Below, piece after piece: positions 1 through 64,000 of a DNA stretch of 64,000 nucleotides (positions within the stretch are counted from its first letter, which is position 1; each line of letters begins with the position of its first letter). Position numbers and translations under genes: made by a program. The DNA is taken from assembly GCA_963779755.1 (NCBI GenBank), contig CAVZZO010000001.1, forward strand, positions 352,001 through 416,000, written 5' to 3'. Origin of the DNA: an uncultured Gemmatimonadales bacterium. GTDB lineage: Bacteria > Gemmatimonadota > Gemmatimonadetes > Gemmatimonadales > GWC2-71-9. The notes beneath the pieces are model-generated. The model saw only the letters and a program-made list of their open reading frames with translations, was not told the origin of the DNA and ran no database searches.

Positions 1-249
1 CTGGTCGCTTGCCGTGAGGTATCCCTCCGGGATGGCCTGCGAGGGCCACTCGACCATCCGGACGTCGTTCTTGCCCACGACCGTCCCGACCGGGAGCGGA
101 TGGGTTGCAACCACCACCCGGCCCGGGTCCGCGGTGGTATGGAGCTGATCCAGCGCCCGGGGCCGGAGGTACTGCAGCGCAATGAATGCCGCGGCCGTAC
201 CTGAGGCCAGCGCCAGCAGCAACAGAAGCCAGGGTCGAAATCCTTTCAT
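1..249 (-). CDS. cpaB: Flp pilus assembly protein CpaB/RcpC, N-terminal part (runs off window)
   Basis: Translates MKGFRPWLLLLLALASGTAAAFIALQYL...VVVATHPLPVGTVVGKNDVRMVEWP: TM helix plus SAF-domain start; follows tadE in a Tad locus. Confidence 0.8.
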   Translation of the reverse strand, partial: MKGFRPWLLLLLALASGTAAAFIALQYLRPRALDQLHTTADPGRVVVATHPLPVGTVVGKNDVRMVEWPSQAIPEGYLTASDQ

Positions 250-264
250 GCGTTCCCTCGACTC

Positions 265-681
265 TCACTCATTGCGCATAATGCTCAGGGAGGTCAGCGT
301 GATTGACCGCTGCCCCGTGGTCCACCCGATGACCGGCCCCAGCAGAAGAAACTGATAGGGGTAATCAACTCGGACTGAGTCCGCTGTCCCCGCTCCGGCA
401 CGCCACCCGCCGATGGTCACGATGGTCGAAGCGGCGTAGCCATTCAGGCCGCCATTCTTCAGGACGTTACGAACTGCCGAGTCTACCGTCGCCGGCGTTG
501 CGGCAGGGTTGGCGACCGCTGCCGTGCGGGCGCCTTCGCGGGCCGCGTTGGTGACCACCTGATGGTTGCGCCAGGCGCGAGCCATCTCGATCAAGCCGAT
601 CGACAGCAGCAGGATCACCGGTAGGATGATTGCCAGCTCTACGGCCGCCTGCCCTCGGTCGCGCCGTCTGTCTCGCTTCAC
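265..681 (-). CDS. tadE: TadE/TadG-like pseudopilin
   Basis: RGQAAVELAIILP prepilin site and NAAREGAR motif; GTG start overlaps upstream stop, GGAGGT RBS. Confidence 0.88.
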   Translation of the reverse strand: MKRDRRRDRGQAAVELAIILPVILLLSIGLIEMARAWRNHQVVTNAAREGARTAAVANPAATPATVDSAVRNVLKNGGLNGYAASTIVTIGGWRAGAGTADSVRVDYPYQFLLLGPVIGWTTGQRSITLTSLSIMRNE

Positions 682-1211
682 GGCCAGGTACCTCCCAGGA
701 ACCACCACAGCACGGCTCCCAACGCGATCGGCACTCCGTAGGGAAGGGTCAGCGCCCGGTCGAGCGAGATGTGCGGCTGCAACCGTCTTCGTTCGACCGT
801 GGTGAACAGACGCCGGACATTGAGAAGCGCGGGCACGATCACCCCCCGCCGTCCGGCCTCGAACACCGCCATCAGGCCACCGAGCAGGGCGATGAGCAGC
901 ATCGCACCCGGCAGCCGGCTCAACCCCAGAAATGCGCCCATCACCACCAGCAACTTGCCGTCTCCGGCTCCCCACACGCGCAGAGCGTAGAGCGAAAGTC
1001 CGACCGCCAGCGCGAGGCCCATTCCCTCGAGTCCTTCCAGCACTCCCCGCGTGCTCAGACCCAGGCGGAGAAGGAATGCGAGAAGTACGCCACTAACGAC
1101 AAGCGCATTCGGAATCCGCCGGCTCCGGATGTCCCACAGGGCGGCCGCACCGGCAACGGCGGTCAGCGCCCCACCCTGCAGCAGTACGATCGTCTCTCTG
1201 CTCACCGACAT
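678..1211 (-). CDS. cpaA: A24 prepilin peptidase (TadV/CpaA)
   Basis: WDIRSRRIPN, WGAGDGKL and LPYGVPIALG motifs. Confidence 0.9.
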   Translation of the reverse strand: MSVSRETIVLLQGGALTAVAGAAALWDIRSRRIPNALVVSGVLLAFLLRLGLSTRGVLEGLEGMGLALAVGLSLYALRVWGAGDGKLLVVMGAFLGLSRLPGAMLLIALLGGLMAVFEAGRRGVIVPALLNVRRLFTTVERRRLQPHISLDRALTLPYGVPIALGAVLWWFLGGTWP

Positions 1212-1226
1212 CGTTCGCCCGATTCC

Positions 1227-1264
1227 GGTCGGCAAAGGGCCGGGGTGGCCGGCCCTCGTCCGAC
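1227..1264 (-). terminator. Stem-loop between flp and cpaA (terminator/attenuator)
   Basis: AGGGCCGG-N5-CCGGCCCT stem, extendable by GTCGG/CCGAC; TTT follows on the minus strand. Confidence 0.55.
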
Positions 1265-1280
1265 AGGATTCCGGATGACC

Positions 1281-1454
1281 TCAGGGCGCGGAGTTCAGCG
1301 AGTCCTTGGCCGTGCTGAACACGTTGCTGATGGAGTTGCGGAAGATGATCACGATTGCGATCAGGAACACGGCGACCAGAGCCACCATCAAGGCGTACTC
1401 GGTCATGGTCTGCCCACTCTCTTCCTGCCAGAAACTTTTGAGCAGCGCGCTCAT
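1281..1454 (-). CDS. flp: Flp family type IVb pilin
   Basis: 57 aa, EESGQTMTEYALMVALVAV Flp motif, GGAGG RBS. Confidence 0.92.
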   Translation of the reverse strand: MSALLKSFWQEESGQTMTEYALMVALVAVFLIAIVIIFRNSISNVFSTAKDSLNSAP

Positions 1455-2006
1455 GTTGCCCCCTCCGGCCTTCAGGCCACTATTGGTGATTAGATCCTCG
1501 ACACTGTTGTACGGCTGGACGTCCACAGCTTATGCAGATTGCGTGCGTGATTCGTCGCTCCTTTTCTAAACGCTTGTACCAGAATGGGTTTAGCTAACCG
1601 TGTGCCGGCCATATCTGCTGTGGCGTGCAGGCCGGGGTGTTTCACGATGCCAACATTCGGTCCAATACCCCCTTATCGCCGCTCTGCCGGGAGTCCTTCC
1701 GGCCGTCGACCTCCGGCTAACTAGCTGCTTTGTCATGGGCTTGATCTGTTTTGGCGGCACCGCACTCGCGGATTCGTCATTTTGCAACAAGTGTTGGTGG
1801 CGTGCCTCAAGGGAGTCTGACCGCAGGGATTCGGGCAGATAGAGGCACTTCCGAGGGTCTGTTCTCCGTTGCACCCTGTCGAGTCCGGAGCCGCGGGTGG
1901 CCCGGTTCCTGCTTTGCAATGAGGATTTCCGGGTGTGCCTTGGTGTGCGCTTGCGTCTGGCTCCCTTTCATAGTTTCAGGAATACGCATCCCCGAAATCT
2001 CTCTTA

Positions 2007-2690
2007 ATGCCTGAACCCATTCTTGTAGCCCTTCACACTCCTGTAACGGCCCCGCACCAGCGGCGACACTGGTCCGACTGGGGGGGGCTCGTTTTCTGGA
2101 GCGCGCTGGCGGCGCTGACCTGGCGCCGGTCTGGCGGGCTGGGTCTGCTGATGCTACCGGTGTTTGCGGGAGAGATCCTTCTGGCGCTGGCGTTTCTCAC
2201 CCGGGCACCTTCGGTGCGACAGCTCCCCGGCTGGGCGCCCAGGCTCCGCGCCTACGCCTGTACTTTTCTCTTCCCCATAGGCCTCCTGGTGGCGGCGCAC
2301 TACCGGCCGGCCTGGGTCAGCCCCACCCCATGGTTTACCGTCCGGGCGTTCGGCCTCCTGCTGTGGGCGCTTGGTCTTCTGTTCCTGCTCTGGCCTCTGT
2401 TCTATCTCCGACGCGCCTTCAGCATCATCCCGGCGGCGCGAGTGCTCATTCGTGAGGGTCCCTACCGCTTCGTGCGCCATCCGATGTATACGATTTATGT
2501 GCTCAGTTATACCGCGACCGTACTGGTGCGGCTGACGCCGGCCATGGCGCTCCTGCTCACAGCATGGGGAGTGCTGCTGGCAGCGCGCATCCGGGACGAG
2601 GAACGCGTGCTCAGTGCGGCCTTTCCGGAGTACGACGAGTACCGGCGGCGGGCGGGCGCGATTCTGCCCCGTCCGGGTGTGCTGCACTGA
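2007..2690 (+). CDS. Isoprenylcysteine carboxyl methyltransferase family membrane protein
   Basis: GPYRFVRHPMY and RIRDEERVL..F.EYDEYRRR motifs; multiple TM segments. Confidence 0.8.
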   Translation: MPEPILVALHTPVTAPHQRRHWSDWGGLVFWSALAALTWRRSGGLGLLMLPVFAGEILLALAFLTRAPSVRQLPGWAPRLRAYACTFLFPIGLLVAAHYRPAWVSPTPWFTVRAFGLLLWALGLLFLLWPLFYLRRAFSIIPAARVLIREGPYRFVRHPMYTIYVLSYTATVLVRLTPAMALLLTAWGVLLAARIRDEERVLSAAFPEYDEYRRRAGAILPRPGVLH

Positions 2691-4204
2691 TGTCTGCCGG
2701 CCCCTCGGCGGCTCAGCGACCCCGCGATTCGCTCCAGCCGGCGGTGTTCGATCTGGTATTCGTGCTCTGGGCGGTGGTGCTCCCCCTCGGATTTCACCGG
2801 CGACTTCTCAATAGCGACGGCGATCTGGCCCGGCACCTTCGCGTGGGCCAGTGGATGCTGGGCCATGGGTCGGTGCTGCGCACCGACATCTTCTCCTATC
2901 CCATGGCGGGGCGCCCGCTGGTTCCTTTCGAATGGCTGAGCGAGATCGCTTTCACGCTTGCCTGGCGGCTGGGCGGGCTTCCCGGGGTGGCGATTTTCTC
3001 CGGGCTCCTGATCGGACTGATCTATGCCCTCCTGGCCCGGTTTCTACTCCGGCGCGGGGTGGATCCGCTGCTGGCCTATCTCGTTACCATGGCGGCAGCG
3101 GTCGGCGGTGCGGCGCACTGGCTCGCGCGGCCCCATCTGTTCACCCTCCTGGGCACGGTCCTCCTGCTGCACCTGCTCGAACCGCGAGGACGGGCGCGGC
3201 TCTGGCCCTTCGCTCTCCTTTTCCTCTTCTGGGCCAACCTGCACGGCGGCTTCCTGTATGGCCTCGGACTGATCGGCGTCTACCTGGCGGGAAGCCTGAT
3301 CGAAGCCCTCGAGCGGCCTCGCCGTTCCGCCGCACTGGCCCGTGCGCGGCATCTGGGAGCCGCGCTCCTGGCGGGACTGCTGGCCTCACTGGTGACGCCG
3401 TCCGGAACCCGCCTCTACACCCATCTTCTCGGAGCGCTGGCGCAGCCGGGGGTGGTCAATAACACCTCGGAGTACCTGTCCCCCGATTTCCACGGGTCGA
3501 CTGCTCGTATCTTCCTGGCCCTGCTGCTTCTGACGATTGCCGCCATTTCGCTGGCGGGACGGCGAATGTCGTGGCCTCGCCTGCTGGCGGTGCTGGCGAA
3601 TCTCGCGCTGGCGCTGATGGCGCGCAGGAACATTCCGCTTTACGCCGCAACCGTGCTGCCGCTGCTGGCTCTGGAATACGATGACGCGTGGCGGCGGTTG
3701 CCGGAGTTCGGGGTGCGGCGAGTCTTCGCCCGGGATGAAGCGCGCCGCCGTTCCGGTGTGTGGTCTGCCGCCATAACCATCTGCATGGTGACACTGGCCC
3801 TGCTCCATGGCCGGATAGGCGGACGGCAACTCCTGCCCTCCGGTTTTGACCGGAGAGACTTCCCGGTCGATGCCGTCGCCCGGGCCCGTCAGGCCGGTCT
3901 CCGGGGACGGCTGTTCAATGAGTTCCTCTGGGGGGGCTATCTCATCTACTCCTGGCCGGAGCAGCGGGTGTTCATCGATGGCGGTTCCTACGATGACAAG
4001 ATGGTCCATGCCTATGCCCAGATCCTGTTTCGCACCCCGGGCTGGCGCGAAGCTCTGCGACGATGGGACGTCTCCCTGGTGCTGGTGCCGCCGGAGTCCG
4101 CCCTGGCCGACGAACTGGAGGCGGACCCCGAATGGAGCAGCTGGTACCGCGACAGCACGGCCATCCTGCTTCGACGACGGGAGCGTGACGCCGCGAGTCG
4201 CTAG
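2690..4204 (+). CDS. Polytopic membrane protein, putative GT-C fold glycosyltransferase
   Basis: DGDLARHLRVGQW, WANLHGGF, FNEFLWGGYL, VFIDG motifs; ATG overlaps upstream TGA. Confidence 0.6.
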   Translation: MSAGPSAAQRPRDSLQPAVFDLVFVLWAVVLPLGFHRRLLNSDGDLARHLRVGQWMLGHGSVLRTDIFSYPMAGRPLVPFEWLSEIAFTLAWRLGGLPGVAIFSGLLIGLIYALLARFLLRRGVDPLLAYLVTMAAAVGGAAHWLARPHLFTLLGTVLLLHLLEPRGRARLWPFALLFLFWANLHGGFLYGLGLIGVYLAGSLIEALERPRRSAALARARHLGAALLAGLLASLVTPSGTRLYTHLLGALAQPGVVNNTSEYLSPDFHGSTARIFLALLLLTIAAISLAGRRMSWPRLLAVLANLALALMARRNIPLYAATVLPLLALEYDDAWRRLPEFGVRRVFARDEARRRSGVWSAAITICMVTLALLHGRIGGRQLLPSGFDRRDFPVDAVARARQAGLRGRLFNEFLWGGYLIYSWPEQRVFIDGGSYDDKMVHAYAQILFRTPGWREALRRWDVSLVLVPPESALADELEADPEWSSWYRDSTAILLRRRERDAASR

Positions 4205-4205
4205 A

Positions 4206-4298
4206 TAACTGCAACACGGAGACCCGGAGCACCGGAGATTCACGCAGAAGCAGTTTCTCCGTGGCCCTCCGAAGCTCCGTGTCACCGTGTTGCAGTTA
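4206..4298. repeat. Long imperfect palindromic element (CACGGAGA-type units)
   Basis: TAACTGCAACACGGAGACCCGGAGCACCGGAG ... CTCCGAAGCTCCGTGTCACCGTGTTGCAGTTA; 32-bp arms with 4 mismatches. Confidence 0.85.
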
Positions 4299-4439
4299 CG
4301 GGACCTGAGCCAACCCGCAGTACCAAGACGCCGGCAGGGTCCACAACGCGTCCTTCCAGATTGGTTCCGTGACCCACCATTGCTCCGACCATCTGCCTTT
4401 TCCCCACACGATTTCCGGAAGCGCCGCTAGATTCTCTGC

Positions 4440-6326
4440 ATGAACCGCTACGATGTCATCATCGTCGGAGGGGGCCACGCCGGAGCCGAGGCAGCTACCG
4501 CCGCCGCGCGCTCAGGCGCCGCGACACTTCTCCTGACGCAGAATCTCGAAACCATCGGCCAGATGTCCTGCAACCCCGCGATCGGCGGGATCGCCAAGGG
4601 CACGGTGGCCCGCGAGGTCGACGCGCTGGGCGGCATCATGGGGCGCGCCACCGACCGGGCGGGGATTCAGTTCCGCATGCTCAACCTTTCCAAGGGGCCG
4701 GCCGTGTGGTCACCCCGTGCGCAGTGCGATCGCGCCCTCTACCGCCGGGCAGTGCGGACGCTGCTGGAGGAGCAGCCGCGTCTGGATTTTGTCCAGGCCA
4801 CCGTCGCCGGGCTGGAGATGCAAGGAGCCAGAGTGGTGGGCGTGCGGACGTCCGAGGGGCGTACCTTTCATGCGCGGGCGGTGGTGATCACCGCAGGGAC
4901 CTTTCTGCGAGGGCGGATCCACCTGGGACTCGATACCAGGATCGCCGCAGGCCGGGCAGGGGATCCTCCTTCAGTTGAGCTTGCGCAAGTTATTGAAGGA
5001 CTTGGACTTACAGTAGAACGCTTCAAGACGGGAACCCCACCAAGAATCGATGGGCGCACGGTAGATTTCTCTCGGCTCACCCGTCAGGACGGCGATGCGT
5101 CTCCCTTCTGGTTTTCCTTCTATGCCCGGGCTCGCCACCCGGAGCAGCGACCCTGCTACCTGACCTGGGCCGGGGAGGAAGTGAAGGAGATCATTCTCCG
5201 CCACCTGAACGAGTCAGCTCTCTACGGGGGTGTGATCAGTGGGCGTGGTCCACGCTACTGTCCCTCGGTCGAAGACAAGGTGGTGAAGTTCCCCGATGCG
5301 CCGCGGCACCAAGTATTTCTCGAGCCCGAGGGCCTGGACACAGCCGAGCTGTACGTTAACGGCCTTTCCACGTCGCTGCCGGCGGCAGTCCAGCTGGCGT
5401 TTCTGCGGCGGGTTCCTGGCCTGGAACGGGCCAGAATGACGCGGCCCGGGTACGCCATCGAGTACGACTACTTCCCGCCAACCCAGCTGCGGCCCACGCT
5501 GGCGCTGCGGGAGGTCGAGGGGCTGTACTTTGCCGGCCAGATCAACGGCACCACCGGCTACGAGGAAGCCGCCGGCCAGGGAGTGCTGGCCGGGCTCAAT
5601 GCCGCCGCCGAGGCGCTGGAACAGGAGCCGGTGGTACTGGGGAGAGATGAGGCCTATCTGGGGGTGCTGATCGACGATCTGGTTACGCGCGGGGTGGACG
5701 AGCCATACCGGCTGTTCACCTCGAGGGCCGAGTACCGACTCCTGCTGAGGCAGGACAATGCCTTGCGCCGTCTCCTTCCCCTGGCCGACCGCCGCGGGTT
5801 ACTGAACGACGCAGAATTGCGAGCAGGGTATGCGAGGCTGGAGGAGGAAGAGCGCATCATGGGGCTGGCCCGCTCGACGGCGGTGCCTCCGATGATGGCG
5901 AATCCCATCCTGCTCTCCGCGGGGAGCAGCCCGGTCTCGGAGCCGGTGCGGGCGTTCGAGCTGGCTCGGCGCCCCGGGGTGTCTTTGTCGGACCTGCTCC
6001 AGGCGGCGGGCGTTCCCGCGGACCCCGAGCACGCTTCCTGGGCCGAGGTCGAACTGAAATATCAGGGGTATATCCAGCGGGAGCGGGAATCCGCCAGACG
6101 TCTGGTGGAGATGGACGCGTTCAACCTCCCTGAAGACCTGCCTTGGCTCAGCCTGAGCGCAATATCCTACGAAGCGCGAGAAAAGCTGGCGCGTAGCCGC
6201 CCAGTCTCGCTGGGCCAGGCGAGCCGGATTCCTGGCGTATCCCCCAGCGACCTTCAGGGGCTGGTGCTGGAGGTAACCCGTCGTGGCGTTTCACGTGAAA
6301 CACCGCCAGCCCAGTCCGGGACCTGA
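4440..6326 (+). CDS. mnmG: tRNA uridine-5-carboxymethylaminomethyl modification enzyme MnmG (GidA)
   Basis: [65 protein letters not shown]. Confidence 0.98.
6287..6302. promoter_or_regulatory. parS site 1 (inside mnmG 3' end)
   Basis: CGTTTCACGTGAAACA; perfect 14-bp core GTTTCACGTGAAC-type palindrome (GTTTCACGTGAAAC) upstream of parAB. Confidence 0.93.
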
Positions 6327-6333
6327 TCGAGCA

Positions 6334-6349
6334 CGTTTCACGTGAAACA
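6334..6349. promoter_or_regulatory. parS site 2
   Basis: Second identical CGTTTCACGTGAAACA starting 47 bp after the first. Confidence 0.93.
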
Positions 6350-6478
6350 CTCTTGGTCCCACCCCGTAACCCGTAGCTCCTGGTTTCTTCTTCCCCTATA
6401 TTGCCCTGGCCACGCGAGAGCCACTCGGGTGGATGCCTTAGGATAAGTTAATATATAACAACGAGTTGTGAACGAAGC

Positions 6479-7306
6479 ATGGGACGGGTCATCGCTATCG
6501 CCAATCAGAAGGGCGGCGTGGGGAAGACCACCACCGCCATTAATCTCTCCGCTTCCCTCGCCATCGCCGAGAAGAAAACCCTGCTGGTGGACGCCGATCC
6601 CCAGGGCAACGCGACGAGCGGGATCGGGGTCGAACGGGATCAGCTGCGGTATTCGCTCTACGACGTGCTGATCGATGGCCGGCCGGTGACCGAGGTTCTC
6701 CGCACCGACGAGCGCCTGAGCGCGCTCAGCGTCGTGCCCGCCACGCAGGACCTGGTGGGCGCGGAGCTGGAACTGGTAGACCGGTTGCAGCGTGAGTATG
6801 TGCTGCGGCGCGCGCTGGATGAAGTACGGGACGACTATGATTTCATTCTGATCGATTGTCCACCGTCGCTCGGACTGCTCACGCTGAACGTGCTGACCGC
6901 GGCGGACGGGGTCATCATTCCCATCCAGTGCGAGTACTACGCGCTGGAAGGCATCAGCCAGTTGCTCAATACCATCAAGCTGGTGCAGCAGAACTTCAAT
7001 ACGGATCTCGCCATCGACGGCGTCCTGCTCACGATGTACGACTCGCGGCTCAATCTCTGCCGCCAGGTAGCGGGAGACGCCAAGGAGTACTTCGCGCAGC
7101 GGATGTTCGGGACCGTCATCCCGCGCAACGTGCGGCTGGCCGAGGCGCCCAGCTTCGGCAAGCCGATTCTGCTCTACGATGTGCAATCCGTCGGCGCCAA
7201 GAGCTACCTCGCGGTCGCCCAGGAGTTGATGCGTCGCGCCGCCGCGCCGCCGCCGCCCGAGGAACTCCCGGGGCAGGCGGCGTCCCACGCCCTGCCGGAG
7301 ATGTGA
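6479..7306 (+). CDS. parA: Chromosome partitioning ATPase ParA/Soj
   Basis: ANQKGGVGKTT, DADPQGNAT, IDCPPSLG, PIQCEYYALEG, IPRNVRLAEAPSFG. Confidence 0.97.
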   Translation: MGRVIAIANQKGGVGKTTTAINLSASLAIAEKKTLLVDADPQGNATSGIGVERDQLRYSLYDVLIDGRPVTEVLRTDERLSALSVVPATQDLVGAELELVDRLQREYVLRRALDEVRDDYDFILIDCPPSLGLLTLNVLTAADGVIIPIQCEYYALEGISQLLNTIKLVQQNFNTDLAIDGVLLTMYDSRLNLCRQVAGDAKEYFAQRMFGTVIPRNVRLAEAPSFGKPILLYDVQSVGAKSYLAVAQELMRRAAAPPPPEELPGQAASHALPEM

Positions 7307-7308
7307 AC

Positions 7309-8187
7309 ATGAGCGAGACTCGCCGGTTGGGCCGAGGACTGGAGGCGTTGCTGGGACCGATCTCGAAGGAACAGGCTGAGCGCTCGGGCGAGCTCACCGA
7401 GGTGCCGGTGGCGGCGGTTCGTCCCAACCCTTACCAGCCCCGGAGGGAAATCAACGAGGAAGCGCTGCAGGAGCTGACCGCCTCACTGCAGGCCTCCGGT
7501 CTGCTGCAGCCGATCGTGGTGCGGAACAATCACGGCTCGTTTCAGCTCATTGCCGGTGAACGGCGCTGGCGCGCGGCGCAGCGGCTGGGCTGGAACCGGA
7601 TCCCCGCGGTGGTTAAAGATGTGGACGACCGGACGCTGCTGACTCTCGCGCTGATCGAGAACATTCAGCGCGATCAGCTGAGCGCGGTGGAAGCGGCCAC
7701 CAGCTATCAGCGGCTGATCGACGAGTTCAAGATGACGCAGGCGGAGGTGGCGCGGCTGGTGGGCAAGGACCGCTCGACCGTGGCCAACGCCCTGCGCCTT
7801 CTGGCGCTGCCGGAGCAGGTCCGCACTCTGCTCCACCAGGGACAGATCAGCGAAGGGCACGCGCGAGCCCTGCTGGGGCTCTCCGATCATACCGCGATGA
7901 CCCGGCTGGCCCAGGACGTCACCGCCCATGGCTGGTCGGTCCGCGACCTGGAAGCCCGGGTCCGTGGTGAACGCCCGGGCCGCCGGATCCGCCTGACCCC
8001 CAAGGAGCGGCCGGCCGGCTCGCCGGAGCAGCGCAAGGTGGAAGAGGTGCTGCGCCGGCGCCTGGGCACCGACGTACGGGTCACCGCCAAGCGGCGGGGG
8101 CGGGGCCTGCTGTCCATCAGCTACTACTCCAACGACGACCTCAGCAGGATCCTGGAGCTGATTCTGGGAGAGCCATTCGAGGGATGA
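7309..8187 (+). CDS. parB: Chromosome partitioning protein ParB/Spo0J
   Basis: LGRGLEALL, NPYQPR, AGERRWRAA, ENIQR, HTH region, SEGHARALL. Confidence 0.97.
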   Translation: MSETRRLGRGLEALLGPISKEQAERSGELTEVPVAAVRPNPYQPRREINEEALQELTASLQASGLLQPIVVRNNHGSFQLIAGERRWRAAQRLGWNRIPAVVKDVDDRTLLTLALIENIQRDQLSAVEAATSYQRLIDEFKMTQAEVARLVGKDRSTVANALRLLALPEQVRTLLHQGQISEGHARALLGLSDHTAMTRLAQDVTAHGWSVRDLEARVRGERPGRRIRLTPKERPAGSPEQRKVEEVLRRRLGTDVRVTAKRRGRGLLSISYYSNDDLSRILELILGEPFEG

Positions 8188-8981
8188 ACGACCAGCGGCA
8201 ACCCGGCTACACCGTCATCGTGCACCGGGACGGACGGATCGAATCACGCTCCTTCCATGTCCCCTTCTGGGCCTGGCGGTCGGGTATGATCGGCGGCGGC
8301 GTCCTGGCCGCGGTCCTGTTGCTGGGTCTCGCATTGTACCTGCCAGTCATACGCCTTGCGGCACGGGTCCCGGGCCTGCAGGCCGAGGTGGCCCGGCTCC
8401 GGAGCGATAACGAGAAGATCCGGACCCTGGCGGTGGAGCTGGACAGCCTGGAATCCCAGTACGGAAAGGTGCGCCAGATGCTCGGCGCCGACACCCGCGA
8501 CTCCGACCGGGCGGATACCACCCAACTTGCGGTCGCACCGCGCATTGTCGTTCGAGGCGACCGGGCGGCAGACTACTACCCCGCCGGTCCGGGGATTCCT
8601 GCCTTCTGGCCGCTGGACGATTCAGGGTTTGTCACCCGCGGCTATCTCGATTCCCGCAACGCCGACGAGCCGCACGCTGGCATCGATATCGCGGTGCCGG
8701 TAGGGACGATGGTCCGCGCGTCCGGCGGCGGCAGCGTGGCCGAGACGGGCAGCGATCCGGAGTACGGCACCTACGTGCTGATTCAGCATCCCGACAACTA
8801 CCAGTCCATGTATGGCCATCTCTCTCGCAGCCTGGTGGCGGCGGGAGACTCGGTCGCCGCGGGCGCGGTCATCGCACTGTCGGGCAACAGCGGCCGGTCG
8901 AGCGCGCCGCATCTTCACTTTGAAATCCGGCGCTCGGGCCGCACGCTCGACCCATTGACGCTGGTGAAGGAGGGACAGTAG
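8184..8981 (+). CDS. M23 family metallopeptidase with TM anchor and coiled coil
   Basis: HAGIDIA, YGHL, GNSGRSSAPHLHFEIR. Confidence 0.92.
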   Translation: MNDQRQPGYTVIVHRDGRIESRSFHVPFWAWRSGMIGGGVLAAVLLLGLALYLPVIRLAARVPGLQAEVARLRSDNEKIRTLAVELDSLESQYGKVRQMLGADTRDSDRADTTQLAVAPRIVVRGDRAADYYPAGPGIPAFWPLDDSGFVTRGYLDSRNADEPHAGIDIAVPVGTMVRASGGGSVAETGSDPEYGTYVLIQHPDNYQSMYGHLSRSLVAAGDSVAAGAVIALSGNSGRSSAPHLHFEIRRSGRTLDPLTLVKEGQ

Positions 8982-8983
8982 CC

Positions 8984-9478
8984 ATGGCGATCTTCTCGCA
9001 ACAGCCCCAGCAGCGGCCGGACCGCCCGGCCGAGGAGCCGCGCAAGCGCAGCGACGGCAGCACCGGTTTCTCTATCGTGGGGCCGGGCATGTCGATCGTC
9101 GGCGATCTCACCACCGACGGCGTGGTGAAGGTCGAAGGACGGATCCAGGGGTCGGTCAAGGCAGCCCAGCAGGTGCTGGTGGCCCAGGGAGCAGTCATCG
9201 AGGGCGACATCGAGACCCGCGAGGCCATCGTGGGTGGTGAGGTGCGTGGAGTGGTGCGTGCCACTGAGCGGATCGAGATCCAGGGTACCTGCCTGGTGGA
9301 GGGGGACATCGTCACGCCCCGCCTCACCATTCTTGAGGGAGGGCAGGTTAACGGCGAGATCAAGATGGGTGACCGGGCCCGCCCCCAGCCTGAGCCGGCG
9401 GTCAAGAAGGAGTCAAACGTTCCGGCGGGGCTGCCGGGCAAGCCGGTCGAAAAGCCCGAGCTTTCCCACATTCGTTGA
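8984..9478 (+). CDS. Bactofilin (polymer-forming cytoskeletal protein)
   Basis: Beta-helix repeats SIVGPGMSIVGDL..DGVVKVEGRIQG..IEGDI..VEGDIVTPRLTILEGG; typical M23-bactofilin pair. Confidence 0.9.
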   Translation: MAIFSQQPQQRPDRPAEEPRKRSDGSTGFSIVGPGMSIVGDLTTDGVVKVEGRIQGSVKAAQQVLVAQGAVIEGDIETREAIVGGEVRGVVRATERIEIQGTCLVEGDIVTPRLTILEGGQVNGEIKMGDRARPQPEPAVKKESNVPAGLPGKPVEKPELSHIR

Positions 9479-9606
9479 TAAGTGCCCCGAATCTGTGGAT
9501 ATACAAGAGCTTACGCTGCCAGCCTTCGCACGATCATATCGGCTCAATGCCTAAGTATTGCTATCGTGGCGCCATTATGTCGTTATAGTGGCGCCATGAG
9601 AGCGCA

Positions 9607-10386
9607 ATGAGCGGCGCAAGTCTGGGGGAAATCACCGGGTATCTCGACCGGTACCTCCGGATCGCTGAGGTCCCCGATTCGCCGGGCGCAGTGAACGGTC
9701 TCGAAGTAGCGAACCAGGGGCGAGTGGGGCACGTGATTGCCGCGGTGGATGCCTGCCAGGCCAGCGTCGATTACGCCGCCCACCAGGCCGGCAGCCGGCC
9801 GGGGGAACCGCCCCTGCTGCTGGTCCACCACGGCCTCTTCTGGGACGGTGCGGTGCCGGTGACCGGCCGCCATTATCGTCGGCTGCGCCAGCTTCTCACC
9901 CACGACGTGGCCGTTTACGCCGCCCATATTCCGCTGGACCTGCACCCCGAAATCGGAAACAACGTTGTCCTGGCAGGCGAGCTGGGGCTTCCCGTTGCGG
10001 GGTGGTTCGGTGACTACCGGGGCGTTGCGCTGGGCGTCTGGGGTGGAATGGCCGTTTCCCGGGAGGGTCTGGCCGACCGGCTGCGGGAATTGCTGCAGGG
10101 GCAGGTGCGTCTCATCCCGGGCGGGCCGGCAATGACCGAGCGGATCGGGATCATCACCGGAGCCGGAGGCAGCATGATCGCCCAGGCCAGGGCGGCCGGG
10201 ATCGACACGCTGGTGACCGGGGAGGGGGCCCACCATACCTTCTTCGACGCCATGGAAGAATGCGTCAACGTCCTCTACGCCGGTCACTATGCCACCGAGC
10301 AGTGCGGCGTGAAGGCTCTGGCCGGGCACCTGGCGGAACGATTCGGGTTGAGCTGGGAATTCCATCACCACCCCACCGGACTCTGA
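9607..10386 (+). CDS. Nif3-like dinuclear metal centre protein (YbgI family)
   Basis: NGLEV, LLVHHGLFW, HIPLDLHPEIGNN, AGHYATE. Confidence 0.92.
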   Translation: MSGASLGEITGYLDRYLRIAEVPDSPGAVNGLEVANQGRVGHVIAAVDACQASVDYAAHQAGSRPGEPPLLLVHHGLFWDGAVPVTGRHYRRLRQLLTHDVAVYAAHIPLDLHPEIGNNVVLAGELGLPVAGWFGDYRGVALGVWGGMAVSREGLADRLRELLQGQVRLIPGGPAMTERIGIITGAGGSMIAQARAAGIDTLVTGEGAHHTFFDAMEECVNVLYAGHYATEQCGVKALAGHLAERFGLSWEFHHHPTGL

Positions 10387-10508
10387 GGCAGCCCGCCCGC
10401 CGCACACATTCCGCGTGACAGGGGCTACAGCCTCCGCCCGTCTCTCCCGCCTATTCTGCTGGTCCTCAGCACTGCTGAATTCTGAACCGCTGGCGGAGGC
10501 GGGTACGC

Positions 10509-11624
10509 ATGGCCATCTCGAGCAAGGGTGGGGTGGGCGCGGGCAGCCCCGCGCCACGCCCGGTTGACCGGCGCCGGAGTGATTTCCATCGTCCCCCGAT
10601 CCGCACCCTGCTGCTCGCCGGCGTTCTCCTGCTCGGGGTGCTGTATACGTTGTACTTCGCCCGGGCCGTGCTGGTGCCCGTCACCGTCGCCATCCTCCTG
10701 AACTTCGTGCTCAGCCCCGCCATCCGCACCCTGGGTCGGCTGCGCATTCCGGCGGCACTCGGCGCGGCAATCATCCTCGTGGTCTTTCTCGGATCGGCCG
10801 GCTACCTGACCTACCGTCTGGCGGCGCCCGCCAGCGAGTGGATGGCGCGCGGGCCCCAGAGTCTTCGCAGGGTCGAATCGAAACTGCGAAAGCTGAAGAA
10901 GCCGGTGGAGCAGGTCTCCCGGACGGCGGACCAGGTCCAGAAGATGACCAGCACGGATGATTCCCAGACGCCCAAGGTGCAGGTGCAGGGCCCCACGCTG
11001 AAGGACATCGTCGTGGGCAGCACCCAGGCGCTGATTACCCAGTCGATCGTCATCTTCACGCTGCTGTATTTCCTGCTGGCCGGCGGGGATCTCTTTCTCC
11101 GGAAGCTGGTCAAGATTCTCCCCCGCGTGCGCGACAAGCGGCTGGCGGAGGAAATCGCCCACGAGACGGAACGCAGCGTGTCGTCCTACATGTTCACCAT
11201 CACGGTCATCAATATCTGCCTCGGGATCGCTACCGGGATCGCCATGTTCTTTATCGGGCTGCCCAACCCGGTACTCTGGGGGGTGGTGGGCGGGCTGCTC
11301 AACTTCATCCCCTACCTGGGGGGCTTTATCGCGGTGGCGGTGCTGGGGCTCGCCGGGATGCTCACGTTCGACCACCTCTGGCAAGCCCTGCTGCCGGCCT
11401 TTGCCTACCTCGTGCTGACCAATCTCGAGAGCTTCATTACGCCGGTTGTCCTGGGCCGGCGTTTTACCATGAACCCGGTGGTGGTCTTCCTGTCGGTGAT
11501 TTTCTGGGGCTGGATGTGGGGGATCGCGGGAGCACTGCTCGCCGTACCGCTGCTGGCGTCATTCAAGATCGTGTGCGATCACGTCGAATCGCTCAGCTAT
11601 ATCGGGGAGTTCCTGGGTCAGTGA
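10509..11624 (+). CDS. AI-2E (PerM/TqsA) family transporter
   Basis: LNFIPYLG, WGWMWGIAGALLAVPL; TM topology. Confidence 0.9.
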   Translation: MAISSKGGVGAGSPAPRPVDRRRSDFHRPPIRTLLLAGVLLLGVLYTLYFARAVLVPVTVAILLNFVLSPAIRTLGRLRIPAALGAAIILVVFLGSAGYLTYRLAAPASEWMARGPQSLRRVESKLRKLKKPVEQVSRTADQVQKMTSTDDSQTPKVQVQGPTLKDIVVGSTQALITQSIVIFTLLYFLLAGGDLFLRKLVKILPRVRDKRLAEEIAHETERSVSSYMFTITVINICLGIATGIAMFFIGLPNPVLWGVVGGLLNFIPYLGGFIAVAVLGLAGMLTFDHLWQALLPAFAYLVLTNLESFITPVVLGRRFTMNPVVVFLSVIFWGWMWGIAGALLAVPLLASFKIVCDHVESLSYIGEFLGQ

Positions 11625-11781
11625 GTCCACAGATGGCACAGATGGCCGAGACGGCTGAGATGACGCAGATAGGCCGGATGGCGAGAGGCAACTCTCTGCT
11701 GAGCAGGTGAGAGCGGGCGCGTCCGGATCCGGCGTCATTCATTGTTCCTGTCATCTGTACCATCTGCGTCATCTGTGGACT
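11624..11781. repeat. Nonamer (CAGAT-core) inverted-repeat element between convergent genes
   Basis: AGTCCACAGATGGCACAGATGG... on the left and ...CATCTGTACCATCTGCGTCATCTGTGGACT on the right. Confidence 0.8.
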
Positions 11782-12136
11782 GCCACAGAGCGATGACGTT
11801 GCCGTCCGGATCTTCCACCATCGCCATGATTCCCCACGACTGCCGGGTCGGCTCGGCCTGGAAGCGGACGCCGTGTTCGTGAAGTCGTTCGCAGAGCGGA
11901 AGGATGTCGTCGGCCTGGAAGGTGATGCCGGTATGGCGACCCACCATGGCCTGCGCGTCGGGATGGACGGCGGGATGCAGGCCCAGCCGTGCTTCCGGGG
12001 TGCCCAGTTCCGCTCCGAAGCTTCCCTGCCGCAGGATTTCCAGGCCCAGGAGCTGGTGATAGAACTCCAGCGCCGCCGGCATTTCCCGGACGAAGATGGC
12101 GATGCTGTACAGACGGGTGGGGGCGATGGGACTCAT
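11735..12136 (-). CDS. VOC/glyoxalase family protein
   Basis: ALEFYHQLLGL, QSWG..MVEDPDGNVIAL. Confidence 0.88.
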   Translation of the reverse strand: MSPIAPTRLYSIAIFVREMPAALEFYHQLLGLEILRQGSFGAELGTPEARLGLHPAVHPDAQAMVGRHTGITFQADDILPLCERLHEHGVRFQAEPTRQSWGIMAMVEDPDGNVIALWQSTDDADGTDDRNNE

Positions 12137-13092
12137 GACTCCTCCAGATCCCCCGGGCCGGCGTCGCGGGCGGGGGCCTTCTGAAATACGGCGTGCCAGT
12201 TCCGGCGCATTCCGGCGAGCCCGGGCCGCTCGAGGGGGGTATCACCGTAGCGGGACTCGAACTCCTCCGGGCTCATGTGGTCGAACCAGTCGGGACGGCG
12301 CTCTCCGGGCTCTTCCGCCCGGCCGCGGTAGGCGGCGACGGGATCGGCCGCGGCAGCGAAGCGGACATTCCAGGGGCACACTTCGTTGCAGATGTCGCAC
12401 CCGAACGCCCAACCGTGCAGGTCGGTGTCCGGTTCGAACTCTCCACGGTATTCGATGGTGAGGTAGCTGATGCAGCGGGTGGCATCGAGCACGCGCGGCT
12501 CGGGAAAGGCGCCGGTGGGGCACGCATCAAGGCAGCGGGTGCAGGTGCCGCAGCGGTCGGCTTCGAAGGGCTTATCGGCCGGGAGTGAGAGGTCGGTGAG
12601 AATGGACCCGATGAAAAACCAGGATCCCGCACCGGGACGAATCAGCATGGTATTCTTGCCAATCCAACCCAGCCCGGCCCGTTGGGCCAACTCGCGCTCG
12701 GGCACCGGGCCGGCGTCGGCGTAGCAACGAACCTGGGCGGCGCCTCCCTCGCGCAGCACCTCCGCCAACTGCTCGAGCCGCTCGATCAGGGCCAGGTGAT
12801 AATCCCGTCCCCGGGCGTAGCGCGCGATGCGCGGGGGCGGGCCGGCAGCATCGTCTGCCCCGGCATAGACGTCGAGGATCACCACGGCGGTGCGGGCGCC
12901 TTCCAGGATGCGCGCGGGCTCCCGGCGCCGGGCGGCCTGGCGGTGCAGATAGCGCATCGTGCCGGCGTAACCCTGCTCCAGCCAGGAGGTGAGGACCTCC
13001 CCGTGCGGGATGGGGCTGAGGTCGGTGATGCCGCAGGCGAGGAAGCCGAGATCTCCGGCTCGTCGCCGGAGGCTGGAGACTACCTGGTTCAC
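12133..13092 (-). CDS. queG: Epoxyqueuosine reductase QueG
   Basis: ARYARGRDYH, GLGWIGKN, CGTCTRCLDACP, RCISYLTIE, FGCDICNEVCPWN; GTG start overlaps upstream stop. Confidence 0.93.
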   Translation of the reverse strand: MNQVVSSLRRRAGDLGFLACGITDLSPIPHGEVLTSWLEQGYAGTMRYLHRQAARRREPARILEGARTAVVILDVYAGADDAAGPPPRIARYARGRDYHLALIERLEQLAEVLREGGAAQVRCYADAGPVPERELAQRAGLGWIGKNTMLIRPGAGSWFFIGSILTDLSLPADKPFEADRCGTCTRCLDACPTGAFPEPRVLDATRCISYLTIEYRGEFEPDTDLHGWAFGCDICNEVCPWNVRFAAAADPVAAYRGRAEEPGERRPDWFDHMSPEEFESRYGDTPLERPGLAGMRRNWHAVFQKAPARDAGPGDLEES

Positions 13093-14369
13093 GGTCCCGG
13101 CCGGCTCGGCGGTCCGGGCGGCAGGGGCCGGGGCAGCCCGGTGATCAGGCGGGCGCCGCGCTGGAACGTGGCATAGGACCACGCCCACTCGAAGAGCACG
13201 ATCACCCGGTTACGGAAACCGATCAAGAAGAAGATGTGGACGAAGATCCAGAGAAGCCATGCGAAGAACCCCGCCAGTTTCAGCCGGCTGAAGTTGGCCA
13301 CGGCCCGGCCCCGGCCGATCACGGCCAGCTCGCCCTTGTCGTGATAGCGGAAGACCGGCCGGGGCCGCCCGGCCAGATCGGCCCGGATTACCCGGGCGGC
13401 GTGGCGCCCCATCTGCATGGCGGCCGGCGCGAGGGCGGGGACTGTGCTGCCGTCCTTCTGTCTCAGCGCGGCGGCATCGCCCAGGACGAGGATGTTGGGC
13501 GATCCGGGGACGCAGCAATCGGGCAGCACCTCCACCCTTCCCTGGCGATCAAGGGGAACCCGCAACGAGGCCAGCAGCGGACTCGCATGGTTGCCTGCTG
13601 CCCAGACCACGGTTTCGGAGGGGATGGTCCAGCCCGCCGCCTCCACGGCGCCGGGCCGGATGGCGGTGACCATGGTCTGTTCACGGACGTCCACGCCGAG
13701 GCCGCGCAGCGTCTGTTTGGCTTTCCGGCTCAGGCTGGGCGGGTAGGCCGGCAGTATCCGCTCACCCCCCTCCAGCAGCATCACCGTGGCTTCACGCGAG
13801 TCGATGTGCCGGAAATCGCGCAGCAGGGCGTAGCGACGCAACTCGGCCAGCGCGCCGGCCACCTCGACGCCGGTGGGACCGCCGCCGACGATCACAAACG
13901 TGAGCTGGGCATGGCGGCGGACCGGATCGGTTTCCCGCTCGGCGTGCTCGAAGGCCAGGAGGACACGCCGCCTGACGTCGAGGGCGTCCTCGATGCTCTT
14001 GAGTCCGGGCGCCAGCGGTTCCCACTCGGGATGTCCGAAATAGGAATGTCGGGCGCCGGTTGCAATGACCAGATAGTCGTAGTCAATGCTACTTCCATCG
14101 GCGAGGGTGACGGCCCGCTCGACGCAGTCGACAGACGCCGCTTCCCCGAGCACGACCTCCACGTTTTCCTGGCGCCGGAGAATGGAACGGATGGGCGAAG
14201 CGATATCGCTGGGGGCGAGGGCTGCGGTCGCCACCTGATACAACATAGGCTGGAACAAGTGGTGGTTGCGGCGGTCGATCAGGGTGATGCGAACGTCCGC
14301 GTGGCGCAGTCCGCGGGCGGCGTGGATTCCGGCGAATCCACCGCCCAGGATGACGACCTTGGCGGTCAC
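13089..14369 (-). CDS. ndh: Type II NADH dehydrogenase (NAD(P)/FAD oxidoreductase)
   Basis: GGGFAG, HLFQPMLYQVAT, VGGGPTGVEVAG, LGD, PALAPAAMQMG. Confidence 0.9.
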   Translation of the reverse strand: MTAKVVILGGGFAGIHAARGLRHADVRITLIDRRNHHLFQPMLYQVATAALAPSDIASPIRSILRRQENVEVVLGEAASVDCVERAVTLADGSSIDYDYLVIATGARHSYFGHPEWEPLAPGLKSIEDALDVRRRVLLAFEHAERETDPVRRHAQLTFVIVGGGPTGVEVAGALAELRRYALLRDFRHIDSREATVMLLEGGERILPAYPPSLSRKAKQTLRGLGVDVREQTMVTAIRPGAVEAAGWTIPSETVVWAAGNHASPLLASLRVPLDRQGRVEVLPDCCVPGSPNILVLGDAAALRQKDGSTVPALAPAAMQMGRHAARVIRADLAGRPRPVFRYHDKGELAVIGRGRAVANFSRLKLAGFFAWLLWIFVHIFFLIGFRNRVIVLFEWAWSYATFQRGARLITGLPRPLPPGPPSRPGP

Positions 14370-14620
14370 AGTCCCATGACCTGCCGGCGCCAGCGGGCAA
14401 AGCGGATGATCTCATCCGGCCGAGGCAGCGCATCGGCTTCGCCGTAGGCGGTGTACATGCGCCAGCGGAGATAGGTGCGGTCGGGCAGCGGCAGAAAAGG
14501 AGAAGAGGCCCACCAGCGCCGGCGGCGAAAGGCCCACGCGGTTCGCAGCAGGTCCACCGCCAGGCGAGGGCGGAGCGCCGCCCGGAGCGCGAGCCTCAGG
14601 ATGAGTGTCGGCCACTGCAT
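14366..14620 (-). CDS. Small conserved-looking hypothetical protein
   Basis: PFLPLPDRTYLRWRMYTAYG; stop overlaps ndh start. Confidence 0.65.
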   Translation of the reverse strand: MQWPTLILRLALRAALRPRLAVDLLRTAWAFRRRRWWASSPFLPLPDRTYLRWRMYTAYGEADALPRPDEIIRFARWRRQVMGL

Positions 14621-14729
14621 GCCGCAAAGCTAGCGGGAGGCCCCGATCAGGCGCGAGGCCGCCGGTCCCCGGACCTTCCCGACCGGCTATATTGCGGCCC
14701 TGAGTTCCCCCAACCGGGACCGTATTTTC

Positions 14730-15458
14730 GTGACTGAACGCAAACGGCACCGCAGCCCCGACTTCAAGCGGCCCACCGAAGACGAGGCACTCCTCGAGAG
14801 CGAGCCATTCCGCCCCGACGCGCTGGTCAAGACCGATCCCTGGCGCGTGTTCCGGATCATGGGCGAATTCGTGGAGGGGTTCGACTCGCTGGCCGACGTC
14901 ATGGACGGGGTGGCGATCTTCGGTTCCGCGCGGACGGCGGCATCCGACCCGCACTATGACGCGGCTGTGGAAACCGCGCGGCTGCTGGCCGAGGCCGACT
15001 TCCCCATCATCACCGGGGGCGGCCCCGGCATCATGGAGGCGTCCAACAAGGGGGCGCTGGAGGGGGACGGGCTCTCCATCGGGTGCAATATCGAGCTGCC
15101 CTTCGAGCAGGGCACGAACCCCTACGTCCGTCGCAGCATCAACTTCCGCTTCTTCTTCGTGCGAAAGATGATGTTCGCGAAATACTCCATCGGGTTCGTG
15201 GTGTTCCCCGGCGGCTTCGGCACGATGGATGAGCTGTTCGAGGCCCTGACGCTCATCCAGACCGGCAAGATGAAGCACTTCCCGGTGGTGCTCTTCGGCA
15301 GCCGTTACTGGAGCGGCCTGCTGGACTGGTTGCGGAACACGGTGGCGAATGAGGGAAAGGTGGATCATCGCGACCTGGACCTTTTCCAGGTGACGGACGA
15401 TCCGAAAGAAGTCGCGCGTATCATGATCGAAGCCCGCAAGGCGCCCTCGGGCGACTGA
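14730..15458 (+). CDS. LOG family nucleotide monophosphate nucleosidase (Rossmann fold)
   Basis: [36 protein letters not shown]. Confidence 0.92.
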
Positions 15459-15493
15459 CGGGCCGGCCCTCCACCCTCTTCTACTCTCCCATC

Positions 15494-16633
15494 ATGGAAT
15501 CCAGGGCCTCTTATCTGCGTGGCCGCCGGATCAACCCGGCGCCGCTCACCGGCGGGGAAACGGTCGCCGACCTGGTCGACCAGGCGTTTCTGGCCTACAA
15601 CGCGGGGCGCCTGCGGGAGGGTTGCCAGCTATTCGCCGAACGGATGCTGGCGCCCGAAGTGACGGTAGGGATGAGCCTCACCGGAGCGATGACCCCCGCG
15701 GGGCTGGGGATGAGCTGTCTCATTCCCCTGATGGAAGCCGGTTTCGTGGACTGGATCATCTCCACGGGCGCGAACCTCTATCACGACGCGCATTTCGGCC
15801 TGGGGCTCGCCATGCACCAGGGAACACCGCATGTGGACGACGTGGAACTGCGCGATGCGGGAGTCGTGCGGATCTACGACGTGTTTTTCGACTATTCCGT
15901 GCTGCTCAGCACCGACGCCTTCATGCGCGAGATCTCGGCGCTGGAGGAATTCCAGCGTCCCATGAGTACGGCGGAGTATCACTACCGGCTGGGCGGCTAT
16001 GTGCTGGAGCGGGAGAAGGCGCTGAAGCTCACGCGCCGTTCGGTGCTGGCGGCGGCGCACCAGCTGGGCGTGCCGATCTATACCAGCTCACCGGGCGACA
16101 GCTCCATCGGGATGAATGTGGCGGAGCTGGCGCTGGGCGGGCACGCGTTGCGGTTCGACGTCAGCGCCGACGTGAACGAGACCGCGGCGATCGTGCTCGA
16201 CGCCAAGCGCTCGGGCGGGCTGAGCGGGTGTCTTATCGTAGGCGGCGGCAGCCCCAAGAACTTTCTCCTCCAGACGGAACCGCAGATCCAGGAAGTGCTG
16301 GGCATCGACGAGAAGGGCCACGACTATTTCCTGCAGCTGACCGATGCGCGCCCCGACACGGGCGGCCTTTCCGGCGCCACCCCGGCCGAGGCGGTGAGCT
16401 GGGGCAAGATCGATCCCTCCAAGCTCCCCAGCACGGTGGTCTGCTATACCGACAACACCATCGCCCTGCCGATCCTCACCGCGTACGCGCTGAGCCGCCG
16501 GGCCCCGCGCCCGCTCAAGCGGCTGTATGAGCGGCGGGGTGAGTTGATGCAGCGGCTGGAGAAGGAGTACCAGGCTGCGCGCGATTTCCGGGACCAGCGC
16601 GCGCGTGAGGCCCAGGGCCCGGGCAGCCGATGA
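15494..16633 (+). CDS. Deoxyhypusine synthase-like protein (possible homospermidine synthase)
   Basis: [38 protein letters not shown]. Confidence 0.9.
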
Positions 16634-18144
16634 GCGAGGCGGGGGCGCCCGCCACGCGGCTGCCGGCGGGCTACCGCGCCTATGCGCTGGGCCTGCTGGC
16701 GTTCATCAATCTGCTGAACTACCTCGACCGCAACGTCATCTTCGCCCTGTTCGAACCGATCAAGCGCGAACTGTCGCTGAGCGATGCCCAGCTGGGCTGG
16801 CTCGGTTCCGCCTACATCCTGGTGTTTTCGCTTGCCGCCCTTCCCCTGGGCGTGCTGAGCGACCTGCGTAGCCGCCGCGCCGTGATCTCGGCGGGTGTTG
16901 CCCTCTGGAGCGGGTTCACCGTGCTGAGCGGTCTGGTTCGCGGCTTCGGGCAGCTGTTTGCCTGCCGGGCCGCGGTGGGGATCGGCGAGGCGGCATTCGG
17001 GCCGGCCGGATCGTCACTGGCGGCGGACTATTACCCCGGCCGCGGCCGGGCGGTGGCGATGGGGATTCTCTCCGCCGGCCTCGCCGTGGGCGGGGTGCTC
17101 GGTATCCTGTTGGGCGGGATCCTGGAGAGTGCCTACGGCTGGCGGGTGGCGTTCATGACGGTGGGGGTTCCCGGATTTCTCTGCGCCGTCCTGGTTTCGC
17201 GGCTTCACGATCCCACCCGGGCGCCGCGCCGGATCAGCGTCAGGCGCTACCTGCGCGACATCGAACTGGGCCTGACCACCGTGGCGCGCCAGTTTCTGCC
17301 GGCCCTGGTGGGCACCGGCGTAGGAGCGATCCTCGCCTTCATTCTGGACCGTCAGTTCGGGGCCGACTCGAAGCTCGACATGGCGGCTCTGGGGGCAGCC
17401 GTGGGCATCGGGTTCATCGTCAACATCTGGCGGTGGGTCAGGCAGATTCAGGCGAACCAGATTGACGAAACGCCATTTGGGGGCCAGGTGGGGGATGCGT
17501 TCGAGGATCTGCTCGACGCGGCGCGTCTGGTGTTGCGCACGCCGACGCTGGTCTACGCCTTCGCGGGCGGCGCGCTCATTTCGTTCGGGCTGAACGGGCT
17601 GGTCGGATGGGGGCCGACCTTCCTGTCGCGGGAAATGGGCCTCTCGGCGGGCGCGGCGGCGGCGCTGCTGGGCAAGTACGGGTTCATCTTCGGCACCGCC
17701 GGCACCCTCGCTGGCGGGTTCATCGCGGAATGGCTGGGGAAATACACGCCGTCCGGCCGGGTGATCACGGTCGTGGCCGGGTTGCTGATCGGCGGCCCGC
17801 TGGCCATGTGGCTGCTCACGCTGCGGGACCTGTCGATCTTCGTCCCGGTGGCCTGCGGTGCGTTCTTCTTTCTCTCGTGGTACAACGGCCCGCTCACCGC
17901 TCTCATCTTCGATGTAGTGCCCGCGAGCATCGGCGCCACCGTCATGGGCGCCTACCTGTTGTTCATCCACCTGGCGGGCGACGCCATCGCCTTCCCGCTG
18001 ATCGGGACGCTCTCGGATGTCTTCGGCCTGGACCGCGCGGTGCTCCTGCTACCGGCCGCGAGCCTGCTGGGCGGGCTGGTGATGCTGGGGGCGGTGCGCA
18101 CCGTGCTGCCCGACATGGCGAGGTGCGGGCAGGCGGTGACTTAG
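16630..18144 (+). CDS. MFS transporter (spinster-like)
   Basis: [19 protein letters not shown] motif [12 protein letters not shown] topology. Confidence 0.88.
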
Positions 18145-18152
18145 GGATTGGC

Positions 18153-18196
18153 AGCGGCCGGCAGGGGCGCGGCATGCCGCGCCCCTACCGGCCGCT
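18153..18196. repeat. REP-like palindrome between convergent genes
   Basis: Perfect 24-bp AGGGGCGCGGCATGCCGCGCCCCT core, extended by AGCGGCCGG/CCGGCCGCT. Confidence 0.8.
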
Positions 18197-18562
18197 CCGC
18201 TCCATCAGCTGCAGCAGCTCGCGGTACATGGCTTCGGCCTGGTCCGGGTCGCCGGAGCGGATGGCCTGGGTGGCGCAATGCCGGAGGTGGTTCTGCAGCA
18301 GCGCGCGGGACACACTGCGGAGCGCCTCCTGTACCGAGGCCACCTGGGTCACCACGTCGGTGCAGTAGCGCTCTTCCTCGACCATTCGCTGCAGCCCGCG
18401 CACCTGGCCCTCGATGCGCTTCAGCCGGTTCTGCACCGACCGTTTCAGCGCCGGATCGACTCCCACGGCATGTTCCCCGTCGCCCGGGCGGACGCCGCAG
18501 GCGCAGGCGGCGCTCGTACTGGCCAGATCTCCCCGGCGGGTTCCGTTACTGTTCGCGTTCAT
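18185..18562 (-). CDS. csoR: CsoR/RcnR family metal-sensing repressor
   Basis: NRLKRIEGQVRGLQRMVEEERYC..HLRHC (C-H-C Cu ligands); in the copZA operon. Confidence 0.92.
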   Translation of the reverse strand: MNANSNGTRRGDLASTSAACACGVRPGDGEHAVGVDPALKRSVQNRLKRIEGQVRGLQRMVEEERYCTDVVTQVASVQEALRSVSRALLQNHLRHCATQAIRSGDPDQAEAMYRELLQLMERSGR

Positions 18563-18577
18563 GTGCTCTCCACTGGA

Positions 18578-18652
18578 AGGAATCGGGAATCGGGAGTCAG
18601 GGTGTGGTGCTGTCCCTGAATCCCGACTCCTGATTCCTGATTCCTGATTCCT
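18578..18652. repeat. Inverted heptamer arrays (GGAATCR / YGATTCC) between copA and csoR
   Basis: AGGAATCGGGAATCGGGAGTCAGGG ... CCCGACTCCTGATTCCTGATTCCTGATTCCT. Confidence 0.85.
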
Positions 18653-18655
18653 CCC

Positions 18656-20980
18656 TCAGGCACTTCTCAATCTCAACGAGTTGGACACCACGCTGACGCT
18701 GCTCACCGCCATGGCGGCGGCGGCCATGGCCGGCGAGAGCAGCAGGCCGAGCGCGGGATAGAGGATGCCCGCCGCCACCGGGATGCCGACCACGTTGTAG
18801 ATGAAGGCCCAGAAGAGGTTCTGCCGGATGACCCGCAGAGTCTGCCGGGCCAGCCGGATGGCCCGTTCCACCCCGCGCAGGTCGCCCTGCATCAGGGTGA
18901 TGGCGCCGGTTTCCATGGCGACGTCGGTTCCGGTGCCCATGGCAATACCGACATCGGCCTGGGCCAGCGCCGGGGCGTCGTTGATCCCGTCGCCCACCAT
19001 GGCCACGACGAGGCCCGACTCCTGGAGCCGTTTCACTTCGCGCAACTTGTCCTGCGGCAGCACTTCTGCGATGACCCGATCGGCTCCGATCTCGCGTCCG
19101 ACCGCCTGGCCAGTGGCCCCGCTGTCGCCGGTGAGGAGAATGACCTGGAGCCCGAGCGCGTGCATCCGCTCCACCGCCTCCCGGCTGGTGGGCTTTATGG
19201 GGTCGGCCACGCCGAGAATGCCGATCAGCTTCCCCGCGCGGGCGACATAGACCGGGGTGCTGGCGCTGGCCGCCAGCCGGTCGGTATCGGCGGCGGTGGC
19301 AGGATCCACGCCGTGTTCCCGCATGAGGGCGGCGTTGCCAACCATGATTACGTCGCCGCCCACCTTACCGCCGACACCCTGCCCGGGATAGAGCGTGAAG
19401 TCGCGGGCGGGAGGGAGGCTGATCCCGTCATGCTCGGCGGCGCGGACGATCGCTTCGGCCAGGGGGTGTTCGCTCAGCCGGTCCACCGCGGCGGCGGCGG
19501 CGAGCAACTCGGGCGCGGCAATCCCGTACGGCAGCACGCTGGTCACGGCCGGCTTGCCCTGGGTGACCGTCCCGGTCTTGTCGAGCACGACGACGTCTAT
19601 CTGAGTCGTGCGCTCCAGTACCTCGCCGCCCTTGATGAGCACGCCCAGCTCCGCGCCGCGGCCGGTCGAAACCATGACGGCCGTCGGCACCGCCAGCCCC
19701 ATGGCGCAGGGGCAGGCGATGATGAGCACGGTGACGGCGGCGATCAGGGCATGCAGGTAGTTCGGCCCCGGGCCGAAGTCGTACCAGATGACGAAGGTGG
19801 CGATCGCCAGGGACATCACGACGGGCACGAACACGGCGGCGATGCGGTCGGCCAGCCGCTGGATGGGAGCCTTGGAGCCCTGGGCCTCCTGCACCAGCTG
19901 CACGATGCGTGACAGCATGGTGTCGGCCCCCACGCGGGCGGCCTGGAAGCGGAAGGCCCCGTTGCCGTTGAGCGTGCCGCCGACCACCTGTGCGCCCGGC
20001 TCCTTGCGCACCGGCATGGGCTCGCCGGTGAGCATGGATTCGTCCACGCTGCTGGTGCCTTCGGTCACCACGCCGTCCACCGGAATCCGCTCCCCCGGCC
20101 GTACCAGGATGAGATCGCCCACCCGGAGCGTTTCGACGGCGACGTCGATCTCCCGGCCATCGCGCACTACGCGGGCCGTGGTGGGCCGGAGGCCGATCAG
20201 CCGCCGGATGGCCCCAGACGTCCGCCCCTTGGCGGTGGCCTCCAGCAGGTTGCCCAGCAGAATGAGCGCGATGATCCAGACCACGGCCTCGTAGTACACC
20301 TGGGGGGTCACGCCGTGGGCCGCGAACCAGCCTGCCCCCAGCGTCATCGCCGCGCTGAAGAGAAACGCCGCGCCGGTGCCGACCGCGATGAGGGTGTTCA
20401 TGTCGGCGCTGTGGTGGCGGAACGCCGCCCAGGCCCGGACGTAGAAATGCCGGCCCGCCCAGAACACTACCGGCAGCGTGACGCCCAGCAGCACCAGCCG
20501 CAGCACTTCTGGGGGGAGTGCAAAGACGGCGGGGAAGACGCCCTCGAGCCAGCGGCCGACCGGCATCATGAGCCGCATCAGGGGATCGGCCGTGCCGCCC
20601 TCGGACTGCATGAGCGGTATGGACAGCAGCATGGTCAGCACCGCCGCCACCGCGCTCACGATGAGCTTGCGGCGGAGGAGGGTGATCTCGCGCGCGCGTT
20701 CCTCGTCCTGTTCGGCGACCCGCGCTTCCGGTGTGCTCGCTCCGGCCGGCACGGAGGATTCGTAGCCGGTATCCCGGATGGCGCCGACCAGCTGCTCGGG
20801 GGTTACGACCGCGGGGTCGTAACTGACCGTCGCCGAGCCGGTCATCAGGTTGACGTTGGCGGAAACGACGCCGGAGGACTTCTCCAGGGCACGCTGCACC
20901 CGGGCGCTGCAGGCGGCGCAGGTCATGCCGCCGACGGGCAGGGTGCAGGTCTCGGGGGTGGGCGTCAGCGTGGAGCTCAT
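18656..20980 (-). CDS. copA: Cu(I)-translocating P1B-type ATPase
   Basis: GMTCAAC HMA domain, [29 protein letters not shown]. Confidence 0.96.
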
Positions 20981-20987
20981 CAGGGGA

Positions 20988-21107
20988 CTAATGGTGAGGC
21001 GTGAGGGGTGAGGCGTGGTTCTGCCGATGGGTTCCCAGGAAATACCAGAGAACCCAGGTGATCAGGGCGACCCCGGCCAGCGTGACGATAATGCGGTCCA
21101 GGCTCAT
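20988..21107 (-). CDS. 39-aa single-TM peptide between copZ and copA (not in ORF track)
   Basis: [42 protein letters not shown] overlaps copZ TGA and the stop lies 7 nt before the copA ATG. Confidence 0.7.
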
Positions 21108-21319
21108 GACTGGCTCAGGGGGAGGGCGTTGTAGCCGACTTCATTCAGGGAGTTGCAGATGGCTTCGATGCTGGTCTGTGACTCGTCGAAGGCTACTTCC
21201 GCCTGGCCCAGCTTGACGCTCTTCGTCTGGACTCCGGGCATCGCGGCCAAGGTCTTGTTGACGGTATTGAGGCAGTGCCCGCAGCTCATGCCCTGGATAT
21301 GAAGCACCAGTTCCTTCAT
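21104..21319 (-). CDS. copZ: Copper chaperone CopZ (HMA domain)
   Basis: 71 aa, IQGMSCGHC. Confidence 0.92.
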   Translation of the reverse strand: MKELVLHIQGMSCGHCLNTVNKTLAAMPGVQTKSVKLGQAEVAFDESQTSIEAICNSLNEVGYNALPLSQS

Positions 21320-21379
21320 GGAGTTACCCTCGGCGTTGGGGTGACGGGGCCCGTATCAGTCCCGGGCCTCACGCCCTGA

Positions 21380-21408
21380 ATCGTAAATAGGGGTGGGGGG
21401 TATGTCAA
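21380..21408 (-). promoter_or_regulatory. Sigma70 promoter of the cop operon with CsoR-type C-tract operator in the spacer
   Basis: TTGACA-17 bp-TACGAT; spacer region ATACCCCCCACCCCTAT (C-tract flanked by ATA/TAT). Confidence 0.75.
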
Positions 21409-21415
21409 TTCCTCT

Positions 21416-21443
21416 AAAAAGGGGGCGGCCCGAGGCCGCCCCC
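21416..21443 (-). terminator. Intrinsic terminator of the metal ABC operon
   Basis: GGGGGCGGCC-N3-GGCCGCCCCC followed by TTTTT on the minus strand. Confidence 0.85.
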
Positions 21444-21457
21444 CGGTTCGAGCCGGG

Positions 21458-22303
21458 TCAATCCGCGGCGGCGAGGCTCGCGGCGTCCGGCGCGCGGCTG
21501 CTCAGCCGCCGGCCGATATAGGCCAGCAGCAGCAGCAGGCCGAACATGCAGACGATGACCGGCCCGGTGGGGAGATCGTACCGGAAGGAGAAAGCCAGCC
21601 CGCCCGCCGAGGCGACCAGGCCGGTGAGCCAGCTGAGCGCGACCAGGACCCGCTGGCTGCGGCTGAATTGGAACGCCACGGCGGCCGGCACCACCAGGAA
21701 GGAGAACACCAGGAGCACGCCGGCGATGGGGACGGAGAAGGTGATCACGATGCCGAAGGAGAGATAGAAGAGGAAGTCCCACCAGCGGATGCGCCACCCC
21801 AGGCCCAGGGCTTTCTCCGGCTCGAAGGAGATGGTGAGGAAGCGGCGGCGCAGGGCAAAATGGAACAGCCCCAGCGCGGCGTAAATGATGGCCAAACGGA
21901 TGATGGTGGGCCAGGTGACCCAGAGGAGGCTGCCGACCAGGATGTCCTTGATGGCCTCGCTGCCGCGCGGTGCCTTGTCGGCGACGAGTATGGCGGCGGC
22001 GGAGGCCACGACATAGACGATGCCGATGATGGCCTCCTGCGGCACCCGGCCCCGTTCGTGGGTGCGGGTCAGGCTGAAGATGAGTGCGCCGATGGAGGTA
22101 AAGGCCAGGGCGTAGATGAAGGCGGTGGTGGAATCGGGCATGGCGCCGGCCAGCACCGCCACCGTCGAGCCCAGCGCCGCCATCTGCGCCAGGGAGAGAT
22201 CCACGAAGATCACCTCCCGGGCAATGATGTGGAGGCCCAGATAGGCGTGGATCGCCACGATCACCATGCAGGCCACCAGGGGCGGCAGGATCAGGTCGAG
22301 CAT
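21458..22303 (-). CDS. Zn/Mn ABC transporter permease (ZnuB-like)
   Basis: IFVDLSLAQMAALG, EAIIGIVY, GVLLVFSFLVVPAA, DLPTGP. Confidence 0.85.
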   Translation of the reverse strand: MLDLILPPLVACMVIVAIHAYLGLHIIAREVIFVDLSLAQMAALGSTVAVLAGAMPDSTTAFIYALAFTSIGALIFSLTRTHERGRVPQEAIIGIVYVVASAAAILVADKAPRGSEAIKDILVGSLLWVTWPTIIRLAIIYAALGLFHFALRRRFLTISFEPEKALGLGWRIRWWDFLFYLSFGIVITFSVPIAGVLLVFSFLVVPAAVAFQFSRSQRVLVALSWLTGLVASAGGLAFSFRYDLPTGPVIVCMFGLLLLLAYIGRRLSSRAPDAASLAAAD

Positions 22304-22333
22304 CGAGGGTCCTTTCGGGGAGCGGGCGGCCGG

Positions 22334-23380
22334 CTACTTGAATACGGCGGTGAGGCCGTTGACCCAGGTATTGACCAGATCGAAATAGGTGTCGACGCCG
22401 GGCGCGCCCTGGGTGTTCTCGGGGACGATGACGGCCGTGGCACCGGTCTTCTGCGCCACCTGCTCGACGGCGCTCCGCGGGTAGTAGTTGGCGGAGAACA
22501 GCGCGGGAATATGGCGCGCCTGCATCAGGCTGATCACCTCCCGGACGTGCCTCGGCGTGGGCGGGATGCCCGGTTTCGGCTCGACGAAGGCGATGCAGGG
22601 AATGCCGAACCGGTCGCTGAAGTACACCCATTCCCGGTGGTAGCAGACCATTTCCTTCCCCCGCAGGATTTCCGTCTGCTTCAGCCAGCCGCCCAGCCGG
22701 TCGCTCAGCGGCCTGCCCTGGTACTGCTTGCCGCCCACGAAATCGAGAAACTTGTCGCTTCGCAGCAGGTCGAGCGTGGTCTCCGGGGTCAGCAGCTGCA
22801 CCAGATCGGAGCCGACCGTGGCCTCCAGAACCCGGCGCTCAAAATCCTTTTCACGCTGGGTGAAGAACCCGGCGTCCGCCGGTGCGATCCGCTGCAGGCC
22901 GGTGAGGATGTTCCGGGCGATGATGATGCCGTTGACCGGGTCGGTGTGAATGTGCGGGTTGCCCTCGGCGTGGATATCCCCCTGCGAACGATCGGTGGAC
23001 GTGGGGATCTCCAGCAGGTGGATGCCGGTGTAGGCCGTCACATACCCGGGGCCGCCCTCGATGACCTTGCGGTTGTTGGCCCGGTCGAGCAGCGGCGGGA
23101 CCCAGAGCTCAAGATCGAGCCCGGTGGTGACGAACAGGTCTGCGTTGCGCAGAATGGCAACGAAACTCGGCTTGGGCTGAACGAAATGCGGATCCTCGTC
23201 TCCCTGGGCGATGGCGGTGACCGTGCCGCGATCGCCCACGATCTCCCGGGCAATGGCGGCGTAGGTGGTGAGGCTGGTGACGACCCGGAGCGGGGCTTTT
23301 CTGGAGTGGGCAGAGGGGGCGGAGTCGGCGCTCATCAGCCCGATCGTCGTCGCGGCCGCCAGCAATGTCTGAAGTAGCAT
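22334..23380 (-). CDS. Zn/Mn ABC transporter substrate-binding protein (cluster A-I)
   Basis: DEDPHFVQPKPS, GDIHAEGNPHI, YH, EPKPGIPPTPRH. Confidence 0.9.
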   Translation of the reverse strand: MLLQTLLAAATTIGLMSADSAPSAHSRKAPLRVVTSLTTYAAIAREIVGDRGTVTAIAQGDEDPHFVQPKPSFVAILRNADLFVTTGLDLELWVPPLLDRANNRKVIEGGPGYVTAYTGIHLLEIPTSTDRSQGDIHAEGNPHIHTDPVNGIIIARNILTGLQRIAPADAGFFTQREKDFERRVLEATVGSDLVQLLTPETTLDLLRSDKFLDFVGGKQYQGRPLSDRLGGWLKQTEILRGKEMVCYHREWVYFSDRFGIPCIAFVEPKPGIPPTPRHVREVISLMQARHIPALFSANYYPRSAVEQVAQKTGATAVIVPENTQGAPGVDTYFDLVNTWVNGLTAVFK

Positions 23381-23411
23381 GTCGCTCTCCTGAAATACGG
23401 CCCGGGGGCCG

Positions 23412-24806
23412 TCAGTAGGTCTCGTGCTTGTGGGGACCCATGGCCCAGACGACCTGGAGCGTCAGGGTGTTGTCCGATGAGCCGTCCTGCATGCGGTGGT
23501 GCTGCCCCTGCAGGCGGAGGTAGACGAATTCGCTTTCCCACCAGGTAATGACCGGGGTGAGCATCCATTCGTCGGCATAGGGGCCGCGGGGTGCCTCGAC
23601 GTAATCGTACCGGGCGCCCAGGACCCAGCGCTGCCCGGCCCTGGCCTGCACGTCGGCGAACATGCCATAGCGGCTGCTGCGCGCCCCCGCCTCGCGGGCG
23701 TGCAGGCGGTACCCCTCCAGGCGCAGCGTCACATCACGCCGCGTTCCCGCCTCGGGGGGGCGCCAGGTGAACCGGAAGTCGGCGCCGAGAATGTTGCTGG
23801 TGAGGCTGCTGTCGCGGTTGCTGCCGACGGCGCCGGTGAAGCCCAGCTGGGCGTAGCTGCTGCGGGAGAGTTGCCAGAAGTTCTGCAGCCGAGCGAGTCC
23901 CACGGGCTGTGCGCTGCCGGCCAGGAAGGGGTCGCTGGCGGTGGTGGTACCCTGCAGCCACAACTCGTGCGCACCGCCGGCCAGGGACAGTGGCAGCAGG
24001 CTGTAGACCGAGATGCCGACCCCGGCCAGGCCCTCCGAGCCGAAGAACCGCTGATACACCAGCGGGTATTCGGTCTCCGGCAGAGCGTGCAGATGCCAGC
24101 GGTTGAGGTCTCCCACCTCCTGGCGGAACTTGCCGACGTCCAGCCGCAGCTTGCCGGGAAGGCCGGACCAGTAGATGTAGCCTTCCTCCACCCCGACTTC
24201 GTCCTGCTCGAAGGTGAGGAAGACCTTGGTGTTGGAATAGGGATCGAGAGAAGATTGAAAGGCCAGCTCGAACTCCCGCGCGTCGAAGTTGTTCCGCTGC
24301 ACCCCGCGGTCTTTGGCCGAGATGCGGATATCGCCGGTGGCGCTGATCTCCGGATTGAAGCTGTTGAGATTGCGCTGCTTGCTCACGAACTGAGTGCCGC
24401 GGGCCCCCGCATCGCCGCGGGCGGCCGGCTGCGCCGCTGCATCCCCGGCCGCCCCGGCGGCGGCGGCGCGCAGGGCCGCCAGGTCATCCGCCCCGCCGGT
24501 GTCGGCGGCAAGCGAGGGCGCGGCGGGAGCACAACGGGCTTGTTGCAGCCGGGCAACCCGGTCGCGCAGGCGGCGCAGCGCCGAGCTCATCGAGTCGGTG
24601 GCGGCATCGCCGGTGGGGCCCGGCAGCTTGAGCTGCAGAGGACCCCGGGGACAGCTGCCGGCGTCGAGTGAATCGAGCCGGGCCTGGAGCTGCTCTACGC
24701 CGTGCCGGAGGGAGTCGAGTCCGGCGGCGGGTTGCTGGGCCTGCAGCGCGGGTGCGGCGCCACTCAGCAGTGCCGCCAGCGCCAGAACGCCTGATGATGT
24801 ACGCAT
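23412..24806 (-). CDS. Outer-membrane beta-barrel/porin of the type associated with Zn ABC uptake
   Basis: Signal peptide, coiled coil, FNPEIS, REFELAFQSSLDPY, NRWHLHAL, C-terminal MGPHKHETY. Confidence 0.72.
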   Translation of the reverse strand: MRTSSGVLALAALLSGAAPALQAQQPAAGLDSLRHGVEQLQARLDSLDAGSCPRGPLQLKLPGPTGDAATDSMSSALRRLRDRVARLQQARCAPAAPSLAADTGGADDLAALRAAAAGAAGDAAAQPAARGDAGARGTQFVSKQRNLNSFNPEISATGDIRISAKDRGVQRNNFDAREFELAFQSSLDPYSNTKVFLTFEQDEVGVEEGYIYWSGLPGKLRLDVGKFRQEVGDLNRWHLHALPETEYPLVYQRFFGSEGLAGVGISVYSLLPLSLAGGAHELWLQGTTTASDPFLAGSAQPVGLARLQNFWQLSRSSYAQLGFTGAVGSNRDSSLTSNILGADFRFTWRPPEAGTRRDVTLRLEGYRLHAREAGARSSRYGMFADVQARAGQRWVLGARYDYVEAPRGPYADEWMLTPVITWWESEFVYLRLQGQHHRMQDGSSDNTLTLQVVWAMGPHKHETY

Positions 24807-24946
24807 GTTGTCTCCCAGCCTGTGCGGAGTCCCCCGCAAGCGTCTTTGCGGAGCTCCCGCGCTTCGTCATCCCGGCGGTTCCTGCCGGTGCATTTCCACC
24901 GCCGCGCCTCTCTGGCGACGGGGGTGGAGGGGCTGCAGATGTCGAG

Positions 24947-25297
24947 TCAGACCAGGAAGGAGGGAGGGGCTCGGGAGAGGGTACTGGTATGGATCGTGAC
25001 CCCCGACCACCAGATGATCTCCGGGGAAGTGATCGGGAGGATACGCGTTTCGGGGAGGACGATGGCCCCGGAGGCCACCTGCCAGACGTGACGGGGGACG
25101 GACCACGCCAGGCCGAGGAGACAGCGCTCGGCGTGGCAGCCGCCCTCGTCGGACGATTCGAAGTGCGGACCGACGGCCTGTTCGGCGTGGCCCCGATGGT
25201 GGGCGAAGGCGTCGAACACCGGCACGCCCAGACTGCTGCCGACGAAGGCCAGCAGGAGGAGCAGGGCGAGGGCGCGGCGAGCCGAGCGGAAGCGCAT
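24947..25297 (-). CDS. Secreted His/Cys leader protein with C-terminal RAPP motif (DUF2946/CruR-like)
   Basis: 116 aa: signal-like N-terminus, AHH..PH..CHAERC, ends LSRAPPSFLV; paralog at 31110..31448. Confidence 0.78.
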   Translation of the reverse strand: MRFRSARRALALLLLLAFVGSSLGVPVFDAFAHHRGHAEQAVGPHFESSDEGGCHAERCLLGLAWSVPRHVWQVASGAIVLPETRILPITSPEIIWWSGVTIHTSTLSRAPPSFLV

Positions 25298-25380
25298 GGT
25301 CAAGCGCAAGATAGCCGGGCGGCCGGGGCCGGAACACCGGGACGGCATACCCGTACGACGGTGGTCCGGCCCCACGGGAT

Positions 25381-28300
25381 TCAGACCTCCAGCCGGTCGC
25401 CGTCGCGGGCGACCACGGCATAGAGCGCGGGCATCAGCAGCACACTGATGAAGAGCCGGGAGAAGAGACCGCCGACGATCACCAGGGCAAAGGGCTTCTG
25501 CGAGTCCGATCCCACGCCGGTAGAGAGCGCCGCCGGCAGCAGGCCGAAAGCCGCCACCAGTGCCGTCATCATGATGGGCCGGAGCCGGAGCACGGCGGCG
25601 GTGCGGGTGGCTTCGGCGATACTGGAACCGGCCCGGCGCAGCTCGTTGGCGTAGGAGATGTAGACCACCGCGGTCTGCACCGAGACGCCGAAGAGGGCGA
25701 GGAAGCCGATCCCCGAGGACACCGAGAAGGGAGTCCCGGTCACCGCCAGTGCCACCAGGCCGCCGATGGGGGCGGAGAGCACGACGCCGGCCACGGTAAT
25801 GAAGGGAAACTTGAAATTGCTGTAGAGCGCAAACAACAAGAGGAAGATGATGAACAGGGTCAGCGGCACGATGATGCGGAGCTGGTGGCGTGAGCTGGTG
25901 TATTCCTGGTACTCGCCACCCCAGACTACCCGATACCCGGCGGGCAGATGGACGGTGGAGGTCACCTGTCGCTGGGCGTCCTGCACCGCGCCGGCCAGGT
26001 CGCGGCCTTCGACCGAGTACTGTACCCCGATGAACCGGGCGTTATCCTGGCGGTAGATGAACGAGGCTCCGTTGGAGAGCGCAATGGTCGCCAGCTCCTT
26101 GAGCGGGACCTGCGCCCCGCCCGGCGTGGCCACGAGAATGTTGCCGATCTCCTCAGGCGTCTGCCGGAAGCGCGGCTGGAGGCGGACCACCAGGTCGAAG
26201 GTCCGCTCTCCCTGCACCACGCCGGTAGCCGACACCCCGCCCACCGCCGCTTCGATGAGGCCGTTGATGTCATCCACGCCCAGGCCATACCGGGCGATCT
26301 TCGAGCGGTCCACCTGGATCGTCAGGCTGGGCTGGCCCAGCTCCTGGACCAGGGTGACGTGGCGGATGCCGTGCACCCGCTGGAGCACATTGCGGATCTG
26401 CTGCCCCTCGGTCTGCAGCGTGTCGAGGTTGGGACCGAACACCTTGACGTCCAGGGCGCTCTTGAGGCCGGTCTCGGCTTCGTCCACCGCATCCTCGGCG
26501 GGCTGGGTGTAGTTGAAGATGATACCGGGAAATTGCCGCAGCCGCTGATTGATGTCGTCGATCAGCTGGGCCTTGGTGTGGATCTTCCCCTGCCATTCAC
26601 CGTACGGCTTCAGCCCGACGTAGAACTCGGCGTTGAAGAAGCCGGTGGGATCGGTGCCGTCGTCGGGCCGGCCGTGCTCGGATGCGACCACGGTCACCTG
26701 GGGATAGGAGCGGAGAATGGCGCGAATCCGCGGAACGATCTGCGACGATTCTTCGAAGGAAATCGTGTACGGCATGGTGGCGCGAACCCAGAGCGCTCCC
26801 TCATCCAGGTGAGGCATGAACTCCGCGCCGATCAGGGGCAGCAGGAGCAGCGAGAGGGCGAAGATCGCCACCGAGCCGCCGATGGCGGGCCAGCGGTGCG
26901 CCAGGGTCCAGTCGAGCGAGCGTTCGTACGAGCGGCGCAGTGCCTCATAGAACGGGTTCCGCCGCTCCCGCACGCCGTGGCGCAGAATCCAGGAGCAGAG
27001 CACGGGCACCAGGGTCAGGGTGAGCAGCAGCGAGCCGATCAGCGCGAAGATCGTGGTGTCGGCCATGGGGCGGAAGAGCTGGCCCGAGGGACCCTTCAGC
27101 ACGTAGATAGGCAGGAAACCGGCAATGATGACCGCCACGGCATAGAAGATGGGCCGGTCCACCTCGGCGGCGGCCGCCGCGATGACCTCACGCAGGCGAT
27201 ACTGGGTGCCGTACCTGAGGGCGAGCTGGCGGTGGATGTTTTCCACCATCACTACCGCGCCGTCCACCAGGATGCCGAAGTCTATCGCGCCGATGGAAAG
27301 CAGGTTGGCCGGAATGTGCCGCAGGTCCAGGCAGATGAAGGCGAAGAGCAGGGCGATGGGTATGGTCACCGCCACGATCAATCCGCTCCGGATGTCATAG
27401 AGGAAAAGGATCAGCACGGCGATGACCAGGCTGATCCCCCGCAGCAGGTTGTCTTCCACCGTGCGGGTGGTGAGTGCGATCAGGTCGCTGCGGTCGTAGA
27501 ACGGATGGATCTTCACATCCTTCGGCAGAATGTGCTCGTTCAGTTCGCGGGTCTTCGCCTCCACCTGCTTGAGCACGGTCTGGGCCTGCTCGCCTTTCCG
27601 GAGCAGGATGACGCCTTCGACGGCATCGTTCTGCGCGTTGTAGCCGAACTGCCCCAGGCGCGGGGCATGGCCGATCACCACGCTGCCGATGTCCTTGACC
27701 AGCACGGGCGTGCCGTTGTGGACCGCGAGCACGGTGTTGCCGATGTCGTCCAGGGTGTTGAGCCGCCCCAGGCCGCGCACGTAGTAGAACTGGCCGCCCT
27801 CGGAGTAGAACCCGCCGCCGGCGTTGCTGTTGCCCTTGCCCAGGGCATCCACGACGTCGCTCACCGCCAGCCCGGCGGCCGCCAGGCGGGTCGGGTCGAT
27901 CTGGACCTGGTACTGCATGGTCTCGCCGCCCAGCGGGGAATCGTCGGCCACACCGGGGACCGACCGGTACTGCCGCACGATGACCCAGTCGTTCAGCACC
28001 TTGAGGTCCATCGCCGTCCGGTCGGGACTCTGCAGCACGTAGCGGTAGACCAGGCCCGAGGGAGAGAAGAGCGGCGATACGCCGGGGGCGACACCATCGG
28101 GCAGCTCCGCATCGGGCAGGCGTTCGAAGACCTGTTCCCGGGCGAAGTAGTTGTCGGTGCCGTCCTCGAAGGTGAGCCGGATGTTGGAGAGGCCGTAGAG
28201 CGAGATGGACCGGATGACCCGCAGGTGGGGCAGCCCGTTCATCTCGACTTCAAGCGGCACGGTGATGAGGCGTTCCACCTCCTCCGCGGCGTGGCCCGGC

Positions 28301-28497
28301 CACTGGGTGGTGATCTCCACCATCGGGGGAGAGAGATCGGGATAGGCGTCCACCGGCAGCCGGGTGAAGGACCAGATGCCCCCGCCGATCAGAATGAGCG
28401 CGCAGAGCACGACCAGGAACCGCTGATTCAGGCTGGTCCCGACGATCCGGTGAATGAACGAGGTGGCCGGCGGCGTCCCGGCGGGGCTCCCGGTCAC
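25381..28497 (-). CDS. CusA/CzcA family heavy-metal efflux RND permease
   Basis: LPVDAYPD, EEVERLIT.PLE, GAIDFGILVDGAVVMVEN, RLRPIMMTALVA; 1038 aa. Confidence 0.95.
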   Translation of the reverse strand: MTGSPAGTPPATSFIHRIVGTSLNQRFLVVLCALILIGGGIWSFTRLPVDAYPDLSPPMVEITTQWPGHAAEEVERLITVPLEVEMNGLPHLRVIRSISLYGLSNIRLTFEDGTDNYFAREQVFERLPDAELPDGVAPGVSPLFSPSGLVYRYVLQSPDRTAMDLKVLNDWVIVRQYRSVPGVADDSPLGGETMQYQVQIDPTRLAAAGLAVSDVVDALGKGNSNAGGGFYSEGGQFYYVRGLGRLNTLDDIGNTVLAVHNGTPVLVKDIGSVVIGHAPRLGQFGYNAQNDAVEGVILLRKGEQAQTVLKQVEAKTRELNEHILPKDVKIHPFYDRSDLIALTTRTVEDNLLRGISLVIAVLILFLYDIRSGLIVAVTIPIALLFAFICLDLRHIPANLLSIGAIDFGILVDGAVVMVENIHRQLALRYGTQYRLREVIAAAAAEVDRPIFYAVAVIIAGFLPIYVLKGPSGQLFRPMADTTIFALIGSLLLTLTLVPVLCSWILRHGVRERRNPFYEALRRSYERSLDWTLAHRWPAIGGSVAIFALSLLLLPLIGAEFMPHLDEGALWVRATMPYTISFEESSQIVPRIRAILRSYPQVTVVASEHGRPDDGTDPTGFFNAEFYVGLKPYGEWQGKIHTKAQLIDDINQRLRQFPGIIFNYTQPAEDAVDEAETGLKSALDVKVFGPNLDTLQTEGQQIRNVLQRVHGIRHVTLVQELGQPSLTIQVDRSKIARYGLGVDDINGLIEAAVGGVSATGVVQGERTFDLVVRLQPRFRQTPEEIGNILVATPGGAQVPLKELATIALSNGASFIYRQDNARFIGVQYSVEGRDLAGAVQDAQRQVTSTVHLPAGYRVVWGGEYQEYTSSRHQLRIIVPLTLFIIFLLLFALYSNFKFPFITVAGVVLSAPIGGLVALAVTGTPFSVSSGIGFLALFGVSVQTAVVYISYANELRRAGSSIAEATRTAAVLRLRPIMMTALVAAFGLLPAALSTGVGSDSQKPFALVIVGGLFSRLFISVLLMPALYAVVARDGDRLEV

Positions 28498-29627
28498 TGG
28501 TTCTCCGCGAACCGCAGAAACAGTCCGCCCTCGGCCACGATGCGCTCGCCCGGCGCCAGGCCGGAGGTGATTTCGTAGCTGTCATCCACGTGCGAACCGA
28601 GGGTGATCTGGCGGCGCTCGAAGCCTTTTCCTGAATCGGCCACAAACAGGAACGGCAGGTTATTCTCGTCGCGCTGCACCGCCGAGGCGGGCACCAGAAT
28701 GCCCCGGCGGCCGTGACGCGAGTAGATGGTGACACGGACGAACATATCGCGCTTGAGGACATCGCCAGGGTTGGGCGTCAGGATCCGGACAGAGGTCGCC
28801 CGGGTGTCCGGGTCTACCAGCGAGGCGACGTAGGTGACGCGCCCGGGGAAGACGCGGTTGTCGTCGGTGGGGCTGATGCTGGCCGAGTCGCCTTCGGTCA
28901 CGTCGGGCAGGTCGGATTCGAAGACGTTGGCCATGACCCAGACGGTGCCCAGGTCGGCAATGGTGAAGCAGGGTGTGGCGCCGCTCTCCAGCAGCTGGCC
29001 CGGGGTGATGAGCTTCTCCACCACCACCCCGGCGATGGGCGCGCGGATCACGGCCTGGGCGGCCTCGACCGCACGTCCCTGGCGGATGTCTTCGATGGTG
29101 GCGGAGTCGACGCCGAGCGAGCGCAGCTGCTCCCGTGCGGCATCCCGGTCGGCGGCGGCCGAGGCGGCGTCCGTCTGGGCCTGTTCCAGATCCCGCCGCG
29201 CCAAGGCGTCGGTGTCGAAGAGTTTCTGGTCAAGGTCGGCGATGTGCTGGGCGTTGTGCGCGGCCACCACCGCCTTGCGGTAGTCGGCGATGGCAGTGGC
29301 AAAGTCAGGGGACGCGACCACCGCCAGGGCCTGGCCCGCCGCCACGTGGGCGCCCGGCTGGACCAGGATACGTACCACCGGGCCCGAGATGGGCGCGAGT
29401 ACCTGCGTGCTGCGGTCGCCGTTGAAGGCCACGGTGCCGGTGACCGTGACGGACGGCTGAAAGGCCACGGGGGCAACCGGCGTGATCCGGAGCTGGTGGC
29501 GCTGGGCCGGAGTGAGAACGAACTCCGAATCGGCCGCGCCGTCGCCGCCGGCCGGCTCGGCACGGTGGCAGGCGCCCGCCAGCAGCAGGCAAGCGAGGGC
29601 GGCAAGAGCCCCGATCCTAGTGGTCAT
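28494..29627 (-). CDS. RND efflux periplasmic adaptor (CzcB-like lipoprotein)
   Basis: Lipobox LAGAC, IRAPIAGVV, IADLGTVWV.ANVFESD, SGLAPGERIV. Confidence 0.9.
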   Translation of the reverse strand: MTTRIGALAALACLLLAGACHRAEPAGGDGAADSEFVLTPAQRHQLRITPVAPVAFQPSVTVTGTVAFNGDRSTQVLAPISGPVVRILVQPGAHVAAGQALAVVASPDFATAIADYRKAVVAAHNAQHIADLDQKLFDTDALARRDLEQAQTDAASAAADRDAAREQLRSLGVDSATIEDIRQGRAVEAAQAVIRAPIAGVVVEKLITPGQLLESGATPCFTIADLGTVWVMANVFESDLPDVTEGDSASISPTDDNRVFPGRVTYVASLVDPDTRATSVRILTPNPGDVLKRDMFVRVTIYSRHGRRGILVPASAVQRDENNLPFLFVADSGKGFERRQITLGSHVDDSYEITSGLAPGERIVAEGGLFLRFAENQ

Positions 29628-30939
29628 GCTGTTCTCCAGACGAGACGGTATCGAGCGGAGCGCCAATCGCGCGCTCCAGGTCGGCGCGGGCATCGTTGGC
29701 GGCGCCCAGGGCTTCGGCATACTGGCTTTTGGCGTCGAGCATGGTGCGACGGGCATCCAGCACCTCCAGGCTGGAGGACCCTCCCAGCCCGTAACTCTGG
29801 AGCGCGATCTGATAGGCACGGGTGGCTTCCGGCAGCAGCTCGTCACGCAGGTACACTGCCTGAGCGAGCGCGGTGGCGGCCGTGGCATAGGTGGCGCGGA
29901 CATCCTGCTCCACCTGGGCTTCGAGGTCGCGGTAGGTGGCCGCCAGCTCCTGCTCGTGGTGTTTCGATTCGGCAACCTCTCCGCCGATATGATTCCAGAA
30001 GAAGAGCGGGAGGGTGAACCCGATCGACGTGGTGTAGCTGTTGGGGGCTCCGCTCACCACGTTCTTTTCGACGCTGACACCCAGGTCGGGAACCCAGAAC
30101 TCCTTGGCCAGCGAGGTGGCCGCGGCGGCCCCGGAGCGGACGCGGGCCAGCCCCTGCAACTCGGGACGGTCGCGCAGGGCAATGCCGACCAGCAGGGACA
30201 GCTCCGGCAGGCTGTCGGGGACGCTCAGGGTATCGGTGGTGGCGATGCCGCCACCTACCGTGCGGCCGAGGAGACGATTGAGGTTGGCCCGGGCGGTGGC
30301 GAGGTCACGCTGGTTGGCCAGCAGGTTGTTGGCGGCCTGGGCGACATCTACCCGCGCCTTGATGACGTCGAGGCGCGGCACGGTGCCTCCCTCGAAGCGC
30401 GCCTCGGTCTTCTTCAGAAAATCCTCCGCCAGCGCCTTGCCCTCCTCCAGATCCGACTGGTGCTGCAGCGCGACCAGAATGGCGTCATAGGTCTGCGCCG
30501 TCGCCGAGGTCATCTGCTGCACCAGCTGGACGTAGGCGAATTCGGTGCTGCCCACCTCCGCCCGGCCGATCCGGCCCAGGAGCAGGAACTTGGAGGGAAA
30601 GGGCAGGGTCAATCCGACGCTGACGTCGCTGCCGGTCCGGGTGCCGGGCTGGAAGGGCTTGGCCAGCCCGGCGTAGTCGCCCGCGATCTGGGGATCGGGA
30701 AAGGCGGTGAGCTGGACCTTCCGGGCCCGGGCCTGGGCGATCTGCTGCCGCGCTGCCTCGAGCGCCGGGTTGTGGGCCAGCACGCTGTCGATCGCCTGCT
30801 GCCGGGTCAGGGCCAGGGCGCCCGGCGCCCCGCTCTGGGCGCGGGCGGACCTGCCCACCACCACACTGCAGCCGAGTACGATCGCCAGGCCGCGCAGTCG
30901 TCTGAAGCCGGGGATCAGGTATCCCCGTTGGTGTCTCAT
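29617..30939 (-). CDS. TolC/CzcC family outer membrane efflux protein
   Basis: Two TolC repeats, LEVLDARR, ARADLERAIG. Confidence 0.9.
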   Translation of the reverse strand: MRHQRGYLIPGFRRLRGLAIVLGCSVVVGRSARAQSGAPGALALTRQQAIDSVLAHNPALEAARQQIAQARARKVQLTAFPDPQIAGDYAGLAKPFQPGTRTGSDVSVGLTLPFPSKFLLLGRIGRAEVGSTEFAYVQLVQQMTSATAQTYDAILVALQHQSDLEEGKALAEDFLKKTEARFEGGTVPRLDVIKARVDVAQAANNLLANQRDLATARANLNRLLGRTVGGGIATTDTLSVPDSLPELSLLVGIALRDRPELQGLARVRSGAAAATSLAKEFWVPDLGVSVEKNVVSGAPNSYTTSIGFTLPLFFWNHIGGEVAESKHHEQELAATYRDLEAQVEQDVRATYATAATALAQAVYLRDELLPEATRAYQIALQSYGLGGSSSLEVLDARRTMLDAKSQYAEALGAANDARADLERAIGAPLDTVSSGEQHDH

Positions 30940-31109
30940 GCCATCCCCTGTGTCAGGATGCTCCGGGTGAAGTCGCAGCATCCGTCGCGGCCGCGCCACC
31001 GCCCCCGCTAGGCCGGGAGCTGCACGACGGCGTGCCGGATGTACACCCTGCGGTCAACGTCCTGGGGGACGCCTGCCGCGTACCTCATGTCAGTTTGTGA
31101 TGGGAAACT

Positions 31110-31448
31110 TCAGACGGCGGGAGGGGCCCGGCTCTGCGTGGTGCGGATGGCGGCGGCCCGGGGGGGCAGCGGCGCCGGCTCCGCCTGGGGACGGGAAGCA
31201 AGCTCGGCCAGCGACTGGATGCCGGAGACGGACGCCCCCACCACCTGCGGCTGCATGGTGACCACACCGAGAACACAGTGCTCGGCGTGGTTGTGGCATC
31301 CTCCGGCGGGATCGTAGTGCGGCCGAAGCGGCTGCTGGTGGTCGGAGCCAAGATGATGGGCCAGCAGGTCAAATCCGGGCAGGCCGATGCCGCTCCCCAC
31401 AAACGCGGTGAGGAGAAGGAGGGCGGCCAACCTCTGGAAGCGACGCAT
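31110..31448 (-). CDS. Secreted His/Cys leader protein with C-terminal RAPP motif (DUF2946/CruR-like)
   Basis: 112 aa: signal-like N-terminus, AHH..PH..CHNHAEHC, ends QSRAPPAV. Confidence 0.78.
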   Translation of the reverse strand: MRRFQRLAALLLLTAFVGSGIGLPGFDLLAHHLGSDHQQPLRPHYDPAGGCHNHAEHCVLGVVTMQPQVVGASVSGIQSLAELASRPQAEPAPLPPRAAAIRTTQSRAPPAV

Positions 31449-31557
31449 GGCGGAGCAATGTAGTAGAACGCCTGCGGGGCTTACAACCCGTTGCACGCCG
31501 GCAGGTGCGGAATGCTCCCGGCACTCAAGACCCGCGAGACATCGGTCGGCTGCCGGC

Positions 31558-31604
31558 TTGACGAGCCGTTCCATCGTTGTAGCTTCAATGTATCTACATA
31601 GACA
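31558..31604 (+). promoter_or_regulatory. mazEF promoter/operator
   Basis: TTGACG-16 bp-TAGCTT followed by imperfect palindrome ATGTATCTACAT, resembling MazE operators. Confidence 0.5.
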
Positions 31605-31615
31605 GCAGGTTCAGG

Positions 31616-31855
31616 ATGTTAGCCCGTATTTCAAAGTGGGGAAACAGTTTAGCTGTGCGGATCCCCCGTGCCTTCGCCGCCGAGCTGGGCATTCAGGAGG
31701 GTGTGGAGGTGGAGATGTCCGTGGAGGACGGCCGCCTGGTGATCGCGCCGGCCCGGCCGGAGTACGGACTGGAAGAGCTGAGCGCCGGGATCACGCCGGA
31801 AAACCGCCACGATGAAACCGACTGGGGCCGCCCCACCGGTGGTGAGGTGTGGTGA
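31616..31855 (+). CDS. mazE: MazE/AbrB-family antitoxin
   Basis: KWGNSLAVRIP ... ITPENRHDETDWG.PTGGEVW. Confidence 0.93.
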   Translation: MLARISKWGNSLAVRIPRAFAAELGIQEGVEVEMSVEDGRLVIAPARPEYGLEELSAGITPENRHDETDWGRPTGGEVW

Positions 31856-32169
31856 CTCCCGACCGGGGAGACCTGGTATGGATCAGCACCGAGCCCCGGG
31901 ATGGGGGTCCCGTGTCCCGCCGACCCGCGCTGGTCGTTTCTCCGGCGCGGTATAATGAACGCTCCGGCCTGGCGCTTATGTGCGCCATCGCCAGCCGGGT
32001 GAAGGGCTATCCCTTCGAGGTGAGGTTACCCGACGGGCTACCGGTGGCCGGCGTGGTGTTGTCGGATCATCTACGCAGCACCGATTGGCGGGCACGCGAG
32101 GCGGAGATCATCGCTCGCGTTCCCGATCGCGTCACGGGAGAGGTTCTGGCCAAGCTCAAGCCGCTATGA
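31849..32169 (+). CDS. mazF: MazF/PemK-family toxin, degenerate active site
   Basis: PDRGDLVW, RRPALVVSP, KGYPFEV, DWRAR. Confidence 0.88.
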   Translation: MVTPDRGDLVWISTEPRDGGPVSRRPALVVSPARYNERSGLALMCAIASRVKGYPFEVRLPDGLPVAGVVLSDHLRSTDWRAREAEIIARVPDRVTGEVLAKLKPL

Positions 32170-32272
32170 GTCCGCAGATTGCGCAGATTTGGCCCTGCTG
32201 TGCTGCAGATTACACAGATCCTGCCGTCCTGCCGTCCTGCCGTCCTGCCGTCCGAGGACTGAGGACTGAGAA
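32167..32272. repeat. Composite repeat tract: CAGAT nonamers, (CCTGCCGT)4 and GAGGACT heptamers
   Basis: Directly visible tandem units between mazF and the 2Fe-2S gene. Confidence 0.85.
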
Positions 32273-32284
32273 CCGCGAGGCGCG

Positions 32285-32794
32285 ATGAAAGTAACCGGCA
32301 TATTCATAGTCAACGGGGAGCCGCGCGAGATCCTCTACCCCGAGCACAAGACGCTGCTGGAAGTATTGCGGGAGGAGCTCGCGCTCACCGGTACCAAGCA
32401 TGGCTGTGAGCTGGGGGAGTGCGGAACCTGCACCGTGCTGATCGACGGCGAGCCGCAGCTTTCCTGTCTGGCGCTGGCTCGAGCGGTGGAAGGTCGCGCG
32501 ATCACCACCGTCGAGGGCATGGCCGACGGCCCTGTTCTGCATCCGCTGCAGCAGGCGTTCGCCGAGCTGGGCGCGGCCCAGTGCGGCTACTGCACGCCCG
32601 GTATTCTCCTGGCGGCCCAGGCGCTGGTCCGGGAACAACCGGATCCCACGCGAGAGCAGATCAAGGAAGCGCTGGCCGGCAATCTCTGCCGCTGCACCGG
32701 GTACGTAAAGATCTACGAGGCGGTGGAGCTGGCGGCGGCGCGGATGCGGGGCGAGGATGCCGAGCCGAAGCGGGAGGCGCTATATGGATACTGA
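32285..32794 (+). CDS. Molybdenum hydroxylase family 2x[2Fe-2S] subunit (HcrC/CoxS-like)
   Basis: GCELGECGTC..SC, QCGYCTPG, NLCRCTGY. Confidence 0.93.
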   Translation: MKVTGIFIVNGEPREILYPEHKTLLEVLREELALTGTKHGCELGECGTCTVLIDGEPQLSCLALARAVEGRAITTVEGMADGPVLHPLQQAFAELGAAQCGYCTPGILLAAQALVREQPDPTREQIKEALAGNLCRCTGYVKIYEAVELAAARMRGEDAEPKREALYGY

Positions 32795-35246
32795 CCGCCT
32801 GACCGCCCGCCCGCCCGACCGCCTCCACATTATCGGCACCGCGCGGCCCAAGGTGGATGCCGCGGCCAAGGTCACGGGGCAGACGCTCTTCGCCGACGAC
32901 ATCGTCCTGCCGCGGATGCTCTTCGGGAAGCTGCTGCGGAGCCCGCACCCGCATGCACGCATCACGGCCATTGATACCTCGAAGGCACGCGCGCTCCCCG
33001 GGGTGCACGCAGTGATCACCGGGAAGGACCTGCCCATCCCCTACGGCATTCTCCCGGTGAGCCAGGACGAGCATGCGCTCTGCCCCGATGTGGTGCGCTT
33101 CATCGGCGATCCGGTGGCCGCGGTGGCGGCGGCAGACGAGGACACCGCCGCCGCCGCCTGCGAGCTGATCGAGGTGGCCTACGAGCCGCTCCGGGAGATC
33201 GGCTCGGTGGATGACGCGGTGAAGCACCCGGCGCCGCAACTGCATGAGTATGCCGACGAGGGCAATCTCCACAAGCTGGTCCATCTCGAGTTCGGCGACC
33301 TCGATGCCGGGTTTGCGCAGGCCGATCTGGTGCGGGAAGACCTGGTCTTCTACGAGGGCAATACCCACCTCCCCATGGAGCAGCACGCCGCGGTGGCGCA
33401 GTGCGCGGCCGACGGCCGGCTGACGCTGTGGTCCAGCACCCAGACGCCGCATTACGTGCACCGGGCCCTCTCGTGCGCGCTCGATCTGCCCCCCAGCCGC
33501 ATCCGGGTGATCGCCACGCCCAACGGCGGCGGCTTCGGCGGCAAGAGCGATCCATTCAATCACGAAATCGCCGTGGCCAAGCTGGCCCTGCTGACGGGCC
33601 GCGCGGTGAAGATCACGTTGACCCGTGAGGAGGTGTTCTACTGTCATCGCGGGCGGCACCAGGTGCTGATGCGGGTGCGCACCGGGGTGAAAAAAGACGG
33701 CGCCATCACCGCGATGGACTTCGAGTCCTACCTCGATGGCGGGGCCTACGGTTCCTACGGCGTGGCCAGCACCTATTACACCGGTGCGCTGCAGACGGTG
33801 ACCTACCAGGTGCCCGCCTATCGGTTCCGCGGGACGCGTGCCTTTACCAACAAGCCGCCCTGCGGCCCCAAACGGGGGCACGGCACCCCGCAGCCCCGGT
33901 TCGCGCTGGAGACGCAGCTCGACAAGATCGCCGAGCAGCTGAAGATAGACCCGGCGGAGCTGCGCCTGCGCCACCTCCAGCCGCCCGACTCGGTGACGGC
34001 CAACTGGCTGCGCATCGGGACCATGGGACTGGGCGAATGCATCCGCAAAGTGGTCGAGGGCTCCCGCTGGAAGAGCCGGTTCCGCCAGCTGCCCTACGGC
34101 CGCGGACTGGGCCTCGCCTGCTCGTCGTATATCACCGGTGCCGGGCTGCCCATCTACTGGAACGACATGCCCCATTCCGGGGTGCAGATCAAGTGCGACC
34201 GGGGCGGCGGGGTGACGGTGTTCTGCGGGTCCACCGACATCGGCCAAGGATCGGATTCGATTCTGGCGTATGTGGTGAGCGAGGTGCTGGGCATCGACCC
34301 GGCCACCATCAAGGTGGTGACGGCCGATACCGACCTGACGCCGGTGGACCTCGGTTCCTATTCCTCCCGGGTGACTCTGATGACGGGGCAGGCAGCCATT
34401 CAGGCGGCCGGGCGCGTGCGCGGCATGATTGTCCCGGCGGTGGCGGGGAAGCTCGATGTGCCCGCCGCCAGGCTGGTGTTCGCGGAAGGCCGGATCTTCG
34501 ACAGCAGCGATCCGGAGCGCGGCGTGACATTCGCCGAGGGGGTGGTGGCGGCCGAGACGGCGGCCGGCACCGTCGGCGCGGTGGGCAGCTACAAGCCGCC
34601 GCGCTCGCCGGGGCGCTACCGCGGCGCCGGGGTGGGGCCGTCGGCGGCCTACAGTTACTCGGCGGCGGTGGCGGAGGTGGAGGTGGATGCCGAGACCGGC
34701 ATCGTGCGGGTGCCGACCATCTGGATCGCGCACGACATCGGGCAGAGCCTCAACCCCGCGCTGGTGATGGGGCAGGTGGAGGGGAGCGTGTATATGGGGC
34801 TGGGTGAAGCACTGATGGAGGAGATGGCCTATCGGGAGAACCGGCACGTGGTGCACAAATGGCCCTCGCTGCTGGAATACAAGAGCCCGACCACGCATGA
34901 GATGTGCGACGTGATCACCTACCTGGTGGGCGAGCCCGATCCCAACGGCCCCTTCGGCGGCAAGGAGGCGGGGCAGGGGCCGCTGCTGCCCGTCATGCCC
35001 GCCGTCGCCAACGCGATCTACGACGCCGTGGGCGTCCGGATCGATGAAGTGCCGATGAGTCCACCCAAGGTGCTGAAGGCCGTGCAGGCCAAGGCCAAGG
35101 GCGGCGAGCCGCGATTCGGGCCCACCAAAGTGCCGCAGGTGCGGTGGCCGGAAGCGGTGCGGGTGAAGACGCCGGCGGAGGGGGGAGATGGACGAGCGGA
35201 GACGGCAGGACGGCAGGACGGCAGGACGGCAGGAGGAAAGAGCTGA
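32784..35246 (+). CDS. Xanthine dehydrogenase family molybdopterin-binding subunit (HcrA-like)
   Basis: STQTPH, GGGFGGK, KRGHG, DIGQGS, SYSSR, GQVEG, KEAGQG. Confidence 0.9.
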   Translation: MDTDRLTARPPDRLHIIGTARPKVDAAAKVTGQTLFADDIVLPRMLFGKLLRSPHPHARITAIDTSKARALPGVHAVITGKDLPIPYGILPVSQDEHALCPDVVRFIGDPVAAVAAADEDTAAAACELIEVAYEPLREIGSVDDAVKHPAPQLHEYADEGNLHKLVHLEFGDLDAGFAQADLVREDLVFYEGNTHLPMEQHAAVAQCAADGRLTLWSSTQTPHYVHRALSCALDLPPSRIRVIATPNGGGFGGKSDPFNHEIAVAKLALLTGRAVKITLTREEVFYCHRGRHQVLMRVRTGVKKDGAITAMDFESYLDGGAYGSYGVASTYYTGALQTVTYQVPAYRFRGTRAFTNKPPCGPKRGHGTPQPRFALETQLDKIAEQLKIDPAELRLRHLQPPDSVTANWLRIGTMGLGECIRKVVEGSRWKSRFRQLPYGRGLGLACSSYITGAGLPIYWNDMPHSGVQIKCDRGGGVTVFCGSTDIGQGSDSILAYVVSEVLGIDPATIKVVTADTDLTPVDLGSYSSRVTLMTGQAAIQAAGRVRGMIVPAVAGKLDVPAARLVFAEGRIFDSSDPERGVTFAEGVVAAETAAGTVGAVGSYKPPRSPGRYRGAGVGPSAAYSYSAAVAEVEVDAETGIVRVPTIWIAHDIGQSLNPALVMGQVEGSVYMGLGEALMEEMAYRENRHVVHKWPSLLEYKSPTTHEMCDVITYLVGEPDPNGPFGGKEAGQGPLLPVMPAVANAIYDAVGVRIDEVPMSPPKVLKAVQAKAKGGEPRFGPTKVPQVRWPEAVRVKTPAEGGDGRAETAGRQDGRTAGGKS
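35201..35234. repeat. (ACGGCAGG)4 array in the last codons of the Mo subunit
   Basis: Exact reverse complement of 32219..32252. Confidence 0.9.
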
Positions 35247-36238
35247 TGCTCCGGCTTCCCGAGTTTACGGCGGAGTTTCCCGCGCGCATCGAGGACGCGG
35301 TAGCGCTCAAGGCACAACACGGCTCGAAGGCCGTCTACGCGGCCGGCGGCACCGACCTCTATCCCAACATGAAGCGGCGGCAGCAGACGCCGGCGGTCGT
35401 GGTGGACGTTCGCCGGGTTCCCGAGCTGCAGCGCCTCGAGCCCGACGCCGAGGGGACGCTGCATATCGGCGCCGCGGTGAGTCTCACGCGCCTGATTCGC
35501 GATGTGCGGGTACGGGAGGCGTGGCCGGTGCTGTCGCAGGCGGCGCGGGAGATCTCCACCCCCATCCTGCAGAACATGGGGACGGTGGGCGGCAACCTGT
35601 TGCTGGACACGCGCTGCAACTACTACGATCAGAGCTTCGAGTGGCGCAAGGCGATCGACTTCTGCATGAAGAAGGACGGCGCCATCTGCTGGGTGGCTCC
35701 TTCCAGCCCGCGCTGCTGGGCGGTGCAGTCGAGCGATCTGGCGCCCGTCATGGTGGCGCTCAACGCCAGCGTGGTGCTGGCGGGGCCGGGCGGCTCCCGG
35801 ACGCTGCCGGTGCGGGAACTCTATCGTGACGACGGCATCGCGTTTCTCACCAAGGAGCCGGACGAATTGCTGGTGGAAGTCCGGGTGCCGCCGCTGGAAG
35901 GCCGCGCCTGTTATGTCAAGCTGCGCCGCCGCGGCTCGTTCGACTTCCCGGTGCTGGGAGTGGCCGCGTGGGCGGTTTTCAACCACGACCGGACCGTCCG
36001 CGAGGCGCGGATCGTGCTGGGGGCGGTCGGCTCCTGGCCCAAGCCGTGCGCCGAAGCCGCGGAGCTGCTGCAAGGCCGCCGGCTGGACGACGAGGCGCTC
36101 GATGCCGCTGCGCGGGCCGCCGCCCGGCTGGGCAAACCGCTGGACAATACCGATTTCACCATTGGCTGGCGCAAGGACATGGTCCCGGTTCACGTGCGAC
36201 GGGCGCTCGCCCGGCTGGCGGAGGCAGTGCCGGGGTGA
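35246..36238 (+). CDS. FAD-binding subunit with HcrB-type [4Fe-4S] insertion
   Basis: AGGTDLYPNMK, NMGTVGGNL, insertion RCNYYDQ..FC.K..G.IC..PRC, RRRGSFDFP. Confidence 0.9.
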   Translation: MLRLPEFTAEFPARIEDAVALKAQHGSKAVYAAGGTDLYPNMKRRQQTPAVVVDVRRVPELQRLEPDAEGTLHIGAAVSLTRLIRDVRVREAWPVLSQAAREISTPILQNMGTVGGNLLLDTRCNYYDQSFEWRKAIDFCMKKDGAICWVAPSSPRCWAVQSSDLAPVMVALNASVVLAGPGGSRTLPVRELYRDDGIAFLTKEPDELLVEVRVPPLEGRACYVKLRRRGSFDFPVLGVAAWAVFNHDRTVREARIVLGAVGSWPKPCAEAAELLQGRRLDDEALDAAARAAARLGKPLDNTDFTIGWRKDMVPVHVRRALARLAEAVPG

Positions 36239-36317
36239 CCTGAAACACGTCGGGCAGCCTGCGCGTCGCCTATGATACCGTGGCCCGGTCCCGGCTCCTC
36301 ATGCCCGGAGTGCCCGC

Positions 36318-36584
36318 ATGCCTTGCCTGTTCGCCCTCATCGCGCTGCTGACCCCCCGCCTGGTCATCGTTCTCCTGTGGCTGTTCACCAACTGGTGGCA
36401 GGGTCTGTTTTCCAGCGCGCTGTGGCTCATCCTCGGCCTGATTTTCCTGCCCACCACCCTGCTCTGGTACAGCGCCGTGCAGCACTGGTGGGGCGGCGTC
36501 TGGGGCCTGTGGCAGATCGTGGGTCTGGTGATCGCGCTGATGATCGACGTCTCCCCCGCCAGTGGGCGCCGGCGCCGGGACTGA
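36318..36584 (+). CDS. Small Trp-rich membrane protein
   Basis: MPCLFALIALLTPRL..LGLIFLPTTLLWY; about 3 TM segments, GGAG RBS. Confidence 0.75.
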   Translation: MPCLFALIALLTPRLVIVLLWLFTNWWQGLFSSALWLILGLIFLPTTLLWYSAVQHWWGGVWGLWQIVGLVIALMIDVSPASGRRRRD

Positions 36585-36596
36585 GCGGCTTTCTCG

Positions 36597-37481
36597 CTAG
36601 GCGTCGCCTTCCTGGACCAATCGCGGGATCCTGGCCGTCTGGCGGACCGCGGCGTCCTTGACGTCCTCAATGAAGAGCTGCAGGTGAGGGAAGGGGATCT
36701 CGATCCCGGCGTCGTCCAGCGCAACTTTGCAGGCTTCAATGGTGCGGAAGAAGACCGGCTTTTCTTCCGAGGCGTCGCTGATCCAGACCCGGACCTCGAG
36801 ATTCACGCTGGAGTCGCCCAGCTCGAGCGCTACCACCGTCGGTTCCGGATCGGTCATGACCCCCTCCAGTCCCCGTACCGCCTCCAGCATCACGCGGCGC
36901 GCCTCGGCGATCTTTTCCTTATAAGCGATCCCGACGGGCACGTTGACGCGGGTGCGCCCGTACATCGAGTGATTGACCAGCATTTCCCCGATGATTTGCT
37001 TGTTGGGCACCACGGCGTAGGTATTCTCCTGCGTCCGGATCCGGGTGGTCCGCATGGTGATGTCCTGGACCCGGCCGTACTGGTCGTTGAGGCTGATATA
37101 GTCGCCAACCTCGAAGGGTCGATCCCAGAAAATCAGAAACCCGGCGATCATATTCGAAAGGGATTCCTGGGCCGCGAATCCGATGGCGATGCCCGCCACG
37201 CCGATTCCGGCTAATGCGGCGGCGATATTGATTCCCAGCTGGGCGGCCGCCATGACCACGCCAAATGCCAGGATGGTGAAGCGGTAGACGTTATCCACCA
37301 GCAACCGGTTCAGGGCGTCGTCGATCCGGGCCCGGCGAAGCAGTCCTCGCAAGGCGGGCCGGGTAAGCCGCTCCAGGACCCAGAAGAAGAAGAGGACGAG
37401 GAGAGCCGCTCCCAGCTTGGGGAGAAAGTCGATGACCTTGTTGGTGAGATACCGCGTATCAAGAAGATCGGGGAGGGACAT
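36597..37481 (-). CDS. mscS: Small-conductance mechanosensitive channel
   Basis: GIAIGFAAQESLSNMIAG, RPFEVGD, GIEIPFP. Confidence 0.92.
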   Translation of the reverse strand: MSLPDLLDTRYLTNKVIDFLPKLGAALLVLFFFWVLERLTRPALRGLLRRARIDDALNRLLVDNVYRFTILAFGVVMAAAQLGINIAAALAGIGVAGIAIGFAAQESLSNMIAGFLIFWDRPFEVGDYISLNDQYGRVQDITMRTTRIRTQENTYAVVPNKQIIGEMLVNHSMYGRTRVNVPVGIAYKEKIAEARRVMLEAVRGLEGVMTDPEPTVVALELGDSSVNLEVRVWISDASEEKPVFFRTIEACKVALDDAGIEIPFPHLQLFIEDVKDAAVRQTARIPRLVQEGDA

Positions 37482-37542
37482 GCAAGGCTCCGGGTTCAGG
37501 ATCTACAGGAGTCTGGCCGCGCCGCGGGCGCGGGACAACCGT

Positions 37543-39870
37543 ATGCGGGCAGGGTGGCTCGCCCGCCGGATGCCGGGGGCCCTGCTGTGCCTCCTCGTCT
37601 GGGCCGCCGCTCCGGTTGTGGGGCAGGGCCGCGACCCGGGTTGGCGCGAGGCAATCGCGACCCGGGGACGGGAGCTGGCCCGGGAATTCACCCTGCCGAG
37701 GCTGGCGGTGGTGCTGGCCACGCCGAAGGGGATACTCTGGGCCTCTGCCTTCGGCAGCGATAGCATAGGCAACGATACGGCGACAGTGTATCGCGCGGGC
37801 TCCCTTGCGAAAACGGTGACTGCCCTGGCCGTCATGCAACTGGCCGCCGCCGGGAAGCTGGATCTCGACGCGCCGGTGCGCCGCTATCTGCCCGGGTTCC
37901 GGCCCCGGAATCCCTATGGGGGCGCCATTACTCTGCGCCGGCTCCTGGAACATCGCTCCGGTCTGGACCGGGATCCGCCGGCCGGCGGGTATCTCGATTC
38001 CCTCGCGCCGCCGCTCGACTCGGTGGTGCGAAGCCTGAATGGTACTACCCTCCGGTTCGCCCCTGGGTCCCGGACGAAGTACAGCAACGCCGGTCCCACC
38101 GTCGCCGGGTTGGTGGTGGAGCGGGTGTCGGGGGAGCCGTATGCCTCCTATGTGCGAGACGCGATCCTGGCACCCTCCGGCATGGGGAGGAGCGGCATCG
38201 GCAGCCCCGAGGCGCTGGCGGGCGGGTGGCTCTGGGCCCCCGACCGGGAGCGGTTCGCCGCGCCTTCCTTTCGACTCGGCATCGCGCCGGCGGCCGGGCT
38301 GTACGCCTCGGCCGCCGATCTGGGGCGGTTTGCCGCCATGCTGCTGGCCGGCGGAACAGGGCCCGGCGGCCAGGTAGTGGACCGGGCAACCCTGCGGCAG
38401 ATGTGGAGTGCGCCGGCAGGGGACGCCAGCGGCTATGCCCTCGGTTTCCAGCAGAGCTCACTGGATGGCCGTTTCATGGTGGGGCATGCCGGAGCGGTCT
38501 ACGGATATACCTCTATCCTGAACCTGCTGCCGGACGATAGCATCGGGGTGGTCGTGGTCACCGACGTGGATGCGGCCAACGGGGTGGTCGCGCAGCTGGC
38601 GCAGTTCGCTCTCCGGGCCGTCCTGGCGGATCGGACGGCGGGGCCACCGCCGATTGTGGCGGACCTGCGCCCGGTAGGCGACTCTCTGGCCCACACGCTG
38701 GCGGGCCGCTACAGCAATGGAGCGGAGACCATGGAGCTGCAGAACCGGGGTGGTGCGCTTTCCTGGATTCCCGCTCCCGGCCGGCCGCCGCTGGCGTTGA
38801 GCCGCCTCGCTGATACGCTGGCAGTGAACGACCTGCGGGACTACGGCCCGCGGCTGGTGCCCTCGAGCTCAGGGAGAGGCCGGCTAGTGGTGGGCGGAGA
38901 TACCCTGGCGCGTGTTCAGGCGCCCAGGCCTGGGCCGCTCCCGGCACGCTGGCAGGGGATCATCGGTGAATACGGCCCGGACTATGGTGTTGTTTTTCTC
39001 TACGAGGCGGCCGGCCGGCTGATGGCCCGCACCGAGTGGTTCAACGCCGCGCCGCTGGAAGAGCTGGCAGCCGACCGCTTCCGTTTTCCCCGCAGCGGCA
39101 TGCACGCGGAGGAGGAGCTGGCCGTCCTCCGGGGGCCCGACCGGAGTGTGACGGGTATCCGGTTGGGCGGGGTGTGGCTACCGCGCCGCCGGATCGGCCC
39201 GGCAGCGGGTGGCCAGTTGCACGTCCACCCGGTGCGTCCGGTTGAAGAGCTGCGACAGGAAGCGCTGCAGGCTTCTCCGCCGGCCCAGCCGGCAGGGCTG
39301 CGCCCGCCCGACCTGGTGAATGTCGCGGCGCTGGATTCCAGCATTCACCTCGACATCCGCTACGCCGGCGCCAACAACTTCCTGGGCACCCCCTTCTACA
39401 CCCTTGCCCGGGCCTTCCTGCAGCGGCCCGCCGCCATGGCGCTGCTGCGGGCGCATCACGCCCTGCGCCGCTACGGGTACGGCATCCTGATCCATGACGC
39501 GTATCGTCCCTGGTATGTCACGAAGATCTTCTGGGACGCGACTCCCGATTCCCTCAGATGGCTGGTGGCCAACCCGGCCAACGGATCGCGGCACAATCGT
39601 GGCGCGGCGGTGGATGTGACGATGTATGATCTCGCCACCGGGCGTCCGGTGCCCATGCCTGGCACCTATGACGAATCGACCGACCGCTCATTCGCCTATT
39701 ATCCTGGCGGGACCGATCTGGAGCGGTGGAACCGCGGCCTGCTGCGGCGGGTGATGGAAGCACAGGGCTTCGCCATTTACCCGGCGGAGTGGTGGCACTT
39801 CGACTACGGGGAGTGGAGGGAGTATCCGATCCTGAACATACCGTTTGAGCAGATAGGGAAAGGGGAATAG
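37543..39870 (+). CDS. Secreted serine hydrolase (beta-lactamase family) fused to D-Ala-D-Ala dipeptidase (M15D/VanX) domain
   Basis: SLAK (SxxK), YSN, GHAG; C-terminal DAYRP, SRHNRGAAVD, EWWHFD. Confidence 0.85.
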   Translation: MRAGWLARRMPGALLCLLVWAAAPVVGQGRDPGWREAIATRGRELAREFTLPRLAVVLATPKGILWASAFGSDSIGNDTATVYRAGSLAKTVTALAVMQLAAAGKLDLDAPVRRYLPGFRPRNPYGGAITLRRLLEHRSGLDRDPPAGGYLDSLAPPLDSVVRSLNGTTLRFAPGSRTKYSNAGPTVAGLVVERVSGEPYASYVRDAILAPSGMGRSGIGSPEALAGGWLWAPDRERFAAPSFRLGIAPAAGLYASAADLGRFAAMLLAGGTGPGGQVVDRATLRQMWSAPAGDASGYALGFQQSSLDGRFMVGHAGAVYGYTSILNLLPDDSIGVVVVTDVDAANGVVAQLAQFALRAVLADRTAGPPPIVADLRPVGDSLAHTLAGRYSNGAETMELQNRGGALSWIPAPGRPPLALSRLADTLAVNDLRDYGPRLVPSSSGRGRLVVGGDTLARVQAPRPGPLPARWQGIIGEYGPDYGVVFLYEAAGRLMARTEWFNAAPLEELAADRFRFPRSGMHAEEELAVLRGPDRSVTGIRLGGVWLPRRRIGPAAGGQLHVHPVRPVEELRQEALQASPPAQPAGLRPPDLVNVAALDSSIHLDIRYAGANNFLGTPFYTLARAFLQRPAAMALLRAHHALRRYGYGILIHDAYRPWYVTKIFWDATPDSLRWLVANPANGSRHNRGAAVDVTMYDLATGRPVPMPGTYDESTDRSFAYYPGGTDLERWNRGLLRRVMEAQGFAIYPAEWWHFDYGEWREYPILNIPFEQIGKGE

Positions 39871-39922
39871 GGAACGGGGAAGGGGCCCACCGCTTCCCCC
39901 TTCCCGTTACCCTTTTCCCTAT
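39853..39922. repeat. Inverted AGGGGAA-type heptamer arrays joining two convergent stop codons
   Basis: ATAGGGAAAGGGGAATAGGGAACGGGGAAGGGG ... CCCCCTTCCCGTTACCCTTTTCCCTAT. Confidence 0.8.
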
Positions 39923-40980
39923 TCTCGCCGTTCGAAGCTCCCGCTCCACCGCGCGATCCGCCCGCCCGGCCCTGCCACCCATCCCGCGGTGGGGGAGACG
40001 AACGCGACGGTATTCCATTGCTGGTCGTCTACCCCCGTCCAGGTGACGCCGTCGTCGGTGGAATAGCCGGATCCCGAGGGCCCCACCGCGACGACCGTCC
40101 GGGTTCCAGGAACGTACACTACGGCATAGCGCACACCGGCCGGGATACTGCCGGCGACGATCTTCCAGGTACGGCCCCCGTCGTCCGATGCGAGGACGTT
40201 GCGGACCGCGGTTCGCGGTGTCTGATAGTTGCCTCCCACGGCCACCCCGTGCTGCCGGTCCCGGAAGGCCACGCCGAAAATCCCGGTGGACGGGCTGCCG
40301 CCGAGTTGGGTGGAGGCCGCGCTCCAGGTGCGTCCGCCGTCGGTACTGCGGAGGATGCGCGCGGTGTCGCTGCCGCCGGTGCCGATCCAGAAGTAGCCGC
40401 CCGGCAGTGCGCTGACGTCCGTGCCGCTGGCGGCGAAGCTGGCCTCCCCGACCCGGGGGGCCGGCAGCGCGGCGGCGGGGATTTCATTCCAGTGCTCCCC
40501 GTCCTCGGTGCGTACCACGACCATCTGGTTGCGAATCGGGTCGCCGAACGCGATGCCGTGGGTGGCATCGGAGAATGCCATGCCGTCGAAGAACATGCCG
40601 CTGTCGGCCCGCTCGTACTGGATGACCCAGGAGCGGCCGCTGTCGCTGGTGGCGTAGATCTGTCCCAGCCCGCCGTCGAAGTCGGTGCCGAGGACCCAGG
40701 CGCGGGCGGCATCGCGGGCGTGCACGTCGATCAGGAAGAGGTGCGATGCGCCGGGAATCGAATCCGCGCGCCAGGTGCGGCCGCCATCGGTGGTCCGGGC
40801 GACCACGCCTCCCCGGCCCGCGGCCCAGACCACGTTCGAATCCACGGCGTAGAGCCCGCGGAACTCGGCGGTGGTGCCGGTCGACTGGGGCGTCCATTGT
40901 GCCGCGAGCGGCGCGGCGGTGGAGGCGGCGAGGCCTGCAATGGCGAGTACCCATGAGGCTGGCGCCGTGGATCGGCTCAT
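39919..40980 (-). CDS. Secreted BNR/Ycf48-like beta-propeller protein
   Basis: Repeated Asp-boxes (TTDGGRTW, SDDGGRTW), FAASGT, signal peptide. Confidence 0.85.
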   Translation of the reverse strand: MSRSTAPASWVLAIAGLAASTAAPLAAQWTPQSTGTTAEFRGLYAVDSNVVWAAGRGGVVARTTDGGRTWRADSIPGASHLFLIDVHARDAARAWVLGTDFDGGLGQIYATSDSGRSWVIQYERADSGMFFDGMAFSDATHGIAFGDPIRNQMVVVRTEDGEHWNEIPAAALPAPRVGEASFAASGTDVSALPGGYFWIGTGGSDTARILRSTDGGRTWSAASTQLGGSPSTGIFGVAFRDRQHGVAVGGNYQTPRTAVRNVLASDDGGRTWKIVAGSIPAGVRYAVVYVPGTRTVVAVGPSGSGYSTDDGVTWTGVDDQQWNTVAFVSPTAGWVAGPGGRIARWSGSFERRE

Positions 40981-41002
40981 TCGAACTTCTCCGACAAAGG
41001 GG

Positions 41003-41129
41003 AACCGCAGATTACGCAGATTCGTTCAGGTCTTTTTCCGTCTGCTCATCTTCGACAACAATCAGGAGCATATTGCTGCCCCCCGGATACCAACAGGGAT
41101 CATCTGCGCAATCTGCGTAATCTGCGGTT
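41003..41129. repeat. 127-bp element with perfect 20-bp terminal inverted repeats made of CAGAT nonamers
   Basis: AACCGCAGATTACGCAGATT ... AATCTGCGTAATCTGCGGTT. Confidence 0.9.
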
Positions 41130-41150
41130 TCATCGCTGCGCGCTCCCCGC

Positions 41151-42733
<1,583 letters not shown>

Positions 42734-42737
<4 letters not shown>

Positions 42738-42955
42738 GGGCCGGGTTCCGGCGGGTCGAGGAGGACTTCGGTGAATTCGGTGGCCCCGGTCGCGAGCATG
42801 CGCCGGAGGTAGGGCCGGCAGAGGCCGCACCCCGCGCCGCAGCCGGTCTCGCGGATCAGCGTCTCCAAATCCCAATGCCGCGCGCGGGCGAGCGGCAGCA
42901 GGCGGGCGAAGGGCGTCTCGCGGCAGACGCACATGGTAATGCGAACGTCTCCCAT
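42734..42955 (-). CDS. BFD-like [2Fe-2S]-binding protein
   Basis: CVC ... TGCGAGCGLCRPY; stop overlaps the kinase start. Confidence 0.8.
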
Positions 42956-42970
42956 TGCATCCGGCGCGTC

Positions 42971-43687
42971 CTAGGGATTGGTGGGGCGCAGGTCGATCTC
43001 GCTGACCAGCACACGTTCCGGTTGCTGCAAGGCGCACAGGGTGGCCTGCGCGACGTCCTCCGGCCGGAGAATCTTGTCGAAATCGGGCTTGAGCACGCCC
43101 TGGTTCTTCATGAGGGCGGTGTTGACCGAGCCGGGAAGAATGGTGATGACCCGGACGTTGTCCTTGCGTACTTCCATCATCAGCGCCCGGCTGAACCCGA
43201 GGACGGCGTGCTTGCTGGCGACGTACGCGGTGCCGCCCGCGAAGCCGTTGCGGGCGGCGAGGCTGGCGATGTTGACGATGGAGCCCGACTTCCGCTTGCG
43301 CATGCCGGGCAGGACTTCCCGGCTGAGCAGAAACATGCTGCGGATGTTGGTGGCCATGGTGGCATCCCACTCGGCGAGCGTGAGCTTCTCGATGGGCTTG
43401 AGGATGGCGGTGCCGGCGTTGTTGACCAGCGTGTCCACCGGGCCGAGTTTGTCGCTCACGTGGTGCACGATGGTGCGGGCGGAGGTCTCGATGCCCACGT
43501 CTCCCGGAACACCGGCGGCTTCGATCCCCTCTTCTTCCAGTGCGGCGACCAGCTGCTCCAGGCGCTCGGCGGTGCGGGCGCACACGCCGATGCGGTAGCC
43601 GGCCTGCCCCAGAGCAAACGCGATGGCGCGGCCGATGCCTTCGGTGGCGCCGGTGACCAGCGCGACGGACGCGGTAGGCTCGGACAT
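42971..43687 (-). CDS. SDR family oxidoreductase
   Basis: TGATEGIG, NNAG, YVASK. Confidence 0.92.
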   Translation of the reverse strand: MSEPTASVALVTGATEGIGRAIAFALGQAGYRIGVCARTAERLEQLVAALEEEGIEAAGVPGDVGIETSARTIVHHVSDKLGPVDTLVNNAGTAILKPIEKLTLAEWDATMATNIRSMFLLSREVLPGMRKRKSGSIVNIASLAARNGFAGGTAYVASKHAVLGFSRALMMEVRKDNVRVITILPGSVNTALMKNQGVLKPDFDKILRPEDVAQATLCALQQPERVLVSEIDLRPTNP

Positions 43688-43752
43688 GGCGATGTAATGT
43701 AACGCGGCGGGCGGGCGGCCGACTACCGCAGCCGCCCGGTTAGCTTTGGTCG

Positions 43753-45639
43753 ATGGCCGCACCGCACTTCGTGCCTCCCTCGCGACGGCCTGGCGCCGCC
43801 GCGGCTCCCGACCGGAGCTGGCGGGAACAACTCCGGGCGCTGCGCCACGTCCCCCGGCTCTTCGGCATGGTCTGGCGCACCCACCGCAGCTACACGGTGT
43901 CCATAGCGTGCCTGCGGGTGGCTCGCGCCCTGGTGCCTCTCGTGGTGCTGTGGATCGGGAAACTCATCATCGATGATGTCGTATCGCTGAGCGACGCCTG
44001 GCGGTCCGGAGCGCCGATCGTCTGGCGGCCGCTGGTGATACTGGTCGCCGCCGAGCTGGTGGTGGCGGTGGTGGGAGAGGGGCTGGCCCGGCTCTCCTCG
44101 CTGCTCGAGAGCCTGCTGGGAGACCTCTTCGCCAACCGGACGAGCATCGCGCTGATGGAGCACGCGGCCACCCTCGATCTGGAGCAGTTCGAGGATGCCG
44201 ACACCTACGACCGGCTGGAACGGGCCCGGCGGCAGACCGTCGGCCGGATCGCGCTCTTCACCCAGCTGCTCTCATCTCTGCAGGACCTGATCACGCTGGT
44301 GACCCTGGCGGCCGCGCTGGTGGTCTACGTCCCCTGGCTGCTGGTGCTGCTGGCCGTTTCTGTCCTGCCCAGCTTCCTGGGGGAGAGCCACTACGCGTCC
44401 CTGGGGTATTCGCTCCTGTATTCCTGGACCCCGCAGCGACGGCTGCTGGACTACCTGCGCTACCTCGGCGCAAGCGACATCTCGGCCAAGGAGGTCAAGC
44501 TCTTCGGCCTGTCGGATTTTCTGGTGGGCCGCTATGCCCGGCTCTCGGACGAGTTCTACCTGGCCAACAAGCGGCTGGCCGTCCGCCGCAGCCTGGTCTC
44601 GGGCCTGCTCGCGGTGCTGGGAACGCTGGGCTATTACTCCGCCTACGGCGTTATCATCTATCTGACCGTCACGCATTACCGCTCGCCCGGCGGCGTCTTC
44701 ACCCTGGGTGTCCTCACCTTCCTGGCCGGCTCCTTCCGGCAGAGTCGCGATCTGATCCAGCGGGTCCTGCTCAGCCTCTCGCAGATCTACGAGCAGAGCC
44801 TCTACCTCGACGACCTCTTCAGCTTCTTCACTCTCCAGCCCCGGATCGAGTCGCGGGCGGCGGCGCCGCCGGTGCCGGTCCCCATTCGTGAGGGGTTCGT
44901 CTTCGAGGATGTCGGATTCCGCTACCCGGAGTCCGAGCGCTGGGCGGTGCGCCACCTGAGCTTCCGGCTGGTGCCGGAACAGCGCATCGCGCTGGTGGGC
45001 GAGAACGGTGCGGGCAAGACCACGCTGGTGAAGCTGCTGGGACGGCTCTACGACCCGTCCGAGGGACGTATCCTGCTCGACGGCGTGGATCTGCGGGAGT
45101 ACGACGTGGACAGCCTGCGCCGCAATATCGGCGTGATCTTCCAGGACTTCGTGCGCTACGATCTGGCCCTGCGCGAGAACATCGCGGTCGGCAGCATCCA
45201 CGACCTGGACAACGAGCCCGCGATCGAGGCCGCCGCCTCGCGCAGCCTGGCCGACCAGGTCGCCTCCCGGGTGCCGGAGGGATATGCCCAGATGCTGGGA
45301 CGGCGCTTCGAAGGCGGGGTGCAGCTCTCGGGCGGCGAATGGCAGAAGGTGGCGCTGGCCCGCGCCTACCTGCGCGATGCCCAGGTGCTCATCCTGGACG
45401 AGCCGACTGCCGCGCTGGACGCCCGGGCGGAATACGAGGTCTTCCTGCGCTTCAGCGAGCTGACCGCCGGGCGCATGGCGGTGCTCATTTCCCACCGATT
45501 CTCCACCGTCCGCATGGCGGACTGGATCCTGGTGCTGCAGGAGGGGCAGCTGGTGGAGGAGGGGACGCACGAGCAGCTGGTGACGCAGGGCGGGTTGTAT
45601 GCGGAGCTGTTTCAGCTCCAGGCGCGGGGGTATCGATAG
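43753..45639 (+). CDS. ABC transporter, fused permease/ATPase
   Basis: GENGAGKTT, LSGGEWQ, ILDEPT, ISHRFS; N-terminal TM domain. Confidence 0.93.
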   Translation: MAAPHFVPPSRRPGAAAAPDRSWREQLRALRHVPRLFGMVWRTHRSYTVSIACLRVARALVPLVVLWIGKLIIDDVVSLSDAWRSGAPIVWRPLVILVAAELVVAVVGEGLARLSSLLESLLGDLFANRTSIALMEHAATLDLEQFEDADTYDRLERARRQTVGRIALFTQLLSSLQDLITLVTLAAALVVYVPWLLVLLAVSVLPSFLGESHYASLGYSLLYSWTPQRRLLDYLRYLGASDISAKEVKLFGLSDFLVGRYARLSDEFYLANKRLAVRRSLVSGLLAVLGTLGYYSAYGVIIYLTVTHYRSPGGVFTLGVLTFLAGSFRQSRDLIQRVLLSLSQIYEQSLYLDDLFSFFTLQPRIESRAAAPPVPVPIREGFVFEDVGFRYPESERWAVRHLSFRLVPEQRIALVGENGAGKTTLVKLLGRLYDPSEGRILLDGVDLREYDVDSLRRNIGVIFQDFVRYDLALRENIAVGSIHDLDNEPAIEAAASRSLADQVASRVPEGYAQMLGRRFEGGVQLSGGEWQKVALARAYLRDAQVLILDEPTAALDARAEYEVFLRFSELTAGRMAVLISHRFSTVRMADWILVLQEGQLVEEGTHEQLVTQGGLYAELFQLQARGYR

Positions 45640-45647
45640 GAGGGACC

Positions 45648-45723
45648 CAGGAATCAGGAGTCAGGGACCAGGGACCAGGAGTCAGGAATCAGGAATCAGG
45701 AATCAGGAGTCAGGAGTCAGGGG
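45648..45723 (+). repeat. Tandem heptamer array CAGGAAT/CAGGAGT/CAGGGAC, about 11 units
   Basis: Directly visible after the ABC gene stop. Confidence 0.9.
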
Positions 45724-45780
45724 GTCACGGTGAGGGGACGGGGGCGCTTCAGATTGCTCCTACCCGGTCAGGAGATCATC

Positions 45781-46293
45781 ATGCGCTGGTTGCCCGTCTT
45801 TCTGCTCTCGGCGGCTCTGCTCGCTCCGCTACCCCTGCCGGCCCAGCTCACGCCCTCGGCGGCAACGGCATCCCCCCTCTTTCAGCCGGCCGTCGGGAGA
45901 AATCCGGGCCCGGAGCGGCCGGAGTCGCGCAGCGGCTCCACCCTCGTCTTTGCCGGCGTCACCGGGATGGCCGTCGGCTTCGCGGCCGGGGCGGTGGTCG
46001 GTGTGGGTGTGGCAGGGTGTTCGGACACAGGAGAGGGATACTGCAGCCTGGGGGCGGGTGCATTCGGGGGCCTGGCGGGAGCGACAATCGGAATTCCCCT
46101 GGCCGTGCACCTGGTGAACCACCGGCGAGGGTCGCTATCTCAGGAAGTCGCGTTCTCCAGTGGCCTGTTCCTGGCCGGACTCGCGTTCACGGCCGCCACC
46201 GATGAGGCGGTGGTCCTGCTGATGATACCCCTGGCCCAAATTGCGGGGAGTATATGGATGGAGTCGAAGGGCACGGAACCGGGCGAGAGGTGA
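45781..46293 (+). CDS. Secreted/membrane glycine-zipper-like hypothetical protein
   Basis: Signal peptide, Gly-rich TM segments, C-x7-C loop, AGGAG RBS. Confidence 0.7.
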   Translation: MRWLPVFLLSAALLAPLPLPAQLTPSAATASPLFQPAVGRNPGPERPESRSGSTLVFAGVTGMAVGFAAGAVVGVGVAGCSDTGEGYCSLGAGAFGGLAGATIGIPLAVHLVNHRRGSLSQEVAFSSGLFLAGLAFTAATDEAVVLLMIPLAQIAGSIWMESKGTEPGER

Positions 46294-46309
46294 GCGGCGG
46301 GCGGGCCCA

Positions 46310-46348
46310 CACCTTACCCCTCACGCCTTACCTGTTACGCCTTACCTC
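46310..46348. repeat. CCTTACG/CCTCACG heptamer array overlapping a stop codon
   Basis: CACCTTACCCCTCACGCCTTACCTGTTACGCCTTACC. Confidence 0.7.
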
Positions 46349-46675
46349 CAGGCCTCCGCGGCGGTCGGTCTCCTCCGCCTTCCTGAGGTATAACGCGCAG
46401 CGGTAGGCCAGTTTACGGATGCGAATGGCGTCGCCCGGGGAGAGCCAGCCCTGGCCTTCGCCCACCGTGACCAGCCGGTGCAGGGCGCCGAACGCGTAGC
46501 GGCGGCGGCCGTCCCGGAGACGGGCCCGGACCCGGCGGAGCAGTCTCCGGGGCCGGGAACGGGGGAGGCGGGCGAGCAGATCGTCCAGTGCTTCCCGGAG
46601 GGCCTGGAAGTAGCCGGGGAGAATGGCATCGGCGACAAAGCGCATGCCGTCAGGATAGGTCTCAGCCGTGGCCAC
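46328..46675 (-). CDS. Hypothetical basic helical protein
   Basis: 115-aa ORF, GTG start with AAGGG upstream, GC3-rich codons. Confidence 0.5.
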   Translation of the reverse strand: MATAETYPDGMRFVADAILPGYFQALREALDDLLARLPRSRPRRLLRRVRARLRDGRRRYAFGALHRLVTVGEGQGWLSPGDAIRIRKLAYRCALYLRKAEETDRRGGLEVRRNR

Positions 46676-46850
46676 GTCGTAACCCTTTTCATGCCTTGGT
46701 GATCCTGCGCACGCAGCGCCCTGGCGGCGCCGGTGAGTGGTGTCTCAGGATGGCACGGCCCCGGCGGGGCGTCGGTGAGAGGGGTCACGCAGGGCGGCAG
46801 GATGGCCCTAAAGGACTTCCTCGCGGCTTTCTATTGGAGGCCGCTCGGTC

Positions 46851-46903
46851 GCAGGACGGCAGGACGGCAGGACGGCAAGACGGCAAGACGGCAAGACGGC
46901 AGG
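46851..46903 (+). repeat. Octamer array ACGGCAGG/ACGGCAAG, about 6 units
   Basis: Directly visible upstream of the EF-G paralog. Confidence 0.9.
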
Positions 46904-46967
46904 GCGTTTGACAATCCCGAGACCTCCCGGCCAAGTTCCATACCCCATTCTCCCGAGGAGGTGAGCC

Positions 46968-49010
46968 ATGAACGTCTATGGCTCGGAGGCCATCCGGAAC
47001 GTCGCCTTTGTGGGGCACGGCGGTTCCGGGAAGACCTCCCTGGTAGACGCACTGGCGTTCGTGTCCGGCAGCAGCCGGCGCCATGGCTCGGTGAAGGACG
47101 GTACCTCGCTCACCGACTACACTCCCGACGAAATCCAGCACCAGCACTCCATCAGCCTCGGCCTCGCCTATGCCGAGTGGATGGACACCAAGATCAACCT
47201 GATCGATACGCCCGGGTATCTCGATTTCTTCGGCGATACCGTGGCGGGTTTGTATACCGCCGACGCGGCGGTGGTGGTGCTGGGCGGCGTCAGCGGCGTC
47301 GAGGTCGGGACCGAGAAGGTCTGGGAGGTGTGCGATACGCTGCACCTGCCGCGGATCCTGTTCGTCTCGCAGATGGACAAGGAAAACGCCGAGTTCGAGC
47401 GGGTGTTCGCCAACATCAAGGAGCACCTGAGCCCCAAGGTCGTGCCGGTGGAGATCCCGGTGGGCAACGGCCCGGATTTCCACGGCATCATCAACCTGTT
47501 TTCCGGGAAGTGCCATGTCTACAAGCAGGGCACCAAGGCCGGCGAATACGAGGAGCAGGACATTCCCTCCGAACAGCAGCAGCGTTACGAGCAGTACTCG
47601 CTCGAGTTGACCGAGACGGTGGCCTCCACCGACGACGACCTGCTGGAGCGCTATCTGGGTGGCGAGACCATCTCCCGCGAGGAGGTGATCGGCGCCATGA
47701 AGAAGGCGATGCTCTCGGGGGAGATCGTTCCGCTCTTCTGCGGCAGCGCGGAGCTGACCTACGGCGTGCGGGCGCTGCTCACCAAGATCGTGGAACTGCT
47801 GCCCTCACCCGCCGAGATCAAACCGCCGGTGGATGCGCCCCTGTCGGGCCACGTCTTCAAGGTGGTCTCGGAGCCCCACGTGGGCGACATCTCCTTTTTC
47901 CGCATCTACACCGGCTCGATCAGGAGTGGCGACGAGGTGTGGAACGCCGAGCACAACGTGGCCGAGAAGCTGAACCACCTGTCGATTCAGCAGGGCAAGG
48001 AACGGCTGGAGGTGCCGCAGCTCAATCGCGGCGATATCGGTTCGGTGGCGAAGCTCAAGGATACCCACACCAACGACACCTTCTGCCGGCAGGATTCGCC
48101 GGTGCACCTGCCGGAGATCCCCTACCCGGAAGCGGTGGCGACCAGCGCCGTGGTGGTCCGCAAGCGGGGCGAAGAGGACAAGCTGGCGGCCGGGCTGCAC
48201 AAGCTGCATGAAGAAGACCCGACGTTCCACTTCGAGTACAGCAGCGAGCTGGGCCAGACGCTGATCCACGGGCTGGGCGAGAAGCATTTCGAGATCATTC
48301 TGGAGCGGCTGGCCCGGAAGTTCGGGGTCCATGCCGAGCTGGTCCGCCCCCGGGTGGCGTACCGGGAGACCATCAAGGCGAAGGCCGAGGGCCAGGGGAA
48401 ACACAAGAAGCAGACCGGCGGCCGGGGCCAGTACGGCGACTGCTGGATCCGCCTGGCACCCCAGCCCCGGGGCGCCGGTTACGAGTTCGCGGACAAGATC
48501 GTGGGTGGGGTGATTCCGGGGAAATACGTGCCGGCGGTGGACCGGGGAATTCAGGAGTCGGCGGAGCGCGGCGTGGTGGCGGGATATCCGATGGTGGATT
48601 TCAGGGCCGAGTGCTTCGACGGCTCCTACCACGACGTGGACTCAAACGAAATGTCCTTCAAGATGGCCGGGATCCTGGCCTTCCGGAACGTCGCTCCCAA
48701 GTGCAAGCCGATCCTGCTCGAGCCCCTGCGGGACCTCGAAGTCTGGACGCCGGACGACACGCTGGGCGACGTCATGGGCGACCTGAGCTCGCGCCGGGGT
48801 CAGATCCTCGGCACCGAGAAGGACGGCCGGCTGACCAAGGTCCGGGCCATCGTGCCCGAGTCCGAGCTGTACAAGTACTCCACCACGCTGCATTCGATCA
48901 CCCATGGGCGCGGGACGCACTGGGAGAAGTTCCACGGGTACGTGGAGGCTCCGGCCGATGTCGCCGCCAAGGTGGCGGCGGAAAACGAGGAGCAGAAAGA
49001 GGCGTCGTAA
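46968..49010 (+). CDS. fusA: Elongation factor G paralog (EF-G2-like, stand-alone)
   Basis: GHGGSGKTSL, DTPGY, EEDPTF, HKKQTGGRGQYG, DGSYHDVDS, DLSSRRG; not in a str operon. Confidence 0.92.
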   Translation: MNVYGSEAIRNVAFVGHGGSGKTSLVDALAFVSGSSRRHGSVKDGTSLTDYTPDEIQHQHSISLGLAYAEWMDTKINLIDTPGYLDFFGDTVAGLYTADAAVVVLGGVSGVEVGTEKVWEVCDTLHLPRILFVSQMDKENAEFERVFANIKEHLSPKVVPVEIPVGNGPDFHGIINLFSGKCHVYKQGTKAGEYEEQDIPSEQQQRYEQYSLELTETVASTDDDLLERYLGGETISREEVIGAMKKAMLSGEIVPLFCGSAELTYGVRALLTKIVELLPSPAEIKPPVDAPLSGHVFKVVSEPHVGDISFFRIYTGSIRSGDEVWNAEHNVAEKLNHLSIQQGKERLEVPQLNRGDIGSVAKLKDTHTNDTFCRQDSPVHLPEIPYPEAVATSAVVVRKRGEEDKLAAGLHKLHEEDPTFHFEYSSELGQTLIHGLGEKHFEIILERLARKFGVHAELVRPRVAYRETIKAKAEGQGKHKKQTGGRGQYGDCWIRLAPQPRGAGYEFADKIVGGVIPGKYVPAVDRGIQESAERGVVAGYPMVDFRAECFDGSYHDVDSNEMSFKMAGILAFRNVAPKCKPILLEPLRDLEVWTPDDTLGDVMGDLSSRRGQILGTEKDGRLTKVRAIVPESELYKYSTTLHSITHGRGTHWEKFHGYVEAPADVAAKVAAENEEQKEAS

Positions 49011-49044
49011 CGGCAGGGATCAGGAACCAGGAATCGGGAATCAG

Positions 49045-49088
49045 GGGGCGAGGCAGGGGCGAGACATGCCTCGCCCCTGCCTCGCCCC
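49045..49088. repeat. REP-like palindrome
   Basis: GGGGCGAGGCAGGGGCGAG-ACATGC-CTCGCCCCTGCCTCGCCCC. Confidence 0.8.
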
Positions 49089-49110
49089 TGCGCCGTCGGT
49101 TCCTGGTCCC

Positions 49111-49216
49111 TTACTCCCCGGTCCAGTTCTGTTCCAGCTCCTCCAGTCTTGTCGTGGCCCCCGAGGCTGATGAACATCTGCCGCGCTTCCTGGTAGCGCT
49201 GGGTGGCGACGGCTGC
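49111..49216 (-). pseudogene. Fragment duplicating the TPR gene C-terminus
   Basis: AAVATQRYQEARQMFISLG[+1 G]ATTRLEELEQNWTGE* versus intact ...AQRYQEARQMFISLGATTRLEELERNWTGK*. Confidence 0.8.
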
Positions 49217-49217
49217 G

Positions 49218-50093
49218 CTAGGGTTTCACCGCCGGGCCCCAGACCGGGCGTAGGTTTACAGCGCTGTCCGCGATGATCCGAAAGCCGGTGCCGTCGGTTC
49301 GAATGGTAGCGATTGCGAGTATAGGGCCAGGAGAAGAGTACTCGAAGGCGAGCAGGTCGCCATCAGGCGCCCACGATGGATGGCCCACACCTAGCGAGTC
49401 TCCCCCATCGAAGACCATCCGGTCCCCGCTGCCATCCGGCCGAACGATCCGCAGCTGGGTCCCATCACCGACGTAGGCGATGAAGGCTCCATCGGGAGAA
49501 AAGGCCGGCCATGTTGCTTCCGTGACGGAATCGGTGGCCACCTGGTGGGGCATCGTCCCATCGGCATTCACGATCCAGAGCGCGTTGGGAGTCGACAGGT
49601 CGGAGGGCTGACGGGAATAGACCAGCATTGTCCCGTCACTCGACCAATTGCCCAGAACTTCTTCCTCTGCCGGCGTGGGTGTGATGTTCATCGGACTGGT
49701 TCCGTCGGCCTTCGCAATCCAGATATCCAACATATTGGTGTAGGCCAGCCATTTGCCGTCCGGCGACCACCGAGGCCACGTGCCACTGGCGATCACGTGC
49801 TGCAACCCGGTCCCGTCGGCGTTCACCACGTAGATCCCGTCGCGCACGAATGCCAGCCGATCCCCCGACGGGGCCACGTCGGGCTGCGCGAGCGGGGGCG
49901 GCAGCGCAATCGGGACCTGCTGCAGGCCCGACCCGTCGGGATTGATGGAGTAAAGCTGGGGCTGACCGCTGGTGGGGGACTGGCGGGTCGATGCAAAGAC
50001 GATCCTACCGGCCAGTGGCGGCCGTGGTGGGTTGGGCTCGGTACCGCAGGCGGCCAGCAGGGCGAGCAGGGCCAGAGGAGGGATCATACGCAT
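49218..50093 (-). CDS. TolB-like (PD40) beta-propeller lipoprotein, copy 1
   Basis: Lipobox LLAAC, IVFAS, repeated WSPDG/FSPDG/ADGT. Confidence 0.87.
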   Translation of the reverse strand: MRMIPPLALLALLAACGTEPNPPRPPLAGRIVFASTRQSPTSGQPQLYSINPDGSGLQQVPIALPPPLAQPDVAPSGDRLAFVRDGIYVVNADGTGLQHVIASGTWPRWSPDGKWLAYTNMLDIWIAKADGTSPMNITPTPAEEEVLGNWSSDGTMLVYSRQPSDLSTPNALWIVNADGTMPHQVATDSVTEATWPAFSPDGAFIAYVGDGTQLRIVRPDGSGDRMVFDGGDSLGVGHPSWAPDGDLLAFEYSSPGPILAIATIRTDGTGFRIIADSAVNLRPVWGPAVKP

Positions 50094-50201
50094 CTCAGCA
50101 CCCTCCCACCACGTCAGGCCCATGGGGCGCAGCGCTGCCCGGCTGGGCGTTCGTAACGAGATCACCCTCCCTCTAACGGATGGCGGCAACGCCGAGATCT
50201 T

Positions 50202-51077
50202 TCAGGGGCGCACCGCCGGACCCCACACAGGTTGAAGGTTGAAAGCGCTGTCCGCTATGATCTGGAGGTCCGTTCCGTCCACCCTTATAGTGGCGATTGC
50301 CAAACCGTAGCCGAATGCAAGCAGGCTGCCATCGGGGGACCAAGCGGGGTCATTCACCGTCGCAGTTCCCCCATCGAATATCAGCCGGTCACCGGTGCCA
50401 TCCGGCCGCACGATCCGGAGCTGGTATCCATCACCCGTGTAGGCGATAAGAGCTCCATCGGGAGAAAAGACCGGCGATCGTGCCAGGTATGCCGAATCGC
50501 TGGCTACCCGGTGTGGCATCGTTCCGTCCGCATTCATGATCCAGATCTCGTCCGGTACTGACAGGTCCCCTGGACTTCGACCGAAGACCAGGTGGGTGCC
50601 GTCGGATGACCAGTTGCCCAGGCCGTCGCTCAATGTATCCGTTAAGGTGAGATTTACCGGGTTGCTCCCGTCGGCGTTCGCGACCCAGATGTCGGACTTC
50701 CCTCCTGAATCTGGCGCGATATAGGCCAGTCGTTTGCCATCCGGCGACCAATGGGGTCGCGCTACCGGGCCGGGAATTGGGTGCTGCAGCCCCGTCCCGG
50801 CGGCGTTCACCACGTAAATCCCGTCGCGCACGAAGGCCAGCCGGTCCCCCGAGGGGGCCACGTCGGGCTGGCCCAGCGACGGCGGGAGGGATATCGGTAT
50901 CTGCTGTACGTCCGACCCGTCGGGGTTCATCGAATAGAGTTGGGACCTCCCGCTGGTGGGGGACTGCCGGGTGGAGGCAAAGACGATCTTGCCGGCCAGC
51001 GGGGGCGGCGGTGGGTTGGGCTCGGTACCGCAGGCGGCCAGCAGGGCGAGCAGGGCCAGAGAAGGGATCAAACGCAT
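50202..51077 (-). CDS. TolB-like (PD40) beta-propeller lipoprotein, copy 2
   Basis: Same 876-nt length and near-identical N-terminus as copy 1. Confidence 0.87.
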   Translation of the reverse strand: MRLIPSLALLALLAACGTEPNPPPPPLAGKIVFASTRQSPTSGRSQLYSMNPDGSDVQQIPISLPPSLGQPDVAPSGDRLAFVRDGIYVVNAAGTGLQHPIPGPVARPHWSPDGKRLAYIAPDSGGKSDIWVANADGSNPVNLTLTDTLSDGLGNWSSDGTHLVFGRSPGDLSVPDEIWIMNADGTMPHRVASDSAYLARSPVFSPDGALIAYTGDGYQLRIVRPDGTGDRLIFDGGTATVNDPAWSPDGSLLAFGYGLAIATIRVDGTDLQIIADSAFNLQPVWGPAVRP

Positions 51078-51078
51078 C

Positions 51079-51320
51079 TCAGCACCCTCCCACAGCGTCC
51101 GGCTCATGGGGCGCAGCCGATTGCACGTTCGGCGCGAGGTCCCCCCCGCCGCCCCCGCCGCTACCGGTGCAGACCGGATAGAAGACTGTGTACGGCGTAC
51201 CGTTGGTGCTGTTGCTGCGTGGGGTCACCGTGACGGTGATCGTGTACGAGCCCGCCGGCACCTGGAGGTAGTAGGACCCGGTGCGGAACCCGGTGTCTTG
51301 TTTGATGCGACCTGACAATG
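51079..51320 (-). pseudogene. C-terminal remnant of a larger, probably secreted, protein
   Basis: ...GSYYLQVPAGSYTITVTV...GGDLAPNVQSAAPHEPDAVGGC*; no credible start; shorter homologous remnant at about 50095..50169. Confidence 0.6.
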
Positions 51321-51378
51321 ATCGGCTGGATTCGGTGGATATATCGCGCGAAACGCCGGTCCGCAAGGTGGGCTGCTG

Positions 51379-51616
51379 GCCGAGGTGGCGGCGGAGAACG
51401 AGGAGCAGAAGGAAGCATCGTAACGGCAGGGATCAGGGATCAGGGAACAGGAACCAGGAATCTGGTCCCTTACTTCCCCGTCCAGTTCCGTTCCAGCTCT
51501 TCCAGCCTGGTCGTCGCTCCCAGCGAAATGAACATCTGCCGCGCTTCCTGGTAGCGCTGGGCCGCGAGGTCCTGCTTTCCCAAAGCGCTCAGCGCCTGGG
51601 CTGCCACGGCGGCTGC
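51379..51616 (+). repeat. Right copy of diverged direct repeat
   Basis: Contains an orphan fusA tail (AEVAAENEEQKEAS*) and the functional TPR-gene end. Confidence 0.88.
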
Positions 51617-52474
51617 CTCGCCCCGCAGCAGCGCGCTGCGCAGATGCTCGGCGGTCTGCCGGGCCTCCTCGGCCTCCCGGGCAGCGCGCTCAGGATCGTC
51701 TTCCTTCAGCGCCAGTACCGCCCCCAGCCTCATGGCCTCGGCCCGACCCAGCTCGTCGCCGGCGTCGCGGGCGAGCCGGGAGGCCCGCTCCAGTTCGCGC
51801 CGGGCCAGCGCCAGCTCCCCGCGCTCGGTCTCGACCTCGACGCGCCCCATCAAGGCGAGCGCCAGGAGTGAAGGCTCTTCCAGCATGGTGGCGTGTCGAA
51901 TGGCCTGCTCGGCCGAATCCTCGGCATCGGCCAGCTCGCCGCGCTGTCGGAAGGCGATACCCAGGTTGTGATAGGCTTCCGCGGCGCCGCGCCGGTCGCC
52001 CAGCCTCAGGTGCGCGAGCAGGGCGGAGCGGCAGAGGCTCAGCGCCACTTCGGGCCGGCCGCGCAGGTCCGCCAGCATCGCCAGGTTGTTGCTGACTCGT
52101 GCCACCATGGGGCTGTCGTCCATCTCGCGCGCCAGCCGCAGCGCTTCATCCCAGTGGCTCTCGGCGTCCTGCAGGCGGCCCTGCTCCCAGGCGATCGCGC
52201 CCAGCAGGTTGATGGCACGCATGCGGCCGTCACCGTCGCCGCGGGAGCGGAACCGGTTGAGGGCGGCGGAGGCCAGCACCGCCGCCGTTTCCAGCCGTCC
52301 CAGCCGGGTAGCCGCGGTTGCCGCCAGGAGCTGCCCATCGGGCGGCTGCAACGCCTGATCAGACGCGGTCATGCCGTGCCATGCCTCCAGCGCCTCCTGG
52401 AACCGCCCACGCGCCAGGAGCTCCCGCAGGCTGCGGGAGGGATCGTTCTCGGCGGCGGAACGGGTGGTGACCAT
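51470..52474 (-). CDS. Tetratricopeptide repeat protein
   Basis: NLLGAIAWEQG, NNLAMLA, AYHNLGIAFRQRG repeats. Confidence 0.85.
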   Translation of the reverse strand: MVTTRSAAENDPSRSLRELLARGRFQEALEAWHGMTASDQALQPPDGQLLAATAATRLGRLETAAVLASAALNRFRSRGDGDGRMRAINLLGAIAWEQGRLQDAESHWDEALRLAREMDDSPMVARVSNNLAMLADLRGRPEVALSLCRSALLAHLRLGDRRGAAEAYHNLGIAFRQRGELADAEDSAEQAIRHATMLEEPSLLALALMGRVEVETERGELALARRELERASRLARDAGDELGRAEAMRLGAVLALKEDDPERAAREAEEARQTAEHLRSALLRGEAAAVAAQALSALGKQDLAAQRYQEARQMFISLGATTRLEELERNWTGK

Positions 52475-52476
52475 GG

Positions 52477-53115
52477 TCAGTAGGAAACGGCGTACCGGCT
52501 GAACCCGAGGACATCGGCTTCGATTTCGTTGAACTCTTCGATCCGGATGGAGGTGAGCTGGGAATAGGCGCCGCCCAGCACCTCCTGGACCCAGACCGCC
52601 AGCTCGCCTTCGACCGTGGTATCCGCGGCATTCACGATCCCGTCGTCGTTATAGTCGCCCTCGCCGCCGGTGCCGCCGGCGTGGCCGTATTCGATCTTCA
52701 GCACCGCGGGGTGCAGGGGGTTGAACTTCAGGCCGGACGGTTCGAAATCGAACAGCACGCTGTCGCCGGTGGCCTTGATCGTGATTTCAATGGAATCCCC
52801 GGCCACGAACGGCGTACCGTCGGGGCGGGTGAGCAGGGCTTCCTGGGGCACTTTCAGGCGCACGAAATCTTCACCCGGTCCGCCCTGGGAGTCCTGAAAG
52901 CGCAGGGCTGCTTCATGGTCGGCCAGCGTGCTGGCCCAGAAAGTCACCGAGTCCTGGTAGAGGGGAATGTGACCCGGCGCGAGGAGGAGCACATGGAGCG
53001 AGTCGGGAGGACGGGTCGTCTCGCCGCTCCCCGGGCCGGAGGAGTCGGAGCAGCCGAGCCCGGCCATCAGGCCCGCGGCCGCGAGCAGGGGAAGCAGGTT
53101 GCGAAAGCGCGTCAT
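52477..53115 (-). CDS. Hypothetical lipoprotein
   Basis: Lipobox AGLGC; Ca-binding-like DYNDDGIVNAAD; ends FSRYAVSY. Confidence 0.75.
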   Translation of the reverse strand: MTRFRNLLPLLAAAGLMAGLGCSDSSGPGSGETTRPPDSLHVLLLAPGHIPLYQDSVTFWASTLADHEAALRFQDSQGGPGEDFVRLKVPQEALLTRPDGTPFVAGDSIEITIKATGDSVLFDFEPSGLKFNPLHPAVLKIEYGHAGGTGGEGDYNDDGIVNAADTTVEGELAVWVQEVLGGAYSQLTSIRIEEFNEIEADVLGFSRYAVSY

Positions 53116-53138
53116 GATCATCCCACCCTTCTTCGTGG

Positions 53139-54485
53139 TCATTCGTCCGCACCATTCTCGAGGATCCGTTGGAGCCGGGGGCGGCTGATGCCCAGCCGCC
53201 GGGCCGCCTCGCTCTTGTTGCCTCCGCACCGCTCCAGCATGAGCCGGACACTGGCGCGGATGATGACGCCGAGCTCCGCCGGAAACGGCAGGACCTGGTC
53301 GCCGGCCGGGCGGTTGATGTCCCGGGACAACCGCAGCTCTTCCAGTCGCAACGTGCCGGGCGGCGAGAGCACCAGCGCCCGCTCGATGGCGTTGCGCAGC
53401 TCCCGGACATTTCCCGGCCAGTTGTGGGCCCGCAGTGCGCTGCGCACTTCGGGTGTGAGCGGCGGCACCGGCATTCCATTGGCGCTGGCCAGGCGGCTCA
53501 CGAAGGTACCGGCCAGCAGCTCGATATCGCCGTCCCGGTCGCGCAGCGGCGGCAGCGTCAGCGCCACTACGTTGAGCCGGTAGAACAGGTCCTCCCGGAA
53601 CTCTCCCCGGCCGACCGCGTCGCCCAGGTCCACATGGGTGGCGGCAATCACCCGGACGTCGATCCGTTTCAGCGCCTGGCCCCCGACCCGGCGTATCTCC
53701 CGGCTTTCCAGCGCCCGGAGGAGCTTGGCCTGGAGCTCGAGCGGCAAGTGGCCGACCTCGTCCAGGAACAGCGTCCCGCCATGGGCCATTTCGAACAGCC
53801 CCGGCTTGGCCGCGATCGCACCGGTGAAGGCGCCCTTCTCATGTCCAAACAGCTCGCTCTCGATCAGGTTGGCCGGGATCGCGGCACAGTTGATGTCCAC
53901 GAAGGGAGCCGAGGCGCGCGGGCTGTTGTAGTGCACGGCGCGGGCGAGCAGCTCCTTGCCCGTGCCGGTTTCTCCTCCGATCAGAACGGTCACGTCCTTG
54001 TGGGCGGCAACCCTGGCCGCCTGCTCCAGGCTCCGGCGCAATGCCGGGCTGTCTCCCACGATCGCCCCGAATCCGCTGGCCTTGCGCTCGTCGGCGGCGA
54101 AACGATCCGCCTGCTGCTTCCCCCGTACCTGGCGGATCTCGCGATCCAGCATCCGCCGCAGGAGGCCCAGGTCCTCCGGCAGCGCGAAGTAGTCGCGGGC
54201 GCCGCGCTGAACCAGCGAGGCCGCCAGGCGGTGGTCGGCCGCGGCCCCCACCACGAACCGGGGTTCCTCTCCCGGGGGAAGTGAGCCGAGCAGGTCGATG
54301 GCTTCGGCTTCGGCGCCGCCCGCCAGCACCAGCATGGCCAGGGCATTTCCCGGCGGCGACGTTTCCGCCGAGGGCATCCACTCGACCACGCTGCCACCGA
54401 GCTCCGCTACCAGGTCGCCCAGGGTCGTATGGAAGCTGTCGGACAGCCGGACCATCACGACCCACGAGGTAGCCGTCTCAGTCAT
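53139..54485 (-). CDS. Sigma54-dependent Fis-family activator with degenerate receiver-like N-terminus
   Basis: GETGTGKE, ESELFGHEKGAFTGA, FLDEV, WPGNVREL, GNKSEAARRLGISR. Confidence 0.93.
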   Translation of the reverse strand: MTETATSWVVMVRLSDSFHTTLGDLVAELGGSVVEWMPSAETSPPGNALAMLVLAGGAEAEAIDLLGSLPPGEEPRFVVGAAADHRLAASLVQRGARDYFALPEDLGLLRRMLDREIRQVRGKQQADRFAADERKASGFGAIVGDSPALRRSLEQAARVAAHKDVTVLIGGETGTGKELLARAVHYNSPRASAPFVDINCAAIPANLIESELFGHEKGAFTGAIAAKPGLFEMAHGGTLFLDEVGHLPLELQAKLLRALESREIRRVGGQALKRIDVRVIAATHVDLGDAVGRGEFREDLFYRLNVVALTLPPLRDRDGDIELLAGTFVSRLASANGMPVPPLTPEVRSALRAHNWPGNVRELRNAIERALVLSPPGTLRLEELRLSRDINRPAGDQVLPFPAELGVIIRASVRLMLERCGGNKSEAARRLGISRPRLQRILENGADE

Positions 54486-54687
54486 GGCCGGCGGCGTCGG
54501 AGATAAGAGGCAACGGGCATACCATGGGAACCCCGGCGTTCAAGTAGCGATGCTGCATGCGATTGAGAAGTGATCTCCAGACCGGCAGCGGGAAACCCGT
54601 GGAATGCTTCGTTCCACTGTGGCATGAGACGATCACTCCGGGCTCTCCATGGCCTTGTCGCCGGCGGATGTACGCGGTTAGAAGGCA

Positions 54688-54703
54688 AGCCAGATGCCTG
54701 CCA
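54688..54703 (-). promoter_or_regulatory. Candidate sigma54 -24/-12 element upstream of the activator operon
   Basis: TGGCAGGCATCTGGCT (GG-N10-GC). Confidence 0.4.
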
Positions 54704-54821
54704 CGAAATAGGTCTGGAAAACCTTGTGCTGTAATGGTTTGTGGTAGTTCTTCCGGGTCGGTGAGACACTTGAACTGAAACAGAACATTACATGGCCGCA
54801 TCGAAATGCGGCACCCCTTGG

Positions 54822-54854
54822 AAAACAAGAAGGGCCGCCGGGTGGCGGCCCTTC
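54822..54854 (-). terminator. Intrinsic terminator after the lipoprotein gene
   Basis: GAAGGGCCGCC-N4-GGCGGCCCTTC followed by TTGTTTT. Confidence 0.8.
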
Positions 54855-54884
54855 AACGTCAGGCGGTGCAGCTCTTCAGTTGGC

Positions 54885-55658
54885 TCAGCTGGCAGAATGA
54901 TCGTCGCAGCCGTCGTGGTCTTCGTCCTCGAATGCGTGGAACGATTGTTCAATGTTGCTGCGGACGACGCCCTCGTTGCCCTGGCCCTGGTTGGCGGTTG
55001 ACGGGTCGATCAGCATGCCACCCGCCTGGAACCAGGTGGAGAGGTCCACGTGTATGGTGAGGCTGGCGGGCGTCGAATCGGTGACGCTGACCGGGGGCAC
55101 CAGGCTCAGCTCCTGGCCGACATCGAGATCGCTGGTGAAGGTGAACGGGGTACCATTGAAGGAGCCGGTGGCCATGATGCTGACCCCCTGGAAGTCGGGG
55201 TGCGCCTGCAGGAACGCCAGGTCCGCCGCATCGCTCTCGGGCCGGTGGATCTGGAACTCGAGGCGGTCGTAAGCACCGGTGTCCACGCTGACCGTGAACG
55301 CCTGGGTGGCGCCCGGGCTGAGTGGAAGCTGCACCAGCATGGGGTTCAGTTCCAGCTCCTGGCAGTCACGGCCGTCCGAGCTGGTATCACAGGCGGATCC
55401 GCTGACCCGGTGCAGTTCGATGTGGCGGAGTACCAGTTGGACGTCGTCAATCTGCAGGGTGTCGCCGCCGGCGGTGAAGATCTGCGGGCTGGCGCCGAGG
55501 GAAGCGCGAATGCCGGGCGCCGGCGCGGGTGCCGCCTGGGTGCTGACGCTCAGGGTGAAGCTCCGCCCTGCACCGCTGGGCCCATTGGCAGTGCTGCAGG
55601 CGGCCAGTCCGCCGAGCAGGAGGGGGGCGAGGGCAATCAGTCGGGACATTGGTTTCAT
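54885..55658 (-). CDS. Hypothetical beta-rich lipoprotein
   Basis: Lipobox LAAC, GGAG RBS, acidic His tail FEDEDHDGCDDH. Confidence 0.8.
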   Translation of the reverse strand: MKPMSRLIALAPLLLGGLAACSTANGPSGAGRSFTLSVSTQAAPAPAPGIRASLGASPQIFTAGGDTLQIDDVQLVLRHIELHRVSGSACDTSSDGRDCQELELNPMLVQLPLSPGATQAFTVSVDTGAYDRLEFQIHRPESDAADLAFLQAHPDFQGVSIMATGSFNGTPFTFTSDLDVGQELSLVPPVSVTDSTPASLTIHVDLSTWFQAGGMLIDPSTANQGQGNEGVVRSNIEQSFHAFEDEDHDGCDDHSAS

Positions 55659-55708
55659 CGTGGGCTCCAGCTGGGGTGAATGAGGGGCCGTTGCTGCCGG
55701 TGGCTGGA

Positions 55709-55724
55709 GGCAATCCTGATGCCT
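55709..55724 (-). promoter_or_regulatory. Sigma54 -24/-12 promoter
   Basis: AGGCATCAGGATTGCC (GGCA-N6-TTGC) 50 nt upstream of the ATG at 55658. Confidence 0.62.
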
Positions 55725-55878
55725 GCGGCTGATTTTTGTATCTGTCTGCCAGATAAAGCATTACGGACACTGCGGTGGTCTGCATCTTCGCCGCGGTTAT
55801 AACGCCCCGTGGCAGCGTCGCTCATTCCGTTGCACCGCTGGTGGGGGGCAGGTCTCTATATTCCGGATTCCGAGCAGC

Positions 55879-57540
55879 GTGCGACAGCTACCGTTCACCG
55901 GGAGAGAAGGCGTGCGCAGACTCCATCCTGACCTGCTTCAGCTCGTACTGCCCCTCTGCGCCGTCTCTTTTCTGCTGGCGGGCTGCGGGGGTGGCGAATG
56001 TCCCACCTGCGGCACCCTGGTGGTCGCGGCGGTGGGGGAGCCGCCACAGCTGCTGCCGCCCCTGGTCCAGGAGACGGTCGGCCGCGACATCAGCGATCAG
56101 ATCTATCAGAAACTGGCGGACCTGGAGCCGGGCAAGCCGACGATCGATCCCGCCGCGTACCGGCCGGGGCTCGCGGCCAGCTGGGAGCGGGTGGATTCAC
56201 TCACCTGGCGATTTCATCTGCGGCCGGATGCGCAGTGGCAGGACGGCCCTCCGGTAACGGCGCATGACGTGATCTTTTCTTTTCAGGCCTTTGAGGATTC
56301 CACCTTCGATGCGGCGCCGGCCCTGGCGCGGGAGGTCGCCTCGATCACCGCGACCGACTCCTCCACGGTGGTGATCCGGTTCCGCCGGTTCTATCCCGAG
56401 CAGCTCTACGATGCGACCTGGCATGTCCGGGTGATGCCGGCGCACATCTGGGACACCATTCCCGCTTCCCGCTGGGAGCGGGATACCACGCTGGGCCATC
56501 TGGTGGGCAGCGGTCCCTATCGCCTGGTTTCCTGGAACCGGGGGGCGTCGGTCACCCTGGAGGCGGTGAGGCAGGGGAAGGGCGCGCCCAGCATCCGCCG
56601 GCTGGTGTGGCGCTTTGCGGAGGATCCGGAAGCCGGGCTGAATCTCCTGCTGGGCCACGAGGCCGACGTCATGGAAGCCGTCGGGTTGAACGGCGCCGAG
56701 CGTCTGGCGGGAGACAGCGCCTTCCGCCTGGTGCCCTACCCGTCGGCCGTGTACGGCTTTATGGGGTTTCATATCGCGGGCAAGACGGAGCGGGACCGCG
56801 CCCCGGTGCTGGGCGACCGGACGGTGCGGCGGGCGCTGGTGGAGTCGATCGACCGCGAGACGCTGGCCCACTCCATTTTCGGGCCGGAGACCAAGGTCCC
56901 GGCCGGCCCCATGTCGCAGCTGCTCTGGCTCTGGGGTGTGAAGCCGGCTCCCCTCCCCTACGATACGACCGCGGCCGACAGCCTGCTGGCGGCTGCGGGG
57001 TGGAGGCGGCGTGCCGACGGACTGCGGGTGCGGAATGGCCGGGTGCTGCAGCTCGGGATCCTGGTGCCCTCCACCAGCGCGACCCGCCGGCAGGTCGCGC
57101 AGGCAATTCAACAGGCCTGGCGGGCGCGGGGGGTGAAGGCCGAAATCACCGCGGTGGACATGCCGGTGTTCATGCAGCGCCTGGTCGCGGGCCGGTTCGA
57201 TGCCTACCTCGGGGCGTGGCTGGATGAGCCGAGCCCGCGGGGGCTGGCCGAACAGTGGACGCGCTCGGGCTGGGATGCACTCAACTACGGCCACTACGCC
57301 GACCCGGTCTTCGATTCGCTGTTTGCCCGGGCCGCCGCGCAGTCCGATCCGGGTCAGGCGCGCGCTGCCTGGCGGGCCGCCCTCGACACCCTGAACAGCG
57401 ATGCGCCGGCGGCCTTTCTCTTTGCGCTCACCAACGTCGCGGCGATTTCGCGGCGAGTGAAGGACGTCGTGATCGACCCGTACTCGTGGCTGAGCCGGGT
57501 GAGCGAGTGGACCCTGGAAGAGAAACGGACTGGGGACTGA
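55879..57540 (+). CDS. ABC peptide/nickel substrate-binding lipoprotein (family 5); start uncertain
   Basis: Lipobox LLAGC, FHLRPDAQWQDG.PVTAHDV.FSF, VGSGPYRL, VRRAL..IDR. Confidence 0.88.
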   Translation: MRQLPFTGREGVRRLHPDLLQLVLPLCAVSFLLAGCGGGECPTCGTLVVAAVGEPPQLLPPLVQETVGRDISDQIYQKLADLEPGKPTIDPAAYRPGLAASWERVDSLTWRFHLRPDAQWQDGPPVTAHDVIFSFQAFEDSTFDAAPALAREVASITATDSSTVVIRFRRFYPEQLYDATWHVRVMPAHIWDTIPASRWERDTTLGHLVGSGPYRLVSWNRGASVTLEAVRQGKGAPSIRRLVWRFAEDPEAGLNLLLGHEADVMEAVGLNGAERLAGDSAFRLVPYPSAVYGFMGFHIAGKTERDRAPVLGDRTVRRALVESIDRETLAHSIFGPETKVPAGPMSQLLWLWGVKPAPLPYDTTAADSLLAAAGWRRRADGLRVRNGRVLQLGILVPSTSATRRQVAQAIQQAWRARGVKAEITAVDMPVFMQRLVAGRFDAYLGAWLDEPSPRGLAEQWTRSGWDALNYGHYADPVFDSLFARAAAQSDPGQARAAWRAALDTLNSDAPAAFLFALTNVAAISRRVKDVVIDPYSWLSRVSEWTLEEKRTGD

Positions 57541-57682
57541 GGACTGAGGACTGGGAGGATGCGATTGTCACCCTGAGCGAAGCGAAGGGGCCGAAGCCTT
57601 CTTCGGGTTTCGGCCCCTTCGGTCGCTGCGCTCCCTCAGGGTGACACTTGGCTTGGCGCCCGTCGGTCCTCAGCCCTCAGCC
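57534..57682. repeat. Nested palindromic element: GGACTGA heptamer arms around a TGTCACCCTGAG...CTCAGGGTGACA hairpin
   Basis: 12-bp TIR at 57566..57646; inner 13-bp stem CGAAGGGGCCGAA/TTCGGCCCCTTCG. Confidence 0.85.
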
Positions 57683-57792
57683 TCTTACCTCGCTGCCGAC
57701 CCTTCCCCTATCTTGAGGTATACCCCTTCCCCTTCGCCGGGCCGGAGGTTCCGGTGCCCCGGGGGGGATTGCCCTGACCGGCAGGATTCCCC

Positions 57793-59670
57793 ATGACCAC
57801 TGTTACTTCTCCTCCCGGCACGGAGGGCGCTCGCCTGCGGGAACACCGCGAGGCGGTCGTCATCCGGTTCGCCGGCGATTCGGGCGACGGCATGCAGCTC
57901 ACCGGTTCCCAGTTCACGCTCGAATCGGCGCTGGCGGGGAACGACCTCGCCACCTTTCCCGACTACCCCGCCGAGATCCGGGCGCCGGCCGGTACCACCT
58001 TCGGCGTCTCGGCATTTCAGATCCACTTCGGCGCCATTCCCATCGAAACCGCGGGCGACCAGCTCGACGTGCTGGTCGCCATGAATCCGGCGGCGCTCAA
58101 GGTCAACCTGGCAGACCTGCGGGTGGGTGGAACCGTGGTGGTGGACGTGGCCTCGTTCACCGAGCGCAACCTGTTGAAGGCGGGCTATGAGAAGAGCCCG
58201 CTGGACGACAACACCCTGGCGCCGTACCGGCCGCTGCCGCTGGATATCGCCAAACTGACGCTGGAGGCGGTGAAGGAATACGGCCTGAGCCAGAAGGAAT
58301 CGCTCCGCTGCCGCAACATGTGGGCGCTGGGGCTCATGCTCTGGATGTATGGCCGCGAGCTGAGCGCGACTTCGACCTGGCTGGAGCGGAAGTTCGCCGG
58401 GGCGCCGGAGATCGCCGCCGCGAATCTGGCGGCGCTCCGGGCGGGCCACGCATTCGGGGAGACGGCCGAACTGGGGAGCCAGGTGGCGGCCTACGCAGTG
58501 CCGCGGGCCCAGCTGCCCACCGGCACCTACCGCACGGTGAGCGGCACCGATGCGCTCGCCTGGGGGCTGGTCGCCGGGATGCAGAAGGCGGGGCTGGCGC
58601 GTCTCATGTTCGGCTCCTATCCGATCACGCCGGCCTCGCCGGTGCTGCATGCCCTGGCGAAGCTGAAGGCGTTCGGCGTCATCACCTTCCAGGCGGAAGA
58701 CGAAATCGCCGCGATCTGCTCGGCGATCGGCGCGTCCTACGCCGGCGCGCTGGGCGTGACCTCGAGCTCGGGGCCGGGCATTGCGCTCAAGTCCGAGGCG
58801 CTGGGCCTGGCGCTCATGACCGAGCTGCCGCTCATCGTGATCAACTCGCAGCGCGCCGGCCCGTCCACCGGAATGCCGACCAAGACGGAGCAATCGGATC
58901 TGTTCCAGGCGATTTACGGCCGGAACGCCGACGCCCCGCTGCCGGTGCTGGCCGCCGCCACTCCGGCCGATTGTTTCGAGGTGGCCATCGAAGCGGTCCG
59001 GCTGGCCACGAAGTACATGACGCCGGTCATGCTGCTCACCGACGGTTACCTGGCCAATGCCGCCGAGCCGTGGTCCATCCCCGATCTGGACGCGATTCCC
59101 CCCTTCCCGGTTCATTTCCGGAAACAGGTGGAAGGATACCAGCCGTTCCTGCGCGATCCCGAGACGCTCTCGCGCCCCTGGGCCGTGCCGGGGACGCCGG
59201 GCCTGGCGCACCGCATCGGCGGCATCGAGAAGCACTACGACACCGGGCACATTTCCTATGATCCGGAGAATCACCAGAAGATGACCGATACCCGGGCCGC
59301 CAAGATCGCGGGCATCGCGCGTGACATACCGGAGCAGGAGGTGACGGTCGGCGAAGCGACGGGTGCCGTGGCGGTGGTGGGGTGGGGGTCGACCTGGGGG
59401 GCTATTCACCAGGCGGTCACCCAGCTGCGGGAGGAAGAGCTGGACGTCTCCCATATCCACCTGCGGCATCTCTCGCCCTTCCCGTCGAACCTGGGGGAGC
59501 TGCTCCGGGGGTTCAATCGCGTGCTGGTGCCGGAGATGAACAACGGCCAGCTGGTCACCATCCTGCGCAGCACCTACCTGGTGCCGGCGGAGGGGCTCAA
59601 CAAGGTGACCGGGAAGCCGTTCAAGACCGTCGAGATCGCCGAGGCGGTCCGCCACACCCTGGAGGGCTGA
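57793..59670 (+). CDS. korA: 2-oxoacid:ferredoxin oxidoreductase alpha subunit
   Basis: FAGDSGDGMQLTG, PAEIRAP, YPITPAS, QAEDEIAA, SGPG, QRAGPSTGMPTK. Confidence 0.95.
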   Translation: MTTVTSPPGTEGARLREHREAVVIRFAGDSGDGMQLTGSQFTLESALAGNDLATFPDYPAEIRAPAGTTFGVSAFQIHFGAIPIETAGDQLDVLVAMNPAALKVNLADLRVGGTVVVDVASFTERNLLKAGYEKSPLDDNTLAPYRPLPLDIAKLTLEAVKEYGLSQKESLRCRNMWALGLMLWMYGRELSATSTWLERKFAGAPEIAAANLAALRAGHAFGETAELGSQVAAYAVPRAQLPTGTYRTVSGTDALAWGLVAGMQKAGLARLMFGSYPITPASPVLHALAKLKAFGVITFQAEDEIAAICSAIGASYAGALGVTSSSGPGIALKSEALGLALMTELPLIVINSQRAGPSTGMPTKTEQSDLFQAIYGRNADAPLPVLAAATPADCFEVAIEAVRLATKYMTPVMLLTDGYLANAAEPWSIPDLDAIPPFPVHFRKQVEGYQPFLRDPETLSRPWAVPGTPGLAHRIGGIEKHYDTGHISYDPENHQKMTDTRAAKIAGIARDIPEQEVTVGEATGAVAVVGWGSTWGAIHQAVTQLREEELDVSHIHLRHLSPFPSNLGELLRGFNRVLVPEMNNGQLVTILRSTYLVPAEGLNKVTGKPFKTVEIAEAVRHTLEG

Positions 59671-59672
59671 TC

Positions 59673-60695
59673 ATGACCGCCACCACTCCTGCCCCGAGGC
59701 TGAGCCCCAAGGACTTCGCCACCGACCAGGAAGTCCGCTGGTGCCCGGGCTGCGGCGACTACGCCATCCTCAAGGCGGTGCAGCGGACGCTGGCGGAGGC
59801 CGGCGCGCAGCCCGACCGTACGGTGTTCGTGTCGGGGATCGGCTGCTCGTCGCGCTTTCCCTATTACGTGTCGACCTACGGGTTCCACACCATTCACGGC
59901 CGGGCGCCGGCGATCGCCACCGGGGTGAAGCTGGCGAATCCGGAACTGGATGTCTGGGTCATCACCGGCGACGGCGACGGGTTCAGCATCGGCGGCAACC
60001 ATATGCTGCACGTGCTCCGGCGCAACGTGGACCTCAACATCATTCTCTTCAATAATGAGATCTACGGGCTGACCAAGGGGCAGTACTCGCCCACGTCGCG
60101 GCGCGGAACGAAATCCCCCAGCACGCCCCAGGGCTCGCTCGATACGCCGCTGGTGCCGGCGCTGGTGGCCCTGGGCGCGGGCGCCCGGTTCGTGGCCCGT
60201 TCCATCGATACCGCCCAGGCGCACCTGCTGGAGGTCCTCCGGCGGGCGCATGACAACCGGGGCGCGTCATTCGTGGAGATCTATCAGAACTGCGTGGTCT
60301 ACAACGACGGGGTGTTCGACGAGTTCACCTCCCGCGAGATCGCGCCGGAGATGCAGCTGCATCTGGAACACGGCAAGCCACTGCGCTTCGGGAAGGACGG
60401 CGAGCGCGGGCTGCGGCTCCGGCCCGGCACCATGTCGCTGGAGGTGGTGAACCTGGGCGACGACGTCACCGAGGGGGACCTCATGGTGCACGACGAGACC
60501 AACCGCGCGCTGGCCATGCTGCTGGCCGAGCTGCACCCGCCGGAGTTCCCCATGGTGGTCGGAGTGTTGTATCGCAATCCGGGGCGGGTCTACGATCAGG
60601 ATGTGCATACCCAGCTGCGCCAGGAGATGGCGGCGGGGAGCAGGGACCTGGCGGCCGTGCTGCGGCAGGGACGAACCTGGGAGGTGGAGGACTGA
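59673..60695 (+). CDS. korB: 2-oxoacid:ferredoxin oxidoreductase beta subunit
   Basis: WCPGCGD, SGIGCSSR, HTIHGR, GDGD, NNEIYGLTKGQYSPT. Confidence 0.95.
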   Translation: MTATTPAPRLSPKDFATDQEVRWCPGCGDYAILKAVQRTLAEAGAQPDRTVFVSGIGCSSRFPYYVSTYGFHTIHGRAPAIATGVKLANPELDVWVITGDGDGFSIGGNHMLHVLRRNVDLNIILFNNEIYGLTKGQYSPTSRRGTKSPSTPQGSLDTPLVPALVALGAGARFVARSIDTAQAHLLEVLRRAHDNRGASFVEIYQNCVVYNDGVFDEFTSREIAPEMQLHLEHGKPLRFGKDGERGLRLRPGTMSLEVVNLGDDVTEGDLMVHDETNRALAMLLAELHPPEFPMVVGVLYRNPGRVYDQDVHTQLRQEMAAGSRDLAAVLRQGRTWEVED

Positions 60696-60696
60696 C

Positions 60697-60777
60697 GGGA
60701 AAGGGGAAGAGGGAAAGGGGAATGGTGAGGCGTGGGGGGTACGGCGTGGCGGTCCCGCCTTACGTCTCACGCCTTAC
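60697..60777. repeat. Composite heptamer tract (AGGGGAA units, then GTGAGGC / CCTTACG inverted units)
   Basis: GGGAAAGGGGAAGAGGGAAAGGGGAATGGTGAGGCGTG ... CGCCTTACGTCTCACGCCTTACG. Confidence 0.75.
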
Positions 60778-61056
60778 GACAATTACCCCTTCGCTCGTCA
60801 TGTGCTGATACTGCCCGTCCACGACCCAGCCTCGCACCGCCCGGTTGAACCGGGCGATGAAATCCCGCCGCCGGTCCCAGAGTAGAAAGCAGACCCGGTG
60901 CATGATGCTGTCGGAGAAGCGCCAGAAAGGATCGCGGTCATCGGCCAGGAAATCCGGGATGATGACCAGGTCGTCGTCGGCGCGCAGGGATTCGCGGCAG
61001 AGGGCGCAGAGGGCGGTGCGCGGGTCGCGGCGGCGCCAGGGGAGCGGAGGCATCAC
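60760..61056 (-). CDS. Small hypothetical protein with CxxC...HxxC (possible Zn ligand set)
   Basis: CALC ... FWRFSDSIMHRVCF. Confidence 0.6.
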   Translation of the reverse strand: MMPPLPWRRRDPRTALCALCRESLRADDDLVIIPDFLADDRDPFWRFSDSIMHRVCFLLWDRRRDFIARFNRAVRGWVVDGQYQHMTSEGVIVVRRET

Positions 61057-61118
61057 TGGAGGGTAGTTCCGGGGCGGGAAGGCTGGAAGGCGGGAAGACG
61101 GAGACGATCGTTCTGACT

Positions 61119-62147
61119 GTGACCTCCTATCGCCATATCGCCGTATTCCAACCGGGACGGGCGGGCGACTTCGTTCTCACCACCCCGCTGTGCGATGCCA
61201 TCAAGGCCTTCGCACCAGACTCCCGGCTCACACTCATCGTGGGTCCGCGGGCGGCGGAGATGGCCCGGGCGCATCCGTCCATCGACCGGGTCTGGGTGTT
61301 CGACCGGGCGCCGCACCGGCTGGCAGGTCTGGCGGCGCGGCTGCTGACCCACCGGTTCGATCTCTGGCTGGACCCCAAGATTCACCCCAGCCGGAACGGC
61401 GCCATGGCCGCGACGCTGGCGCGCGCGCGGGTGAAGGTCGGGTATAACGGACCGAAGCTGCGGCCGTTTACTCACGATCTGGCGGAGTTTCCCGATCCGG
61501 GTGGCCACTATATCGAGCAGGTACTGGGTTGTCTTGGCCCGCCCGGGATTCCCGCACCGGAAGATCCCCGGCCCACCGTGGGCCTCACTCCCGAGGCCGA
61601 GGCGTGGGCGCAGGACCAGCTCCCTGCCGATCACGCACCGGTGGTTGTGGTCAACATTTCCGCCGGCCATCCCACCCGCTACTGGACGGGGGAGCGATGG
61701 ATCGAGCTGTTGCGCTCGGCCAGCGCCTTCGGAGAATCAGACCTGCTCCTTAGCGCGGCTCCGGAAGATGCGGCCGTCGCCGCCCGCATCGTGCGGGAAG
61801 TAGCCGCGTCGGGCATCCGTATCCGGCAGCTGCCGCGGTCGGGGCTGGTGGAGCTGGCGGCGCTGGTGCGGCGGGCAGACCTGGTGCTGACGGTGGATAC
61901 GTCTTTCGTGCACCTGGCCGCGGCGTTCGACCGGCCTATCGTCGCGCTGTACAAGCACGCCTATCCCGAAGTCTCCCTGTTTGCGCCACGGTCGACGGTT
62001 CAGGAGATGGTGATTTCCGAGCCGGGGACCACGGTGGCGAGCATTCCGGTGGATGCGGTCGCACGGGCGGTCGAGCGGATCAGGGAGGGGGAAAGGGGAA
62101 AGGGGAACAGGGAAGGGGTTGGGCCGCCTCCTAGTCGGCACAGATGA
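61119..62147 (+). CDS. Glycosyltransferase family 9 (ADP-heptose:LPS heptosyltransferase-like)
   Basis: AGDFVLTTPL, LVLTVDTSFVHLAAAFDRPIVALY. Confidence 0.9.
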   Translation: MTSYRHIAVFQPGRAGDFVLTTPLCDAIKAFAPDSRLTLIVGPRAAEMARAHPSIDRVWVFDRAPHRLAGLAARLLTHRFDLWLDPKIHPSRNGAMAATLARARVKVGYNGPKLRPFTHDLAEFPDPGGHYIEQVLGCLGPPGIPAPEDPRPTVGLTPEAEAWAQDQLPADHAPVVVVNISAGHPTRYWTGERWIELLRSASAFGESDLLLSAAPEDAAVAARIVREVAASGIRIRQLPRSGLVELAALVRRADLVLTVDTSFVHLAAAFDRPIVALYKHAYPEVSLFAPRSTVQEMVISEPGTTVASIPVDAVARAVERIREGERGKGNREGVGPPPSRHR

Positions 62148-62523
62148 CGGGCGGCCCCGAGCCGCCGCGGGCCAGGGCGTAGGGGCCCAGGGTGTACGGG
62201 CCAGGGTCGGCGTTCACCGTGACCGTGAGGAGGACGATGTCGCGGGAGAAGGAGCCAGTGTAGCGGGCGTCCGTACCAGGCGGATTGACGACGATGGGCC
62301 CGAATACGACCTGGCCCGTCACGTCGAACCGGCCCTGGCTGTCCAGCGGAATGGCCCCGTCGACGGTGCCGGTGCCGCAGCCGAACAGGACGCCGGCATT
62401 GGTGGCCGTCACGGTCATGAGGACCTGCCCGTTGCCGTATTGGCCGGGCGGAAGGCTATCGGGCGGGCTGGTGGCGCAGGCGGCCAGGACCAGCAGGAAC
62501 AGGGCTGCAAGCAGGCGGCGCAT
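62131..62523 (-). CDS. Small lipoprotein, paralog 1
   Basis: MRRLLAALFLLVLAAC; FGCG, GAIPLDSQGRFDV, PYTLGPYAL, C-terminal Cys. Confidence 0.78.
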   Translation of the reverse strand: MRRLLAALFLLVLAACATSPPDSLPPGQYGNGQVLMTVTATNAGVLFGCGTGTVDGAIPLDSQGRFDVTGQVVFGPIVVNPPGTDARYTGSFSRDIVLLTVTVNADPGPYTLGPYALARGGSGPPVICAD

Positions 62524-62618
62524 TCGTCCGGTTCTCCGGGGAGTCCCAATGGAAGACCCCAGGGTCGGCCAGCCGGTCACCGCGGGCTGGCCGGTTCGGG
62601 GCGACCGACCTCCGGGCT

Positions 62619-62999
62619 CTAGAGACAGCCGAAGGATGGTTCGGGCCCGTCCCGGGGCAGGGCGTAGGGGCCGAGGGTGTAAGGGACCGGCTCACTGCCG
62701 GTGACCTTGAGGAACACGTACTTGCCGCTAAGCCCACCGGTGAACCGGGCCTCGGCGGGGGCAGGGACGGTCTGAAAGCTGACCTGTCCCGCGACGTCGA
62801 ACATGCCATGGCTGTCGAGGGGGATGGCGCCGGCGACCATCCCGTCGCCGCCGCAGCCGAGGAAAATGCGGGTTCCATCGCGCGAAACGATCATGACTAC
62901 CTGCCCGTTGGCATATTTGCCGACCGGGAGGACGTCGGGCGGATTGGTGGAACACGCCAGGAGCAGGAGGAGGACCGGCACGGAGGCAAGGCGCTGCAT
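62619..62999 (-). CDS. Small lipoprotein, paralog 2
   Basis: MQRLASVPVLLLLLAC; LGCG, GAIPLDSHGMFDV, PYTLGPYAL, C-terminal Cys. Confidence 0.78.
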   Translation of the reverse strand: MQRLASVPVLLLLLACSTNPPDVLPVGKYANGQVVMIVSRDGTRIFLGCGGDGMVAGAIPLDSHGMFDVAGQVSFQTVPAPAEARFTGGLSGKYVFLKVTGSEPVPYTLGPYALPRDGPEPSFGCL

Positions 63000-63060
63000 G
63001 GGCGTATCCTGTGGGCGTCCACTGGGGGACGCGGGAAGCTATCCCGACATCACATGCGGC

Positions 63061-63999
63061 TCAGGAGCGCTCGGCGGTGAGCCGGCTCATGCGCTGCTTC
63101 ACCTCGGTCACCAGCGGCTGCAGCTCGGGGTCGGCCTTGTTCCAGAGATCGGTGAACCGGCCGTAATACTCCAGCGCTTTGGCGCGATTGCCCTGCTCCT
63201 CATAGATCTCACCCATGCGCCGCAGTGCCGGGCCCCGGTAGTCCCCATCGTCGTTCAGCCGGAACAGGTCAGGGACGCGAAGAAAGGCTTCGTAGGTAGC
63301 GAGGGCGGAATCGGGCTGCCCCGCCTTCTGCCAGGCCGCGGCCAGGTCCCAGAGCTGACAGGTTCCGCAGTGGAAGCGGTCACGGAATCGGTGGATGGCC
63401 GCAATGGCGGCCTCGGGGTGTCCCTCGGCCATCTCGATCCAGCCGTTCAGGAGGCCGAGAGTCTCCTGGGACTGGCGAACCCGAGCCGTGTCCGCCGTCC
63501 GGCGCCATTCGCTGATGATCTGGCGGGCACGGTCAGGTCGACCGAGGGTGGCGAAGAAGTACGCAAACCCCAGCGTGGGCCGGTCGGCCGGCTTGGTCGC
63601 TTTCAGCGCCTCCTGCCTGCCCCAGAGAGTTTCCAGGTGTTGCAGAGCATCGGGCGGCGCGTTGCCCAGGCTGATGCTGCGGTCCAGGTCGTCGAGCTCG
63701 CGGTACAGTCTGCGCTGCTCCGGATCCAGCGTGTCGCCGCTCAGCTGTGCATTGAGATCATCCCGGCGGTTGTTCCACCGCCGGCTCTCCGCCAGCCGTC
63801 CCCAGGCCTCGTAGACCGATCCGAGGCGGTTTGCGATGCCGGCCTGCCAGTTGGTGCCGGGAGGCGCGGAATCCGCAGCGGCCAGCGCCAGGCGTTCCAC
63901 TTCGGGGAAATCGGTGTGAGCGGCGGCCAGCCCGATCCGGAGATCGTAACGACGGGGGTTTTCCGGGGCCGAATCCGTCAGAAATTGAAGAGTAGATTC
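63061..63999 (-). CDS. C-terminal TPR region of a large protein (5' end outside window), possibly a Ser/Thr kinase-TPR
   Basis: Frame open to the window edge; LRRMGEIYEEQG..ALEYYGRFTDLWNKADPELQPLV tail. Confidence 0.78.
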   Translation of the reverse strand, partial: ESTLQFLTDSAPENPRRYDLRIGLAAAHTDFPEVERLALAAADSAPPGTNWQAGIANRLGSVYEAWGRLAESRRWNNRRDDLNAQLSGDTLDPEQRRLYRELDDLDRSISLGNAPPDALQHLETLWGRQEALKATKPADRPTLGFAYFFATLGRPDRARQIISEWRRTADTARVRQSQETLGLLNGWIEMAEGHPEAAIAAIHRFRDRFHCGTCQLWDLAAAWQKAGQPDSALATYEAFLRVPDLFRLNDDGDYRGPALRRMGEIYEEQGNRAKALEYYGRFTDLWNKADPELQPLVTEVKQRMSRLTAERS

Positions 64000-64000
64000 G

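Follow-up and report, generated by a model that had tools for sequence, protein, structure and literature searches.

We present a small open reading frame, P0001, encoded in a 64-kb window of genomic DNA (the whole stretch that was analysed), which is a real gene beyond chance and likely a regulatory arrest leader of the type represented by CruR and CutF, at whose C-terminal RAPP motif the ribosome would stall. It heads an operon for an outer-membrane porin-like protein, a ZnuA-family metal-binding protein and an ABC-3 permease (Table 1), whose translation P0001 appears, with reasonable probability, to gate by unmasking the porin gene's Shine-Dalgarno (SD) sequence. For the sensed metal, Zn(II) or some other divalent ion (Co, Ni or Cd, for instance) is the likeliest choice. 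If so, the design is a compact one, in which the stall codons themselves are predicted to serve as the anti-SD sequence.

The P0001 frame runs from an ATG at 25297 to a TGA at 24949-24947, and its 116-residue product, MRFRSARRALALLLLLAFVGSSLG..AHHRGHAEQAVGPHFESSDEGGCHAERC..SRAPPSFLV, contains all the elements that a preliminary description of this DNA had picked out, namely a signal-like N-terminus, a His/Cys cluster and a terminal SRAPP; the distance from its stop codon to the porin ATG at 24806 is also exactly the 140 nt given there. The N-terminal codons 1-24 specify a basic n-region (R2, R4, R7 and R8) together with the hydrophobic segment ALALLLLLAFVGSSLG, which is 12 residues long or more, and an AlphaFold2 model places residues 2-34 in a helix with a pLDDT of 83-94. 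By a crude hydrophobic-run test, an uncharged 12-residue stretch beginning within the first 40 residues is found in 129 of 152 relatives. The same model leaves the spacer of P0001 without regular secondary structure beyond residue 65. A scan for sigma-70 promoters and terminators found none beside P0001 or its paralog P0002, and the fold energies of the two leader regions are ordinary (z = -1.37 at P0001, -0.35 at P0002).

Table 1. Features of the leader, the operons on either side of it and the paralogous leader, in window coordinates.
Feature	Position	Strand	Basis or remarks
Leader ORF P0001, 116 codons + stop	24947..25297	minus	translation, homologs, HMM match in own genome (E 2.6e-56)
Candidate export signal or N-in membrane anchor, codons 1-24	25226..25297	minus	read from sequence
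Candidate metal-sensing segment, codons 29-59	25121..25213	minus	D29, H34, H45, H55, (E57), C59; C54 extra in P0001
Spacer, codons 60-108	24974..25120	minus	sequence variable, length fixed
RAPP codons CGA GCC CCT CCC (R109-P112), predicted stall site	24962..24973	minus	sequence
Anti-SD arm UCUCCC(G)AGCC, codons L107-S108-R109-A110	24968..24978	minus	predicted pairing with porin SD
Rival anti-SD-like segment (G)UCUCCUC (GUCUCCUC), codons C59-L61	25115..25121	minus	fold with long context
Intergenic region, 140 nt, internal hairpins	24807..24946	minus	fold and composition
SD region GGCUGGGAGA of porin gene	24811..24820	minus	GGGAG at 24816-24812, 5 nt before ATG
Outer-membrane porin-like protein, 464 aa	23412..24806	minus	AlphaFold2 and Foldseek
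ZnuA-family metal-binding protein, zinc-type	22334..23380	minus	Pfam ZnuA, 7e-45
ABC-3 permease (ZnuB/AztB-like)	21458..22303	minus	Pfam ABC-3, 1.7e-33; NCBIfam AztB and ZnuB below cut-offs
Paralogous leader P0002, 112 aa	31110..31448	minus	CHNHAEHC; ends SRAPPAV; RAPP codons 31130-31119
Heavy-metal RND efflux operon czcCBA	25381..30939	minus	Pfam OEP, HlyD_D23, ACR_tran; headed by P0002
czcC	30939..29617	minus	
czcB	29609..28494	minus	
czcA	28497..25381	minus	

A profile built from four homologs and run against 1.84 billion proteins (E<=1e-3) yielded a family of 238 representative proteins (sequence clusters) of about 114 residues, and the leader profile finds members in 154 of the 401 genomes of the phylum Gemmatimonadota. 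Genes for these leaders, of 105-125 residues, are missed by Pfam and annotated as hypothetical. Retention of RAPP among homologs had been named beforehand as a check on the idea of an arrest leader, and the tail (R[AGSP]PP, no more than 8 residues from the C-terminus) is present in 147 of 152 family proteins. In an alignment of 143 of them, hereafter A2, the residues C59, R109, P111 and P112 are invariant; however, the nine proteins omitted from A2 include five without the tail, so that the Arg and the two Pro residues owe their invariance in part to selection, and the tail is more fairly counted as 147 of 152. The arrest motif of A2 reads RAPP in 128 rows, RSPP in 10, RGPP in four and RPPP in one, and is followed by 1-7 residues (four in 82 rows).

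Upstream of this tail, the putative ligand columns of A2 are occupied by D29 in 141 rows, H34 in 141, H45 in 125, H55 in 142, E or D57 in 119 and C59 in all 143. This conserved D/H/H/H/C set agrees with the earlier characterization of the ligands as His-rich and lacking CXXC: neither the CXXC of CruR nor the CXXXC of CutF is present, P0001 having CHAERC (C-x4-C) and P0002 a C-x6-C arrangement, and of the paired cysteines only the second is invariant, the first being Cys in 44 of the 143 rows. The distance from C59 to the Arg of the motif is 46-49 residues in every row of A2 (48 in 109 rows, 49 in P0001), and the mean top-residue frequency is 0.23 in the spacer versus 0.47 in the sensor segment.

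These patterns bear on whether P0001 is instead an ordinary exported or anchored metal-binding protein, for example a periplasmic metallochaperone or transporter accessory, in which RAPP would be a structural or sorting motif. The His/Cys/Asp set is indeed conserved like that of a real metal site, and a transposon insertion in the Caulobacter DUF2946 gene before czrCBA leads to cadmium sensitivity, which would fit a structural role or polarity equally (PMC3637150). However, residues 60-108, half of the protein, are unconserved yet fixed in length and modelled without secondary structure, the conserved tail is exactly a proven arrest motif, synonymous sites in the RAPP tail are under selection, and the leader gene always comes first, before three unrelated operon types. 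Hence, we regard an ordinary protein as very improbable.

The three operon types were delineated among 57 tailed leaders from 40 related loci and the window: 35 precede genes for TonB-dependent receptor-like proteins, 14 precede porin-ZnuA-ZnuB and eight precede czcCBA. All 26 receptor candidates that were scanned possess a CarboxypepD_reg domain and 22 a Plug or TonB barrel domain, and the receptors of the relatives score best, below cut-off, with the heme-receptor/ZnuD group. A profile search and neighbourhood survey of the kind proposed in the preliminary description recovered the family and placed its members at the head of porin-ZnuA-ZnuB units: among 74 additional porin loci whose upstream DNA was long enough, 55 have a leader within 600 nt as the first gene, with the tail in 54 of these 55, and 19 are without a leader. 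In Gemmatimonadales genomes leaders often occur in tandem, as do P0002 and P0001, which are 42% identical and are sisters in the tree of the 57 leaders (98/91). This tree has no clustering by operon type, the eight czcC leaders requiring eight label changes, and the C-x4-C versus C-x6-C spacing likewise fails to separate the operon types.

The gene that follows P0001 had been described as that of a porin, and its modelled fold appears to resemble a 16-strand porin. The 464-residue protein has no match in Pfam or NCBIfam, its profile retrieved nothing meaningful from PDB sequences (one match at E 0.89), and an Atlas search gave only a lead to Porin_O_P. Its layout comprises a signal peptide, two long N-terminal helices and a beta-barrel, for which the AlphaFold2 model (built from 12 sequences; mean pLDDT 66.8) has 17 strands of at least three residues between positions 153 and 456. 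The best Foldseek matches in the PDB are the 16-strand OmpT, Omp32, chitoporin, OprP/OprO and OmpF, at E-values of 5e-7 to 1e-4 and TM-scores of 0.45-0.56 on the target.

Zinc-type binding proteins of cluster A-I have His at three ligand positions, the third of which is Glu in the Mn/Fe types. In the ZnuA homolog the corresponding His residues lie in PH (aligned to YfeA and to the group A streptococcal laminin-binding protein), NPH and CYH, and the third-ligand His aligns to the 'tqH' His of that laminin-binding protein, 3gi1, which we take to bind zinc. The third-position His is the reason for calling the importer zinc-type; accordingly, of the label 'Zn/Mn import operon' used earlier, the zinc part is retained and the manganese part is given up. 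The nearest NCBIfam model to the ZnuA homolog is AztC (87 bits; cut-off 350).

The efflux operon headed by P0002 ends 83 nt ahead of P0001. Its CzcA scores 897.5 bits with TIGR00914 (CusA/CzcA; cut-off 701), and its translation shows the motif DFGILVDGAVVMVEN, IDFGILVDGAVVMVEN. The motif DFGx3DGAx3VEN in TM helix IV marks the divalent-cation classes HME1 and HME2, which include CzcA, CnrA and NccA (PMC3637150), and the CzcA of the window has both this motif and a score above the TIGR00914 cut-off, the two marks of HME1/HME2. Directly downstream of the uptake operon lie the copper genes copZ, copA and csoR, a separate unit with its own regulator; the only promoter-like site of the block in the sigma-70 scan precedes copZ. 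Two Fur-family genes occur elsewhere in the genome and could regulate zinc uptake, so that a replacement of Zur by the leaders cannot be argued.

Because of the third-position His in ZnuA, the divalent-cation motif of CzcA, the ZnuD-group receptors and the separate copper unit, zinc suggests itself as the sensed signal with slightly better than even probability; this is a judgement from gene context, in which every metal assignment of a neighbouring gene falls short of its equivalog cut-off. Copper is the metal sensed by both characterised relatives, CruR and CutF, and it too is bound by His and Cys; moreover, the copZ-copA-csoR unit adjoins the uptake operon, and copper receptors are among the TonB receptors that follow CruR homologs (PMC9426467). 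Nevertheless, copper as the signal seems quite unlikely, as the leaders have no CXXC, a single invariant Cys and an invariant Asp with three His, they sit beside a three-His ZnuA, a permease resembling AztB/ZnuB and a CzcA that bears the divalent-cation motif, and the copper unit has a CsoR-type repressor and a promoter-like site of its own.

The proposed mechanism begins with the N-terminal signal or anchor, which would bring the nascent chain to the Sec translocon. RAPP would then cause an arrest that, as predicted from the CruR toeprint (PMC12992588), has P111 in the P site and P112 in the A site. With the ribosome at R109-A110-P111-P112, C59, the last invariant ligand, would be 49 residues from the peptidyl-transferase centre, a distance close to that spanned by exit tunnel and translocon together; by this geometry, the segment with D29, H34, H45, H55 and C59 would thus be positioned just at the periplasmic side. 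The stalled ribosome would cover codons 107-110, otherwise paired with the porin SD, leaving the SD free and the operon translated. Binding of metal and folding of the periplasmic segment would exert a pull on the chain that ends the arrest, upon which the released ribosome would terminate four codons on, the anti-SD:SD helix would re-form and uptake would be switched off.

The RNA element here is the predicted pairing of the porin SD with the stall zone, by virtue of which a stalled ribosome should unmask the porin start. The porin SD forms a duplex of -7.3 kcal/mol with the 16S tail motif. It had been suggested that the RAPP codons are complementary to this SD: CCCCUCCCUCC is in fact complementary to GGGAG, but the Pro codons do not hold up as the pairing partner, since the thermodynamic model uses codons 107-110, an arm of UCUCCC plus AGCC that lies 5' of RAPP and overlaps its first half. 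When folded from R-30 to start+12, the arm pairs with the SD with probabilities of 0.66-0.98, and with more upstream context the value is about 0.5 at 60 nt and 0.98 at 90 nt. With at least 150 nt upstream, this pairing is lost and codons C59-L61 become the partner of the SD (probability 0.98-1.0). The porin SD is paired in every context tried in silico, its partner lying within the stall footprint up to 90 nt and 145 nt upstream with at least 150 nt.

Across the family, pairing of the downstream SD with the stall zone, taken as beginning at R-9 nt and ending with the stop codon, was compared with that of synonymous recodings. In the first sample, the mean over 37 pairs is 0.60 versus 0.24 in recodings, with a highest replicate mean of 0.37 in 40 replicates, and 25 pairs attain at least 0.5, versus an average of 7.0 (maximum 13) in the recodings. 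A second, porin-only sample gives 0.58 versus 0.24 over 38 pairs, and 0.535 versus 0.158 with 90 nt upstream. Hence, the complementarity of stall zone and SD claimed at the outset exceeds the synonymous-codon null in two samples; this replicate comparison is not a probability, because pairs whose start and SD could not be called by the heuristic were omitted (20 of 57 in the first sample, 16 of 54 in the second), the SD was chosen as the best GGAGG-like 5-mer, and the sequences are related, with genomes shared between the samples. In the long-context test the family signal is weaker (0.38 versus 0.12 overall; 0.34 versus 0.18 for the porin class), and the P0001-porin junction itself, which scores 0.93 in the first-sample test, falls to 0.0. 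Leaders of the efflux type have no excess of SD pairing (0.17 versus 0.17), and for P0002 the fold model gives no pairing between its stall zone and the SD of czcC.

Codon choice at the stall site is also unusual, in that rare codons accumulate in the RAPP codons of the leaders. The first Pro codon is CCT in 29 of 57 leaders versus 6.8% of 6194 background Pro codons, the Ala codon is GCT in 23 of 57 versus 5.2%, and the Arg codon is CGA in 18 of 57 versus 8.0%. In the porin sample GCA and CCA are enriched, which an anti-SD function alone does not predict, and slowing at rare codons may contribute at the stall site.

A different coupling, at the level of transcription, is known from CruR, where the stall blocks Rho; release of the ribosome would here lead to Rho-dependent termination in the 140-nt gap. 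It is the only coupling shown experimentally for a RAPP-bearing DUF2946 leader (PMC9426467), the 140-nt gap is near the 162 bp of CruR and C-rich in its first 30 nt (25 C versus 17 G in the first 60 nt), and a transcriptional coupling would be available to the czcCBA paralog as well, for which no SD masking is seen. However, a C-rich, G-poor Rho loading site was sought in the gap and its composition is not of this kind overall (48 C, 49 G); the gap is predicted to be highly structured, porin-class gaps are typically short for Rho loading (median 76 nt, range 43-103), and Rho predicts neither the codon bias nor the excess of SD pairing. We therefore consider Rho coupling unlikely and moderately favor SD unmasking as the coupling of the porin operon type, though the two could coexist.

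As to the direction of the switch, relief rather than strengthening of the stall by metal is suggested, with some confidence, by analogy with CruR. The opposite polarity, wherein metal strengthens or prolongs the stall and thereby switches on the downstream genes, is how CutF, also a DUF2946 protein, controls a detoxifying enzyme; it would suit the czcCBA paralog, and leaders of exporters and importers do not form separate clades. Against this, induction of a porin together with a zinc-type importer or TonB receptor under metal excess would be harmful, and in CruR, the precedent for an uptake operon, metal relieves the arrest (PMC9426467), making the opposite polarity rather improbable for P0001. 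Nevertheless, P0001 and P0002 are closest relatives of each other, and as sister leaders precede an importer and an exporter, a single polarity cannot explain both. How, then, is the sign of the switch set? One speculative answer, which we deem unlikely, is that in Gemmatimonadales a single interchangeable D/H/H/H/C plus RAPP sensor fronts both uptake and efflux modules, with the RNA that follows setting the sign of the response, thereby constituting a purely translational zinc homeostat that reads the periplasm. In such a homeostat the uptake and efflux modules would follow one another head to tail and might share a transcript, the importers would use SD masking by stall codons and the exporter another coupling, and translational control would act beside or in place of transcription factors of the Zur/ZntR type.

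Among known systems, the closest relatives are found in the DUF2946 family (Pfam PF11162), to which the preliminary description had linked P0001; this kinship proves real but marginal from matches of the Pfam model across family and phylum. The gathering score of 23.7 bits is reached by neither leader of the window: P0001 has no match to the model at E<=1, and P0002 scores 17.4 bits over profile positions 42-117 (15.3 bits in a six-frame genome search). Among 143 family members, nine have a match at E<=0.01 (6.6e-4 for the best one), the Pfam cut-off is reached in 13 of the 401 genomes of the phylum, and several ORFs are common to the DUF2946 model and the leader profile, such as G172:C82 (23.1 bits) and G254:C1.

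CruR (Bp2923) of Bordetella pertussis, the prototype of DUF2946, is a small exported peptide, as P0001 probably is too, and like P0001 is encoded by the first gene of a metal-uptake operon. It requires RAPP, its Cys motif, a spacing of 45 residues between them and a signal peptide (PMC9426467), and in vitro its arrest leaves the P and A sites occupied by the two Pro codons (PMC12992588). Its stalled ribosome excludes Rho, and metal relieves the arrest of the uptake operon (PMC9426467). The profile similarity of the P0001 family to CruR is weak but consistent. The gene behind CruR encodes a TonB receptor, the partner most often seen in the P0001 family as well, the Cys-sensor-to-RAPP spacing of 45 residues (within one or two) in CruR is only 1-4 residues shorter than the 46-49 of the family, and in both few residues separate RAPP from the stop. 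Unlike CruR, the P0001 family has D/H/H/H/C ligands with one invariant Cys and no CXXC, falls short of the Pfam model, and has zinc-type rather than copper-type neighbours; its phylum is Gemmatimonadota, while reports of CruR homologs come mainly from Proteobacteria, and it has mostly short gaps (median 76 nt) with a predicted anti-SD within the stall zone, in contrast to the 162-bp gap and Rho-dependent termination of CruR.

The RAPP/RGPP upstream ORFs described by Chiba and colleagues (PMC12992588; ApdA/ApdP in PMC10951233 and PMC10987492) are likewise small, mostly exported and have RAPP near the C-terminus, and they precede TonB receptors across Gram-negative phyla (PMC12992588). The source table of Figure 4B of that paper lists RAPP ORFs before 620 RND adaptor subunits, 530 TolC family proteins, 50 CusA/CzcA pumps and 54 carbohydrate porins, together with a 'zinc-regulated TonB-dependent receptor'. 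The main text of PMC12992588 contains no occurrence of zinc, ZnuA-type importers or anti-SD coupling, the motifs CHAERC and GAHAEHC are absent from the examined part of its supplementary table (file 8), and a search of open PMC papers and bioRxiv found no description of a zinc-linked RAPP leader. The genes downstream of P0001 encode a porin, ZnuA and ZnuB, not secA, secDF or yidC, which sets it apart from the Sec/YidC-monitoring peptides (ApdA, ApdP and SecM-like).

A layout identical to that of P0002 and czcCBA is seen in Caulobacter crescentus, where the DUF2946 gene CC2720/CCNA_02805 lies 57 bp before, and is co-transcribed with, the Cd/Zn efflux operon czrCBA, a locus without a nearby regulator gene; cadmium induces transcription, and the promoter lies upstream of CC2720 (PMC4176598, PMC3637150). 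CC2720 differs in being proteobacterial and a true Pfam DUF2946 member, and it was never read as an arrest leader. CutF of Rhodobacter capsulatus (DUF2946; bioRxiv 10.1101/2025.02.05.636593, PMC9973294) is, as P0001 would be, a co-translationally exported sensor, and its C-terminal stall frees a downstream SD from an mRNA helix, a type of coupling that SecM and MifM also use and that we predict for P0001. It differs in its PPP stall and CXXXC motif, in sensing copper and in that metal switches on a detoxifying oxidase; furthermore, it is masked through a stem-loop that lies downstream of its leader, whereas in P0001 one arm would lie inside the last codons of the leader. Nascent-chain sensing across a membrane has so far been shown for copper only, in two proteobacterial leaders. 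The family of P0001 is, by these analogies, probably a zinc-linked cousin of the copper-sensing CruR and CutF leaders, and if this is true the principle extends to a divalent metal, probably zinc, with a different ligand chemistry, in another phylum and for both uptake and efflux.

The putative leader P0001 and its paralog P0002 (42% identity) are the sole copies of their family recovered by profile search from the 4.23-Mb genome. They lie in a single minus-strand array, in which P0002 is followed by czcC, czcB and czcA, and the czcCBA operon runs, across an 83-nt gap, straight into P0001, a 464-aa protein, ZnuA and an ABC-3 permease. The preliminary description had credited P0001 with a basic and hydrophobic N-terminus, a His/Cys cluster, a long middle and a terminal SRAPP, and had mentioned a paralog; all these elements are present in the translation, and P0002 is the paralog in question. 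The next gene's ATG (24806), preceded by GGGAG, lies 140 nt beyond P0001. Directly after the ZnuB gene comes a separate copper unit, whose own promoter-like site is the sole good sigma-70-like site in the block. A MazE antitoxin/PemK-MazF toxin pair is divergent from P0002, and the 167-nt region between them contains an imperfect inverted repeat, TGTCTATGTAGATACA, that could be an operator. Elsewhere in the window, a deoxyhypusine synthase homolog comes after a LOG/lysine-decarboxylase-like gene, a combination that is unusual in bacteria.

Positions of the leaders and of neighbouring features in the window
Feature	Position	Strand	Remarks
P0001	ATG 25297 to TGA 24949-24947	minus	116 residues, MRFRSARRALALLLLLAFVGSSLGVPVFDAFAHHRGHAEQAVGPHFESSDEGGCHAERCLLGL...TLSRAPPSFLV
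P0002	31448..31110	minus	112 residues, C-terminal end SRAPPAV
czcCBA operon	25381-30939	minus	P0002 at head
Porin-ZnuA-ZnuB unit	21458-24806	minus	P0001 at head
Porin SD region	24820-24811	minus	GGCUGGGAGA
Predicted SD partner	24978-24968	minus	UCUCCC(G)AGCC
Promoter-like site	21408-21380		copper unit
copZ	21319..21104	minus	copper unit
CopA-type P1B ATPase	20980..18656	minus	copper unit
CsoR/RcnR-type repressor	18562..18188	minus	copper unit
MazE/PemK-MazF pair	31616-32166	plus	
LOG-like gene and deoxyhypusine synthase homolog	14730-16630	plus	

A word-index search with P0001 returned two close relatives only. A profile built from four sequences and run against 1.84 billion representative proteins recovered 238 proteins at E≤1e-3; almost all measure 103-131 residues and match end to end. 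Conservation of RAPP among homologs, on which the preliminary description had made its reading depend, is borne out by an R[AGSP]PP tail at most eight residues from the C-terminus in 147 of the 152 family proteins examined (the exceptions being P0065, P0093, P0129, P0131 and P0145). In the alignment of 143 of these, C59, R109, P111 and P112 (P0001 numbering) are invariant, partly by selection, as nine sequences were omitted for odd length or a missing tail. D29 (141 rows), H34 (141), H45 (125) and H55 (142) are nearly so, and 119 rows carry Glu or Asp at position 57. The cluster written as CHAERC in the preliminary description is present in P0001, but its first Cys is a Cys in just 44 of the 143 rows. 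The motif itself is RAPP in 128 rows, RSPP in 10, RGPP in four and RPPP in one, and is followed by one to seven residues (four in 82 rows). The distance from C59 to the Arg is 46-49 residues throughout (48 in 109 rows), and this spacer is the least conserved part of the alignment, with a mean top-residue frequency of 0.23 versus 0.47 for residues 28-62. An AlphaFold2 model of P0001 from this alignment (mean pLDDT 76.5, pTM 0.36) has one helix spanning residues 2-34 and, after a loop, a second, short one at 55-65; residues from 66 onward are predicted to lack regular structure.

P0001 has no match in Pfam or NCBIfam. P0002 scores 17.4 bits against DUF2946 (gathering score 23.7) over profile positions 42-117, taking in the profile's C-terminal end, and 9 of the 143 aligned members match it at E≤0.01. 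Across 401 genomes of the phylum, the Pfam DUF2946 profile matches in 77 at E≤0.01 and in 13 at or above its cut-off, and the four-sequence leader profile has matches in 154, including 101 of the 165 from the window's own family; places common to both include G172:C82 (genome:contig; 23.1 bits), G254:C1 and G302:C20. Because of these sub-cut-off scores and the places matched by both profiles, the leader family forms, as judged from sequence profiles, a divergent branch on the margin of DUF2946, and most of its members escape the curated model. It falls short of the HMM score and lacks the CXXC motif, two features that define DUF2946, and shares RAPP at the C-terminus, a fixed distance between Cys and RAPP, and first place in the operon; the predicted N-terminal export signal is only crudely supported.

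The neighbourhood survey proposed in the preliminary description covered 40 neighbourhoods from 40 genomes, with 60 leader matches once the window's two are counted, 57 of them tailed; downstream genes were classed from Pfam domains and from tblastn matches to the window's proteins. The tailed leaders stand before TonB-dependent receptor-like genes (35/57), the porin-ZnuA-ZnuB trio (14/57) or czcCBA (8/57). Of 26 receptor candidates scanned for domains, every one carries CarboxypepD_reg and 22 carry a Plug or TonB barrel domain. Tandem arrays such as leader-porin-znuA-znuB-leader-receptor and leader-czcCBA-leader-receptor are common, often with only tens of bases between the last gene of one operon and the start of the next leader. 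A second sample, gathered through the porin, yielded 167 relatives and 80 retained loci, 79 of them labelled as Gemmatimonadales, Gemmatimonadota or Gemmatimonadetes MAGs. Upstream sequence of at least 500 nt was available for 74 loci, and in 55 of these a leader lies within 600 nt of the porin, 54 of the leaders having the tail. The remaining 19 (including L092, L093, L096, L097 and L100) keep the trio and have no leader in the 1.5 kb searched upstream. The leader copy before the porin at locus L153, whose match to the profile stops at position 101 and which has no RAPP tail, is probably broken. One lineage has genes for secreted metalloprotease-like proteins after the leader-headed receptor, with Peptidase_M6 at loci L036 (10828-13077, minus) and L042 (3386-5611, minus), and leishmanolysin-like Peptidase_M8 with Big domains at L043 (4449-6761, plus); these may be zinc-scavenging or zinc-dependent accessories.

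The 464-aa protein has no family match in Pfam, NCBIfam or a profile comparison with PDB sequences. Its model, built from 12 sequences (mean pLDDT 66.8; barrel part 70-88), has a pair of long helices at the N-terminus and 17 strands, counting those of at least three residues. Since its best PDB matches (Vibrio OmpT, Omp32, chitoporin, OprP/OprO and OmpF; E 5e-7 to 1e-4, TM-score 0.45-0.56 on target) are all 16-strand porins, assignment as a porin is reasonable with moderate confidence. The binding protein matches Pfam ZnuA at 7e-45 and has His at three ligand positions, the third aligned to a His of the group A streptococcal laminin-binding protein 3gi1, which we take to be zinc-binding. Three His residues are typical of zinc-type binding proteins, whereas Mn/Fe types have Glu at the third position. 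The porin-ZnuA-ZnuB units of the window and of the relatives examined (L037-L058) contain no ABC ATPase gene and must depend on an ATPase that is shared or encoded at another site. CzcA scores above the TIGR00914 cut-off and carries DFGILVDGAVVMVEN, fitting DFGx3DGAx3VEN, described as the signature of the divalent-cation classes HME1/HME2 (PMC3637150). Finer metal assignments (AztC, AztB, CzcB/NccB and ZnuD) are best matches that all fall below cut-offs.

When a segment that begins 30 nt ahead of the Arg codon and ends 12 nt beyond the porin start is folded, the porin SD region is predicted to pair (p 0.66-0.98) with codons L107-S108-R109-A110 of P0001. With the P site on P111, these anti-SD bases would fall 1-11 nt to the 5' side of the P-site codon and, given the footprint size of a stalled ribosome, inside that footprint. 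The predicted pairing is context-dependent, being about 0.5 with 60 nt of upstream sequence and 0.98 with 90 nt, and with at least 150 nt the partner shifts to GUCUCCUC in codons 59-61; hence the window's porin SD is always sequestered in predicted folds, with a partner that is ambiguous in silico. Rare codons pile up at the predicted stall site across the family, giving GCUCCUCC-like strings: the first Pro codon of the tail is CCT in 29/57 (6.8% of background Pro codons), the Ala codon GCT in 23/57 (5.2%) and the Arg codon CGA in 18/57 (8.0%).

For each pair, base-pairing of the SD 5-mer was predicted against the leader segment that begins 9 nt upstream of the Arg codon and ends at the stop, and the mean probability was compared with the means from 40 synonymous recodings of that segment. 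With starts and SDs called heuristically, a third of the pairs dropped, and kin sequences in samples that share some genomes, the 37 of 57 first-sample pairs with a callable start and SD average 0.60 versus 0.24 recoded (top replicate mean 0.37); 25 pairs reach 0.5, against an average of 7.0 (maximum 13) in recodings, and 31 exceed their own null mean. The 38 analysable pairs of 54 in the porin-only sample give 0.58 versus 0.24, and 0.535 versus 0.158 with 90 nt of upstream context. With 150 nt, the first sample drops to 0.38 versus 0.12, made up of receptors at 0.45 versus 0.08, porins at 0.34 versus 0.18 and czcC at 0.17 versus 0.17, the last class thus having no excess masking over recoding in this context. 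The place of the SD partner in minimum-energy folds varies, lying in some cases immediately ahead of RAPP and in others as far along as the final codons of the leader, and this variation argues for a positional constraint rather than an inherited sequence.

P0002 is the closest relative of P0001 in the leader tree (98/91 support), yet it heads an exporter, and its predicted stall zone pairs elsewhere in the fold rather than with the czcC SD. Sister relationships tend to link leaders from the same genome, and grouping by operon type is absent across the tree (eight label changes over eight rows for czcC leaders, 12 over 14 for porin leaders). A single polarity cannot serve both importer and exporter. 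Either the coupling differs, most obviously through Rho termination, or the response of the stall does. The way in which one sensor module could work for both is the most interesting question raised by this family. The genome has two Fur-family genes elsewhere, and the leaders therefore need not be its only zinc control.

Leaders of this kind are already known from CruR and CutF. In a 2025 survey (PMC12992588), RAPP/RGPP upstream ORFs are reported before TonB receptors in all Gram-negative phyla, and the source table of its Figure 4B lists, as downstream genes, RND adaptors (620), TolC family proteins (530), carbohydrate porins (54), CusA/CzcA (50) and a zinc-regulated receptor; the main text never mentions zinc. 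A Caulobacter DUF2946 gene shares a transcript with czrCBA and is not read as an arrest leader in the papers that describe it (PMC4176598, PMC3637150). Our searches of open PMC papers and bioRxiv turned up no account of a zinc-linked RAPP leader, of the D/H/H/H/C leader family or of stall codons doubling as anti-SD.

The observation on P0001 is real, well conserved and was correctly read in the preliminary description; the stall, the metal and the direction of the response we infer. CruR is reported to need its signal peptide, CXXC, 45-residue spacing and RAPP, all four, with copper relieving the arrest and Rho then terminating before the receptor gene (PMC9426467); in vitro, the arrested ribosome holds the two Pro codons of the motif in its P and A sites (PMC12992588). 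In CutF, a stall near the C-terminus, promoted by copper, is described as melting a stem-loop that hides the cutO SD (bioRxiv 10.1101/2025.02.05.636593). For P0001, a ribosome would, without metal, stay at RAPP and cover the anti-SD, and the porin-ZnuAB operon would be translated. If metal is present, the D/H/H/H/C segment would fold at the translocon exit, from which it would just have emerged, 49 residues behind the peptidyl-transferase centre, and its pull would release the arrest, letting the helix close over the porin SD. The anatomy of the P0001 family matches both characterised relatives, and P0001 would combine a polarity as in CruR with a coupling as in CutF.

Follow-up and report, generated by a model that had tools for sequence, protein, structure and literature searches.

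Paired RAPP leaders ahead of a Zni/Zne-like efflux operon and a metal-import operon in a Gemmatimonadales bacterium: putative DUF2946-like arrest peptides, probably responding to zinc

Two copper-responsive arrest peptides with opposite outputs are the closest described relatives of the genes analysed here. In Bordetella pertussis, copper is reported to relieve the ribosome stall at the RAPP motif of CruR (Bp2923, PF11162), upon which Rho terminates transcription (PMC9426467; bioRxiv 2025.02.05.636593); 45 residues lie between its CXXC and RAPP (PMC9426467), arrest at RAPP has been demonstrated in vitro (PMC12992588) and the geometry of RAPP arrest has been described (PMC10951233). In Rhodobacter capsulatus, copper is reported to induce the stall of CutF, a secreted uORF product with a Cys/His site (CXXXC) and an EF-P-dependent PPP, and the downstream Shine–Dalgarno sequence (SD) is unmasked (bioRxiv 2025.02.05.636593). 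A survey of CutF-like proteins reported CusC/CzcC-type outer-membrane factors of RND systems as their commonest neighbours, followed by TonB receptors, described the members as neither all copper-specific nor iso-functional, and proposed Ni/Co sensing for clusters with His only (bioRxiv 2022.11.11.516240). DUF2946 has been linked to copper uptake (bioRxiv 072470). In Caulobacter crescentus, the DUF2946-annotated gene CC2720 lies directly ahead of a zinc-induced Zn/Cd RND operon (CC2720-czrCBA-zntA), which is reported to be Zur-activated in zinc excess, and a second DUF2946 gene of that genome, CC1775, clusters with a TonB receptor (PMC4176598).

Two systems of Cupriavidus metallidurans also invite comparison. 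CzcI (pMOL30) is a small exported His/Cys protein ahead of an RND operon; it has CXXC and a RAPD, is reported to quench the pump as a protein, and czcI2 is leaderless, while induction of czcICBA is reported to be independent of CzcRS (PMC10127602). EDTA, but not metal shock, raises ZniCBA and ZneCBA, with ZniA/B up 2.5-fold in RNA and >10-fold in protein, a starvation response with a post-transcriptional component whose control is ascribed there to antisense RNA (PMC11647595). The locus described below bears on two questions: what sets whether the stall of a DUF2946 protein is released by metal, as in CruR, or tightened by it, as in CutF, and why Zni/Zne-like efflux pumps rise under metal starvation. 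The polarity question is posed here within one short locus, where a pump and an importer are each preceded by one of two paralogs that agree in their core ligands.

In the window, that is the whole stretch of 64,000 nucleotides that was analysed, the minus strand carries in this order leader 1, tolC, an adaptor gene, an RND pump gene, leader 2, and the genes of a porin, a ZnuA-like protein and an ABC-3 permease (Table 1). A sequence-only reading had proposed that two paralogous RAPP leaders head the two operons, and what it said of the leaders as genes held: the ORF of leader 1, whose translation ends TQSRAPPAV, was borne out, and so was its distance of 170 nt from tolC, which starts with an ATG at 30939 behind a GGGGA SD. 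Leader 2 ends TLSRAPPSFLV and has an alternative in-frame GTG start 5 nt past the RND stop. The paralogy and the shared motifs were likewise confirmed (BLASTP, 41/100 identities, E=7e-17). A Met-Ala-stop mini-ORF, ATGGCATGA, overlaps the tolC start right behind the SD (30936-30944, minus strand).

Table 1. Features of the locus, with positions in the window
Feature	Position	Strand	Basis or remark
Leader 1 candidate promoter TTGTAA-18-TACATT	31457..31486	(-)	sequence; -10 ends 8 nt before ATG, without SD
Leader 1 (P0001, 112 aa)	31110..31448	(-)	export segment, metal site, fixed-length spacer, RAPP at 107-110
Putative metal site of leader 1, codons of D27-x4-H32...H44...H54-x3-C58	31275..31370	(-)	conservation; metal binding presumed
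RAPP arrest codons of leader 1 (putative)	31119..31130	(-)	two Pro codons CCUCCC form an anti-SD-like word
Intergenic region leader 1/tolC, 170 nt	30940..31109	(-)	several hairpins and the tolC SD
TolC-family outer-membrane efflux protein	29617..30939	(-)	Pfam OEP 2e-52
Periplasmic adaptor, CzcB/CusB type	28494..29630	(-)	family-model matches
Divalent-metal RND pump, Zni/ZneA-like, DFG-D-EN TM motif	25381..28497	(-)	
Candidate -10 TATCTT, 10 nt before leader 2	25308..25313	(-)	
Leader 2 (P0002, 116 aa), importer-heading paralog	24947..25297	(-)	
Intergenic region leader 2/porin, 140 nt	24807..24946	(-)	predicted pairing of the porin ribosome-binding site with RAPP-to-stop codons
Outer-membrane porin-fold protein, conserved His-containing C-terminus	23412..24806	(-)	model pLDDT 81.5; Foldseek porins E ~1e-11
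ZnuA/AztC-like metal-binding protein	22334..23380	(-)	
ABC-3 (ZnuB/AztB-like) permease	21458..22303	(-)	

Leader 1 is not a mere chance ORF. Genome-wide (4.2 Mb), a profile of the leader family, built from the first matches, hits exactly two ORFs, leaders 1 and 2, and P0002 is the best full-length relative of leader 1 among 77 leaders. The profile retrieved 385 representatives at E<=0.001 and has matches in 60/151 genomes of the bacterial family and 84/251 of the phylum, the latter tally including the genome G253; the named relatives are Gemmatimonadales or other Gemmatimonadota. The five residues of the putative metal site are kept almost throughout 132 aligned members (D27 in 132, H32 in 130, H44 in 123, H54 in 131, C58 in 132). 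R107, P109 and P110 of RAPP are invariant (132/132), with the A in 121. The distance from C58+3 to RAPP is 45 residues in 102/132 members, leader 1 included, and 44-46 in 131/132; the length of the spacer is thus conserved like a ruler although its sequence varies. Selection on the sensor and arrest motifs, as had been suspected from the divergent spacer, is borne out by dN/dS ratios of 0.18 for the sensor and 0.11 for RAPP plus tail versus 0.33 for the spacer, in seven independent close pairs. An AlphaFold model of P0001 shows helices only, at a pTM of 0.36.

Leader 1 resembles CruR in its position as first gene of a metal operon with a long intergenic region (170 nt, 162 nt in CruR), in its export signal (a basic start and a hydrophobic helix at 2-18), in the 45-residue spacing, in a RAPP 2-4 residues from the C-terminus, in a C-rich end, and in having relatives followed by TonB-dependent receptors. 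It differs in the sensor, where CruR has CXXC and leader 1 has C58-x-x-G61 within a D/H/H/H/C site (the position C58+3 is never Cys, 0/132 members), in its host phylum, its leaderless-type promoter and its targets. It also agrees with the rules of the CutF-like survey (fewer than 150 aa, a signal peptide, PP in the last 15 residues, a same-strand gene within 1000 nt), with 112 aa, an export signal, PP at 109-110 and a same-strand tolC at 170 nt; in place of the CXXXC and PPP of CutF it has H-x3-C and RAPP, and metal is proposed to release its stall, not to induce it.

Against Pfam PF11162 (DUF2946), P0001 scored 17.4 bits (E=0.0078), under the gathering cut-off of 23.7, and P0002 gave no match; 19/132 members matched at E<=0.1 (best 6e-4), and the cut-off was exceeded by just two relatives, L148 (28.9) and L172 (25.0), both of them with CXXC. 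NCBIfam has no family for either leader. Intermediates nevertheless connect them to DUF2946: distant relatives have H-x3-C-x2-C at the sensor position, and 15/19 new relatives ahead of orthologous tolC genes have a true CXXC at the 44-46 spacing. An ESM Atlas search returned mostly Gemmatimonadota clusters, with DUF2946 on 11% of the members of one cluster, which we treat as a lead only. Because the tests by CXXC and Pfam cut-off failed although such intermediates exist, leader 1 is best filed, as far as its sequence tells, as a Gemmatimonadota variant of DUF2946 (CruR/CutF) with D-H-H-H-C in place of CXXC. That both leaders act in cis as DUF2946-like arrest leaders we hold to be very probable.

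The suggestion of an undescribed system does not stand, because DUF2946 leaders ahead of RND exporters and importers, with OEP-type neighbours and with the opposite outputs of CruR and CutF, are already in print; the exporter/importer pairing is known at the family level. Our literature search found no zinc-sensing and no Gemmatimonadota arrest leader, although the supplements of the CutF survey and the RAPP uORF tables of PMC12992588 could list such cases.

The mechanism that we propose is as follows. Leader 1 would be made from its own leaderless transcript and act as a CruR/CutF-type arrest peptide. When metal is scarce, the ribosome would stall at RAPP and keep tolC-adaptor-RND on, by freeing the ribosome-binding site (RBS), the default predicted for the family, and/or by shielding the C-rich leader end from Rho, the latter being the likelier route at leader 1. 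Zn(II) or, less likely, another divalent metal would bind D27/H32/H44/H54/C58, some 50 residues ahead of the stall site, and the folding so induced would pull on the chain, release the stall and turn the operon off. Leader 2 would act likewise on the porin-ZnuA-permease operon. That both operons are on together in metal (probably zinc) limitation is the reading that we favour over its rivals, at about even odds. The D/H/H/H/C site, which we take to be a His3Cys-type ligand set, together with the ZnuA/AztC-like and ZneA-like cargo, is what makes zinc probably the metal.

The start regions of the leaders suit leaderless transcription. A TAnnnT hexamer lies 4-14 nt before the start of 50/77 leaders, both of the window included, versus 5.3 in shuffles (maximum 12 in 500 shuffles), and an SD-like word precedes only 6/77; the hexamer so near the start and the rarity of SD words together indicate leaderless transcripts. 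A consensus promoter/terminator scan found nothing at either leader or in the tolC spacer, the candidate promoter of leader 1 being below its threshold. A search of sequencing runs listed no RNA run with this DNA, the best share being 0.14. As for Rho, its gene is present in the genome, and the C>G skew of the two leader ends is 0.21 and 0.31 compared with a background 95th percentile of 0.15, a skew partly due to Pro/Ala-rich codons.

The label of a CzcCBA-type exporter had to be revised. Among solved structures the RND protein matches ZneA best (755 bits, 544 for CusA), and in C. metallidurans CH34 it scores highest with the chromid pump beside ZneA (838 bits), which from this adjacency we infer to be ZniA, and with two others including ZneA (757), all above CzcA (705). 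It falls outside the starred clade holding CzcA in a quick tree that carries a long-branch warning. ZniCBA and ZneCBA (PDB 4k0e) are thus the closest characterised pumps, with a like TM motif, at only ~40% identity (42% to the CH34 pumps). Under the metal-limitation model we therefore regard the pump as Zni/Zne-like, induced by starvation and co-regulated with uptake, and not as an excess-induced CzcCBA.

The leaders were then considered with their cargo. Of 94 profile matches in the fetched loci 83 were kept, eight having been dropped for frameshift, length or lack of RAPP and three as duplicates. They precede a TonB-dependent receptor (37; Pfam-confirmed in 12/14 tested, the rest assigned by ORF length), a porin-ZnuA-permease set (28), tolC-adaptor-RND (17) or another gene (1). 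Starting from the cargo, a RAPP-type ORF was found upstream in 28/29 tolC loci (drawn from the 30 top-ranked of 48, the window included and the locus of G253, a genome flagged unpublished, left out) and in 46/50 porin loci (the 30 best plus 20 lower-ranked picks, from 70 genomes), one of the 46 being doubtful.

In one genome pair the cargo behind a like cassette is swapped. The loci L183 (G269) and L192 (G232) have a common upstream gene (80% nt) and agree from leader end through spacer to signal-peptide start (69% nt), yet L183 carries tolC and L192 a porin. Of six loci with RND gene, leader and importer in tandem, four have an importer leader that begins no more than 7 nt from the RND stop or overlaps it: at -1 in G135, +6 in G189 and +7 in G002, with an overlap of the RND end in G134. 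The first three have GAGG/GGAGG in the last RND codons ahead of the importer leader, and an SD so placed can link the translation of the RND gene to that of the ORF behind it. In all four a -10 at the leaderless distance is missing, that of G002 being at -42. Where such coupling exists, the importer could hardly be expressed without the pump. In the tandem loci of the window and of G125, in turn, the importer leader has its own -10. The conserved LEV-stop codons of the RND gene hold a GAGG/GGAGG SD in the window too (GGAGG, 25381-25392, minus strand), as they do in L056, L082, L097 and L137.

It had been supposed that the two operons would differ in metal threshold through CHNHAEHC in one leader and CHAERC in the other. 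The distribution of these forms does not support this, the exporter form of the window being typical of importer leaders and its importer form being the commonest exporter form: in a tally of 80 rows, one of them without motif, C-x2-H-x3-C (the CHNHAEHC type) was found in 1/17 exporters, the window's own, and 19/62 importers, and C-H-x3-C in 8/17 and 11/62. No alignment column separated the classes significantly (best p=0.011 of 382 tests, p-values being overstated by the relatedness of the genomes), and the cross-validated AUC for exporter versus importer leaders was 0.62, compared with a null of 0.45+/-0.11 reaching up to 0.65. On the leader tree the classes are mixed (24 changes), yet more clustered than in shuffles; the tree is a quick one on few columns with 40/77 forks open, and because of this poor resolution no order of events is claimed. 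An apparent excess of CXXC before exporters (15/36 versus 7/88) was rejected as a sampling artefact, porin-anchored sampling having given 15 CXXC in 46.

Folding with and without a stalled ribosome footprint, as the sequence-only reading had suggested, predicted a switch for leader 2 and the porin but no robust one for leader 1 and tolC. The RBS opening energy was compared in 76 of the 83 loci, seven with a frameshift or an unclear start having been set aside (start codons were chosen by a heuristic, three of them by hand); the results are all predictions at equilibrium for sequences that are GC-rich and related to one another. By these predictions the stall frees the RBS by >1 kcal/mol in 14/17 exporter, 20/24 porin and 29/35 receptor loci, and in 15/19 exporter and 28/32 importer loci of the new sets. 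The native sequence did better than synonymous recoding in 63/76, 16/19 and 24/32 loci, and exporter loci did not differ from importer loci (p=0.36). In importers the predicted pairing is densest between RAPP and the position just beyond the stop, and it is more diffuse in exporters; the SD pairs with the leader end in 10/17 exporters versus 53/59 importers, and 7/17 exporter spacers are of at least 150 nt. Whole-spacer folds had no greater stability than those of shuffled sequences (z -1.5, -1.9, +0.3 and -0.5).

For leader 2, the predicted gain in accessibility of the porin RBS from a stalled ribosome is +4.3 to +8.5 kcal/mol, and about 0 when base pairs may span no more than 100 nt. The tolC spacer of the window is an outlier in its 170 nt and in having the lowest opening energy of the exporter class: the predicted stall effect ranges from -3.0 to +2.1 kcal/mol by settings, being mostly negative with local folding, and at the 100-nt limit the stalled state would close the RBS by 0.3-3.0 kcal/mol. 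An SD-hiding stem-loop of the CutF type is predicted at most family loci and at leader 2, unlike leader 1. It should be noted that the polarity of the RNA switch does not by itself set that of the metal response, because CutF uses a stall that turns expression on for genes induced by excess.

The sequence-only reading held that one leader family ahead of both an exporter and an importer would need opposite outputs. Such a need is not supported by ZniCBA/ZneCBA, which rise under starvation, and the comparative evidence favours the same polarity. The alternative itself, with the pump on in metal excess (leader 1 being CutF-like, or its long spacer inverting the switch) and leader 2 CruR-like, is in our view unlikely but has points in its favour. 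CruR and CutF respond oppositely within one family, and the czrCBA of Caulobacter, induced by zinc excess, is headed by a DUF2946 gene (PMC4176598). In the window, the predicted closing of the tolC RBS at the 100-nt limit is in the same sense, the -10 of each leader makes uncoupling possible, and the DFG-D-EN motif would, by sequence, mark the pump as an exporter. Against it, no sequence determinant splits exporter from importer leaders, related genomes show the cassette swap and the translational coupling, and an inverted switch was predicted in 0/36 exporter loci, although in 3/17, the window's own included, with a longer folding window.

That the operons share a logic but respond independently to different metals (e.g. 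Zn versus Ni, Co or Cu) seems improbable. The non-invariant Cys is placed differently in the two leaders (C-x2-H versus C-H), the distribution of this extra Cys differs by class (chi-square p=0.002, with kin not independent), and Ni/Co sensors have been proposed among the His-only CutF-like clusters (bioRxiv 2022.11.11.516240). The five core ligands, however, are nearly invariant in every class, the extra Cys is missing from 33/79 leaders, and CXXC and HxxxC forms each occur ahead of both importers and exporters.

A protein function of the exported peptide in trans, as a CzcI-like periplasmic quencher or chaperone of the pump, with the operons under promoter control, is very improbable. CzcI does precede czcCBA and is reported to quench the pump (PMC10127602), and Fur-family and MerR-family regulators are encoded elsewhere in the genome. 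CzcI, however, gave no match to the leader-family profile (hhalign probability 0.24%) and has RAPD where the leaders have RAPP, which is invariant near their stop and at a fixed spacing; there is also selection at the nucleotide level, the first Pro codon of RAPP being CCT in 34/77 leaders versus 79/824 other Pro codons. Least probable is a SecM/ApdP-type secretion monitor that couples envelope-protein synthesis to Sec capacity, the His/Cys residues being structural only: RAPP peptides with export signals are reported to monitor Sec/YidC (PMC10951233, PMC12992588) and every downstream gene product is a Sec substrate, but the downstream genes of each of the three classes encode metal or TonB-dependent transporters, and the His/Asp/Cys set is kept at a fixed distance.

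As to dedicated regulators, the claim that none is adjacent stood for CzcRS, MerR and Fur-family proteins, absent from the 13 neighbouring proteins scanned, with the qualification that csoR lies in the next operon. A missing adjacent regulator is weak evidence either way, because induction of czcICBA needs no CzcRS. The genome has two Fur-family genes (L135:1795-2259 and L136:1642-2091), which score best with the Fur and PerR models; no clear Zur, of the kind that activates the Caulobacter operon, was found among them, a weak result because both are below the model cut-offs. We tentatively suggest that zinc homeostasis in Gemmatimonadota may work largely without Zur, interchangeable His/Asp/Cys arrest cassettes acting as starvation switches that turn on porin-ZnuA importers, TonB receptors and a Zni/Zne-like RND efflux pump together.

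If this suggestion is true, these leaders would be the first zinc-sensing arrest peptides, and the genomes would be independent support for an efflux pump that serves metal supply. Should the two operons move together, an efflux pump joins the starvation programme and metal sensing by arrest peptides reaches beyond copper to a His-rich site, probably one for zinc; should they move apart, the leader pair localises the determinant of polarity.

Some further observations concern the sensor and the surroundings of the locus. Eleven distant porin leaders (L218-L235) lack both CXXC and H-x3-C at the usual position; examples are C-x3-H-x4-C and H-x-H-x2-C, graded sensor variants at a fixed RAPP distance. 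In G012, a different small ORF comes after the RND gene (L099:1341-1715, minus strand); its Cys/His-rich exported product ends QAPPP, and it is possibly another CutF-like leader. The porin of the window has no Pfam or NCBIfam family, and its C-terminus is a conserved GPHKHETY-like tail. An ATPase gene is absent from the porin-ZnuA-ABC-3 operon (21458-24806), and none is apparent in the related loci L042-L100; in related porin-ZnuA-ABC-3 loci a leader-TonB receptor unit is often directly next.

Downstream lies a separate operon (18185-21408, minus strand) with copZ (21104-21319), a 39-aa membrane ORF, copA and csoR, the last a CsoR/RicR-type repressor gene at 18185-18562 in an operon with its own promoter. 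Between the permease gene and this operon there are a hairpin with T5, which the consensus promoter/terminator scan did not list, and then a TTGACA-17-TACGAT promoter. The latter overlaps a TAC-C6-CTA-like element which, we presume, resembles a CsoR operator. On the other side, a mazEF-like toxin-antitoxin pair (31616-32169, plus strand) runs divergently to leader 1; there is a palindrome at about 31590-31602, and the pair may be the edge of a mobile metal island.
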